A stretch of 64,000 nucleotides of DNA from Microbotryum violaceum (taxonomy: Eukaryota): NCBI GenBank assembly GCA_001244265.2, contig CDLV01000017.1, positions 372,001 to 436,000 of the forward strand. Reading direction: 5' to 3'. Numbering within the stretch: the stretch's first letter is position 1; each line of letters opens with the position of its first letter. The position numbers and the translations under genes are program-made. The notes under the pieces were generated by a model. The model saw only the letters and a program-made list of their open reading frames with translations, made no database searches and was not told where the DNA came from. Shown here in pieces: positions 1-64,000 of this stretch.

Positions 1-1609
<1,609 letters not shown>

Positions 1610-2955
1610 GGGCACTCGTACTGATATTGCCACAATTATACTTCCGACCCCCATCTTTGCCACTTTTCTGCCTTTCCGATTGCAGTCGCACGGACCCTTG
1701 CGCCGAACCTGGAAGCGAGTCCGACCCCTATGCAGCGAGTCACCGCCTCCCATCTGCTGCCGAGCCCCTGGCTTGAGAACAGGCTGACTCTTTTGATGTG
1801 AAACTATGCTTCATTTCCAGTCGTGCCTGAACAAGTTCATACGCGAGCCTAGAGGACCTGGCGGAGTGTAAGTGTGTTGAACCCTGTCCTCGCGTCAGAG
1901 TGTCCTCAGAATCGTAGTACAAAGTTGAACTGTATCGCTCACATTCTCATTTGTGATTTCTGCAGTACCGTCGCCCCAAGCCCGCGATGTCTGCAAGACG
2001 ACCACCATCATCTTGTGCGAGTACGAATGGCAGATGTCCCCCTTCCCCACCACCAGGCACCCATCCACAAAATACCATCAGGTCCCCAAAGCTGAGGTCA
2101 TACGATCCGAATCCTACGAGGTCAGCGAGACCTGAGCGATGAGCGTAGCCGGCCTAAAATGATGGGCATCCAAGCTTCCGATCCCGAGTCTCAGCTTCTC
2201 TGTTCTCCGGTGCTGTCCAAAAAGTTCGTGCGCCCTTGATCCGTTGTTCGTCGCGCTTGTCGAATTCCTCGGAAGCCAATTCGGCGTCATTGTACAAGGA
2301 TCAAATTTTGCTGCACTTGTCACAAGCCACACAATCATATCAATAAATCAATTTCGGTGGGGCTTCTATTATAGAATGCAACAATACCGCCCGGTCGTTG
2401 TGGGAACCGGGGATGTTTGCCCCGCACGCTGCACGACATAGGCAAGCTCTACTGTTTGCTTAGCGGCGAACAAGCGACCCCACTCCTTTTGATAATATGA
2501 CTGATTTGACGAGGGGAATATAAAGGGAACCTGTTTGGGCATCGAACATAAGATCTTGCTCGACTTGACCGCCGGCCGGGCGCTTGCACGCGACTCTTTG
2601 AGCGCCCGCGAAGAGGGGTCAAAGTGGCACCGAACTCGGAAAGACAGCTTTCGGATTTACCCCCCGCTACGTCCGACTTTCCAAGCTAATTCAAAGCGGC
2701 TTTCTCCCATGACAAGTACCAAATATGCCCTTTATTAGTTCTGCTAGCACGCAGGTAAGCCCGAACATCATGACCACCGAAGAGGAGCCAGGGCGCAGAG
2801 GCTAAAAAGACGATGGTGTCTTCTATAGCCGCGCCGACGGGCTTGCGAGGCTCGAAAGCTGAGCTCCTTCCTTTCTCCCTCCTCCATCCTCCTTCCTCCG
2901 CGTCTCGCACTCGTCGCCTCCCACCCATCTCAAACTCAGATCGTCTCCCCACGCC

Positions 2956-3812
2956 ATGGAGCAACTCGTCCCCCCCTCGAATCAGTTATCTCAGCTTGGT
3001 CTCGATCAAGATCACACTCCAGACGTCGACACCTCTCGAGAGGAGGTCAAAACCGGAACCAAGGCCGTTGTCGTCAAGCAAACGTCGCCGAGCGCGCTCT
3101 CGCGAGTTCCCCCCGAGCTCTTCTACCACATCGCCTCGTGCTTGACGGAGGGGTTCCAACCCAAAGACATCCGATTGGTGTATCCGGACCTGCGTCACGG
3201 CGCTCTGGTGTGCCGTTCGTGGCGCGCTGCTTTCCAACGTCGCTTGTGCCTCGTCGTGCAGCTGCCTCGTCGAGTCGCCGCCGAGGGCTTCCTCGAGTCG
3301 GGCTTGACCGACCGTTACCCGGTCGAGCTGCTCACCATCCTCCCCACCGGGCATGCACGCTATCGTGAGGTCGATTCCGAGGGCGTCCTCTGTTGCGCGA
3401 ACTCAACGTCGAGCTCGCCTTTGTTCGCGACATTGGCCTCACTCGCCGCCTCCTCACCATGACTCCCAAGTCGGGTACGACCCCTCTTCGTTCGATTTCC
3501 CTCCTCGTCTCGATCGCGAACCCGCTCTCGGCCACCGAATTCACTCGCGAAGTGACGGACGGAATCAAAAGCACCGACTTTCCAGACCTACGCGAGCTCG
3601 AAATCGTCGTCACGGCATCCCTGTCCAATTACAAGGCCGGTCCCATGTCGAGCTTCTCGGGTTTGGTGGTCCGTCGCCCCCCGCCGGAAGAAGCCGTGTC
3701 GATGTCGTCGCTTCAAAACTACATCCTGGGGTCAAAGCTCTGGGATGAGTTGAGGCGATACTGCAAGACGAGGAGAATCTCGCTTGTCATCCAAGGCCAG
3801 GTGAGAGAGTAG
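2956..3812 (+). CDS. F-box-like protein, split over two frames (probable frameshift at ~3365-3395)
   Basis: LSRVPPELFYHIASCL...LRHGALVCRSWRAAFQRRL is an F-box signature. Protein-like sequence continues in ORF 3393-3812 (LRELNVEL...FPDLRELEIVV). No canonical intron was found at the frame switch. Confidence 0.6.
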
Positions 3813-3839
3813 GAGGTCAGAACTCGGTGTCTGCTCTCG

Positions 3840-3940
3840 TTCGAATTTCTGTCCTGTTTTCGAATTTCTGTCCTGTTTTCGAATTTCTGTCCTGTTTTCG
3901 AATCTCTGTCCACTTTCAAATCTCTGTTCTCTTTCAAGTC
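3840..3940. repeat. 19-bp tandem minisatellite (TTCGAATTTCTGTCCTGTT), 3 exact copies plus degenerate copies
   Basis: Read directly from the sequence, immediately after the F-box stop codon. Confidence 0.9.
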
Positions 3941-5138
3941 TCCTGCCATTTTCATGTTTCACGTCTGTTCTGACGATCTCCTCAGCAGCAATGCGCAAAC
4001 CTCTTACTGCGGCCCGACCTTGAGCAGCACAAGACTTGTCAAGGATGATGCCCGGACGAGCGGCTATTTCGATCCAATTTTGAACTCATCAACGCTGCGC
4101 CCGCTTGCCCCCCCTCCCCCCCAATAAAAAAAAAAACGGCAAATAGCCCGAACCTAATGAAGCTAGCTGGAGGTTGGTGAAATAAGTCAGAAGCACTGAT
4201 TCGGGAAGCCGGGGGTGAAAAACAATATTCGAAAGGGAAACCTTTTGCAGTGCAGCAGTAGTGACGAGGTATTGATCTTCGCAAGAGCGAGAGATAGTTT
4301 AATTTAGTATCCAGACAAACCAAAAACATCGAAGAAAGAGAGTCAAGTCTCAAAGCTATGGCCATGGTTCTGGACCAAAACGCTCGTAAGTCGGCGACGG
4401 CTGCGCAGTAGCAGCACTCTCTCCGGTCGGCACAGGCTTTCGAGAAAGGCGCGTACAGATGAACACCTGAAGGTGGCCGTGGGTAACCGATAATTGTATG
4501 AACCTGTTTAGGCTCCTACCTGCGCATATCCATCGGCACTCCCCGGTGCTCCCGATCCGGGTTGCCCGCAATCATGGAATGAAAAGCTGTCTCTCTTAGA
4601 GAAGATTCGGAGCGACGCGCCGATAGGGACAGGGAGGCTACTAGCCCAGCAAGCCATTCACCAAACATTGATCCAGGTGGGTAGTCAGTATTGTAATGTG
4701 CTTTGTTGCTGCTCATAATACTTGACAGTTCCGCTTCTGCAACAGCTGAAGCAGTTGCGAACCGAAAACCTTGCTATCGCTGCAGCGGGCGACGCCATCT
4801 CCGCGCACGCATCCAAACCTACTACAGCTCTTTGAAATCCTTATGACTCCCTTAGACAACACTGGAAGCTTTCGGAATGCACAAAGAGCCAGTCAGGCTC
4901 CCGGTTCGGTGGTTTTTTTGGTAGTAGACCTTCGACCGTTCTGTTTCTTCATTCCAAGCTGCGTAAAGAGGGGTTTTGTGAAACGATGTCCCAAAAATCG
5001 GGTAGTAAAGTACGGCCCCGCACCCCCATGCACACACACACACAAGGTATTTCAGAAAAGAAGAGCCTCAAGGCGTTTTTGCTGCCCTGCCCTGCCTCAC
5101 ATAAACACACACACAGATCGGTCATGACCACCCCCCAT

Positions 5139-6330
5139 TTACTTCTTCTTGGCGGCCTCCTCCTCCTCCTTCTTCTTCTGCCTCTCGGCGCGGATACCGG
5201 CGTAACGTTGGTCCGAGCGCGCCTTGCGCAAGGCGGTGTAGGCGGTGCCCTTGTTGGCGAGTTCTTCCGAGGTGATCGCTCGGGGGCCTTCCTGCTTGTG
5301 GCCGGCCGGGAGGGGGAAAGTAGCGGCGAGCGTCTTGAGGCCCTCGACGGACTTGTCGGCGCCCTGAAAGACCAGCAAAAGATACCAAATCAGTATCCAC
5401 TGTTACCCTCCTTTGATACCCCTGGATCTCTGTATCCGTGCATCCACCCGCCGCCTCTCTCTGCCACGAGCGGGGTCGCATAAAACGCACCTCGGTATCA
5501 CCCTTCTTGACCTTGCCCGCCTTCTTGGGGAACACAACCAAGCGCTGCCTGTACGCTTCAAGGCGCTCCTTGTTGATCTTCAAGCTCTCCTCGGATCGGT
5601 TGCGGCGACGGTGGTCGACGGGGATGCCGATCGAAAGGGCCTCCTTGCGACGAATGCCGGCGGCCTTAAGTTCGGCGGCGGTGAAGCCTCGGCCGGAACG
5701 CAGCTTGGTGTTGTAGCGCTTCGTGGGGCATCGGACGGCGGGGCGGAGTTGTTCAACGGGCCTGAACGAAGTGTAATCGAGAGGAATCAGTGACTGCAAT
5801 CCCCCTTATTTTGATGCGCTGTCGATGCTTACCTGAGACCAGCCTTGACGGCCTTGGCCTGTCGTGCGACTCGTCGCGAGTGCTTCCTGCCCGGTTGGCC
5901 GAGCCCCGTCTTTACGTTCGATTGCCAGTCCTTTCGGAAATGGTTGCGGGGGAGAACGCTGGAGAGAGCAGAGAGAAAGCGCGGAGGCGAGGGCGAGGAT
6001 GCGAAAGGGCAGATGCGGGATGAGCTTCATGGGATCTGTACGGTGTGATGCGCATGGTGAAGAACTCACTTGTTGTGTGCGAAACTGTGAGATGATCACG
6101 AATGGGACGGACAAAGGCGAGGAGAGCACGAGGAGTGAGAATAGCGATGGATGGATTAATGGGTCGTGTGCGGGTCGTCGTCGAGGTCGGTGCAACGCAG
6201 TTCCCAGGCGCGCAAGCAGCAGGCGCAGGGCAAGGCCAAGGCATGGGCAAAGGGCAGGGCGAAAATCGTCAGTGACCGCGCACGAGCCAACACCGTGCTG
6301 TGCACCACGATCCAAGCTGACGTACCCCAT
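5139..6330 (-). CDS. RPL13: 60S ribosomal protein L13 (eL13); exons 6330-6326, 6084-6070, 5958-5833, 5761-5491, 5363-5139
   Basis: Spliced translation MGFAHNNVLPRNHFRKDWQ...LRPAVRCPTKRYNTKLRSGRGFTAAELKAAGI...VDHRRRNRSEESL...AYTALRKARSDQRYAGIR; all introns GT-AG and in phase. Confidence 0.97.
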
Positions 6331-7136
6331 CCTTCTATCGGCCTATTATGGAGAGAATACGTTAGAGGTACGCGTAGAGTGTGGACAGAGAGGTGTGAGA
6401 CGAGGTGTCGGGGGATCGAGTTTTGAGCGTGGGCGTCGACGCGGGCGCGAGGCAGGGCGGGGTGCGAGTCAGTGCGAGTGCGAGTGCGAGTGGTGGCACC
6501 AAAGGCGGCAGGCGGCGGGCGACGGGCGACGGGCGACGGGCGACGGACGACGGACGAAGCACACACCACAACAACGACGAGCGGGGAACGAAGGAGGGAT
6601 CAACAGGGTCAAAGATGTCAGTATCCAGATCTAAATTGGGTAGTTCCGAACGGTGGGGTGGGTGTTCACCTTGTACTTGACGAGAGACGAGCAGAGGCAG
6701 ACCAGGGTTAACGAGCACGCCCGGCTGCGAGAGTCGAGCCGCCAGCCATGACTTTGGCGCGGGCTACTTGCGGGCTGGTGCGGGCTGGTGCGGGCTGGTG
6801 CGGGCACTCGCGACGGCGCGACGGGCGGCAGCTGCGGTTCGCTGCGGTCCGCTGCGGTGGCGGCTCGGTCGGCTCGGTCGCGCGCCTGGCGCCTGGGCCT
6901 TGCCATTTTGACCTGGTCCGAAATCGGGTCAAAAAGCGCGGCTCGGCCGAAATGCACGTCTTGTCGAGTTGGTCCCGAGCTGGTCGCGCTGAGCGCCTTT
7001 GCTCCTCCACGCTCAATACGCCGCTCAGCTTTCCCTACAACAACAGGCCGCGCTACTTGCTCCAGCTTCACCACCACCAAAAGCTCACCGACCTCTCCCT
7101 CTCCAGCTCATCACCCTCCCCTTGCGATTCCCCCCC

Positions 7137-7577
7137 ATGCCCTTCTTCGGCCTCGGCTCTTTAGCCTACTTCATCCTCCTCCTCATCAACGCCGTCGCCA
7201 TCCTCCACAAAGAACGTTTCCTAGCTCCTCTAGGTCTGACCACCTCTTCTTCGAACGCCCAAGTCGCTTTCCAGTCGGGATCGAACCCCGTTAGTCCGAC
7301 CTATCAGACAGGGTTCGAGACGTACGGTGGATCGATTGGAGATGGAGCGAGGGGGGTTGCGGGCGATGGTATGAGTATCAAGTCGAGGGCGATCATGTTG
7401 GTCGATGCGATCAGGACATTGATGAGGAGTCAGTTCAGTCCCTTTCTTTTTGAGGATCGATCTAGCGAGACCAGAGCTGATTAGATCGCCGGCGTTCACC
7501 TTTACCTTGCAGTCCCTCTGATCCCGATCAACATCGTCGTCATCATTTACGAGCTCGTATTCGGCTCGGGGTTTTGA
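7137..7577 (+). CDS. YOS1: Yos1/IER3IP1-like small ER-Golgi membrane protein; intron 7429-7512
   Basis: LLLINAVAILHKERFLAPLG...SIKSRAIMLVDAIRTLMR|IPLIPINIVVIIYELVFG matches the Yos1 family pattern. Confidence 0.92.
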
Positions 7578-7925
7578 CGGCCCGCTCAACGAACGACATC
7601 TTTCTCAAAAGTCCACTCCAAAGCCCGTCCAGCAACCCCGAGCCACGTCGCACGAACACCAGCGAACGATCGACGAAACACGTCACCCGACCTGACTCAC
7701 GAAGAAACTCCACATTTGATCTCCAGCAAGCGCCTTTCTGTTTCCACACTACTATTACATGTATCTGTTATCCCCTCGCAACGAAGCAGTACCGCATCCC
7801 CATCCCGTAATGGCGTGCTATGAATGCATAAGGTGGAGTCGGGAGAGACACAACGCTCCTTCTGTCCTCGAGACGAAGCCCTCTCTGAGCCCCCGCGAGC
7901 CTAGCAAAAAAGCTTCCCCTTGACT

Positions 7926-8884
7926 TTACCCCTCCTTCGATATCCCCTGCTCAGGCGATATCGGTCCATTATTGGCCTTCCACGCCCAATTCGGTCCCTT
8001 TGCTCCCCCCTGCCATGCCTCGGCCTCGGCCTCATCCTCGGGCCCTTTCCCATCCGCACCAACCCAAAGCTTGCCTCGCTCCCCATCGCCAGAACCCGAT
8101 TTATAAAACTCCCTCTTCCAAACCTGTACGTTGTCCTTGATCTGCTCCAATACGTACTCACACGCGACGAACGCTTCCTTGCGATGAGGGGAGGAAACGG
8201 AGACGATGATGCTGGGGGTGCCGACCGGACAAGGGCCGAGGAGGTGGTAGGCTGCGATCCCGGTCAAGTCGATGGATTCTACTCTGGGCGCAGAGAGAGA
8301 CGTTGTCGAAACAGAGTGGGAACTTTGTTCGGTCGGACTGTCGCGCGAACATCCTGGGTGGGGTTCGGAAAAGGGTCGGGGAAGACGACGAGCGGCTTCG
8401 AGTACCGAATGGAGCGTTTTGAGCGCTAGGGAAGCGTAGCTCTCGTATTCGAGGTGGGTGACCGTTTTATCTGGTCATGATGAGAGAATAGATAAGATGG
8501 GCGCGGGTGCGGGTGCGTGATGAGTTGGTATGGGTTTTCGGGGAGAGGATCAGTCCTCTCGACCGGTCTAGGAAAGTGGGGGTCGAGCTTTCAACGGACC
8601 TCGGAACGAATCCCTGGTGTAACCCGTCTGTAGCCATACAATCCGCACGTAAGAAACAATTCGAATCAGCTCCCCGGAACCTCTCCAAAACTTAGTCCCT
8701 TCTCATCCCAACCGACAAAGGTCACCACCGCGCCCGCCTTGGGACTCTTGACCCAATCCTCGATCGTCGGTTGATGCAACGGTTCGTAGGTGAGCACGCC
8801 GAGATCACCTTGAACGGTGGTCGTTCGCCATGATGTTCTTGGGCTAGAGTAATCGGTTGTGGTTGGTGTTACTGCGGTGGCCAT
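7926..8884 (-). CDS. MOCS2: Molybdopterin synthase catalytic subunit (MoaE/MOCS2B), 3 exons
   Basis: Spliced: VKSPKAGAVVTF|TGYTRDSFR|DKTVTHLEYESY...HLLGPCPVGTPSIIVSVSSPHRKEAFVACEYVLEQIKDNVQVWKREFY. Confidence 0.93.
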
Positions 8885-9387
8885 CGGCGGGTGTGCGGGG
8901 AGAGCGTGCGAAAGTAAGACGGTCGATCAATTATAGGTAGGGCTGAGCGCTGATCAGCGAGGGATCCGATTCGGTGAAAGGTCAACAGCGATCACTTTTT
9001 ATGGTCCCAGCTCGGCTATCGCTCGGCCGACTAGGCTCTGAGTGGCCACAAAAATTGGGGAAAGATGGGAACCCAATCTCTGTAGACTTTTGCTGGTAAG
9101 GATGAACAGCTTATCTGATCCGAGGGTGGGCTTGAACTCGGGCCCCGCCGGCGCCCAGGCCTGAACTCGGCCGGAGCCAGTCGGTACGGGAATCACCTCG
9201 TCGGGCTCGGCCGCCAACCTAGGCTTTCACTACTCGAGCTCATCCACAGCTCATTCCTCGGAAACCCGACCGCGATGCCCCCTCCCAACGCGGTCTAACA
9301 CCCCACATACACCTCTTATTCCGCGATGGGATCCCCGTCATCATCCTCTGCTCTCGACCACTGCGCAGCTCGCTCACCCGAGACAGT

Positions 9388-9462
9388 GCCCGTCGTCTCA
9401 GCACCCGTCGTCTCAGCGCCCGTCGTCTCAGCGCCCGTCGTCTCAGCGCCCGTCGTCTCAGT
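9388..9462. repeat. 15-bp tandem repeat (CCCGTCGTCTCAGCG/A) x5
   Basis: Read directly; translates as VVSAP (+) or TTGAE (-) repeats in short ORFs of unknown status. Confidence 0.85.
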
Positions 9463-10109
9463 ACCGGTCGCCTTGCCCGCCGAAGAGGTCGTCGTCGACA
9501 GCTCCCTCGAACCCGCGCCGGGCGCTGTATCTCCACCTTCCTCTTCCCCGCCCACTCATCACCGCGTCACCGCCACGGGCGTCCTGGCGACGACGACGAC
9601 AGCTTTGGTGCATAACAGATTGACCCATGCTGCGGGAGGGATGTTGTCCAGCACGCTGACCGGCTTGTTCACGCGTGAGTTCGATCTTGAGAGTGCTTCC
9701 AGAACCCGACCCACCCACCGATTTCGCCGAGGCCCCGACCGCGCGCGCGCGCACGTGAAAGTACGGCAGCCACGGTCTCGGCAAAGCGGTCCTTGGGGCC
9801 ACGATCAAGTGACCTCCTCTTCTCAACGTGCGATGTTCGCTGGGCAGCGATGACCAGGTCGTGGGGCCAAGGAGGTGTTTGTCTTGGCTTTCGGCTTCTG
9901 TGGGTTGTCGACGCTGCCAAGCACGAGCGGGTTGTACTTCCGTCGGGGAACGAACGGGCCAATATCTACGGCGTCTGATGCGATTGTCCTACGACGGTGG
10001 ACGCCGGTTGCCCAGACTATGTGCGGGTGTTTCATGAGGCTTATCTTGCCATTTCTTTTCTTGCTTTCGGGTTGCTTCGCCCCACCTCCTGACCGTACTC
10101 AAACTCGAC

Positions 10110-11690
10110 GTGCTGACACCCCTCACGCGTGCTCTCGGCGCGTCGCTTCTCTCTCTCACCCTCCTGACAGTCCTTCTCGTCCTCTTCGTATACCGCAAAT
10201 CGTTCCTCCTCCCCTTCGGCGGCTCCTCCTCATCGCGCAATCTCTCTCTAACCGAATACAACACCGAATACAATCGCCACGTCGGAGCGAGCGGAACCGC
10301 ATCAGGGAAAGCTCGACCCCATTCCCCAGATGGTTCTTCGACCGGGGAATCCGATGCGACAATGTTCGGCACCGGACCGCAAGCGGCAAGGAGGAGTCCG
10401 AGATCACCACCTCCTCCGGCGAGGTATCCGGGTCGTCCAATCGGGACTAACAAGCCGACGCTGAGGATCAAGTTGGATCAGGATCAGGTCGTCGATGAGG
10501 AAGGCGAGGTTTATCGATGTATCATCAAGTCCCCTTTGCCCGAAGGCAGTCTCAAACCTTGTTTGAGAAGAGCGATGATACCTACACCAACCGCAACCGT
10601 ATTAGCCGAGGAAGGGGAGACACAACCCTTGCTCTTGGACGTCGCCCCTTCTTCACCGACACCTTCTTCGAACGATGGCCACGAACCCTCCACTTCCTCC
10701 CTCTCTTCACCAACGAGCAAGAAAACCGTTCGACTGATCGAACCCGCTCATTCGGCCTGTGAACTCGATCGACTTCGCTTCCACTGGGCCTCATGTGCGA
10801 CCTCACCTGCTTCCAAAGGGATCGGTGGCTATCGCTCGACGAGGGATATTTACGCCAAAGGGCAAGGAGGGGATCGAAACACGACAGTGGCGCCTGCGGT
10901 CAAATCACCAACGACGAATGCGGGGAGTTATTTGAAGCCTCACGAGGTTCCGGCACCGAGAGAGTTTGACGTTGATGAACAGAATAACTCGCTGGGATTG
11001 GACGTCACGCCTTTGGGGTCGAACTCGGCTCGTGCGGCAAGTACGGGTGCGGGAGGAGGGAGTACTCGACGTCGATTGTCACCTTCTCCCTCCGGTCGAT
11101 TCATCAAGGACTCGATACGATCTACCTCTGCAAGATCGGTCTCACCCATCCCGAATCGGTTAGCAGGCAATGGTCCGGCTTATCTGAGGACGTCGAGTCC
11201 GGCTGGACCACCGGGGATGACGAATCATTCGACGAACGCATCCGTCGCAGTTGGGGGAGGTCCGAGGTCCGAAAGTCCTGGACGACCAAAGTGGGTGAGG
11301 CAAAAGAACTCATCGTCAATGTTGGGTGAATCCAACTCGACTAGTAAATCGTCCTTATCGAACTCGACCAATCTCTCAACAACAATAACAACCTCATCAG
11401 GCTCAGGCTCTGGCTCAGGCGCCCGACCGATCCGAACGATCGTTCTCGACGGGTCGGAAGATTCCGAAGGGTACGAGGATTGTTCTGAGGGCTCGGGTAC
11501 GACGACACCTGTTTATGGTGGGGTTGGGGGAGTAGGCGCGTCGCCTTTGAGTAGGGGGAAGGCTATGTTGTTGGGGGAGGGTTTGAGGATGTCGGAATTG
11601 ATGGGGAAGGTAGGGGAGTTGCCCGGGAACAGGGAGGGGGAATTGCCGTTGATCTCGGTGGAGGCGCCGAGGAGCCATGTACCGGCTTGA
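10110..11690 (+). CDS. Hypothetical Ser/Pro/Gly-rich protein with N-terminal hydrophobic (signal/TM) segment; start uncertain
   Basis: 526-codon ORF; hydrophobic stretch ALGASLLSLTLLTVLLVLFVY; no recognised domain. Confidence 0.6.
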   Translation: MLTPLTRALGASLLSLTLLTVLLVLFVYRKSFLLPFGGSSSSRNLSLTEYNTEYNRHVGASGTASGKARPHSPDGSSTGESDATMFGTGPQAARRSPRSPPPPARYPGRPIGTNKPTLRIKLDQDQVVDEEGEVYRCIIKSPLPEGSLKPCLRRAMIPTPTATVLAEEGETQPLLLDVAPSSPTPSSNDGHEPSTSSLSSPTSKKTVRLIEPAHSACELDRLRFHWASCATSPASKGIGGYRSTRDIYAKGQGGDRNTTVAPAVKSPTTNAGSYLKPHEVPAPREFDVDEQNNSLGLDVTPLGSNSARAASTGAGGGSTRRRLSPSPSGRFIKDSIRSTSARSVSPIPNRLAGNGPAYLRTSSPAGPPGMTNHSTNASVAVGGGPRSESPGRPKWVRQKNSSSMLGESNSTSKSSLSNSTNLSTTITTSSGSGSGSGARPIRTIVLDGSEDSEGYEDCSEGSGTTTPVYGGVGGVGASPLSRGKAMLLGEGLRMSELMGKVGELPGNREGELPLISVEAPRSHVPA

Positions 11691-11890
11691 TCCCTATCGC
11701 TGCCTCGACCCACGTCCGTACGATTCCATCTACCGACCTACCTCTCTCCGGACTAATCTGCAAACCCTGCAAACCTTGTTCCATATCATTCCATTTTCCT
11801 CATGCTCTTTCGGCTCGCTCTCGCCTTACTCATTGTACAAATCCCTTCGCATTTCGCAACACTACTAACCCCGTTTCTTCTTATACGTCG

Positions 11891-11894
<4 letters not shown>

Positions 11895-11962
<68 letters not shown>
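11895..11962. repeat. (CT)n microsatellite
   Basis: Read directly. Confidence 0.98.
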
Positions 11963-11963
<1 letters not shown>

Positions 11964-12458
11964 TCATTCAGTCCCACCTCTTGTTTTAACCCACCCCTCC
12001 ACTTCTCACCTCGTTACAATTAAATACGATCAATACATTTTTTCCCTGCGTAATCAATCTTTAGTAGAAGTCAATGTGGCCGCGCACAGTCTGCCCGCCG
12101 TGGCTCCCAATGGGAGGGAGAACCGCCGCCGGCTTGACCCGGGTGCGCCGCTGCCTTGGCCTATTCCAGAGGTCAGAGCAACTCTGATTAATGGAGTGGA
12201 CCTGAGTTCGACTCTCAGTTCAGCCAAACCTTCTTTTGTTTTCCGTAACATTTCCGAGAATTCACATATCTCAACTCCTTTCCCTTTCGCTGGGCCCCCT
12301 CTGCACCTGCGACCAGACCAGGGTCACCCTCCGTACACTGACTGCGCTTCATCTACGTCCCCAAAACATTCCACCCCAGCTCCCCCAGCTCTTTCCAACA
12401 AACCGAGAACAGAAAAAAACAAAAACAAAACCTCAAACTTAAATCCCAAATCTTTTCA

Positions 12459-14871
12459 TCAATCCATCCTCCTCCCCTTCGTACCTCTCCTAACCCTCCC
12501 TACGAACCAACCCGCGCTTGCGCAACCCAACACCACGAAAGCCAAATCCACGCCATCGAAATGACCGTCCAAACGAGTTTTGACGAGGACGTCTAGAGGT
12601 GCGTTGAAGAGGCCGACGAGTCCGGATAGGGTCATGGATAGGCCGTAGACGGAACCGAAGTGTTCGAAGCCGAAGATGAGGACGAAGGAGGAGGAGAGGT
12701 CGGTGTCTAAGGGGGAAAGGAGGGGGAGGAGGGGGGGGGGGGTTCGATCAGGGGCTGTGCTGAGGGAACGCGGTTCGGACTCGTCGGTACTCACACATCA
12801 AAGGTCGGAATAAACAAAATATCAAGATACCCACCAATTGTCCTGTATACCCTTTACTCATTCCCAACATACCGAAACCTAAACCCATAACGAACAAGAT
12901 GATCGGTACTTCGACCCACGGACGATGGTCGAGCAAGTAACCGATCAAAGGGATGCCGAGGAAGCCGACGAGGGGGAGGAGTAGGGTGAATGTTTTGGAG
13001 AGGGAGAGAGTAAGGGACGGGGACTGGAGGTAGTATAGCAGCTGGGAGGCGACGGATTGGATGTAGAAGTTGATGCGGGCCATCTGGATCGAGATGCAGA
13101 TAGGGGGGGGGGGCGGAGGGCGGGGAAGTGTCAGGAGTCAAACACGAAAGTGTGCTGCGGCAGGCTTTCTCAGCAGAAAAGAGAGAGGAACGGACATGGA
13201 TACAAACAAACACCGTCAAGCATACGAACCACCAACTCATAATCTGATCCCGTGCCGAAAGACCATGCAACGAATCATGAAGCTGTTCCTTCCCCTCCAA
13301 GATCGCTTCGACGGAAGGCAAGTCCTCGGGAGCTCCTAAATGGACGCGGGAGAAGGCCGAAGCGGAGATCTCGAAGGCCGATTCGTGAGGGGTGTCGAGG
13401 CCGGGTTGACAGGGATCGGAGGAGGGGACGGCGAGGTTGGTCGGGTCGGTAGTGGGTTCGATGTCGGGGGGTAAGCCGATGTCTTGAGGGCGTTGGTAGA
13501 TTTCGGGGGGACCGATGAAGAGTTGTTCGACGATGGCGCTGTTGAAGACTTGGGAAATGCTTAGTACCTGTAGATGCCTTCTGCCTGGACCCGAGAAACA
13601 CAGGCTCACATGAAGGGAATAACGGTGTAGAACCAGAAAAATGTGCGCAAGGATATCCCTCCAACGACCTTGTCATAAAGAGCTCGATCTAGGCGAGTAC
13701 TCTCAGATCAGTGTAACTCTAGCCGAGCGATCAGCGACATTTCTGATGAAGCACTTACAACCGACGTAAGGGATCGAACTCGCGTCAAAAGCGCCTGTCA
13801 TCCCACTGAGGATCAAGCCCGAATAAGCCGGGAAGGCATTCGAGAGATGGAAAGAAGGCAAAAAGATCAAAGGACCTCCAAGTGCCAAGAAAAGGAATCC
13901 GAGGACGTAGGTGTCCATCCATGTGGAACGGTAACCGAGTCCGAAGAAGAAGTTGCCGAGGATGAAAAGCGTCGCACCGAGGAGAGAGGTTTTTCGAGGC
14001 CCGAGTTTGTCGAGGGCATAGCCAATTGGCAGGCAGGCGATCTATGGGTATACAAAATTTTCGAGAGTGTGATTAGATGAACTTCAGAACTTCGAGACGT
14101 TCGAGACGCAATATCTGATCTTGCCACGGCCGGGGTAAACACCCGAAAGATTCCGGTTCGGAGAGAGGATGCCACGTACATTTGTGACACCAGCACTCAG
14201 AGTGAAGTGAACATGAAGTTGAGTTTAATGTCCTGAAATTAAGGGTATTCATGATCTCGGTGCTGAGCTCTATTTGATGATCAAACCATCCAGCCTCGGC
14301 TCACCTGGCCTTCGCACAGCAGCCAGTAACCCGTCGTCGGGTCGGTTGTGCGCTCCCCGGGCTTGCAGTAGTCCGCGTAGACACCTAAATACAAGCGATA
14401 GGTGTCAGTTATGTCTTACATTGAAATTCAATCTAAGTGCTGTGCGCACCTTCTTGTATAAGCACCGGCTTGAGGGCTGCAGCCGGAGAGTCGACAGCAC
14501 CGGCAATTCCGCGGAGTCCGTCAGGATTTGATCATGTGCCGGTGCGACGTGGTACAGCATGTGCATTGTCAGCAGGTGGCCAACTGCAGCACTTGAGCTG
14601 ACATGCTTTGCTTACCAGCAAACCCAAAGATCACACCTGCACATGTCAAACTGTTCCACAATCATCCCGATCACAACGTCAGCGATTCGGCGAGCGTGAC
14701 GTCTATCGAGTGATAGAGATAGGCGAATGCGATAACGCCCTCGACTGGCAGAGGCCGCAAAGCACGACGATGATCAAGCTTGTCCGCGTGGGCGACGTAC
14801 CAAAAGAAGATGGCAAAGACGATCTGAGTCAATTGAAGTGCCGTTGAGGGTACAGGGGTAGGCGATGACAT
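12459..14871 (-). pseudogene. FMP42: FMP42/SLC43-like MFS transporter, multi-exon, with a frameshifting 5-bp duplication at 14201-14210
   Basis: Spliced pieces: QIVFAIFFCLTCAGVIFGFAALKPVLIQEGVY...DIKLNFMFT(LSAGVTN)IACLPIGYALDKLGPR...LALGGPLIFLPSFHLSNAFP...GAFDASS...MARINFYIQSV...FGFEHFGSVYGL. As sequenced, the DIKLNFMFT exon hits a TGA. Confidence 0.85.
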
Positions 14872-16572
14872 GCTGGGATGTCGGAGAGCGGCGGTAAGAG
14901 CCAAGAGCTTCCGCGAGAATCGGCGCCGCCTTGATGGCTCTCAATGGCGCGCCAAAGCTAATCTCCGCGTACTCCACACGCGTGTGTCGGACCACTAGGC
15001 ATGCACAGAACTCCGAGGCATGACCGCTGGGTGATGTCATCGAAGTATATTGAAGACTTGATCTAGGAGAAATCATCGCATGCGCACCGTCGACGGCCAA
15101 CCACGGGCATCACTGCACATGCACGTTCAGTCTCGGAAGAATTGAAACCGCGTTCCCGGACTGGTAAATATCCTGTAACCTGTAACCATCCAAAGGGCGA
15201 AGCCAGTATTGCTCCACCGGTACCGAATCGGCCGATCGCATAAACCCGAGGCCGATGCCAGCCCCGCGGAACCATGGAGATAACCCACAACCTACGGAAG
15301 CTTAATTTGTACGAGAGGTGGGAGCGTGGGAGGGCCGCCCAGCGCTAAGCTCAACTAAGCCCTCCCTCTGGCAGAGGGAGGGGCGTCGAATCTAGCCCAG
15401 CGCAGCGGTGCAGCGCAGACCCCTTGGAATCCGCTTCAAGTGGCAAGCGCGCGACCCGCTGCGCCCTCGGGGCCAAAATCCAATCGCTGGCCTGGCGCCA
15501 TTCAGCGGTGCCGTAATTCGCCCAAGGCCATAGGGGGCGGGGGGCCTGGGCTCAGAATGTCGTACCTGCTTGATACCCAAAAAAATGAGAGGTATCTATT
15601 TATGTGGGCGTGTCATGAAAAAATTTGAAAAGTGATTGTGGACAGCATATTTTTTATTCTTGTTGTGCGCGAGCTTGGAGGGGCAACCGGACAACTTGCA
15701 GCTAGAATTTGGGGCCCCGGGAAACAAGCTTATCACCGGCGCAAGCTGACCCCGCCAGGCACGCGAGCCGAAGTGAGTCCGAGGACTCGCACTCAGCGCT
15801 CAGCGTCTCACCTTCACAGTCCCCGAGCTGCGCCGCGGGCAGCCTGCGTCACGTAGCACCAGCTCTCGTGTGTTCTCCTATCAAGCTTTCTCAATCACCC
15901 TCTCGACATAGACTATAATCCCCTGTATAGCAGTGTCCACATCTCGTCCTCTGCCTCCTCGTTCTCCTCGTTGTGAAGCCGCCGCATCCTCTACATTCCA
16001 ATCGTTAAGCTCACCACTCGCACTCGGCCGGCTGCTAGCTTCAAAGTCAAGTCTCAGCGCTCTCAGGGGAAATCGCCGTCGTCTGTGTTTGCGTGCACAT
16101 TCCTTGTGGTCAGTCCCATTCGACTGCATGTGGTGGGCACTAGCAGGGCATGCATAGGTACATACGGATTACAAGAGTGTTGTCGAGTTCGATCCGACGA
16201 CCGCCCATCGTAGAAGTCGTTCGCGGAGGTTTGCTCATAACCGACCGAAATCGACATCGTTGCTTAATGCATCCTTTCCTCGTACCGTTCCCAGCCGGGG
16301 CACACGCATCGATGAACTTCGCGAACGAGCATTGAAGGATGCTTGCTCTTCTCCCCTTTTCCGTAGCAGAAGCCGGCGGCGGCCAACGACGACGACGACC
16401 AGCACCGGCGGCGGTTCCTCGCTACTCGCACGGACACCTCCCCACCCCTCAACCTGCGTTCGTCGTCGGGTGCGATTCGAGTCGACCCTAAGCTCCTTTC
16501 GTCGAACGTGCTGCCCTTCACACGGCTTGCGGCTCCTCCTCCTTTCCCCATCTCGTCCTTGCACCGTCAATC

Positions 16573-18550
16573 ATGGCTTTGGCTTCGTTCGATGACATGA
16601 ACAACGCACTCACCGCCAGTTCCGGCGAACCCCTCCCCGACGGCGCCGCGCCGTCCATAGCACCTCGACACTCCCCCGACTCCTCGTCATTGACCACTGG
16701 CCAGGCTCCCCTGGGCTGGCCGCCGGTCGCACCCAGAGGCGCCCAGTTTAGCTTTTCCAACTCAGCCCACTCCATCGCTAAAGCTCCGGGTGGTAACGCC
16801 GAATGGGTAGCAGCGGGGACAGCAGGACCGGCAGGAGGTGCGGTCGGGGTCGGCGCCAGAAGGACCGGCGTGACCAAGTTCTTCAATGTGCTCAAGGTGA
16901 GTGCTTCCTCCCCGTCGATCTCTCAAATCCTTCATCGAGAATACTTTCGAAACTATGAATGACCTATGGAACGAGTCGAGGTATAGCGGTGCTGATCCCG
17001 ATGCTGGCTCTTTGGACTTTCACAAGGGGTTCGGCTTCATCTTGGACCACCGAGCAGACGAGCTCGGCGGCGACGAAGGTGAGCGGTCGCTTGCTGTGCA
17101 TCTGGTTCATTTCCTTGGCTTGGCATGGGTTGATGGGCCCGATTGCCTTCTGTTTCCACAGTCTTTGTACATTATTCCGCCATCGAAGCAGTGCAGAGCG
17201 GCACCGGCGGTTTCAGGTCCTTGCAGGAGGTCAGTCTCGTTCGCTGCCGGCGCGGTCGTGGTCTCGCGCGCGCCCCTCGACGCTTGTCTCACGTCCGAAC
17301 ACACTAACGCGGACGTCTTGCGGCATCGATTGCGATCGTAGGGCGAACTAGTACGTTCCTTTGTCGCGACGACCGGCTAAGATCGAGCTGTCGTGACTGA
17401 CCCTATCTCCTCTCACAATTATTCATCCCTCTTTAGGTTGAATACAACATCGTCTGCTCGGGCAAGGGCTTTCAAGCACAGAATGTGACGGGACCTGATG
17501 GTACGTCTCCTTTCGTCTTGCCCACGCCGACTGGGGGAGGTTTCGATGTGTCACAATCTACTCAACGGATTCGAAAAGAAACAGTATGCTGAGACGCCGA
17601 CCCCTCTTTTGTAATGTGTGCTAGGATCGCCTTGCGTGGGCTCACCTCCCCAACCGTCCCCCAAATCCTCGCCAGCGCGAGATGGCGCCCGTCGTCAATC
17701 CACGAGCGGCGCCTCCCATCAGTCCCATCGATCGATGCAGCCGCGCGGTCACTTTTCCAGGTCAAGCGTACAGTACATCGGGCCACAGTATTTTTTGCCG
17801 GTCCAGGATCCTTACCTCGTCAACATAGGCGGTTATGGCGGCCCCGCATCGACACGGCCACCTCCACATGGAGATCGCCTCGTAGGAGCGGCAGGCATGG
17901 CGACGCCTCCTTTTAAAGTTGGTGCCCACAGTTATCGATTCGTCGAAGTACCCCGGCCCCACCCATCATCACATCATCAGCCTGGTGGATCGGACCCGCA
18001 AATGATACTTGCTCAGACTGGCGCTGGCCATGGTCACGACTATGGGTACGGGCCAGCGCCACCGTTCTACTACACCTCCTTTCCGGCGCAGTACGAGGTG
18101 AGCTCAGCTGCGCCTCCGGGCGGCGCAATGGCGTATTACCCCTTGAATGCGCATACCGGCGGAGGTGCCATGCCCGCAGGGCCGACACCGACGCAGGTTC
18201 CGGCTTCCTTTGGCGTTGCCAAAACGGGTGGAGGTGGTGGTGGTGTTGGTTCATCGGACGAAATGGGTCCTCCTGGAGGTGGGGGCGGCGGCGGCGGAAA
18301 TGGCCCACCAGCGGGAGGCAGTTCTCCGGTGGTCACGGGATACGTTTACCCTATCGGTCCTGGCACGGCCTACGCCCCTTCGCCGCCGCCCTCTCAAGCC
18401 TTTCAACAACCACCAATTTCGTCAAGAAATGGCACTACAGAATCTTTGGACTCTGCCCCCGATTATTCCGCGATCCCGCCTCCAGCGACGACTTGTGATA
18501 CCCTCTCTAAACTCTCGAACGAAGCTTCTACTGGCGCCGTCGCCGCGTGA
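16573..18550 (+). CDS. Cold-shock-domain RNA-binding protein (CSD-1) with Pro/Gly-rich tail; exons ~16573-16896, 17027-17078, 17162-17229, 17342-17350, 17437-17500, 17625-18550
   Basis: Spliced: RRTGVTKFFNVLK|GFGFILDHRADELGGDE|VFVHYSAI...GFRSLQE|GEL|VEYNIVCSGKGFQAQNVTGPDG|SPCVG, containing RNP1 (KGFGFI) and RNP2 (VFVHY). Confidence 0.93.
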
Positions 18551-19399
18551 GATATCAACATTTCTGCACCAACGAACGAAGCGAAATGAGGCAGCCGCTG
18601 TCACACTCCGGAAAAGGGAGAATATGGCGTTATTTGTCCGTAGGGGTTACCGTGTGGAAATGTGAATGGGGTGGTTGGTTCTTTGTAGATGGGTGTGGGG
18701 TTGGGTGTTGTGTAGAGAGGTTCGAGAGCGATTGTGTTGCCAGACTTATCATGGACACGCTACTTGGAACACGAAGAAGGCCTAAACTTGTTGCTTCATG
18801 TGTTGGCCTGGTTCGGGGCATTGGAGACCCGTGCGTAAGGTGGCGGCGATTTAAGAAAATGGATTAGAGGAGCCACGGGCAGGTCCTGGATCCGAGTGAT
18901 CATGCACAGGCTCCGCTTCTCCAAAGTACTGGAACTGATCTGTTTTGGGGCGCATGAGTCAAGATTCTTCTTGCTAGTTTGTCGTCTCGAGCTGCTCCAT
19001 CTGCTCAGGGGGTAGTTTTACTGCCTGAGTCAGCAGGCTCCTTCAGCGTTTCGGTTTTGAGCACAGGATCGCACACACTTTGCGACACCACCGAAAGAGT
19101 TTTATAAGACCAAAGCCTCACACCAGAAGCACATTCGAGCACCGGCCATGGCCAGAGTTCTGATTTGTATTCACGAGTGGGAACCCGTTGAATTAAAGGG
19201 AGGATGAAATTCTAATAACACGGAAATTTAACCGTATACATGATTTCAGCAGGGGCAGGGAGAAGAAGAAACGTAGTACAGCAACAGAAAACCTCTCCAT
19301 TCATCGCTCTGAGAACATTGCGGAAGACTGGGGTTGGGGTCACGGTGGTTGCGGCAGCCGATCGACGGCTTGTTGGTCGTCGTCATCATCGACGGGGTA

Positions 19400-20800
19400 G
19401 CACGCGAGAGGGGACAAACACGTGGGACTCGGCCAACACTCATGGCTCGAGGCAATGCCACATACAACTGCCCATGAGCGAAGACGGGATGCAGGGAGAT
19501 CGATTCCAACACAATCGAGTGACTTCCGTTGGGCTTTGTTGATCGTCATGGCCAAGACAACTCGAGAGGGGAATTGGAGCCGGCGCATAGTGAAACCGAG
19601 TTGTCGCATTCGTCTCAAGTCGCACGCGAGTGATAAATATCCTGGTGCCCGCTCGATTTCCGGTCAAAATTTCGATTTAAATGACTCGCAATATTGCGTG
19701 CGAGACGATGCGGCGGTTACCGTTGCAGAGGCCTGTGTCTGTGTCGAGATTGCCAAGAATGACAGGGATCCCCTCCTCGAGACGCAAGTGAGGCGCGGGG
19801 CGTTTGACGGGCTAATCAGTGCAGATACCCTGGCCAAAGCGAATCAAGCACCATTACACCCCCAGTTTCGCCTAACTGGACGACCTCGTCTGCGCTACGA
19901 TACTCGACATATACGCCAAGCAGCAGGTAAGCAGGCGGCGGCGAAACGAATAGGAGGTAGTCTTAGTGTCGGTTGGCCGAGTGAAAGAGGGGAGGCAAAC
20001 GTACGGCGATCTCGTTGTGCGGGTGTATGCCGGCAGTTCCATCACCCACTTTGAGTAGCTATTCCACAAAGTCGGGCGTCCAAGCCAATTGAACCTCGTC
20101 CATCGCATCAGCGTCCGAGCTAAGACGCATGATGTTCTCAACCGAACGTCGCGCCTGAAGTCTGCCTTGATGAGGGATGCATAGGCGACTCTTTGACCGG
20201 AAGTTCCCAGGGAACGAGAGAAGGCAATGGCGATGGTACCCTGAAGATTGAAACCTTATTCGCGGGCAGTCGTTCAGAGCGAACGCGAAAGTGTCCAACT
20301 GACCTGCGAAGATCGTCGTCACCACGCCGAAGAGCTCCTTGGTCTCTCGGAGATCACGCAGCAAACGGTCGACCCAAATTGATTGGCACTTGGTGCTTCA
20401 TCCCATCATCCAACATGATAAGCTTGGTGGTACCCAAGTTGACTCACCATGGCGAGTCGGCGACGTGTCGAGTGGGATCCAAAGTGTCGAATGCGCCGTG
20501 TGCTCCCTTGGAGAAGCCACGCCGCTGTTTCCGAGGACGCCACCACGCTCGTTTGGTCGGCTCAATTTCGCACAGTATCGAGAAGCGCGCTTTCCAAGAA
20601 AGTCTTGCCAGTACCCCAGTACCCCCAGCCGCAAGCATGAGAAACACATGCTGTGCGGGGATACTGTCGGGTCTACTGCAGAGGAATGTTGTTGGACAGA
20701 GCAACTGACCGCTGTCCGAGGCTTCAAGTAGCTGTTAATACCTGGGGAGGCGGAGGCAGCTGCACCTTACCCTGCGAGCGGCGCGTGCTAAAGTGTCCAG
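19400..20800 (-). mobile_element. Degenerate PIF1-family helicase, probably a Helitron RepHel remnant
   Basis: Fragments in shifting frames: AAGGTG (Walker A), VVASS, TAHSTLWIPL, LLRDLR...LFG..TTIFAG, RRLQFPSRVVLAMTINKAQRKSLDCVGIDL, PVFAHGQLYVALPRA. Confidence 0.85.
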
Positions 20801-21446
20801 TCGACGTCGTTCGTCCGCACTCTCAGTGTCGAGCCTAGCAGTAGGTGCAAACTGCCATTTAGGTGTCGAGGTAGTCGCGGATGGCAACTTTGCGCTAGAG
20901 TGGTTTGAGCGCGATTCTAGCCCTGCGGGTCTCCGCTGGCCTTGACCCGCAGCAGGAGGTGGTGCGGCGCTGGATGTACGTTCAGCATCGTCACGGTCGG
21001 CCATCGTGCTGACCAAGCTGACCGTTCTGCACACCGTGTCGCCAAGATTGGTCGGATTGTTGTCATTACGCGCAGGAGACTGATTCTGTTGATCGGAGCG
21101 GGACGAAGAGGAGGGCGCTCGAGCAGGCCCATCGTACGGCGCTGCCCTTGCGCCCAAGCCACAGCGAGGTCGCGATGGCCCTCCCCGGAAACCAAGGCAT
21201 AGTGTCGAGTGTTTCTCCTTGAATCAGTGTCACCAAAATTCGGTGAGAGAAGGAGGAAAAGGAAAGAATTCGAGGGAGTCACACCGGATTACTTACAACC
21301 TCTCGACCCTCATACTGTTGTTGAGCCCCTATAAGCCGATACCACGCTGTCACTAGTACGTCACGTGATTGACGGCGCCCTTCGCGCCGCGCCCGTGCGT
21401 CAATGACAGCGGGACCACGCTTGAGCTCTATAGAAAAAGTGTCATG

Positions 21447-21672
21447 CAAACCCGCGCCCATATTATACATTAAATCCTACACAAAGCGGTCCATCAGCTC
21501 CGCATCATGTAAAAAGTGACCAAGATTGTAGTACTCGGACTGTTCGGTTTTCATGGTGCCAAACCCGCGCCCATGTTATACATTAAATCCTACACAAAGC
21601 GGTCCATCAGCTTCGCATCATGTAAAAAGTGACCGAGATTGTAGTACTCGGACTGTTCGGTTTTCATGGTGC
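21447..21672. repeat. Tandem duplication, 113-bp unit x2
   Basis: AAACCCGCGCCCAT(A/G)TTATACATTAAATCC...TTTTCATGGTGC starts at 21448 and again at 21561, with few substitutions. Confidence 0.95.
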
Positions 21673-21932
21673 GGAAAATGCAGAAATTGGGAACAAGACT
21701 TTACGGATCCTATTGCGAGAGCATCAATATCAACAACCGCTATTCATGCATAGCTTCCAGCCTAGCGAAAATCTGACGCGCTGCTGAGTACGCTGAGTGC
21801 TGAGCGGGCAATGGGCATGCGCCAGGCCGCCCGGGGCGCCGCGCTCGTGCTGAATGAATGCACGCGTGTCGCCGCGCCTCCTCTCGGCTTCGCTCCCCCA
21901 CGGCCAAGGGATTCGCACGCGATCGAAAGGCA

Positions 21933-24900
21933 ATGGCGCCTCTCCACGCCGGATCCACTCCGAGCTCGCCAACAAAACGTAGTACAACACCCTCGACCGC
22001 CTCATCTTCTTCCCGCAGTCGAACGGCCTCGCCGACCAAGTCGTCGTCGAGCTCATTGCACCATGGCAGCGAGACCAGCAACACCAGCTCATCACTCAAC
22101 TCGTCCGTGCGACCGAGTTCCCGTGCCGCCCAGGGGGGTTCCAGCATCCTCCCCGGCAAATCCAACAGCAGATTATCTTCTTCCGTCACGCCCTCAAGTC
22201 CTAGCAAACGCGAAACCGGACTGGGGCTGCCCAAGAGGACGACACAGCCTTCGTCGTCGACTTCGACGCTGCGTCAACAAGCGAGCTCGTCGTCGATCCC
22301 TCGCCTCGCGTCAAAGTACAGCTTGCTCAGTGATAGGAACGCCAATGCAAGCGATGGACTGAGCGAATCGGGTGGGGATATATCATTCACCCTCTCACAG
22401 GAAGGCTTCTCGGAAGAGGACGAGGAGGACAGCGCTGCTGAGGGGCAGCGATCGATCAAACCCGTGCGACGAGCTGGTTTTGGCGCACGACCCGTCTTGA
22501 GCTTTGCTCCCTCCGAGGCTTCTTCGAGGCGATCGGTATCTGTCTTTACCGACGATGAGAGTGGGGCGTCGACCTACAAGAACTCTTCGGCGGGCGATCC
22601 GGCGAGGGAGGATGGCGACGATGCCGAGGGCGATGAGGAAGAATCGGTCGACGGCAAAGCCGTCAACGTCGTCGTTTGCTTGCGGTACGTCAGCATCGTA
22701 ATCGGGCATAATGGTTCTTTTCAGTTCAATCTGATGACCGTTACTCTGCAGTGTTCGACCCACGCGCATGTCGAACCCGTCTTCCAACATCTACAAATAC
22801 GACGCCCCGCGATCGGTCCTCTCATTCGCGCCCAACCACCCCGTCTTCGTCAAGCGAGGCGCGACGTCGAGTTCTCGTCCGGGCGAATACGAATTCACGT
22901 TCGATCGGCTGCATCTTGCGCCCGCGCCGAGTGAGGCGTTGTACGATGCTAAAATTCGTCCGATCGTCAGGGCGGCGATGAATGGGTTCAATGGGACCGT
23001 CTTTGCGTAAGTCAGCAAATGTGGGAGGTGGAATTTCAGCTGGCCCGAGTGTTCGCTGAACCGATTTCGTTCCATTCTTCCCGCAGCTATGGTCAAACCG
23101 CGAGTGGAAAGACACACACGATGATGGGGACCGAGGCCGAGCCGGGCATCATTCCACTGGCCATCGATGAGCTGTTCACGTTTATTCATCGGGTGAGTGG
23201 CGTTGCGTCGACGACTTGTGGGACCTTTACGCTAATACATCTCTTTGCGCAGCAAAACGACTCTCGCTCCTTCTCCCTGCGCGTCTCCTTTCTCGAAATC
23301 TACAACGAACAACTGCGCGACCTACTCATCTCAAATCCCAAATCGACCAAACCGCTCGAAGTCGTCGGCGAGGACGGAACGGTCAAAGGCCTCGAAGAAC
23401 GACCCGTAGCGATGCCGTCCGAGGTCTTGTCTTTATTGCACGAAGGTGATCAACGAAGGAGGGTCGGCGCTACGGATTGGAACGAGAGGAGTTCGAGGAG
23501 TCATTCGGTGTTTGTGGTGACGATTGAGAGTATGCCGAGGAATGGGGCTGGGATGGCGAGGACTTCGAGATTGGTGAGTAGCGGACGGACTACTTTGGTG
23601 AAAACGATTTTGCTGACGCTTGAAGTCTGGTGGGTCAGAACTTGATCGATCTGGCGGGAAGTGAATCCGCTACGGGGCAGGACGACCGACGTAAGGAAGG
23701 ATCGTTCATCAACAAATCGCTGCTAACATTGGGAACCGTCATCGGGAAACTGAGCGAGGGCAAGCAGTGAGTGCCACCCCCTTTACAACACACTGCTAAA
23801 TACTTTAAAAGTAACGTTCAAATTGGCGGTTGATTCACAGTGCCGGAGCGCAGCATATTCCTTATCGCGACTCCAAACTTACTCGTCTACTGCAACCGGC
23901 GCTATCGGGCAAATCGCGAGTCGCGGTTATCTGCACCATGTCCCCCGATGCCGAACAAGCGACCGAAACGCTCTCTACGCTCAAATTCGCCCGTCGTGCC
24001 AAGATGGTCGTGACGAAGGCCGAACGAGGCGTGTTGATGACCGAACAAATGATGCTCAACATGTACGAGAAGCAAGTCGAGGCTTTGAAACAACAGATCG
24101 CGCAGCGGGAATCCGCAGTGGAGGAGAGCGAGTTGGCCAAGGAGAGGGATCTGGCTGCTGCGCGCGCGGACGAATACGAAAGTCGAAGCAAGAAGGCAGA
24201 AGACGAATTGGCGCTCAAGGAACTCGAGTTGACGAGGTTGAGGGAGCAGCTTGAGCACACCAAGTCGTTCATCTTGACAGGCCCTGTACTTGAGGCGAAC
24301 GCGAGGAGGGTCTCAGTCGGTGGGGCGACTTTCCACAATGCGGCGTTGAGCCCTTCGCGCGCCAAGAGGATCGTCAGTGATATAAGTGGGTTCAACTCGT
24401 TGGGGCTGGGCGCTCCGAAAGGCTCCCGAATGAGCTTTCGTTCAGGATCGAACGCGACGCAAGCGGACATGTCGAGATCAGAGTCAGGGTCCTTGGAGCG
24501 CGAACACGAACTAGAACGACAACTCGACGAGGCGAATCGGAAACTTGCGGAGTTGGAGACTGTTTCCGCCGAGGCCGAGTCGTTGCGCACCAAGGTCGTC
24601 GAACTGCAGCGATCGGTCTCGCTGGCGATAGTCAACACTGAAACTTCGGCCACAGATCGCAAAGAGCGAGTGAGGGAGCTTGAGGAGCGATTACAGGAGG
24701 CAACAGACCAATTGAGAGACGCTGATGAAGCGAAGGAAGCGGCTGCGAGCAAGCAGGCCGAGCTCAATACCCTCCGACGAGAGCTCGAAAAGGCGCAACT
24801 GGCCAACACACAGCTCACGACTGCTAAGGTTGGAGGCGAGGAGGCCGCGACTTCACTGGCGACGTTACTCGAAACGACACGATCGGAACTGGCCGAGGCG

Positions 24901-26699
24901 AAGATGGTGGTCGATGACAAGAGCGTCGAGCTAGAGAAGAAGTCGAGAGCGATGCTGGATCTCGAGGCCAAGGCGAGGGAAGTGACGAAGCAACTTAATC
25001 TTGCGCAGCAGACATCGCAGGATGCCATTGCCGAGCTCGAGAAGAAGTTGATCATCGCTCAGGAGGCGCAGAAGGACACGATGCAGCGAATCGAGGGCGA
25101 GCTCGGCGAGACAAAGCAGGATCTCGAGACGTCGAGGAAAAGGACTCTTGAGCTTGAGGAACGGCTCGTCAATTCTCGACAAGGCCAGAAAGAGTCGACG
25201 GTGAGACTCGAGAAAGAACTCAAGTTCGCGAAGGCTGCGCTGGAAGCGGCACAGGTAACGATTGCAGAACTTGAGCAGACGCTCGCCCTTGCTCGGCAAT
25301 CCCATGAGAACTCGACTTCACGCTTGGCAGCGGAGCTTGCGGCCGCGAGGACGGCGCTCGAACAAGCCAATGCCTCAAATGCGCAGCTCGTCAGCTCGGT
25401 CGAAGAAGAAGCCACGCTTGCGCGCAAGGAGCGGGACCTGGCGCTCGATGCTGCGACAGTCGCCCAGACTCGTGTTGCAGAGCTCGAGGCCGACCTGAAC
25501 CGACAAGACGAGGAGCTAGCCGCCGCCAAGACCCGGATAGCGGACGACAAGCAAGCGCTCGAGACCAAGTCCGCCCTGATCCTTAAGCTCACGACCGAAC
25601 TCGCGAGCGTGCAAAGAGTTCTCACGGAACGCGAAGCCAAGATGGATCATCTGCAACGCCTCGTCGATCAATACATCAAGCGTGAAGCTGATATGGCACA
25701 GTACGAAGCGAATCGACGAGCGGGCACGGATTCATTGCAGGCACGACTCGCGGCGATGCAGCAGTCTTCAGCGAGCAAGTCCTCGACGGGCCTATCGTCG
25801 TCCCAGCGATCGGCCAAGAGTTCTTCGGGTCTTCCCGCCCACGCTGGTCGATTTTCGTCGGGAAAGGATCTTGAGACCGTTGATGAGCTACGAGTGCGCA
25901 ACGGTGAACTCGTCAACCGAATCGAAGAGCTCGAAAGGATGCTCGAGCTGAGCGGAGGCGGCACCTTGAACCGATCAACTAGGTCGAGTGCCCCTGTTCC
26001 CGGGCTCGGCACGCGAAGGTCGGGGAGCATCGATCTAGCCAAGGTCGTTGGTCCGGCCGAGACATTCGAGAGGAAGGAGCTCAACTCGATCATCGATACG
26101 CAGAAGAAGGGATTGACCGAGTCCCAAACTGCGGCAGACAGGTACAGATTGGTGAGTGATCGCAATGGAAATAGCATATCTAGACTCATCAATCTAAGTT
26201 TCCTTTTTGACTATTGCAGAAATACTTGGCCGCTCAGAAATTGCTCGATAAACTCACGGCCTCGGTCGGACCATCTTCCCTCCGACCAGATCTACGTGAT
26301 CCGCGATCACCCGTCGAATCACCTCGCGCGTCACTCGCCGAACTGAACGGGTCAAGTGAAAACCGACGACCCACCCTTCCCTCACGCACCACGACAACCT
26401 CCTCTCCGTCGTCCACTTCCTCGAACCCAATAACCTCGATGCACCACCTTGGCCGCTCAACCTGGACGCGTGACCAACCCCCTCCCTTGCCTTGTTCCCC
26501 CCGCAATGCCGATAAAGAACGCCAACATCGTCGCGTTACGATAGGGAAGGAGATTGAGCAACTCAAACAGGCCAAAGAGGTGTTGAAGAAGAGGGAAGGG
26601 TTCGATACGCCACCCTCTTCTCCGCCGAAGCTCTCGAGCGCGAGGTTTGGGGAAGACGGCTTTGGAACGTTGAGGAGTCGAAAGGATTTGTTTGATTGA
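21933..26699 (+). CDS. Kinesin motor, kinesin-7 (Kip2/CENP-E-like), Ser-rich N-terminus and long coiled-coil; multi-exon
   Basis: [15 protein letters not shown]-loop, [61 protein letters not shown]; the subfamily is inferred. Confidence 0.93.
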
Positions 26700-26973
26700 G
26701 CGGTAATATGAGCGGTAGTGGCTGTTTTGTGTATAAGGTCGTGTTTGCGTGTATTTGCTGTACCACCCATGCATACCTCCTTTCCGTTTTCGAAATCTTC
26801 TTTCTAAGTCCATAGTACTATTATTCTCGAGGCGCACTGCGCTCTCTTTCGGCTTTCTAGTATGAGCAATCCCAGTCACGATTGAGGCGTTTGCTATGCA
26901 AGGGTTTAGAGAGATAAATCCGAATTTTAATCTATACAACATACCAAGTCGGAGAGATCTCTTTGCCTTCCGT

Positions 26974-28408
26974 TCAAGCCATGGCCTGATCCTCGCCCTC
27001 TTCTTCGTCGTCATCCTGATCCCACCATTCCAAGACGCCTAGACCTTGTTCGCGAATAGAACACTGTGCAGGACCTAGAGCGATCAGTGATCTGCTATCT
27101 CGTGGTCCAGGAACCGAGACTGCCCACTCACAATTAGCGAATAAGGTGATCTCCCCCTTTCGACCGCCTGCGTACCCGAAACGTTCGGATCCGCGCCTCC
27201 TGCGCCCGCGCCCCCCTGACCCGATCCGGGCCCTACTCCAACCCCCGTATTCGTCGGCGGCGCCGAAGCACTACTCTTCCCATTCGTAGGACTAACATCG
27301 TGCCATAATTCTTGCTCGCATCTGATCCGGAGCCAATCCTTGCGCTCGATGTAGAGTTTATCGTCCGAGGGCATCGAACGTAGATCTTCGGAGGTGGGCA
27401 CGATTCGGTTCGGTGCGGGTTGACCATTTTCGTCTTCCGGAGCGGGGACGAAAAAGTAGGCGCGGCGTGAGGGGTCACTGAGAGAGGGAGGGAGGGTCAG
27501 GATGGTTTTTGCGAAAGCGATGGGAGGTAGAGAGAGGCACGCACAATGCTGAGTCGAGGGGCAGGAAATGCGGGGGGATCAAAATATCGTCAAAAAACCC
27601 GACCGTGACTGTAGAACCCCGACAAGAGTGACAGGTTCATAAGTCTGGCCTCGAACAGGCCGTAAGCAATATGACAGTCTGCTTTCTATGGTGTCGTACC
27701 TTTGATACCTTCTTCGGATTGGGACGAGACGCGGGCGAGAAACGCTTCGCCGACGAAGGGGCGGAAGACGATCAAGCGGAATTCGGCTGGATGGAATGGA
27801 GTGTCAGAGATTTTGAAAAGTCTCAAAAGGTCTATTGTGGTTCGGAATAAACCCACTTCGGTAGTAATAGCACCCATCCCCGTAGAGAACGGCGCCCTCT
27901 GTCGCCTCGAGAATGTCGAGCAATGAAATGACGAGCCCTACTTCTGGGAGGACCTATTCACCAGGCCACAACAAACATAACCACGCATCCGTTAGCCCAT
28001 CACACGATCGCCAACTTCCTCAGCCTCCCCATCTTGATCGAGCGCGACAAGAGATCTCCCGATTGCTGAAACTGAGATCGCACCTTGTTGGCATACCGTC
28101 GTTGTATCTCCTCCCTGATCGCGACCACCGGGTCCTTTCCGAAATCACGCGGTTCGACGCGGATCGTATCCTATTTCGACCGTCGCCGTTCCAGGTTCCA
28201 CGTTCCAGGTTCCACGTTCCAGGTTCCAAGTCCAGCGTCCAGAGTGTCAGGGAAGATCAGGTTGAGCGACGTTGAGCCGATTGCGAAACGTCCACAGTCG
28301 ACAACGGGAGCGTCGATTGGGGACAGGGAAAGGGGTTGCGGTCAGTCTGGGGGTGAGCAGAAGGTGGGAAGGTGGTGTACTGACCCGCTGGATACAAAAG
28401 GTAAACAT
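26974..28408 (-). CDS. RPC25: RNA polymerase III subunit Rpc25 (RPC8)
   Basis: Spliced: MFTFCIQR|DTIRVEPRDFG...RYANK|VLPEVGLVISLLDI...GDG|EFRLIVFRPFVGE...|VTVGFFDDILIPP...|SPYSLI|CSIREQGLGVLEWW. Confidence 0.93.
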
Positions 28409-28714
28409 GCGTTCCCCCGTCGGCCAACGTAGGGACGAAAGCTTCGAAGCGCGAGGTGCACGAGGAAGGCGAATCATCCGTTGCAGTAACGAGACGAGGT
28501 CATAGCGCAAGCTTGACGCGGGCAAGGGGTAGCTCGCATGTTTTGTCATGGGATTCCACATACAAGAGACCACCTTTTTTCAGCTGATCTAAAATCAAAA
28601 ACTCGTTAAATATTATTACAACACTCTCCAAGTTCATCACCCAAATAACCCTTCTTCCGTCCTGGAATCCGAGGTCGATGCGAGCTCTCCGGCAACCTGG
28701 CAGCAGGCCGTAGC

Positions 28715-30665
28715 TCATGCACTCGAATCGTTCAAGTCAACACAAACGCTAGAATGGAAGAATCATCATCAGAGCAACGCATTCAGTTCAGCGGAACGCG
28801 AGTCATCGGTCGAGAAGGTGGGATCCCAGCACTGACCAAGCTTTATGATGCGCCGAATACTGCCGCACCGTCGTCCCGCTCGCCAATTCCCATAACCGAG
28901 CTGTATGGTCCGACGAGGCTGACAACAATCGAACAAGAACGGTCAGCGAGCCTTTTTCCTACAAGTTCAACCCGTCCCTCCACTCAATCGACACATCGAC
29001 CAGAAGAAGAGTAAACTGACCGGAAACGAGATAAGCCGAATCGGCGCTATAAGCCATATCCCACACCCAACGCTGATGCCCTTGTAGCACTTTGTCGAGT
29101 GAGTAGTTGCCGTCGTCTTTGGGTGACCAGATCTTGATCGTCGTATCGGCGGAACAGGTGGCGAGGTTTCTGGAGGTTGGAGATGGGTTGCAGGAGGAGA
29201 GAAGTGGGAGGCGGCAGAAGATCGGGTGGAGTGAAGAAATTTTGTGATCAGCCAACAGTATAAGGATGAAAAGAGGAAACACCAAGGGAGGATCCTCGAC
29301 GTACTTTGTGTCCGGAGAAACGAGCACTTTGATGAGGTACCTCGAATGCGCCTGGAATTTGGTCTTGGGCTGCAACGAGGTGAACGCCAATCCTGGCTGA
29401 ATGGTCCAGACGTAGACGACACCCTGTAACGCAAAAATTCCATCAAGACACGATGATCAGCAAATTCGAAGAGAGCGCCTGTCTTGTGGACCTAGACAGC
29501 TCACCTTGTGATTCCCTCCGACCAATGCCGATCCATCCGAAGCGATTGAGACCGAACGCATTGGAACATCCTCCTCCGGTAACTGCAAGTCGTACGCAAT
29601 AGAATTGTCTCCCATAAGCAACTGGACAACCATTTCTTTATCCTTGCGAAGTGTTCGCCCTGCCCCTCCTCACCAAATCATGCGAGCAACAATCGGCGCC
29701 CAAGTCCCAAATCTTGATCGCTCCATTCTGGTCGCACGAGATGAGTTCGCCTTGATTCGAGTGTAAGGCCAGGTCGTTGACGGGGGCGTTGTGCGCATAG
29801 TTTCGTTGTGGTGTGGCCGTTCTGATTGAAGTGTGTGTGAGTTCGGGATGAATACGAGAGGACAGCCGGCGGCGGAGGATGGGAGGGGAAGCATATTCGA
29901 TCCGAGATGAGTTCTTGTGGCCTCTTCAGCGAGCTTTGATGCCAGCTTTTGGCCCGTTGCCAGGACGAACCTGACATCCCAGATCTTGACGGTACCATCT
30001 TCCGAGCCTGAGACGAGCCATTTGCCCTCGGCGTGCCATGCCAAACTGGTGACGTTTGCCGAGTGACCGGTCAGGGTGATGAGCTGGTACGTCGCAAAGA
30101 GCAAAGATCCGTCGGACCACGATCAGCTTCCCATCACAACCAAGTGAAGATGATGCTCGACTGACGGGTGGTACATTCGCGCCTCCTACACCTGCTGCTG
30201 AGGTTGCGATGTCGTAGAGCTTGACGGTGCCGTTGCCCGCTGCGGCAAGGTACCGCTTGTCGGGCGATATCTTGAGTCGGTTTACTTGCTGTTGCACAGG
30301 ACCCAACCTTGTCAGTTCCATCTATCTCACTTTGAAGAAAGACATACTCTTGCCCCAAGCAAGCCCGTTCGAGCTCTTCGCAATCAGACCTCTCCGCCGC
30401 ACCGATGACCTCCCTCCCGTACACGTACATGTTCTTGATGGTTCAACGTCCTCGAACACACCCCGCTCCAGGCCTCCCAAAACCTTATCGTATTATCATA
30501 GCCTCCCGTAACGAGGATGACGGACAGGGCATCCTGTTGAGCCGACGAAGCTTGAGCGGCGGCTTGCGTTGCCGGCGTTGCTTGTGGGGGGAGATGAGCG
30601 GTCGAGGGGAGGGGAACGGGCGCTTGTTGGGTCGTTGGAGGGGCTCGGGTCGTTGTGGGTGCCAT
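28715..30665 (-). CDS. LST8: TOR complex WD40 subunit Lst8
   Basis: [100 protein letters not shown]. Confidence 0.96.
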
Positions 30666-30709
30666 AGGCGTGGCGGGCTGGGATGCGAGACGGAGGTGGC
30701 GAGAGGAGG

Positions 30710-30773
30710 GAAGACGAGGGAAGACGAGGGAAGACGAGGGAAGACGAGGGAAGACGAGGGAAGACGAGGGAAG
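30710..30773. repeat. 10-bp tandem repeat (GAAGACGAGG) x6
   Basis: Read directly; lies in the LST8 5' leader/promoter. Confidence 0.95.
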
Positions 30774-31437
30774 CCGAAGAGAGCACGGCGCGGCGTGTGG
30801 GGGTCCTGCACTTAATCAATTAATTCAGGTCGGCTGACAATTTCAAGTGCAAAGGTGGCCCTGCACAGCATCATGTTCCACAAGCAAAAAAGTGGGAAAA
30901 AGCAGGCCACTGGTGTAGAGAGACATTCACAAGGATCAATGCAGTGGATCATCCCTTTACAGTGGTCCAATTTCGGACTTAGCTTCGGCGCCGCGTTTGC
31001 GCGTAGGATGCTCTTCGCTTCTGGTCCACTTCCCTTATCACCATTCGTTCCCACTTCTACGCATCGTTTGACATCGCCACCACTGCAACGCGCATCCTTT
31101 GACTCTCCTGCGATCGACTTGCGCGACTGCCGAGTTGATCGTGCCAATTCTCCCCCAAGGCGACGCACCTCCTTTCTACAGTGGCACTAGGCCGCACGAA
31201 CGAGTGCTAACATCGGCTAACATGTTTCCGTACTCTCTCGTCCTACCACTGATCCGAATCGGGAAACCAAGTGGGATGAAGCAGCATTATACACTCTGAC
31301 ACATCCGTCATCCGAGGAGCTCCGCACTTAAAATCTACTACCTCTCCACTTCTTCGGGTATTACTCAAGCGACGATCCACTATGACCGCTGCGGTATTTA
31401 TGCCTTTCTCAGAGTCTGCTTGACTTCGAGGTGTAGA

Positions 31438-31572
31438 GGGATATGATGATCGATTACTTGGCTAGCATACCGTTTCACGGAGGAAGGGGTAAGCCCATCT
31501 TTTTAGGTCGCGTGTAGCACCGATAGGGGGTCCTTTCCAATGACTAGCTTTTTATCTTTGAGATCTGATCCC
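31438..31572 (+). ncRNA. Box C/D snoRNA candidate
   Basis: Box C ATGATGA (31443-31449) and box D CTGA (31565-31568) are closed by a terminal stem GGGA(T)/(A)TCCC. ATCTTTGAGA just upstream of box D is complementary to the conserved 18S 5' sequence UCUCAAAGAU. Confidence 0.65.
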
Positions 31573-32754
31573 CATAACTTTGCCAAATTTATGGTAGTCG
31601 TCTTGAGTCACGATGTAAACGTATCTCAGCTCGTACCTTGTGAAATGCCCACCTTTGAAGCAGAGACCCGAGACAAAAAACGAACCGTGCTGGCAAGTAG
31701 TGCCTACCTCTCCTTTCCACTCGTTGCGAGCCACTTCGGGCGAAAGGCTGCCGACGCTGCTTGTCCTCCTTCCTCACACCCACTTCCTCTTCTCACAGTT
31801 CCCAGGATCAAAAGCTTCGAGCCTTTTGCTTCTTTCATGATCATGATTATTTTTTCTCATCAGACTACGCTATAGTGCTTCTTCCCCAACTTGTCTTCCT
31901 AGACTTGGCGGGGGTGTCCGTTTCCCACTAGTAAGAGCTGACGAGTTCGGAAAAGGGGAAGACGATCGCCACCCCTCGAAAAGGTAGAGAAGGTGTCGAC
32001 GTGGCACTTTGGTGGTCTTGGTTAGGGACGTTGAGGTCGTGTTTGGAGTGGATCGTGAAGTGTTTTGGTGTCGGGGTGGAAAGGGGATGGGGGTTGGGGT
32101 TGAAAGTGATGAGATGTTTATGTATATGAGGATTTTGTGACCGTGGCCAACAGCCTGCTCACGATCATATGATCATACTTTGTTTCTTCTGATGCACCCA
32201 CACCCAATGTCGAGTCTTTGTGATTGGTCGGTTTTGCTATCTTAAGATCCTCAACTTGTTTTCTGTCGAGCGCGAGACTAAAAGTGAGCAAGTCGACACT
32301 GCACAGAGACAACGCAGGGTCCTCGTCACAGGCTGAGCTTCGAGGACGCCTTATCGGTCAATTTCAGGCGCCTTCGCTTGTCAGTTCCGTGAAAATCACA
32401 GCCTTCCAATTTGAAGCAGCTTTAATCGCTTGGGAACGCAAGGTCACGGAGACGGTACGTTGGTCTGACGAGACGGCACGCTTTCCTGCAGAAAAGGTGG
32501 GTCGGACAAACATGACAAACATCGAGCCGTGTCTTTGCTTCGTCTCGAGATGATCTCATTCGGATTGGTCGGTAAATCTCTAGTGCTCTCCCCGATTACT
32601 CCTACCGCATCACGCCATCCCCACTACACGCACCCCATCCCAACCTCTCTCAGTCCATCCTCACCGAGACGACCCAAACCTTGGTGTTAAAGGGACAAAG
32701 GTCCGATTGCAACTCGATGTATCATGACCCGGAATCTGGTGCCGCTGTAAATTT

Positions 32755-33660
32755 TTATGCCTCCTCGGTGCGGACGCGAGCGTTGCCGTTGGTCAACTTG
32801 ACGCCCAACTGTACGCAAGAAAACGACACTCAAAATCAGGGCCACATCCCCCCACGTGGATATCATGCGTCGACTGTCGACTTACGACACGAGCCTTCTC
32901 AACGATTTCGACGCGCTTGCGGGACGAAACGCCGTGGGCGATCTCGGCGGCGTACGAGCCGTTGTGCATCAACAGGAGCTCGAGCTCGCGCGTGTTGTTG
33001 ACGAGGAATCGCCTGTAGCCGTTGGGCATCACGTGACGGGTCTTCTTGTTCGAACCGTAACTGGTGGTCGTAGAATAATGGGTGGGGGGTGGGAGTAGGT
33101 CAGCTTCAGGGTTGGTCTGGACGTCTCTTCGGTGTGAGGGTTTACTGACCCGATCTTGGGCATGGGGAGCTGACCCTTGAAACGACGTCGGACTCGGTTG
33201 TCAATACCTAAATGCCATCACAAAATACCCGACATCATCAGTACCGCATGTTCTTTCTAGCTCACGGTCCGTCCCTATAGGTCACGCGACCGTCCTCTTC
33301 GTCTGTCGTGGTGGCTTCCGCTGATTGCACGCACCCTTGGGCTTGCGCCATGCTGCCTTGACACCGGCATAGCGATCCGATTGGTGGCGGCTAAAGGCGA
33401 TCAAAACGATCCATGAATAATATGCAAATGGTCCAATCCAGTGTTCGAAGGGGGAATGAGCAAGATTGTCGTAGTGTGGGAGGGTGGTGGGCGAGGGCGA
33501 ATGCGTCGTGTGAGCATCGTGCGAAAGGTAGGGCCAGCGTGGGTGAGAGAGATCAACGCAATCGTCAGCCATGGCTTCATTCAACCCTCATATACCCCGA
33601 TGAGACTGACATGAAGGGCTTTGTCCTCTTCTTGATGCGAGGAATCGTAGTGGCGGCCAT
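32755..33660 (-). CDS. RPL32: 60S ribosomal protein L32 (eL32), 5 exons
   Basis: [69 protein letters not shown]...|[17 protein letters not shown]. Confidence 0.97.
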
Positions 33661-36252
33661 CCTGTGTTACCTGTTCGGAGAGTGAAAGGGGTGCAGGAGT
33701 GGGCGGAGGAGGTGCGTAGGCAGCAGCGGGCGAGGCAGGCAGGCAGGCGAGGCGAGGCGAGGCAATCGGCAGCGCAGTCGCGGATTTGCGCGTGCGGGAA
33801 GTTTTCAGAGGGCGCGGCAAGGCAGAACGGACGTCAGCTCAAGCACTTCGCACTCCCCTAGCGAACGGCACAGAGGTCGAACCAACACGAGGGTCGTACA
33901 AGTTCGGATGCAGAGGGTGTCGGTATGTACCTTTTGTTGATCTACGAACTGGGTGGAGACGACGACAGATCAAAGGCGCGAGACGACCATCGATGGCTGC
34001 GACGGTGACTCTCACGCGCCTGCCGCAAATTGGTCGAAACTCGGTCTGGGCCATGGCCGAAATTGGGTCCGGGCGACTTTGGTCCACCCGCCGCTTCCTC
34101 GACTTCGCGCTGCCAGTCGATCAGAGCTCACTTGACGCCGGTCGGCTCAGAGTCTTACGGCACGCATGCAGAAAAGTGGGGGGCGGAAACACTACAGGTC
34201 ATACTCCAGATGAGTGCAGCTTGGACTTGTGAGGTCCTGCCTCTCTTTATGAAGGCATGGTGTGAAGAGGTCGGCGAAAGTTCTTTCCGAAGTTCCCCAG
34301 GTACAGTAGCAGCTGTCAAAGAATGCCCCAGCTCTTGCACGTAGACCGTTGGTATCTAACGAGGCTGCTGATAGCTCTCTCGGAGAAATAAGGTCCCGGC
34401 GAGAGCGCAGAACCGACTTGAGTCTCTCGGCGCACCGACGCTCACGTGCGCACGTTGGCTTCTGACAGGGGCCGGCCGGGCCCAGGACCGCTCGGGCGCT
34501 TTCGGAAAGCTTCTGAAGCGTCATTGCGTTAAGCAAGATCAAGGCAATGAGCAGATTTCTGAGGCACAAAGATAAAGCAAAGCATTAGCAAGGTTGCTAC
34601 AACACAGGTCAGCTCGTACCCCAGAAGAGATGAAGGGAGTGTAGTGACTACACTCGGCGCTTCCGTCTTCAGCAACACCGCTGGCGGCTTCAGCTAGACT
34701 TGGGCCGGCGTCCAGCTGATCAGACGTCGATGGCCGCACCGGGGCACTTTGACAACAAGGGGCTGCCTGTGGCAGTAGCTGCTGGTCCCGAACCTGTCCC
34801 GCGTCCGTGTGGGGTTCCTCGTCGACAGAGACAAGAGCTAGTAATGGACTATTTTTTCTCTTGTCTCGAAAGGGCCGGATTCAGACCCGAGCACTCCGGC
34901 TCTTGCCGCGAGTCCAAACCCGAAGGATGCCCAATGATGCCGATGACGAGGTCACCTGACACTTTTTAAAAGCTAGAGATTTGCAGGTCACCCGGGCTTA
35001 AGACCTCCCGGTGATTACCGATCTTTAGGTAGGTACTCGGACTTTGGCAAAGATATATTGTTAAACCGTTTTCCTGGACGAACTTTCGGTGATCGGAGCT
35101 ACCGGCGGTCGCAGAAAGTCGTCTATTGCTGAGCCTGAAAAGAAGTGGTCAAGGTCCGGGTGCAAGCTCTGGGCTCGTAAAGCCCGAGAAAGCTGCCTGG
35201 GCTTGCGCGTCGGCTGGGCTGCGGCGCTCGGCACAACAGCCTGTCAATCGGTCGAATTGGACTGGCGCTGACTCGCTGGGACCTTGGCGCAAACGTCACG
35301 GCAGGCAGGCTAGGGCAGGCTTCGAGAGCTCCGCGCCCCACCAGTCAACCAGTCGCCGCTCCCCTTTTGAAGGTTTCCCCCCCTTTTCTCGATCGAGGTC
35401 GTTGCTCCACAAAGTCACGCAACCCGCTTCAGCCCAAAGCCCACCTAGACGAAACCCGAGCCACCTACGCCGCTCACATCGCCAGTGAAACCGCCCTTTT
35501 AGGCCTGTGCCTGTATCGATCGCTGCGAACACGCCCCTTGAACGGTTGAGCCCGCTCCTTATCGCCTCCGCCTCTCATCGTCTAGCCCAAGCCGCAAGCG
35601 ACCCACGTCTCGCCTGTAGCTCCTGCTCCTTGAGATCACACTAGCTACTCGGACATTACCCATTGCTAGGTTAGTGGCGACTGCCCTTCCTTCCTCTGGT
35701 GCCGGCGATGTGGCGCCCCCGTCCTCGATGGAACGGGCTTCAGGGATGGCCCTGGCATCGGGCCGTTCTACGGCCTTGCCCGGGCCCATAGCAGCTGGGC
35801 TGTTTTTCGCGCCTGGCCTCTGGCGGGATTCGCTCGCTGCCTTGGACCTGTGGATGCTCCGGAGATCGAACCCTAGTCATTCCAGTGTGCTACATTGTAC
35901 GACAAGTGATCCGGAATACTTTGCTGACATGCCTTGCTTCCGTCTCCCTTCTCTGTTACGCCACGTCGCTGCGAATTCGCCTTCCTGACACGCCCGTCCG
36001 TTACGCCCTCGTGACTTCGCCACTTTTCGACTGCTCGCTCGTCTGTTCGCGCGCGCGCCTCGGTGCCACTCACACTGCACGACTCTCGCCTCCGACTTGA
36101 ACGTGACTCAACCTCGGATCGGTTCCGATCATCCGCCGCGCCGTTTCCAAAAAACCAACTCTCCTCTCCGCTTGCCCCACCACTACCTTGCGCAAACTAT
36201 TTATCTGGGGTTTCAAACGACCAACAGCCCTCGAGTCCCTTCGAGGTATCCA

Positions 36253-39200
36253 ATGGCCCCCACTGTCCTTGCAGCCCCCGTCAACAACAAAAAAGCCGTC
36301 TCTTTCGACTTGCCTGCCGATCATGCCTCATCCTCGAGCGTGAACACCGAGTCGTCGTCGCTCGACTTGCTCCCCCACGCCGATGGCGTCTTGCGTGATG
36401 AGACCTCGCTCGGTCTCCCCGCCGCTCAGGGTCTCTACAATCCCGAGAACGAGAAGGACTCGTGCGGTGTCGGATTCGTCTGCCACATCAAGGGTCAACC
36501 GTCGCATAAAATTGTCTCGGATGCCAAGGCCCTCCTCTGTGCGTTGTCTTTCGCCCTCCTTAGTGAGCTGCGCAGAACGCTGACCTCGAGCTCACGACTG
36601 TCATCTTCTCATAGGCAACATGACGCATCGAGGTGCCACCGGTGCTGATTCTCGCGATGGTGACGGTGCCGGAGTCATGGTTGGTATCCCGCACAACTTT
36701 TTTGTCCGCGAAGCTGAGCGCGAGCTCGGGGTCACGCTCCCCCGCGAGGGCGAGTACGCCGTCGGCAACGTCTTCTTCAAGAAGGGCAACGACGAGCTCT
36801 TGGCCTCGCAAAAAGCGACGTTCGAGCAGATCGCCGAGTCGGTCAACCTCCGCGTGCTCGGCTGGCGCCCCGTCCCGACCGACGGCTCGATCCTCGGTCC
36901 TGCCGCGCTCTCGCGCGAGCCCCTGATCTTGCAGCCCTTTGTCGTGCTCAGCACCTCGTACGGGTACGGCAGTACCCCCGACCCGGACTCGACGTTCGAC
37001 GAAAAGTACTTCGAGCGCCAGCTGTATGTGCTCCGCAAGCACGCGACGCACACGCTCTTGCTCTCGAGCGGTTTCTATATTTGCTCGCTCTCGCAAAAGA
37101 ACGTCGTCTACAAGGGTCAGCTCGCGCCAGTGCAAGTCTACAATTACTACCACGACTTGAACCACGCGCTTTTTGCCTCGCACTTCTGCTTGGTCCATTC
37201 GCGTTTCTCGACCAACACCTACCCTTCGTGGGACCGAGCCCAGCCGATGCGATGGGTCGCCCACAACGGTGAGATCAACACCGTTCGCGGCAACAAGAAC
37301 TGGATGCGTGCTCGCGAGGGCAACTTGCAGTCGTCGCGCTTCGCCGACGAACTCGACTTGCTTTACCCGATCATCGAGACCGGTGGTTCCGACTCGGCCG
37401 CGTTCGACAACGTGCTCGAGCTCTTGACCGTCAACGCTGTTCTGACCTTGCCCGAGGCCGTGATGATGCTCGTCCCCGAGGCGTGGCAGAATAACACCGA
37501 CATGGAGAAGGAGAAGGTCGCCTTCTACCAATGGGCGGCATGCTTGATGGAGCCGTGGGACGGACCGGCGCTCTTCGCCTTTTCCGACGGGCGTTACTGC
37601 GGTGCCAACTTGGACCGCAATGGTCTCCGTCCTTGCCGATGGATCACGACGTCCGACGACCTCATGATCTGCGGTTCCGAAGTCGGTACCATTTTCGTCG
37701 AGCCCGAGAAGATCACCCGCAAGGGTCGTCTACAACCCGGAAAGATGCTGCTCGTCGACACCGTCGAGGGCCGCATCGTCGACGACAAGGAGCTCAAGAT
37801 GAAGACCGCAGCCAAGCAGCCTTTCGCCACCTGGATCGACTCGCAGATGCTCAGCTTGCCCAACATCATCGCCCGCGAGCGAGCCAAGGGAGCTTCGCTC
37901 ACGGGCGTCCTTGACGACTCAACCGTCTCGACCGATCCGCGTTTGCTCGCGTTCGGTTACTCGTTCGAGCAGCTCGACCTCCTCTTGCGACCGCTCGTCA
38001 ACGACGGCAAGGAAGCGCTTGGATCGATGGGCAACGATGCCCCTTTGGCGTGCATGGCCACGGCGCCGCGCGTCATCTTTGATTACTTCCGCCAGCTCTT
38101 CGCTCAAGTTACAAACCCTCCCATCGACCCTATCCGAGAGTCGATCGTCATGTCGCTCGAGTGCTACGTCGGTGCCGAGGGCAACATGCTTGAGATGAAC
38201 CCCAACCAGTGCCACCGATTGTTGCTCCCTTCGCCCGTGCTCACGACCGAGGAGGCCAACGCCCTCAAGCGCTTGGACACCGTCAACCCCGAGTGGCCCG
38301 CGCGCACGATCGACATCACCTTTGACAAGGCCGAAGGTCCCGCCGGATACGAGGCTTGCCTCGACCGTATTTGCGCCGAGGTCTCGAACGCGATTGCTGA
38401 AAACATCCGCGTCATCGTCCTTTCGGATCGCGCCGTCGGCCCCGATCGTGTTGCCATCTCGTCCGCCGTCGCGACCGGTGGTGTGCACCACCATTTGGTC
38501 CGCAACAAGCAGCGCTCCAAGGTCGCGCTTATTGTTGAGACTGGTGAGGCCCGCGAGGTGCACCATATTTGCGTGCTCGTCGGTTACGGTGCCGATGGTA
38601 TCTGCCCTTACCTGGCGTACGAGGCGATGCTCAAGCTCCGCCGCGAGGGCCTGCTCAAGAAGGACTTGACTGAAGGCCAAGTTATCAAGAACTACCTCTA
38701 CGCGACCAACAACGGTATTCTCAAGGTCATGTCCAAGATGGGTATCTCGACCCTGCAGTCGTACAAGGGTGCGCAGATCTTCGAGGCGCTCGGTTTGGCC
38801 GAGGAGGTCGTCGACCGCTGCTTCGTCGGCACCCCTTCGCGTGTCGCCGGTTCGACCTTCGAGTTGCTCGCCATGGACGCGCTCGACATCCACGAGCGTG
38901 GGTACCCTTTGCGAGAGACCGTTTTGCCCCCTGGCTTGCCCGAGACGGGTGAGTACCACTGGCGCGACGGAGGAGAGCCCCACATCAACGACCCCACCGG
39001 TATCGCCGAGCTCCAGAACGCTGTTCGCCAGAAGAACCAGTCGTCGTACGACGCTTACGCCGCAAACGCTCGTCGTCAAGTGCGTGCCGTCACTTTGCGA
39101 GGTCTGCTCGACTTTGACTTTGTCAAGGCGACGCCGATCCCGATCGAGCAGGTCGAGCCATGGCACGAGATCGTGCGCCGTTTCGCGACCGGTGCCATGT

Positions 39201-42200
39201 CGTACGGTTCCATCTCAATGGAGGCCCACTCGGCCTTGGCCATTGCGATGAACCGCATCGGCGGCAAGTCCAACACTGGTGAAGGTGGAGAGGACGCCGA
39301 ACGATCGGACCTCTTGCCCAACGGCGATACGATGCGATCGTCAATCAAGCAAATTGCGTCGGGACGTAAGTAGATTGTTCCTCTATGAATATGCGATATT
39401 TCGTTTCATGAGATACTGACGGCGGAGGTTCTCTCGTTGGTTGCTAAAGGTTTCGGTGTGACCTCGAACTACCTCGCGGATGCCGACGAGTTGCAAATCA
39501 AGATGGCGCAAGGTGCCAAGCCCGGAGAAGGTGGTGAACTGCCCGGCCACAAGGTGTCCAAATCGATCGCACGCACGCGTCACTCGACCCCGGGTGTCGG
39601 TCTCATCTCGCCTCCCCCTCACCACGACATTTACTCGATCGAGGATCTTAAGCAATTGATCTACGACCTCAAGTGCTCGAACCCGCGCTCGCGCATTTCG
39701 GTCAAACTCGTGTCCGAGGTCGGTGTCGGAGTCGTCGCTTCCGGTGTTGCCAAGGCCAAGGCCGACCACATCCTCATCTCTGGCCACGATGGTGGAACGG
39801 GTGCTTCGCGATGGACCGGTATCAAGTATGCCGGACTCCCTTGGGAACTTGGTCTCGCCGAGACCCACCAAACACTCGTACTCAATGACCTCCGTGGTCG
39901 AGTTACGATCCAGACCGATGGCCAGATCCGTACCGGCCGTGATGTCGCGATCGCGTGCCTGTTGGGTGCTGAAGAGTGGGGCTTTGCGACGACGCCTTTG
40001 GTGCGTAGGGATCACCGACTTGAACGTGCACATAGCCTTTCGGGGCTGACCTTGCGCTTGCTCACCTTCGAATTTACAGATCGCCATGGGTTGCATCATG
40101 ATGAAGAAGGCAAGTGGATCGAATGAGTAGGATAAACCCTGCTTCAAGGCACTTACTAACCGTTTGTTCCCCTTCATAACGCTAACAGTGCCACCTCAAC
40201 ACTTGCCCCGTCGGTATCGCGACCCAGGACGAGCAGCTGCGCAAAAAGTTCACCGGTCAACCCGAGCACGTCGTCAACTTCTTGTACTACGTCGCCGAGG
40301 AGATGCGATCGTTCATGGCCAAGCTTGGTTTCCGCACCATTAACGAGATGGTCGGTCGCTCCGACATGCTCCGTGTCGACGATAGTTTGCGCAACCCTAA
40401 GACGGCGAACCTCGACTTGTCGGCGCTGCTCAAGCCCGCCTGGCAAATGCGCCCCGGTGTCGCGACCTTCAAGTCGCGCGCGCAGGATCACAAGCTCTAC
40501 ATCCGCCTCGACAACAAGTTTATCGACGAGGCCGAGCCTGCCTTGCTCAAGGGCCTGCCCGTGCGCATCGACTGCGACGTCGTCAACACCGACCGTGCGC
40601 TCGGCACGACGCTCTCGAACCACGTCTCGAAGCGCTACGGTGAGGAGGGTCTACCCAAGGATACGATTCACATCTACGCCAAGGGCTCGGCCGGTCAATC
40701 GCTCGGTGCTTTCCTCGCTCCCGGTATCACGATCGAGCTCGAGGGTGACTCGAACGACTACGTTGGCAAGGGTCTCTCTGGTGGTCGCTTGATCGTATAC
40801 CCTCCCAAGGTCTCGCCGTTCAAGGCCGAGGAGAACGTCATCGTCGGCAACACTTGCTTGTACGGTGCCACCTCGGGTCAGGCCTACTTCCGCGGTATCG
40901 CCGCCGAGCGTTTCGCCGTCCGCAACTCGGGCGCGACTGCCGTCGTCGAAGGCTGCGGTGACCATGGTTGCGAGTACATGACCGGTGGTCGCGTCGTTAT
41001 CCTCGGTATGACCGGCCGCAATTTTGCTGCCGGTATGTCCGGTGGTATTGCTTACGTCTTTGACGGCGCCAAGGACTTCCGCGCCAAAGTCAACATGGAG
41101 ATGGTCGAACTCGACACTGTCAATGACCCGCGTGAGATCGCCGAGCTGCGTGGCATGATTGAGGACCACCAGCACTGGACGGGTTCGTTCTTTGCCGAGC
41201 GCGTGCTCAAGAATTTTAACCAGTGGCTGCCTCGCTTCGTGCGCGTCATGCCCCTCGACTACAAGGCCGTGCTCGAGGCCGAGGCCGCCAAGCAAGCCAA
41301 GGAGAAGGCCGCCAAGCACCCTCCTGTCGACATCGTCATCCCCGTCGCCGGTGTCCAGCCTGCTCACAAGTCCAACGAGCCCTCGGTCGTTGATCTCGAG
41401 GACGCCATGGTGGATGACACCACGGCCAAGAAGCGCGTCGAGCAGCTCGACAAGATCCGCGGCTTCATGAAGTACAAGCGCCTGACCGAGTCATACCGCA
41501 ACCCGCGCAAGCGTGTGCAGGATTGGGCCGAGCTCTCGACCCGCCTCGGCGAGGACGATTGCAAGCAGCAGGCCGCACGTTGCATGGATTGCGGTGTCCC
41601 CTTCTGTCAGTCCGACAGTGGTTGCCCCATCTCCAACTTGATCCCTAAGTGGAATGACCTCGTCTTCAAGGGCCAGTGGAAGGATGCGCTCGACCGGTTG
41701 CTCATGACGAACAACTTCCCCGAGTTCACCGGTCGCATTTGCCCGGCTCCTTGCGAGGGTGCTTGCGTGCTCGGCATCAACGAGCAGCCCGTCGGCATCA
41801 AGAGCATCGAGTGCGCCATCATCGACAAGGGTTTCGAAATGGGATGGATGAAGCCCCAGCCGCCCAAGGTCCGCACGGGCAAATCGGTCGCCATCATCGG
41901 TTCCGGTGCCGCCGGTCTCGCCGCCGCCGATCAGCTCAACAAGGCCGGTCACTCGGTCACCGTCTACGAGCGTCAAGACCGATGCGGTGGTCTGCTCACC
42001 TACGGTATCCCCAACATGAAGCTCGACAAGCGTGTCGTCCAACGCCGTCTCGACCTTATGGCCGAGGAGGGTGTCAAGTTCGTCACCAAGGCCCACGTCG
42101 GTGTCACCCACAACATTGACGAGATCCGCTCGGCCAACGACTCGCTCATTGTCGCCACGGGTGCGACCTGGCCTCGTGACCTCAAGTTGCCGAACCGCAA

Positions 42201-43124
42201 CCTCGACGGTATCGACTTTGCCATGACATTCTTGTCGGCCAACACCAAGTCACTGCTCGACTCGAACCTTGAGGATGGCAACTACCTCTCGGCCAAGGGC
42301 AAGAACGTCATCGTCATCGGTGGTGGTGACACGGGTAACGATTGCATCGGTACCTCCGTTCGTCACGGTGCGCTCAGCGTCACCAACTTTGAGTTGCTGC
42401 CCCAGCCCCCGCCAACGCGCGACCAGGCGTCGAACCCCTGGCCTCAGTTCCCTCGCACCTTCAAGGTCGACTACGGACACACCGAAGTCTCCTCCTTATT
42501 CGGCTCGGACCCTCGTCAGTTCTCAATCAGCACCAAGGAGTTCGTCTCGGACGGCAACGGCAAGGTCAAAGGCATCAACACCGTTCGCGTCGCTTGGGAG
42601 AAGGACGCCTTCGGCGCATGGAAGATGGCCGAGATTCCGGGCTCGGAGGAGTTCTTCCCCGCCGATCTGTGAGTTGGACCTCGTGCTGCTTTTCCAATCT
42701 GTTTCGACCACCTTTATTGACGTGTCAAACGTTCTCTTCGATTCAGCGTTCTCCTCGCCCTTGGGTTCTTGGGCCCCGAGGAGGCTGCAATCAAGGCGCT
42801 CGGCCTCGAGCAGGATGCTCGATCTAACATCAAGGCCGACTACGGCAAATTCGCGACCAACGTCCCCGGCGTCTTCGCCGCTGGTGATGCTCGTCGTGGT
42901 CAATCGCTTATTGTGTAAGCACTGGCTCTTCTCGCGCCTATCTGGACCAGAGAACTGACGTCGAATCGTCCGTGTACAGCTGGGCTATCGCTGAAGGCCG
43001 ACGATGCGCTGCCCAGGTTGACGAGTATTTGGTGGGCAACACCCGCTTGCCCGCCGCCGGATCGATCCCTGAGCGTTCCTTCAAGTCGAGGAAGCCGGCT
43101 GCGCCGGTCGCCATCCAGGCTTAG
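36253..43124 (+). CDS. GLT1: NADH-dependent glutamate synthase (GOGAT), fused large and small subunits, multi-exon
   Basis: [10 protein letters not shown] amidotransferase start, [75 protein letters not shown]. Confidence 0.99.
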
Positions 43125-43949
43125 ACGGCGCCTGTTTGTTTTCCTCCCCTACCAAAACAACTTCAACGACTCTGAAAAACAGCATCGAAGTCCCCTCACG
43201 CTCGCATTCCTCGCACGCACATTTCCTACCCTTCCGTCCGCCGTATAATCTTGTCTACTCTCTCTCTCTATCGTGTTGCGCCTCGATGTTTCTTGAAGAA
43301 ACTCCTCCCCCCTCTCTCTCTCTCTTTTCTCTCTCTACAAAACCCCTAAGAAATCGGGATCGGGTCTTGGTCGAGTCTTTGACCAGTTTGCAGCTGCTTC
43401 CTTATTTTCTCATCTCCTTTCTGTTTTGTGTCTCTTGTTTGCTTCTCGCTTCTATACAGTTTCTGGAGTCTCTGAATACTTTTCCCCACAATGTAATGTC
43501 GTTTTCATTCATCCAAACTTCTCGTGATCTGAGAGAGAACAGAGTGAGAGCATATATGTCAACATAGAGTCATTTGAGCCGTTCCGAGAAGGCCTCATGC
43601 TCGCCTTTGAATCGAAAAGCTCTTCGAAAAGCTTTATCTTCGAAAAGCCCTCTGGGGACAGCGTTTAAAGTGTCGTATGGGCTCCAAGAGCTGACAATGA
43701 AAGCAAGGTACACAAAAGACGGGTGGTAAAAGGATAAACATGGACGTCGTACCAGCCGTAGACACGTCAGAAAAAAATCGGTGCGGCGAAAGAAAGACGT
43801 GAAAAAACGTGTCGCGTGTAAAGATAAGAAAGGCCAAGTGCGCGAACAACAAGAATGGAGTGAAGAGATGGGCAAGTCAGAAGAACGGGCAAGTCAGAAG
43901 AAATGGGCAAGTCAGAAAAGATGTTACGAGGCTGGTACTGGACGCGTGC

Positions 43950-44984
43950 TCAGAGGTCATGTTCGACCTTGACTCGGGACGTAGACGCCGTAGGAAGGGG
44001 AACGACTGAGCCTCGGCCCATCTCGGTATCTGTAGTGGAACAAAAGAGAATACAATAATTAGTTGCTACACAATCTCTCGAACATTGGTCAATGGACTGA
44101 CCTTGATCCGTAACATCGAATCCAAGGTCATCTATGCCTCCGCAAAGCGATCCAAGATCGTCCAAGCTCGCAGCGACGGTCGAGTCAGATACCTCACTGA
44201 CCTCTCGTCGTCGACGAAGGCTACGACGCAGCGTGACGTTGGTGTTGTAGTCTGAAGGATTGCGGTTGGCCGTCGACTTTGCGGTCGATCGCTTGCTTCC
44301 CCGAGGGGTCGTCGCCTCGGTCTCGGTGGCGTCGCCATCGTCGTCGGAAGCTTCGGCAAGCGCGGAGGAGGCAGTGGAAACGCGGCGAGCCTTCTTTGGT
44401 GCACGACGAACCCCCGAGTCTTGTCGCCCCGAAGTTGACTTGCTTGATCGTTGAGCACTTGTCGATGGCGTGACGAAGGGATCTTGATCAAAGACGACCC
44501 CAGCGGCAGCGGCAGCAGCGGCTGCAGCAGCTGTGCGAGCGCGAGTTCTACCCGCAGTCGGTCGAGCAGCAGCAGCAGCAGTTCGAGGTGCGTTCCGAGG
44601 CACCTCGACGTCATCCTCATCCTCATCCTCATCTTCTCCGTCCTCGGGTCCCCGCTCGTCCTGGGCTCGACGTGCCCGCTTGCCACCAGCAACCGGGACG
44701 CCGCCGGCCCTGACATGCTTCATCATATTCGGCAAATCCTTACTAGGGCCCACGAACCTCCAAACCGACCTCTCTCCATCGATTTCCTTTTGATGCAACA
44801 CAATCTCTTGCGTTCCCGACGTGGACCATCTCTCGAGGAAAGAGATGGTCTCCACGCCTTCAGCGGTGGGTTGGCGTCGAAGGAGTTCGCTCGCCGAAGT
44901 GTCGAGCATATCATTCGTAATCGCATCGATGTGAGCGGTCGCGGCAGCGGCTTTTTTCGAACTCCTGGCGGGTGTGAGCCTCAT
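43950..44984 (-). CDS. Hypothetical low-complexity protein, possibly transposon-associated
   Basis: 344-codon ATG-initiated ORF with acidic and Ala/Ser/Arg-rich tracts; no recognised domain. Confidence 0.4.
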   Translation of the reverse strand: MRLTPARSSKKAAAATAHIDAITNDMLDTSASELLRRQPTAEGVETISFLERWSTSGTQEIVLHQKEIDGERSVWRFVGPSKDLPNMMKHVRAGGVPVAGGKRARRAQDERGPEDGEDEDEDEDDVEVPRNAPRTAAAAARPTAGRTRARTAAAAAAAAAAGVVFDQDPFVTPSTSAQRSSKSTSGRQDSGVRRAPKKARRVSTASSALAEASDDDGDATETEATTPRGSKRSTAKSTANRNPSDYNTNVTLRRSLRRRREVSEVSDSTVAASLDDLGSLCGGIDDLGFDVTDQGQSIDQCSRDCVATNYCILFCSTTDTEMGRGSVVPLPTASTSRVKVEHDL

Positions 44985-45952
44985 GATTGAATGTGTGCGG
45001 GCCGAAATTTATTTGGCGATGGGGGCTTCCTCGCGGTTCGCGATTGTAAGCGGAGTCCGGGAGCTGGACTTGAAAAAAAAGTGCCGGCCGATGTGGGGGG
45101 GAGGCAACGAGTGCCGGCAGTATTGCCTATCACTGGTAGATGTGGCGATGTTGTAGATCACAGAATGTAGAAAGCTATTATTCAAAGCGCTTTGTATCAG
45201 CCCAGGGCTCTCAGAATCGTTTGAACCCCGCTCAGCGAGATCGGGCACACTTGGACCAGGACTGACCTCACCGGATCGGTGCGAGCAGCGGTGACTCGGT
45301 TCTTGAAGGGCCTTCGTCGATGGTCGCAGGTGATGTTCGTTCCAAGGATGGAAAGAGTGTGAGCGAAAAGCGTCGAGTCAAGAGATTACGAGAAGAGGGA
45401 CGGAACAAAGGAAGGACACCAAAAAGATAGATGGAGCACACCGGGGGGAGTGTTCGAGTGATTTATCGCACTATGGAAATGTGACGACGAATATTGCCTT
45501 TGAAGGACGTTGCGCGAGCCGTCGCTCTTTCTTCTTGTCCGATGCCCTCATCACAAAACGCGACCGTTGTGTGCTTGGAAGGCCCGGCATGTGACGGCCA
45601 GCCGGAGCGAAGTGGGGGTGCTCGACGAGCGGGGCGCGGCGGCGGCCGTCGGCGAGAGGGGGCTGGCCGATGGTGGGAATTCTCCTGTTTGGGCCATAGC
45701 GCGGGTTTCAGAATTTCAGATTCGACTCTTGAGACAAAAACGGTTGGAAGTCTGATGGCTTCTGGCTTTGTTGCTGCGTAAAAGGAATCGACCAAAATGC
45801 ATCTCATTTGGTGAAGGCAAGAGGATCATGTACAACATGCCAAAGAGAAGAAGAAGGTAGCAACATTTCCGTGCAGACCAGGGCCACGATCTCGGCGGAC
45901 CCCCTGTTTTTCCGACTCGACGCGCGGGGCCGGCGAAAGCCCTTCCCCACGC

Positions 45953-48823
45953 TCAGCTCGACGCACTCTTCGACCTCTGCTTGATCAAGCTCTTCCTCGC
46001 CTTCTCTACCTTCTTCTTGACCTTCCTCAACGCCCCAATCCCACCATGCATAACCCTCGTAATCAAATCGCAAGCCTCCCCCTTGTTTAATTCCTCAACC
46101 TTGACCCACCCACCTTCCCTCTCCCTCCCTGGAACCCAAAGTCCTTCGATCCTCCCATCTTGGATCTCATTCTTCAACTTGTTGGAAAGCATAGTTTGTT
46201 GAGAGAGAGTGGCAGGATGTTCACGCCATGGTGCGAAACGACGAGTCGAGATGGTGGGTTTCCACAAGTCGACATTAGCGACGAGGGCGTCTACGGTGGC
46301 GAGCAGATGACGAATGTCGGGGTGAGTTCCCAAAACGGTAGGCGTTGCATAGGGGTTACGAGTGGAGGCTAGTTGGGGTATTCGACGATAACCTTTGGCT
46401 TCCCATTGTGGGACGACTGAGGTGGAAGCTTCGTCCTTCGGCGAGATTCGGATATAGCCTTTTCCTCCCAACTCCAAGACATAAGCACCCTGTCCTACCC
46501 CGATCCAGGAATTACGTGTCAAACGCGAAAGAGGGATCCGGCTTGATTCCGAGTGTTTCGTCGTCGAAGCTTTGGATCGAGAGGCGAGGAATTCGGTGAC
46601 GGTATTGAATTCTTCGTAGGCTAAGCGGGAAGGGTCGGCGTCGATGTAGGGGAGGATCAAGGCTCGCGGTTCAGGAGCGGGGGAGGTGATGGCGAGGTTT
46701 TGTAGGTCCTTCGTTGATTGGGCTATGGGGACGTGAAGATGGGTCAGCGAAGCTCCACTCTTGGCACCCTCGTGTAATTCGACTTGCTTACCCTCAATAG
46801 CCAAATTCGGATCAATCCCGAACAAAGTCGGCGTACACGCGATACCTTCCGTCGAATTCCCCACGAAATCAATGATGAGGCAATCTGTTTTCCCCGTTGA
46901 GGGACTCTTCCTCATCCCTCGACCAATCATCTGTTGAAAGAGGTTGCGCGATTTGGTCGGTCGGGCGAGGAGTACGCAGTCGATAAAGGGAAAGTCTGCG
47001 CCTTCCGTGAGAATACCTGGTGGGGGTGGGTTGTTCACCGTGTCAGGATTGGGCACAAGGACAAGCCCACAGCGTGAGGGAGAATGGAGATACTGACTGC
47101 AATTAACCAAGACCTGAATCTCCCCCTTTCGAAAAGCATCATAAATTTGTTCCCTATCCCTAATCTTGATCCCCTGATGCACGAACCTCGCATCGATCCC
47201 TTGCTCCCTAAACGCATTCGTCAACGAAACCACATGGTTCACATCCACCGCAAAGACCAATGTCGAGCGTCGAGTTTGTTCGGCTTTCTCCTTCCAAGTT
47301 TCGACGCAAATTCGATTGATGGGAGCTTGATCGACCGCACGAGCTAGGGAAGCCATGCTGAAGTCGCCGGAAGTTTTGGAGGTGGAGATGGAGTTTAGGT
47401 CGAGTGCTGACCCGAGTCTCACGGTCGTAAATCGGATATCGCATAGCCAACCTTTGGTGATCATGTCGAGCCATGAGGCGTGCCAGACGATCTTTTGGAC
47501 GACTTTGCCTAGGGCCAGTCCATCGGCGCGGGAAAAGGTCGCAGTGAAAGCGAGGATGGGGATACAGAGTCCACCTGAGGCGGATAGACAGAAGGGCGTG
47601 GGCGGGAGATGAGGAGGATCAGGCTGGGTCGATGAGGCGGAGAAGGAAAGGACGGGAGAGGCGGCGAGTACGTCGTCTTCGATGATGACCGCCGAGGTCT
47701 CGGATGTTTCGCTGATGCGAGGGTCGAAGCGACAGAGGATGTTGATGTAGGATTGAGAGGCGGCGTGGTGGGCCTGCAGTGGTCCACACGTCGGTGTCAG
47801 TATGGAACCCGAGCATGTGGGAAGCCGCTTTTGTGTGCGCACCTCATCGACGATGACGGCCTTGAAAGTACTCGGATCGAACTTGTCCAAACGTGCAAGA
47901 TCGCTTCTAGCAAGAGTCTAGAATAGATCGGGGGAGATTAGACTGTGTTGAGCTTTCAACGCGACCGTCGAATCTCGAGTGACTCGCTTGAAAAGTGGCC
48001 ACGGTCACGTCGGCGAATCCACTTGCGTCATTGTCACCTTGCTCGACTTCGACGTGCTAAAAAGGGACAGCATGATACGCTGAAGGATCAGAGGCATTGT
48101 AAAACTCATGGAGACAGCCCACGCGGTGACGACCAACTGACCAAGGCAGGATAAGTTGTCTTTACAACCTCGGCGGCTTGCTTAGCCAATTGAATGGTGC
48201 CGACCAGAATCAAGACGCGATTCGCCAACTGTGCCGTATCGGGATGTATCCTTGCCGGTAGTCGAGGGATCAACTCAGTGAAGATGGCAGTTTTTCCGCT
48301 GCCTGTAGGGAGATTATTGCCACGCGGGTTAACTTGAAGGTGAGAAATCTGCTCGGTTGAGGTGGGTTATTCTGGACTGACCGGTTGGAGAGGATATGCC
48401 GAGACGAGAAAGCTCGGTCGTGGATAGAGTGTCGAGAATGGTATTGATGCAGTCGATCTGGTAGGGACGGAGCTTGAAGGGCCGAGCGTCCAGAGAGGGT
48501 ACGGTTGTTGCCTCGGTCTCAACCTCGCTCATGACGGTTTCAGGAGCCTCGTCCGGGATGGTGAGCTGACGAGGTGCACAAGTCGAGGAGAACGACCGCG
48601 GTGAGGAAAAGGCCCCGAAGGTAAAGGAGTTGAATTGCCATGTTTGGTATTGTTGTGAAGATGATTCAAGTGCTCGTCGGGTTGGTGTTGTTTGAGCTGT
48701 GAGTGTGCTGAACGAACGGTGATCGTCGGGAGGAGCAACAGCAACAGGCGATGGCGTACGGCGACTGGTGATGAGCACGCGCGGTATCCGACATGGACAC
48801 GAGCGAATGAAAGAGACGATCAT
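45953..48823 (-). CDS. IRC3: Irc3-like mitochondrial SF2 (DExH) helicase, multi-exon
   Basis: LRPYQIDC, SSPTG|SGKT, VIVDE|AHHAAS, FTATFSRADG, RSTLVFAVDVNHV, ILTEGADFPFIDCVLLARPTKSRNLFQQMIGRGMR; Arg/Ser-rich N-terminus. Confidence 0.9.
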
Positions 48824-49247
48824 AATGCCATGGTGAGGTGGTTTAGGGGAGTGGACGATATGGAAGGAGGAGCCGAGAGTGAGCGTGGGTGCTGCCCCGG
48901 GGAAGAGCCATCGCAGTGGGTCCGAGCGCGCGCGATCTTGAGCGGTCGGCGACTGCGAAGCCCACCAGCACCCGTTTGCGGAGGTGATTACCCCGTCCCA
49001 GTGTTACTTCAACTCACTCCTCAGCCTTCGCTCATCCGACTCGACTAAGCCTACCTCGTCCGTATATCTACCATCACCCCGTGTCTGGTCGTAGCGACTC
49101 GACGCTCTCGCTTCGACTGTGCTTGCGGCGCGCCACCTTCCCCACTTTGGGAACCTCGCCGACTCGTCCTTCAACAGCTCTCAACCGACCCGCATCTCGG
49201 CACAGTATCCAGTTCCGGTATCAACCTCAACAGCATCCTCCACCACG

Positions 49248-50702
49248 ATGCGAATTGCAGTCTACTCGTCGCTGTGGGGCCTCGCGTTGCTTCCCTGTTC
49301 GAGCTATGCACGGCCAGCCTCGACATCCGGAGCCGATGGTCGGATCAAGCCCAACACCAGCATCCCCACTCCCATCATAGCAAGTTCCCACCCATCTCCG
49401 AGTAAAAGCTTTTTCCTCTCTGACCCTCTCCCCCTCTGCGTCCCACTAGCTCTGGCATGGCCTCGGCGACCGCTACGATGCTCCTGGATTGCTCGCGCTC
49501 AAAGCCGAGCTGCAGGGCCATCACCAGCTCAAAGGTGTCTACGTCCATCTCATCGGCGTCAGTGAAGATGGTGCTGCGGACCAGTACGTACAGCTCATTC
49601 AGCGATACACGGAGCGAGCGATCGTACTGAGGACGTGAATTCTCGACAGACGCTCAACCTTCTTCGGCAACGCCAACGACCAAATCGCTCTTGTGTGCGA
49701 ACAACTCACCCAAATACCCGAACTCGTGGATACTCAACTCAATCCTTCGGGCAAGGTCGAGGCGATTGGATTCTCCCAAGGCGGTCAATTACTTCGTGGG
49801 CTCGTTGAGCGATGCTCCGAGCTTAAATTTAGGAGTTTGATCACGCTCGGGTCGCAGCATGTCAGTCTAGTCTCGGAAACGTGCTCGACCTTGAAAGGGG
49901 GACTGCTTGGATCAAAGCACTGATCTCGTTCTTCTCCCGTCTTTCCAGATGGGTATCTCCTCCCTACCCCCTTGCCCACCCGGTTCCTCCCCCTTCTCAA
50001 CTTGTCACCTCTTCCACTTATCCCTCCTCAAGAACGGTCTCTACTCCTCCTGGGCCCAGCAGAACCTCCTTCCCGCTCAGTACGTACGTGACGAGGCGAG
50101 AATTGAAGACTATTTAAAGGTCAATGCGTTCTTGAAGGATGTCAACAATGAGAGGGAGGGGGATAGGCAGGTGGGACCGCCGACGGATGGGGAGGTGATT
50201 GGAGTAAGGGGTCGGGATCAAGGGGAGGGTAGGAATCAGACGTACAAGAGGAACTTTGCGAGGTTGGAAAAATTGGTCTTGCTGAGGTTCTCGTGAGTCC
50301 TAAACCCCCCTCCCCTCTGACCGTTTACATCCCCTGTTTAAAAACACTCGCTCTCCCTCTCTCTTTTTCACCCCCGAGACCAGATTGGACACCACCGTTG
50401 TACCCCCCCACACAGCGCACTTCACCCTCCCCTCCCCGACCGCGTCCCCCTGTCCGATCCCCCTCGACCCAACATGCTACGTCGATCCGGTAGAATGGGC
50501 CGACTTGCCCCTCTATCAAGATGATTATATCGGATTGAAGGAATTGGACGCGAGGGGTGTGGTTTGGAAAGGCATTTGTAAGGGGGCGCATATGGAGATC
50601 GATCGAAGGTGTTGGAGTACGGTCACGAGGGTTTTGGTGGGGAACGGTGAGAAAGAGGGGGACGAGGATGTGAGACAGAATGCGTTCGTACTGCAAGGTT
50701 GA
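49248..50702 (+). CDS. PPT1: Palmitoyl-protein thioesterase 1 (secreted alpha/beta hydrolase)
   Basis: Signal peptide; PII|LWHGLGD; AIGFSQGGQLLRGLVERC; LITLGSQH|MGI; LPLYQDDYIGLKELD; CKGAHM. Confidence 0.93.
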
Positions 50703-50997
50703 CTATTGGGTGGGATCGTTCAGTGGGTAGGATTTGAGGGACTCGTTTGTACCACCAAGGTGTTTATGAAGTTGAGTTTATGTGATCACTTCAACAAGCA
50801 CATTATATGCTAAACAACATCAGAGAGAGATTCGTCCACACACAACAAGATCGATTAAGATGAGGATAATGCCACAGCCACATGCGAAGAAAGAAAATAG
50901 CGTCGCTCCCGCCGAGTACCTAGCAAACATGTCGCTTTTGAAGGCCAATCCCAGGGTCTATTTATCCACCCTCTCTAATTGCTCTAATGCACCTCTT

Positions 50998-52896
50998 TTA
51001 TGTTATCACCCCCGCCCACTCCAGCCTCACCTGTTGTCCAGGGAGGGCCGAATGCGCAGTCGACCTCGTCGTCGTGGTCTTCAACCCCGCGAAAGTATCC
51101 TTCTTGGAATTTTTGGGCAGACGTGACGCAAGTCCCAGTTCGTAGAATAGAGGTTCCCGTTCGCAGTGCCAGAAATTCACCCCTGTGATCATTCAGAAAG
51201 GTGTGCAGATCAACACCAATTCACCGACCTTGGAACCTAGAAGGAAGGGTCGAGGGTATAGAAAACTGACCATTCCCATCCCTCACATTCTGAGCGGCCA
51301 AACCCTTCTCCAGTTCCTCGTTTCCATTGTCACTTGTACTCCTAACTTTTTCAGGATGAAAGTTGACACCTCCTTCGCGGGCGACGGGTCGACGAGAAGG
51401 ACGCGTATTGCGGCCCCCTTGTTCGTGATCTTCTTCGGAGGATCCGTCGCCGATGGGTCGGTGCGGTTTCTTTTCTTTGTAGAGGAGGTCATAGGTTACC
51501 TGAAAGAAAACTAACTGCATTAGTTTCGTAGAGCGCGGGAAAAAATGAAGTTCAGGTCTCAATGGGGAACTCGCCCTTTCATGAGGTGCGAGGAAGCGGA
51601 AGAAGCCGCCGGTTTGGCGAATCGCGGTATGGTGTACAAAGACTGGGCCAAGCGAGGTGTAGCATCCAGGTCAGTGACTCGTGAAGTCTCATGAATTTGA
51701 AAGAATTTGGTTATGCGACTCACCATCCCTTCCATCGAGCTCGTAGGCGTGGTCATCGACCAAATACCCCCAGCCTTCTGCGAACATCAGCCCAAAATCA
51801 ATCGTCAGCAAATCGAGAACCGCAGCATACATCTCTCGACCACAGAGGTTCAGAAAGTGCACTCACTCATATTCCAAAATTTGACCTTCCCCGAACGTTC
51901 GTAAAACACCTCCCCACCTTCCAATCGCCGCAGGACCGACGGCCCCATCCTCCCTCTGACGGCGCACTGCCCATCTTGAATAGGGGGTCCATGACTAGAA
52001 CCGACGCCCATCGGAGGAGAGTGGAAAGGAGGATAAGGGCTGGGTGACATACAGCGGTAAGGCCGTGGGATAAACTCCATGGGTGCTGGAGTACTTTGAT
52101 AGTTCGGGGAAGGGTGGTACACGGATTGAGGGGGGAAATCGAAGAAGGGGGATGGTGGAGGCGCACTGAGGTGGAGAGCGCCCGTTTCGGCTTGGCCTTG
52201 GATGGGGAGCCAGCCACTGGTGTCTTGCATGGCAATGCCTGGGGAGGACTGAGGCGAGGGGTAGGCTTGTTGGGGTACTCCGCCGTGGAGTATGATCATG
52301 GTGGGCGAGTGGGACGAGTTGTCCACGTTGGCAATGGCCACACCAGGGTGATGATCGGATGCAGTGGTGGAGGCGTAACGGTGATGAAGCGAGGCGATCG
52401 AGCCATTCGGAGACGAGCGGTAAGGCCCCGCCATCGGCGGTGTAATGTGAGAATGGTAGTGATGGGATGGATCGTACGCAACATGGTATTGGTGGGAGGA
52501 GTAGTCCTGCTCGAGAGGGTACTCGTGAACGGGGTAATGCGGGTGCCCCGTGGCGACGATGGATGAAGGAATGGGGTGAACCGGCGCCCCGGTCGGGTTG
52601 ATGCGAAAGCTAAACAAATCCTCCAAATTGGACCGCTGCAAACCGCTCGCGGAGATGGACTCCTCCATCTCCACTGCTGTAGACGGTGAAGGGAGCAGAC
52701 CCTGTTCGATCTTGCGTGGGGTAGTGGAAGAACGCGCTCGACGTCGACCACCCAAGGTGACCGTTAACGACGGGGGATCCGAAGTGGGGGATGGCGTTTT
52801 GACTTGAGGTGGGGGAAGCAGCACCTCACGACGTCGTGCACCAGCGGGAGAGGACCGAGGTCTGTGCGAGAGAGGCGTTGGAAAGAGAGGATACAT
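50998..52896 (-). CDS. Second cold-shock-domain protein (CSD-2) with long Pro/His-rich N-terminus; start uncertain
   Basis: Spliced: RSGKVKFWNMK|GWGYLVDDHAYELDGRD|VFVHHTAIRQTGGFFRFLAPHER|VTYDL...KGLAAQNVRDGNG; exons ...-51867, 51777-51724, 51642-51575, 51499-~51271, last exon to TAA at 50998. Confidence 0.85.
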
Positions 52897-54229
52897 ACGA
52901 AGATTCAGCTTCGAGGGTCGCAGGGTGCCATGGGAGCCGTGCTTGAGGTGCGGTGCAGCACGATCTCAAAGGTTCGAGGTGAACGAGAGCGACAAAGAGC
53001 GCTAGCGATGACGCCGTGCTGGGGAAGGTAGTAGTACAAGCCATGACGGAACGCACTAACCTCTGTATCGTATCCGCTTTCAGTACATGTAAATCCGTCA
53101 TGATGAACATGGTAGTCACACTTCAGCGAGGAGAGGAGTTATCAGAGCTGAGAGATGCTGGGGGACGGCAGAGGGTACTAGCTCAAGAAAGTGCTCGAGC
53201 TAGTCGCTTTCCGAATCGATGACTCGCCTTCTGAGCGGGGCTGAGGCATGCGCCCCAAGACTCAACGTTCCGTCTATCGCTATCCGCAGTCCAGTACGGT
53301 GATCACTAAACTCTATTCTACCCAAACCATGAGAAAACAAAGAACATACTCCAGTCCAAGCCGCTATGCAACGCGGCCTGAACGTGCACGTGCAGAGAGA
53401 GAAAAAGCAAAGACAGCAAGACGCGCACATCAACCTTTCCTCCCCCATCCTCATCTGACCTGATGAAGGTGGAGATGATTCGAGGTCGAAGCGAGAGTGA
53501 AGGCGAGGATCGGAGGTGGAGTTGAGGTCGGTGATAGAGGTGGGGACGGTGTAGTGTGGTGTCAAGGTGGCGTGAAATGAAGGTGGTGATGGAGATGGGA
53601 AGCTGGAGGAAGATGAACGGCGGGGCAAAGATGAAGGCGAAAGCAAGATCAGCCAAAGGCCGTCGTCGTACGAGGTGGGGTGTGGCCGATGATGGCAGAG
53701 GCGGTGGCGGTAGCGGTACCTACTCGCAGGTGGCCATAAAGGGACTGACCGGATACAGTCAAAAAAGCAAACATACTTTTTGGCCTTGCAAGACGACCTG
53801 GACTGCCTGGATCCTCTCCACGCTCAAGCGCAAGCGATTAGGAGGTTGGTGATGTTCCGAGTCAGGGGACAGCAATTCTGCTCGGGGGGTACTCGGACGA
53901 ATGGGAGGGGTGAACTCATGATGGCTGAAGGTACACACCTGCCGACTCCCACCACCTACCACCTCGGTCCTGCGTCAGTTCGTTAGTCGTTACGGCCCAG
54001 TGGTGGGGGAGCCATGTGAGGGTTACGCAGCAACGAAGAAGAAGCAAGGGGAGAGAGAAAAGGAGGTGAGGGGCGCCGCAATCATATAGGCGCTGAGGTT
54101 GGGCTTGACGCCGGTAAAGCAAGTCGAGTCGAGCTCGCCTGAATGATGCCAATGACGCTAGCCCGCGCCGCTGCCGCTCGGCATCGCAGCTCCCCTGGCG
54201 CTGCGGTCTTCCGAAAGGAGACCCCTCGG

Positions 54230-56660
54230 TCACCGTGGTCACCAAGGTCAGCTCCAACATCTGACCTTTCTGGTGGCAAATTCTCGCTCGTGCGACAATC
54301 ACTGACGATCTACAATCCGTTGCTCAACGTGCAGTACTCCTCATTGACGTGTCGACGACTGAGCGCAGTATCTGGACCACCACTCGGGGCAACAAAGGAA
54401 CCGTCGAGCACGGACGCGCTTTCGTCAAGAGGGTAGCCGCGAAGTACCATCGACAAGCTCAAGCGCACGGCGGCAGCACCCATGTGTTTGCCATTGTCGA
54501 CAACGAGCTTTGGCGACCAGAGCTCAAGCGGGAAACGGTCAAGAGGCGCAAGGAGAAGGCGGGCGATAGCGGCATGAACGTCCGCGTTCGCCTCGATTCC
54601 TTCACCACCGAGCCGACGTTCATCTCGACGGCGTCGCTCAAGATCCAGTGTGACACCTTCCCTGCCCCTACCTCGTCACCCGTGGATCTAGAGAAAGCCG
54701 ATGGCATTATTTTCTGATCGTTGACGCCTCTCGTAACGTTTGTCATGGCAAAGTCCGAGGCGGACACCCTGGCGTTTCTCGTCTGTCGTCAAGGGTTCCT
54801 GTTACACGTGCCCCTCGATCCTTGGTCGAGTCTTCTCTACTCGAGGGATTCTGACTGGATTTTGAACCCGCCCGAGTTCTGCCATCGTCGCATCCTCGTC
54901 GACATGTCGATTCCTGACTCGACCCAAAACCCGGCCAACAAGCTCAAGATAGCTCCTCGACGGGCCTCGGCGCGGTCACAATGCTCGTTGCTCTGCCTCA
55001 TTGATACCATGGTGCTCGGATGGGACGGCGAAAACTTATCATCGCCGGGATCCTTGCGGGTGGAGATTACATCCCCGGCGGTCTGCCCTCCGTCGCGTTC
55101 AATAAAGCGTTCGATACGTACAAAGAATGCCTCTCACGTAAATTTTGGGAGGGACAAGAACTTGGCGTCGTCCTCGGGCGCTTCCGAGCCATCAAGAAAG
55201 TCGAAAAATTGAGCGATACGTTCGTCAAAGCGATCGAAGAACTTTGAAACAACATGCCGGCGATCTTTGTGCTACTGGAGAAGGACGAAGGCGAACGGTT
55301 CAACAAGTTCGACTGCGCTGGCGACCAAGCATCTCCCTCGGACCATTCCGTCCCAATCAAGTTCCCCCCAAAATTACGTCGCTTTACGAGAGGAAATCGC
55401 CAGGAGAGCAAATATTACCCAAGGGCACCCAGGTCGCTCCAGCTCCTCGATCCCAAACCCTGTTCGAGGTGCCACCGGATGCTTCGGCGCCGCCGAGCGA
55501 GTGGTTCTTTGGCAACTCGGTCTATCAATCTGCTCGAGCTCAGAACGCCAAGACTCCGGCCCGACAGCTCCTTTGTCAACCGAGGGAGAGCATCGCGTCG
55601 CTCAAGTCGACCAAGGATGCCATTGTGGGCCCAGGGAAGCGCCCATACGAAAAGCGCTTCGATCGACTTGTCAAGCTTTGGCGCAAGGAGAGTCGCCGAG
55701 TCGCCCGAGCCCCTGCGAGTGTTCAAAGCGCCGTTCTGGGCTTCCCCTTGTGGGAGTCGTTCGACTGGAACAAGCCTCCAAGCCTCCAGAAAGGGGTCAT
55801 CCCCTGCAGAAGAAGCCTGGACCCGAGCCGACCCGAGCCGCCGCACCCCCGGTCGAGCCGACTCACACTGCCACGAGCACGCAAGCCAAGCCTGCTCAAG
55901 CCAAGAAGTCGTCGACGTCAAAGCTCACACTAGCGGGTAAGGAGTACTCCCGGCGGACGCGTCGTTGCGACTTTACCAAGAGTTTGCGCGAGCAGCTCCC
56001 TCCCTCGCCAGATGGCAAGAGGAAGCATAGGTACGCCGAATTCTTCTCCGACCTGATGCGCGTCCAAGTCGTCATCCGGTCCATCGAGGCGAAGGTGTAT
56101 CAGCCTTGCGTCCTCAATTTGTCATTGGCTTCAATACCGGAAGGCATGATGTGGGGTGGGAATTATGACGCCGAGCGGTTTGCAGGTGCCATTACCAACC
56201 GTACCGCCACACTGAGCGGGTCCTACCAGCCAAGGGCGTCGTCCTCCTGCCGGGGCTGCTTGCTTACCCGGTGCGCTGATAGTAGGGTGTCCCATCATCC
56301 ACTCCACGCTGCCATTAACTCGAGTGACCCCAACAAGTCTGCTTGCTGCCTTCGGTAGTAGAAGATGTCATCAGATATCAGGCACCTACCTAGGCAGGTT
56401 GATCCTCACCGGTCGCCAGCCATTGGTCCAACGAGTACAAAGTCGTGAGTTTGCGAGTTGCGCAGCACGCTGTCTCTGACAGCGGAGCCTCACTGGTGTC
56501 CGAAGATGACAGGTGCAAGTTATATGGATTACAACTAGCTTCTGGTGTCAGCTCGATAAGATACGATAGTGCTGAGATAGGGAACATCAGTACTCACCTA
56601 GCTTCTGGTGTCAGCTCGATGAAGAGAGAGCTGAAGAAGCTAGGCGCGCGCAATCTCTAT
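54230..56660 (+). pseudogene. Decayed XPG/FEN1-like (PIN + H3TH) nuclease coding region with long downstream extension
   Basis: In order: LLIDVS (D 54346), FAIVD...RPELKRETVKRR (D 54499), KSEADTLA (54757-54765), YSRDSD (54838-54855), ILAGGDYIPGGLPSVAFNKA (D 55065). In-frame TGA at 54262, 54715 and 55245, plus frameshifts. Confidence 0.8.
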
Positions 56661-56664
56661 TTCT

Positions 56665-57290
56665 AATGCCTGTGGCCCGTCGTAAGGCCTTGCCTTACAC
56701 TCTCCCCTCCTTGACACAAGGCTCCCCTCTGAAAAAAAATATGTCTCATTCCTCGTTCCGATTTTCCCAGCTGTCCAATGCCTCCGTGGCCTCCAGTGCC
56801 TCGGCAGGCTCCCATGAATCGCTTTCCGACGGCCATGAAACCCACAAGACCATATATTGAGTTTTCCCCGCTCGGATCCTTTCATCGACGATGTCCTCGA
56901 TGACCCACTCGGGTTCTCCACCTACGTCCACCGGTCCCGGGCGCGCGGGTTTTCGGCTTGGGAACAATTCCGAAAATATGAGCGGTAGGCCGTGAGCTTG
57001 CCCGTTTGGAAGAACGGAACTGCTGAATCGTCCTTGTTGAATTGCAAGGTGTACGTGGAGATCCCTGTCTGCGCCGCAACAATGCGACAAGGGCCGTCGA
57101 AACGGTCCATGAGCTTGGCTGCGCGGCGCTTGCGGGTGTGAAGTCGCTTCCTACGGTCACTTGAGTCAAGCAGGACAAGGTCCCCGACGGCCCATGACGG
57201 TTCATCTGCGCGGTCCTTGTTGGCTTGGGCGGCTTGACGAACTTTGGACACAGCGAGTTGGGCCGGTGCGCCGCCGCGGGCAGCTACGAG
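56665..57290 (-). mobile_element. Ty3/Gypsy chromovirus fragment: integrase C-terminal GPY/F region, chromodomain, PPT and start of 3' LTR
   Basis: ANKDR...WAVGDLVLL...KLMDRFDGPCRIV; chromodomain EWVIEDIVDER...QYMVLWVSWPSESDSWEP; purine tract AAGGAGGGGAGAG followed by TGTAAGG starting at 56699. Confidence 0.9.
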
Positions 57291-57844
57291 TGACGACGAG
57301 TCCATGTGGGAGCTGTGTATGGATGTGCACTCGGTTGTAAAGGCAAGCATCAATGAGAGGACAAACCCCCTCTTCCTAATCCATGCCATACCGGTGCGTG
57401 CACCCCTGTGCACCGTTTTGTACGAGCCCGTCGCTACCGCCCGATGCGGCGGCCACCACGATCCACAGGGGTCAGCAGTGGTCCGCAGGCCCAAGTCGAT
57501 CTTCGGCATTGGTGCATTGGGGTGCAAGGGGGTGCATCGAGGTGCACCTATATGCATTTTGATCTCAAAAGTTTGGTGTATCAGTTTATGTGAGATTCAG
57601 ATCCCTGCACATGCTTGCATCCATGTACACAGCGGGGCGCGGTGGGACGGCGGTCTCCTGGCACGGCTAAAACGCTGCGAAGTGCAAGCGCACCGGTCCA
57701 CCAACTGTCAGAGTGTATATTGCTGTTTCATCCCACTTCTATTACCGATCACGATGAGTTACTAGTTGTTGATATTAGTCGCCTCGCGCGGCTATTGCTT
57801 GCCTCGCGCGCTCCTACTCTGCGCTTCTCTTCTTTCTCCAACTG

Positions 57845-57964
57845 TCTTTACTATCATCCTCGGCTCTCGTACTAAACGTATCTTGTGCCTCGGATTTAGG
57901 GTAGTTACTTTGAAATACCGAACGGTCTTTACTATCATCCTCGGCTCTCGTACTAAACGTATCT
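57845..57964. repeat. 40-bp direct repeat x2 (GTCTTTACTATCATCCTCGGCTCTCGTACTAAACGTATCT), possibly within an LTR fragment starting TGTTGATATTAG near 57767
   Basis: Copies at ~57845 and ~57925 read directly; the LTR interpretation is weak. Confidence 0.75.
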
Positions 57965-58389
57965 CGTGCGACGGCCAAGCTGAGGCTCGAACTCGACCAC
58001 GCGCTTGCATTCACATGCACGGATGCGGTATTGCTATGAACGAACGATTGCTGAGGCTTATCGTGTACACCTAATCAATACATGTGCTCTCCGAGTAGTG
58101 GGTCGCAGTGCACCCATTTTCAAGAATGCTCCGGCGCCGGCCAGCAAGCGTAACGCCGGTGATGAGTCACCGCGACGCACCAGAATCGGCGTGCATCGGT
58201 GTGCATTGGAGTGCACACATCGGAAATTGGATCTGTACGGTTTCATCTTCGATTTTCAGGCAGCTGCACTGATGTGCACACGACTGCACGCTCATGCACA
58301 TGCCTCCGACTCGGATGAGCCCGTATACCAAGTCCCTGGCTGGCTCGCCTCGGTCCGCACCGGCGCGGCATTGATTCAGTGGATGTCGA

Positions 58390-58750
58390 CGTGCACGGGT
58401 GTGCATCAGTGTGCATGGGCGTGCACCGACCTTCTTTTGGGCCAAAAGTTCTTGTGGATCGACTTGCAAGCGTATGCAAGGATCTACGCGTCTGTGCACG
58501 GATATGCATACCAGCCCGGGCCCGGCCCTGGGGAAGAAGTGGAATGGCTAGTGTGCGTGTGGGTGCACGGGCCTGCATCAGTGTGTATGGGCGTGCACCG
58601 ACCTTCTTTGGGGTCAAAAGTTCCTGTAGACCAACTTGCAAGCGTATGCAAGGATCTACGCGTCTGTGCACGGACATGCATACCAGCCCCTGGGGCAGAA
58701 GTGAAATGGCTAGTGTGCGTGTGGGTGCACGGGCCTGCATCAGTGTGCGT
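58390..58750. repeat. Tandem ~160-175-bp repeat (two copies plus a partial) in a TGCA/GTGCAC-rich non-coding element (~57300-58800)
   Basis: TGCATCAGTGTG...GCGTGCACCGACCTTCTTT...CAAGCGTATGCAAGGATCTACGCGTCTGTGCACGGA...GCTAGTGTGCGTGTGGGTGCACGGGCC is repeated. Confidence 0.9.
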
Positions 58751-59049
58751 GGTCGACGTGCACTTGCATTATAGCGGCAGAGCAAGGTCCTGGGAATCCA
58801 CTGGATCATGTGCAAGAGATCTGACCCATGGGGTTAGTAAGTTTTTGATGACTGCAACTCCACAAGTTCTTTCACGATGGATTTCGACTTGGAGCAAACA
58901 TGGATTCCATTCTCTTGGGCAGAGCATGTATGGCACGACCAAATTTAGATATACTACAGAATTCAAAAAAATGATCTATCGAATTCGAGCCCTCTCACTC
59001 CTCCTTGCTCTTCTGCTTGCTCCTACCCTTGCCTCTCACCCAACCCGGT

Positions 59050-60664
59050 TGCAAGGGGTCGGCGGTGCCGCGATCGAACGAAGCAGGGGGGCCGAGTCGA
59101 AGCGCCATGTCTCACTCGGCCCAACCCGAACAGCAAACCGACTCGGACTGGATGCCCTACTCTCGCCCCTCGAAGACGGAAAGCACCACGGAGAGGATCC
59201 TCGACGCAGTGGAGTTCCGAAACAAAAATCTCCACCTCAAGTTCCCGTCCGTCGACTGGAGCGAGGCGCGACTCGTCGCCGAAGGTGACCCGGAGTGGAG
59301 CATGGAATACCTCTCCCCCTCCCAGCTCCTGCCCGGCCTCCCTTGTCTGCCTGCGTCGAGCGTGGTGCCGATGACGGCGGAGAAGCGTCAGAAGCACCTT
59401 GATCGTGAGGAAGCGGGTCCTGCGAAGACTCCGGACATCGATCCCCGCCGCAACCGCCACCTCTTCGTCGACTCGGGGGGCAGCAAGAGGATCCGAGCCG
59501 GCATTGTGTATGTACAAGAGCTGCCTCAGGCATACCTCAAGTTCTCAGATCACGACGGTGAGGGCCGCTTCTACACAAAATCTGTGAGGATCGAGTCGCG
59601 AATGACGGTGGCGTGCACCGAGGACAAAGCACGAATCGCCACTCGCTCCGACTTCGACCCACCCATCGCTTCAACCTCGGCAACCACCCTCAATAGGGAC
59701 GTCGACATTGTATCTACCCCCACTCGCGCGCCTCCGCAACCTACCCCTTCGCCGGCCGTAGCATCCACCTCGGCGTACACCTCTGATTTTGTCCGAGATA
59801 AGTTCTATTTTTCAGCGTTTTATTTTTCCACTCGATCCTTGGGCTGATCCGACCGTGCGTTTGGCAGAACCCTCCTCCTCGACGAGTCGCCGTTCTGAAC
59901 GTCCGCCTCCCCCTCCGCCTCATTTCACGACTCCGACAATGGCCTCTTTGTCGAAGCGAAAGGCGGCAAAGAGCGTAGCGTCCAGCTCGACGGCCACAGC
60001 CCAGCCCGTGCCGGAAGCATTGTCAAGCCGCAGCTCACAACGCGCACCGCAAGTGGCGTCGTCGAGATTGGGTGTGCACACAGACTTGCAAAGGTGTTGG
60101 CCGTGAATGAGGGGTAGTAAAAATGTTAAGGGCTCACCAGTGCGCCCGGTCAAGTGCTCTTGAGCGAGTGTGATGTCCCTAATAGCTACCGAGTGTGCCA
60201 CCCCGCGGCTCGACCCGCGCACCTCCGAGGAGTAGTCGACTTACCGCCGTCAGCTGACCGTGCACGACGGTGCATCACTGTGCAACCAAATCATCCCAAC
60301 GGCCGAATCATCGAATTCCCCAGAGGAGACATTGTGCGGTTTGACAAGGCTATCAGAACTTTTTTCTTCTTGCGGATCCAAGGGTGAGTGCGCCGGCCCC
60401 ACAACTGGCCCGTCGCCGAAATGGGAGAGGAGGTCTTTCTTTTGTTCGGACTTCGCTTGACCACACCGGGGTCAATGACTTGATGAGTCACGCGGACAGG
60501 GACAAAGCGGGATGCCGAAAAGCGTGATGGATAAGCTCGATGAACATCACATTGAAATAACCGAAGCGATGCGGAATGTTCGGAAGAGTCCCGACAGCTC
60601 GTACGTGGCCGAACCGGGAGAATTCGAGTTGAGCCGACATCCGAGTTGTCAAACTACATTCTAG
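59050..60664 (+). pseudogene. Decayed TnpB/Fanzor-like RuvC-zinc-finger coding region (candidate)
   Basis: HLFVDSGG (D 59470); same frame KVLAVNEG[18-nt insert]LTSA (E 60109); Cys residues including IRTF-fs-SCGSKGEC; HADRDKAG (60489-60512); probable C-terminus to TAG 60662-60664. Confidence 0.55.
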
Positions 60665-62044
60665 CCTGGAAAACCAGGGACATCAGCTGTTCTGGGCAGG
60701 GAGAACAAAGAAAAAAAAAACGAAACTAGCCGACAGTGGAATAGTTACCCGTTGCTTGGCGCGATGTACGTTTGGTGATGCCGCGGAACTCGGGTGCACA
60801 TCACCTAATTGTCCCCAAAGCGGGTCCGTGCGCGCAGACTGAAGATTAGAGCATGACCTCGCTGGCTCGGCCGGACCCCTCTCTCTTTCTCTTTCCTCAT
60901 CGAGCTCGTAGAAAGGCCCACTGCCGCCCACACTTCGCACCCGCCCTCTCCTTCGTGCAATGTCGCTGTCAATAGTCCGAGTATAGAGTGATGGAGTTGG
61001 GTGAGTTGGTTGCTGCCTTGTTGCTGCGTTTGGGTTGGCCCGGTGCGACCTCGTGCGACCGAACCCCCACTTGGCTCAGAGACTCAATCGGCTGACCCTC
61101 GCTCTCCTAACCCACCCCTACCCTTTATTGTCGATGTTGCCCTCGTTTCGATCAGACGCCTGGGGCGACTACAAATCGGCTCCATCCGGTCGCCCGCATC
61201 AACCTTTGTGTCTCACACTTTGTTCCAACATTGCCATCGTCCCCACCCCTCTCGATCATCAGTAAGTCACGCTTTCCTCGCCGTGTCTATCCGACAACCA
61301 GCCCAAGGAGCCTGCTTCAGCAACACGACATCCCGTGAGTCTTCTCACTTAGAACAACGTCTGTGTCATCGTCGTCATTGGCATCGTCGTCGTTGTTGGA
61401 TATCAAGTCACGGGTTGGCAGGTCGCTGGGGATGGAAGGATAAGGACGGCACAACAGCTTAGAGAGCGGATGGTGGGATGCAACACTCCTACGGCTTGGG
61501 TATAAATAGTTTTGTTTGGTCTAGGTAGATTACATCGCCCACACCAGTGCGGGTGGCATTCAAGAAGCTTCCCCGGGCTGCACACTCGGTGCGCCGTCGG
61601 AAGTTGCAATCTACATCAGTAATGTCGTCGCGATAAAATGAAACAGAAAATACAAGTTTTAAGAGCTAAAAAAATACTTTGAATATTAATAAAAGTATCG
61701 CCCTTTTTTCTTCTTGTCTCTTTTGGTAAGGAAAATAAAATAAAGTTAACTTCGCTATCCTACTGCTACGGTGTCGCGCCTTCGCGAGCGCCCTCGCTTG
61801 GCTCCGCTCCTCACCTGCTCCCTTCTACCCGACTCCGCACCCGCCCAACCCCCCCAACTCATCCACTCCCCATCCCACCTTGTCCCCACTTTATAACCGC
61901 TCTTCGTCGCCGCCGCCCTTTTGCCGCCCCTTTCGATCCGCAACCCTCACCTTCCCACCTCCACCCTCGGCTCACCTGACCTCCTTTCCATAGCTCCTTC
62001 CGCCGACAAACCTTTCCACTACCCGCCTCGCCTTTCTTTAAACC

Positions 62045-63681
62045 ATGTCCACCAAGGTTGAAGACAACTCCACCACCAGCAACGCCTCTGCGTCTGCTGC
62101 CCCTGCTGCGGCGACGGCGACCTCGGCCCCTGACGAGACGCCCAACGTCGGCGCGCTCTCGCTCGAGGACGACGCCAACAACGACGCCAACAATGCCAAC
62201 AACGCCGATGAGGGTCTCACCCTTCGTGCGCTCGTTAGCTCCAAGGAAGCTGGTGAGTTGCAGCGCTTGATTCTCTCTCTGTAGTGGCTCGTGGTCACTC
62301 TTCTGTTTCTGTCGATCACGACGCAACGAGTTCGCCGGCGGGCGCTTCGCACACGGCGCAAAGCACGTGCATCTCCGACGTCTGAGCGCATAAAAATGCA
62401 CTTGTGATGCAACGGCAACTGTCATTACCATCTCATACAACCAAGATGTCTTTTCCACCTCATTCTATCATCTGATGCTGACCATTGCTTCTCCTCCTGA
62501 ACTCCTCCGCTTCACCACGTCTCGTCTTTCACCACTTCCCACCACTCGCAACACCTACCTTCCTGCCACTACCAGGTGTCATCATCGGCCGAGGGGGTGC
62601 TACGATCGCTACGATCCGCCAAGATTCGAACGTGAAGGCCGGCGTGTCCAAGGTCGTGCCTGGCATCGTCGACCGCGTGCTCTCCGTCGGGGGTTCCGTC
62701 GATGGCGTAGCCAAGGCAAGCCTTGCTTTGCGCACTCAATGGGTCTTGATGGACTCAGCTGATCCGGTTTGACCCTGCCCTCTTTTGAAACAGGCCTACT
62801 CTCTCGTTGCGCAAACGATCCTCGAGAACCCCGTCCCCGCGCCCGGTGCCGCCGATGCCCCGACGGCCCCCACCTCGACGACGACGACCGTGCGCTTGCT
62901 CATCTCGCACTTGCTCATCGGCTCCGTCATCGGCAAGGGCGGAGCCAAGATCCGTCAGATTCAGGACGTATCCGGCGCGCGCATGGTCGCGAGCAAGGAG
63001 ATGCTCCCGCAGTCGACCGAGCGCGTCGTCGAAGTCTCGGGTGCGCCCGAGGCGATCCGTCTCGCCGTCAGTGAGATCACCAAGTGCCTCATCGAGGACT
63101 GGGATCGCTCGCAAGGCACGGTCCTGTATCACCCTGGGTCGGAGGGTATCGGCCACGGCGGTGCGATTGGCAACGGCTTCTCCGCCGGCGCATCCTTGTT
63201 CGCCGTCGGCGGTAACCGTCGCGCCTCGAGTGGCAACCATGCCGGTGGCTACAACGGTGGCAACCAACGTCGCGTCTCGAACGGGATTGAAGGTGGTGTC
63301 CTCGGCAATGCCGGTGGCGCTCCTTCCCCTCAAGCCCGTCGTGTCTCTGGTAACGGAGCCGGTGGTGCGACGCCCTCCGCTCCTTCCGCGAACGAATCCG
63401 ACCCCAACTTCCGCGAACAAAAAATTTCGATCCCGAGTGACATGGTCGGCTGCATCATCGGCCGCGGCGGAACCAAGATTAACGAGATTCGTCGTTTGAG
63501 CGGCTCCAAGATCTCGATCGCCAAGACGGCGCATGACGATACGGGCGAGAGGATGTTCATCATCTCGGGCTTGCCGGAGCATAACGAGAAGGCATTGTTC
63601 TTACTCTATAACCAGTTGGAGAATGAGAAGAACCGAAGGCTCAGTGCGCAAGAGCAGGGCGAGGGAGCGCAGGAAGCCTAG
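62045..63681 (+). CDS. Triple KH-domain RNA-binding protein (hnRNP K/PCBP; Rnc1/Hek2/Pbp2-like), 3 exons
   Basis: LTLRALVSSKEAG|VIIGRGGATI, IGSVIGKGGAKIRQIQ...KEMLPQSTERVVEV, ISIPSDMVGCIIGRGGTKINEIRRLSGSKISI. Confidence 0.95.
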
Positions 63682-64000
63682 AGGTCGGATACACCTCTTT
63701 CCTCGCCTATCGATGGGATTGCGATTCGAGCGTGACCCCTTGACTGGACGTTTCATGCTTGGATCAAAACCTCGCCGATCGGGAGCTTTCTTCCTTCAAT
63801 CCAATCTCACCAAAATCAGATCTCATGATCGATTTCAAAACATCTACCCCTCGCCAATCCCCGCCTCCCCTCCCCTCCATACTTCGCACCCAAAAGAACC
63901 TCAAATCTCTCGATATTCTACCACACTCCTCTTATCCCGTCCTCAAGATCTACAGTCCAAAGCACGCACCATCTACCCAATCATTTCCTCGACATTTGAC

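Follow-up and report, generated by a model that had tools for sequence, protein, structure and literature searches.

A flap-nuclease-like relic in Microbotryum, an unrelated small gene beside it, and intact relatives with a candidate Fanzor-like module

Introduction

Two coding-like blocks lie on the + strand of a 64,000-nucleotide stretch of Microbotryum violaceum DNA (the window, to which all coordinates refer), with a run of repeats between them. A sequence-only reading had taken both to be halves of a single decayed gene in which a PIN (FEN1/XPG) flap-type nuclease was joined to a Fanzor/TnpB-like RuvC nuclease. The question raised by this locus is whether such a gene ever stood here and, if it did not, what the two blocks are and whether the fusion exists among their relatives.

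Results

The upstream block is readily placed.

54280-56118, + strand: block 1, relic of the P0001 family (tblastn of P0001, residues 21-635 of 1702)
roughly 54280-55230, + strand: FEN1/XPG-like nuclease domain within block 1, with a linker region after it

Block 1 is colinear with residues 21-635 of the database protein P0001, which tblastn recovers in four pieces (54280-55122, frame 1, 80%; 55032-55460, frame 3, 82%; 55352-55900, frame 2, 74%; 55777-56118, frame 1, 94%), the frame order thus being 1, 3, 2, 1. With an identity of 74-94% per piece spanning 615 residues and an overall match at E 1e-127 (85% identity, 98% coverage; one of two hits among 1750 candidates), the coding signal is more than chance. 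Three frame changes, near 55.02, 55.39 and 55.78 kb, and two TGA codons that interrupt the frame (54715 and 55245) bear out the claim that this block is dead. The acidic motifs said to follow one another in flap-nuclease order were all located on the + strand – LLIDVS (54337-54354), AIVDNE (54490-54507), KSEADT (54751-54768), RDSDW (54844-54858) and AGGDY (55056-55070) – and the coding-like sequence, reported to continue for several hundred codons beyond them, does run on to 56118. Residues 636-1702 of P0001 (1067 residues) have no tblastn match anywhere in the window: this copy is without the 3′ two-thirds of the long gene, and its start is also lost. Judged from its sequence, block 1 is the dead relic of the 5′ third of a multi-copy, intron-poor Microbotryum gene.

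That intact relatives may exist had been anticipated, and they do. Microbotryum saponariae holds four near-full-length gene models of the family (1631-1703 aa, or ~1,700 aa from a gene of ~5 kb), paralogues of more than 90% identity, on Chr3-1, Chr8-1 (two) and Chr9; long-protein models were found in this species only. A second, shorter gene-model copy in M. saponariae, P0002, accounts for one further match in the window.

61401-61502, + strand: match to the last 34 residues (828-861) of P0002 (tblastn, 97% identical)

Identification of the N-terminal domain as a flap nuclease came from a home-made profile of 25 archaeal FEN1 ORFs, obtained via PF00867. In hmmsearch against this profile, residues 1-340 of P0001 ranked first of 2001 (one real sequence and 2000 shuffles), with 9.1 bits as against 3.2 for the best shuffle; in hhalign they scored 35.0 (E 4e-4, 217 columns), a score reached by none of 148 shuffles (mean 16.5, sd 3.4). 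The window copy itself (54265-55002, with X at the stop) scored 26.3, and none of 124 shuffles came as high. The alignment pairs LLVDVS of P0001 with AiDA of FEN1, IVDNE..PELK with FDGkPp.LK, SEAD with SEGEAQ, DSD with SQDyD, and GGDY..G with GTDfN..G, so that D46, D97, E183/D185, D213/D215 and D287 fall in the columns AiDA, FDG, SEGEAQ, SQDyD and GTDfN; the same acidic letters are kept in the window. In FEN1/XPG these positions – two Asp of the N region, a Glu/Asp pair and a D-x-D of the I region, and an Asp of the H3TH – are conserved, catalytic acidic residues. In a language-model search with the domain, 24 of the 30 nearest clusters carried XPG_I/XPG_N or Pox_G5 (score 0.93). The Pfam models XPG_N (PF00752) and XPG_I (PF00867), by contrast, miss the domain, matching neither P0001 at E<=1 nor the window fragments at E<=10. 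The profile comparisons nonetheless show the predicted N-terminal domain of the block-1 family to be FEN1-like, as had been proposed for block 1.

Downstream of block 1 come repeats.

56746-57596, - strand: Ty3/gypsy (chromovirus-type) fragment, integrase end and chromodomain (Pfam)
57840-58755, no strand assigned: tandem and dispersed repeats, families D1-D3 (repeat finding)

The first is marked by a Pfam Chromo domain (56746-57150, - strand; E 8.9e-12, 45.2 bits, above cut-off) and by SH3_Tf2-1, the Tf2-type integrase SH3 (56922-57596, - strand; E 1.8e-5, 25.2 bits, below the 30-bit cut-off). The integrase-end SH3 domain and the chromodomain are shared with Ty3/gypsy chromoviruses, but the window holds a mere fragment of such an element, an unrelated insertion outside both blocks. 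Beyond it are 54-nt units 81 nt apart (57840-57974) and units of 127 nt and 73 nt, 162-172 nt apart (58391-58755). Summed contig depth in run X1 reaches 16768 at 57505-57871, compared with ~216 in the unique flanks (up to ~78x). The description of the interval as unrelated repeats is therefore sound. As one part of an explanation that we hold, as a whole, to be probable, the whole interval with its two blocks would be a nest of dead and unrelated repeats, set in a Microbotryum-like stretch of chromosome that is rich in genes and otherwise ordinary.

The second block lies beyond these repeats.

59107-59847, + strand: ORF2, an uninterrupted 246-aa reading frame from a small-protein family seen only in Microbotryum (Met 59107, stop 59845-59847)
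59032-60501, no strand assigned: segment absent from a shorter copy of the repeat in related genomes (joint 59031>60502)

Of the two coding blocks described as broken, block 1 is so, but the ORF of block 2 is intact. With its own Met and stop, ORF2 matches the 226-aa protein P0003 from end to end (residues 1-226, 77% identical, tblastn). Among 1.84 billion representatives its family has nine matches at E<=0.001, all of 71-243 aa; gene models of 71-279 aa occur in Microbotryum only, M. lychnidis-dioicae, M. silenes-dioicae and M. intermedium included. Neither Pfam nor NCBIfam has a family for ORF2, and an AlphaFold2 model of block 2 was unusable (pLDDT 38).

Could block 2 nevertheless be the RuvC half of the block-1 gene? 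The blocks share a strand and stand in a plausible order, and FVDSGG, VNE, TS, cysteines and DRD do follow the order RuvC-I, RuvC-II, zinc finger, RuvC-III if frames are allowed to switch freely. The letters are thus present, but they do not belong together: FVDSGG (59464-59481) lies inside the intact ORF2, whereas the remainder comes after its stop and in other frames, with VNE (60100-60114) followed directly by TAG, TAA and TAA, and DRD (60495-60503) in a frame different from that of ORF2. No single frame of 58.9-60.8 kb, stops read as X, matches even a relaxed TnpB/Fanzor motif (defined below). When 59182-60114 was used as query, its residues 240-311, the VNE part, found no match in the 1.84 billion representatives, the best stretches stopping at residue 170. 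The ORF2-family profile aligns with P0001 at an hhalign probability of 0.33% and with bacterial TnpB at 0.09%; the latter value, the want of a Pfam match and the absence of the motif from every frame contradict the RuvC/TnpB similarity claimed for 59050-60664. A single PIN-Fanzor gene at this locus, split by inserted repeats, is refuted by the intact ORF2, by the unmatched residues 636-1702 of P0001 and by the lack of TnpB similarity, and we regard it as exceedingly improbable. The comparisons show block 2 to be, in all that its predicted protein reveals, an unrelated small gene and not the missing half of the block-1 gene.

A different connection between the blocks would be a composite mobile element, with the long nuclease as its first ORF and ORF2 as a small accessory protein, of which the window preserves a copy with its middle destroyed. 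In M. saponariae Chr9g10465 (P0003, an ORF2-family model) and Chr9g10463 (P0013, a long gene of full length) differ by two in gene numbering, and the window shows the same neighbourhood on the same strand. Two co-occurrences are, however, weak evidence, since repeats cluster anyway. Other ORF2 models are paired on Chr5-2 (g07839/40, g08124/25), where their numbering is far from the four long genes; the ORF2 family extends to M. lychnidis-dioicae, M. silenes-dioicae and M. intermedium, whereas long models are confined to M. saponariae. Moreover, the repeat that contains ORF2 also occurs in a form that lacks it: the segment 59032-60501, comprising ORF2 and 650 nt downstream (the VNE..TS..Cys stretch included), is skipped by single contigs from runs X1, X13 and X18 (one per run), at a joint that leaves out 1470 nt and has 15 other letters between. 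The segment ends show no terminal inverted repeat and no target duplication. We judge the composite element unlikely.

The fusion idea had a second part, namely that intact copies would carry both domains. The C-terminal region of the long proteins bears on this directly. In 4/4 long paralogues the motifs run D1321-L-G, 203 residues, E1527-x6-C1534, T1530-S1531-x-x-C, C-x4-C-x30-C-x-H, R1577-D1578. The motif of Bao & Jurka, D-X(125,275)-[TS][TS]-X-X-[C4 zinc finger]-X(5,50)-RD (PMC3627910), is not matched in its strict CxxC...CxxC form, because the zinc finger is C-x4-C...C-x-H. A pattern relaxed to C-x(2,4)-C...[CH]-x(1,4)-[CH], loosened after the sequence had been seen, is matched by 4/4 long paralogues, 0/2 other proteins and 10/20000 shuffles of P0001; a likewise post hoc core containing the Glu (E-x6-C, TS-x-x-C and the RD spacing) occurs in 2/20000. 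According to the Fanzor survey (PMC10711439), the "alternative E" fingerprint of Fanzors is a Glu that precedes the zinc finger by six residues; it is found as E1527-FRTSSH-C1534 in 4/4 long paralogues and in 0/18 cyanobacterial TnpBs. The survey describes RuvC-I as "near exclusively DPG in Fanzors"; DPG is absent from the C-terminal region of P0001, where the RuvC-I candidate is S-D1321-L-G.

A language-model search with residues 1280-1600 of P0001 placed PF07282 and/or PF26935 in 27/30 of the nearest clusters at a score of 0.96, bearing in mind that, by the tool's own statement, about one shuffled protein in 100 attains 0.95. The neighbours belong to giant viruses, green algae and Mucoromycota, with 185-189 of 256 features in common. 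The conventional searches told otherwise. Pfam – including PF07282 (Cas12f1-like_TNB / OrfB Zn ribbon), with which the survey in PMC10711439 begins its filtering – matched neither the whole of P0001 (E<=1) nor residues 1261-1608 (E<=10). For P0001, NCBIfam returned nothing relevant, phmmer against the PDB no relevant match, tblastn against plasmids a single irrelevant match (E 4), and word-seeded protein searches the query alone in the 936-2979-aa range and none among shorter proteins. Against an HMM of 23 Deinococcota TnpB sequences the module ranked 265 among 2000 shuffles; in hhalign with TnpB profiles its motifs fell in register, but 33/433 shuffles, and 28/335 with a 41-sequence profile, scored as high. 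AlphaFold2, run on the single sequence without alignment, gave a mean pLDDT of 30.2 and a pTM of 0.20, too poor for fold comparison. Rfam had no match in 53000-62500 of the window.

One may thus ask whether the long proteins are FEN1/XPG-like with a C-terminus that merely mimics TnpB/Fanzor, be it an unrelated zinc-binding tail or a neighbouring gene merged by annotation. The negative or non-significant HMM, profile, PDB and structure tests speak for this, as do the missing DPG and the non-canonical zinc finger. So does the junction itself: precisely there (after FHTN, ~residue 1286) one long paralogue reads on through an additional 36 residues, which suggests an intron at that point of the predicted gene, or else a read-through. 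Set against this are the language-model neighbours, the rarity of the Glu-containing core among shuffles, the motifs in register with TnpB, and the fact that 4/4 gene models join the flap-nuclease-like part and the C-terminal module identically, ~900 residues apart. Mimicry or a merged gene seems to us a minority possibility, though one to be taken seriously. From the motifs and the language-model features only, we infer instead that the long family ends in a zinc-finger-bearing RuvC nuclease module of divergent TnpB/Fanzor type. The expectation of intact copies with both domains thus stands in part: a flap-like domain and a Fanzor-type motif do occur in one predicted protein, as joined by automatic gene models only, but the Fanzor identity is unconfirmed by Pfam, PDB, TnpB profiles or AlphaFold2.

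Discussion

Taken as a whole, the explanation that we consider probable comprises a block-1 relic, a separate block 2, and relatives that are FEN1-like and carry a putative Fanzor-like module. The sequence after codon 635 of the block-1 gene would have been replaced by the Ty3/gypsy fragment, the tandem repeats and another, separate repeat; ORF2 is carried by that last repeat, and the two blocks were never one gene.

How do these proteins compare with known systems? Of the FEN1/XPG/Exo1 (Rad2) family of structure-specific 5′ nucleases, it is archaeal FEN1 with which block 1 and its relatives align: the N region, the I region and the helix-3-turn-helix are covered, and the acidic residues match column by column. 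They differ from the family in being too divergent for Pfam XPG_N/XPG_I, in the greater length of the insert that separates the N region from the I region, in the ~1,350 extra residues to which the domain is joined, and in a gene that resembles a repeat and is present in multiple copies, unlike a single housekeeping repair gene.

What Fanzor1/TnpB (Bao & Jurka 2013, PMC3627910; Yoon et al. 2023, PMC10711439) share with the relatives, and not with the window, is a candidate RuvC-I of the form D-hydrophobic-G, a Glu placed exactly six residues ahead of the zinc finger's first Cys, [TS][TS]-x-x-C, another metal-binding pair and, after it, RD. The block-1 family is likewise multi-copy and mobile-element-like. 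D-hydrophobic-G, to which the relatives' DLG belongs, is the TnpB-type form of RuvC-I and DPG the Fanzor form; the Fanzor zinc finger is CxxC-x(12-18)-CxxC, as against C-x4-C-x30-C-x-H in the relatives, and the spacing from RuvC-I to Glu is 120-160 residues as against 203. The relatives further differ in the ~1,300 residues that precede the module, among them a complete additional nuclease domain, and in that their module has no PF07282 match and no significant similarity to bacterial TnpB profiles. The likeness to Fanzor1/TnpB is here one between predicted proteins, seen without guide RNA, element ends or transposase.

Because the relatives carry a Fanzor-type signature and block 2 is unrelated, the fusion idea survives for the family and not for the locus: a PIN-Fanzor fusion is an unconfirmed lead for the block-1 family. 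The intact predicted protein begins with a FEN1/XPG-type 5′ flap/exonuclease domain and, after ~900 unassigned residues, would end in a putative Fanzor/TnpB-type RuvC module. In the intact family, as distinct from the relic, the RuvC module would make a guide-RNA-directed double-strand cut, from which the fused Exo1/FEN1-like domain would then resect 5′-3′; cut and resection together would favour repair from the element-carrying copy.

Chromosomal setting

The window has a G+C content of 52-60% and includes the following genes, all of ordinary eukaryotic kinds:

5125-5805, minus strand, ribosomal protein L13e
22953-26343, plus strand, kinesin
36584-42669, plus strand, glutamate synthase
45956-47917, minus strand, helicase
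62773-63678, plus strand, KH-domain protein

The two coding blocks of interest – block 1 (54280-56118, plus strand) and block 2 (59050-60664) – both lie inside a nest of repeats (about 53.3-61.7 kb) in which contigs from related genomes break and their summed depth jumps; database relatives of both blocks all come from the anther-smut genus Microbotryum. A repeat search of 53500-61600 found no inverted repeats, and neither an Rfam family nor a tRNA was detected in 53000-62500.

In the sample of sequencing run X17 alone, the stretch 61175-61541 of this region is a repeat or an RNA of very high abundance: summed contig depth there (and also at 60808-61908) climbs to about 105,900, with unique flanks at about 60 and the three other runs at 1885, 34 and 13. 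The stretch has neither an Rfam family nor a tRNA, and it also codes for the last 34 residues of the gene model P0002. Contigs of X17 skip 199 nt (52861-53061), 323 nt (62251-62575) and 146 nt (61261-61408), the last two skips having GT..AG ends; these resemble spliced introns of neighbouring genes, and the run may thus hold RNA.

Block 1 is a decayed copy of a longer gene

The sequence-only reading of this DNA had reported XPG/FEN1 acidic motifs in the first block, and these are indeed seen in three-frame translation. When the frame-1 piece 54265-55002 (with X at the TGA stop) was searched against 1750 longer candidate proteins, two scored: P0001, a 1702-residue protein of M. saponariae (E 1e-127, 85% identity, 98% coverage), and the shorter P0002 (861 residues; 97% identity over 43% of the query). 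By tblastn, four colinear pieces span P0001 residues 21-635 at 74-94% identity:

54280-55122, plus strand, frame 1, match to P0001
55032-55460, plus strand, frame 3, match to P0001
55352-55900, plus strand, frame 2, match to P0001
55777-56118, plus strand, frame 1, match to P0001

Since the 1839 nt so covered correspond to 615 residues, this part of the gene is without introns. The damage comprises three frameshifts and TGA stops at 54715 and 55245, and the start is not recognisable. At the two stops (54715-54717 and 55245-55247, both TGA) the intact relatives carry W and R. The stops could have arisen by single transitions (TGG>TGA, CGA>TGA), which would fit C-to-T hypermutation of repeats. 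Residues 636-1702 of P0001 have no counterpart in the window: with two-letter words and a limit of E≤50, the best-scoring stretch (E 0.16) falls within the glutamate synthase gene. The copy therefore breaks off after codon 635. Pfam searches with single and read-through fragments gave no match for block 1 or block 2. Depth is not copy number, but the summed contig depth of run X1 over 54.57-56.04 kb (216, versus 206-219 in unique flanks) gives no sign that this assembly has further copies of 85% or greater similarity. Block 1 is a dead gene fragment: junk DNA that does nothing.

The Pfam models XPG_N and XPG_I do not match the N-terminus of P0001, for which reason a FEN1 profile was built from 25 archaeal FEN1 genes collected through PF00867. 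In hmmsearch with this profile P0001 residues 1-340 rank first of 2001 sequences (one real, 2000 shuffles), scoring 9.1 bits where the best shuffle has 3.2. The hhalign comparison covers 217 columns, carries residues 40-309 onto FEN1 22-259 (score 35.0, E 4e-4) and sets the acidic motifs and the helix-3-turn-helix in the expected FEN1 columns; none of 148 shuffles reaches that score (mean 16.5, sd 3.4, maximum 27.4). The window fragment itself scores 26.3, a value that none of 124 shuffles attains. The earlier view of the first block as a flap-type nuclease is upheld. In a language-model search, 24 of the 30 clusters nearest to the N-terminus (score 0.93) bear XPG_I/XPG_N, in 21 cases, or poxvirus G5, in three, although the top family, Pox_G5, is unlikely to be the correct one. 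From these sequence comparisons the N-terminus is accepted as FEN1/XPG-like, though divergent.

Block 2 holds an intact ORF of another family

The second block had been taken for the RuvC half of a TnpB/Fanzor nuclease, and the two blocks for one broken gene. Neither claim survives at this locus. The stop-to-stop frame 58975-59847 contains a Met at 59107, and tblastn of the 226-residue protein P0003 covers what follows end to end at 77% identity; the frame thus holds an intact 246-aa ORF (ORF2; 59107-59847, plus strand). Of 1.84 billion proteins, nine reached E≤0.001 in an exhaustive HMMER search with 59182-60114 as query; they are 71-243 aa long, and none has a best stretch extending past query residue 170. 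The family occurs in M. saponariae, M. lychnidis-dioicae, M. intermedium and M. silenes-dioicae, with 98% identity to the window in the last, and it keeps RNRHLFVD[SA].G, so that the FVDSGG previously noticed is a real conserved motif, albeit one within a small ORF of a different family. No Pfam or NCBIfam family matched ORF2 and its relatives, and hhalign gave them a probability of 0.33% against P0001 and 0.09% against TnpB. An AlphaFold2 model from an 11-row alignment (pLDDT 38.1) was too low to use. The supposed RuvC-II, zinc-finger and RuvC-III motifs lie 3′ of the ORF2 stop, are broken by TAG, TAA and TAA or stand in another frame, and no homologue was found for these stretches.

In contigs of three related runs, position 59031 is followed by 15 other letters and then by 60502, which shows that the repeat hosting ORF2 also exists without it; neither a terminal inverted repeat nor a target duplication was found around 59032-60501. 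In its C-terminal third the ORF2 family has repeated [IV]ASTSAxTL[DEN] motifs; the window copy contains two of them and the M. intermedium member three. ORF2-family gene models are often adjacent pairs in M. saponariae (Chr5-2 g07839/40 and g08124/25). In the gene model P0006, the first 52 residues match 60046-60289 on the minus strand, just 3′ of ORF2, at 78-80% identity: in that copy the downstream segment is inverted and placed ahead of the ORF, either because the repeat has rearranged forms or as an artefact of the gene model.

Might the blocks nonetheless be parts of one element, if not of one gene? The gene of P0003, Chr9g10465, lies close in number to Chr9g10463, the gene of the full-length paralogue P0013; however, other ORF2-family models stand on Chr5-2, away from any long gene, and repeats cluster anyway. 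We consider a shared element improbable. The original observation stands in part, and its interpretation is supported in part: block 1 is a dead relic and block 2 an unrelated ORF.

The long-protein family

That intact relatives of block 1 may exist had been anticipated, and they do: the 90% cluster of P0001 has four members, all of them M. saponariae gene models (1631-1703 aa; Chr8-1g10022, Chr8-1g09966, Chr9g10463 and Chr3-1g05884). They are spread over three chromosomes and are 96-98% identical to one another. The family is young and multi-copy, as expected of a mobile element. Among the long models P0012 lacks a stretch of 23 residues for which the window DNA has in-frame codons, P0013 is missing 15 residues, and P0012 has 36 extra read-through residues between 'FHTN' and 'FKRDD' (at about residue 1286); such differences look like gene-prediction choices. 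The similarity of P0002 ends exactly at the FHTN/FKRDD point. We infer from these sequences a short intron at about residue 1286, which would divide the first ~1285 codons from a C-terminal module. That this module belongs to the same polypeptide as the flap nuclease is somewhat favoured.

Pfam, NCBIfam and PDB sequence searches with P0001 gave nothing relevant. An acidic run at residues 903-937 (GGGGSGEDDDDDDEDNDDDEDEEEEEGK...) splits the middle of the protein, and the tail after the C-terminal module (residues 1612-1702) is Gly-rich, then acidic.

Is the C-terminal module of Fanzor type?

All four long paralogues have ILVAS-D1321-L-G, 203 residues, then TVD-E1527-FR-T-S-SH-C1534-WHLD-C1539, and further on C1570-T-H1572-MPS-D-R-D1578-ILGARN. 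The TnpB/Fanzor motif of Bao and Jurka (PMC3627910) is D-X(125,275)-[TS][TS]-X-X-[C4 zinc finger]-X(5,50)-RD; P0001 has the TS-x-x-C and the RD, whereas its zinc finger is C-x4-C...C-x-H and not C4. Yoon et al. (PMC10711439) describe two Fanzor fingerprints. P0001 has DLG in place of the first, DPG at RuvC-I, but follows the second exactly, its Glu standing six residues ahead of the zinc finger (Glu-x6-Cys). A regular expression, relaxed after the sequence had been inspected, matches all four paralogues and 10 of 20000 shuffles; its Glu-containing core matches two of 20000. The sole match of this expression in the window, 44320-45318 on the minus strand, is judged to be chance, its translation being Cys/Arg/Ser-rich and low-complexity with internal stops.

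In a language-model search with P0001 residues 1280-1600, 27 of the 30 nearest clusters carry PF07282 and/or PF26935 (score 0.96; 185-189 of 256 features shared). Their sources are giant viruses, green algae and Mucoromycota, and this agrees with where Fanzors are known to occur.

The other tests failed to bear this out. A word-seeded protein search with the C-terminal region recovered P0001 alone among 3515 candidates of 936-2979 aa and nothing among 3642 shorter ones; Pfam, NCBIfam and PDB had no relevant match to the module; tblastn gave one chance match in plasmids (E 4); a direct search of five cyanobacterial genomes gave only E 0.39 and 0.48; and in a metagenome scan the paralogue alignment led to 593 pattern matches, of which none was confirmed. 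Against an HMM of 23 verified TnpBs the module scores below shuffles. With hhalign its motifs fall in register with the TnpB profiles, but 33 of 433 and 28 of 335 shuffles score as high. None of 18 cyanobacterial TnpBs (recovered from 30 loci) has the alternative Glu, and the single-sequence AlphaFold2 model (pLDDT 30.2) was too low for a reading of the fold. Taking the motifs and the language-model neighbours together, we hold it quite likely that the module is a true RuvC module of the TnpB superfamily; the long-protein family as a new variant of Fanzor-like nucleases is credible but unconfirmed.

A possible mechanism, and its implications

TnpB has a known role in homing, which the mechanism proposed here would extend. 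In the intact family the RuvC module would make a guide-RNA-directed double-strand cut. Resection of the 5′ ends by the Exo1/FEN1-like domain fused to it would follow and would steer repair towards homologous copying of the element. The boldest reading, to which we give a little less than even chances, is that Microbotryum has a recently active, multi-copy element with a single protein of ~1,700 aa in which two nucleases are natively joined: an Exo1/FEN1-like 5′ nuclease, and an RNA-guided RuvC nuclease of a highly divergent, Fanzor-like kind with the alternative Glu, DLG and a C3H zinc finger. Such an element would be a self-contained 'cut and resect' homing module and a Fanzor lineage that PF07282-based surveys cannot see, and the window would preserve a dead relic of its front end.

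Literature searches found no work pairing Fanzor with XPG or with Microbotryum, although supplementary tables of Fanzor surveys could list such proteins, and nothing related on Fanzor with 'PIN domain'. Neither 'Basidiomycota' nor, as applied to domains, 'fusion' or 'fused' occurs in the main texts of PMC3627910, PMC10711439 and PMC10432273, and 'exonuclease' is absent from those of the first two; their supplements could still list proteins of this kind.

The value of the relic is as a pointer to an unannotated Microbotryum protein family, one without a Pfam, NCBIfam or PDB match, whose N-terminus is demonstrably FEN1-like and whose C-terminus bears the Fanzor fingerprint of alternative glutamate plus zinc finger. 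If that C-terminus is a working RNA-guided nuclease, then Fanzors would extend to the Basidiomycota in a form that escapes published HMM-based surveys. The family would also be the first natural case, within the reach of our searches, of an RNA-guided nuclease fused to an end-processing 5′ nuclease, and as such would bear on how elements bias repair to copy themselves and on the design of compact editors.
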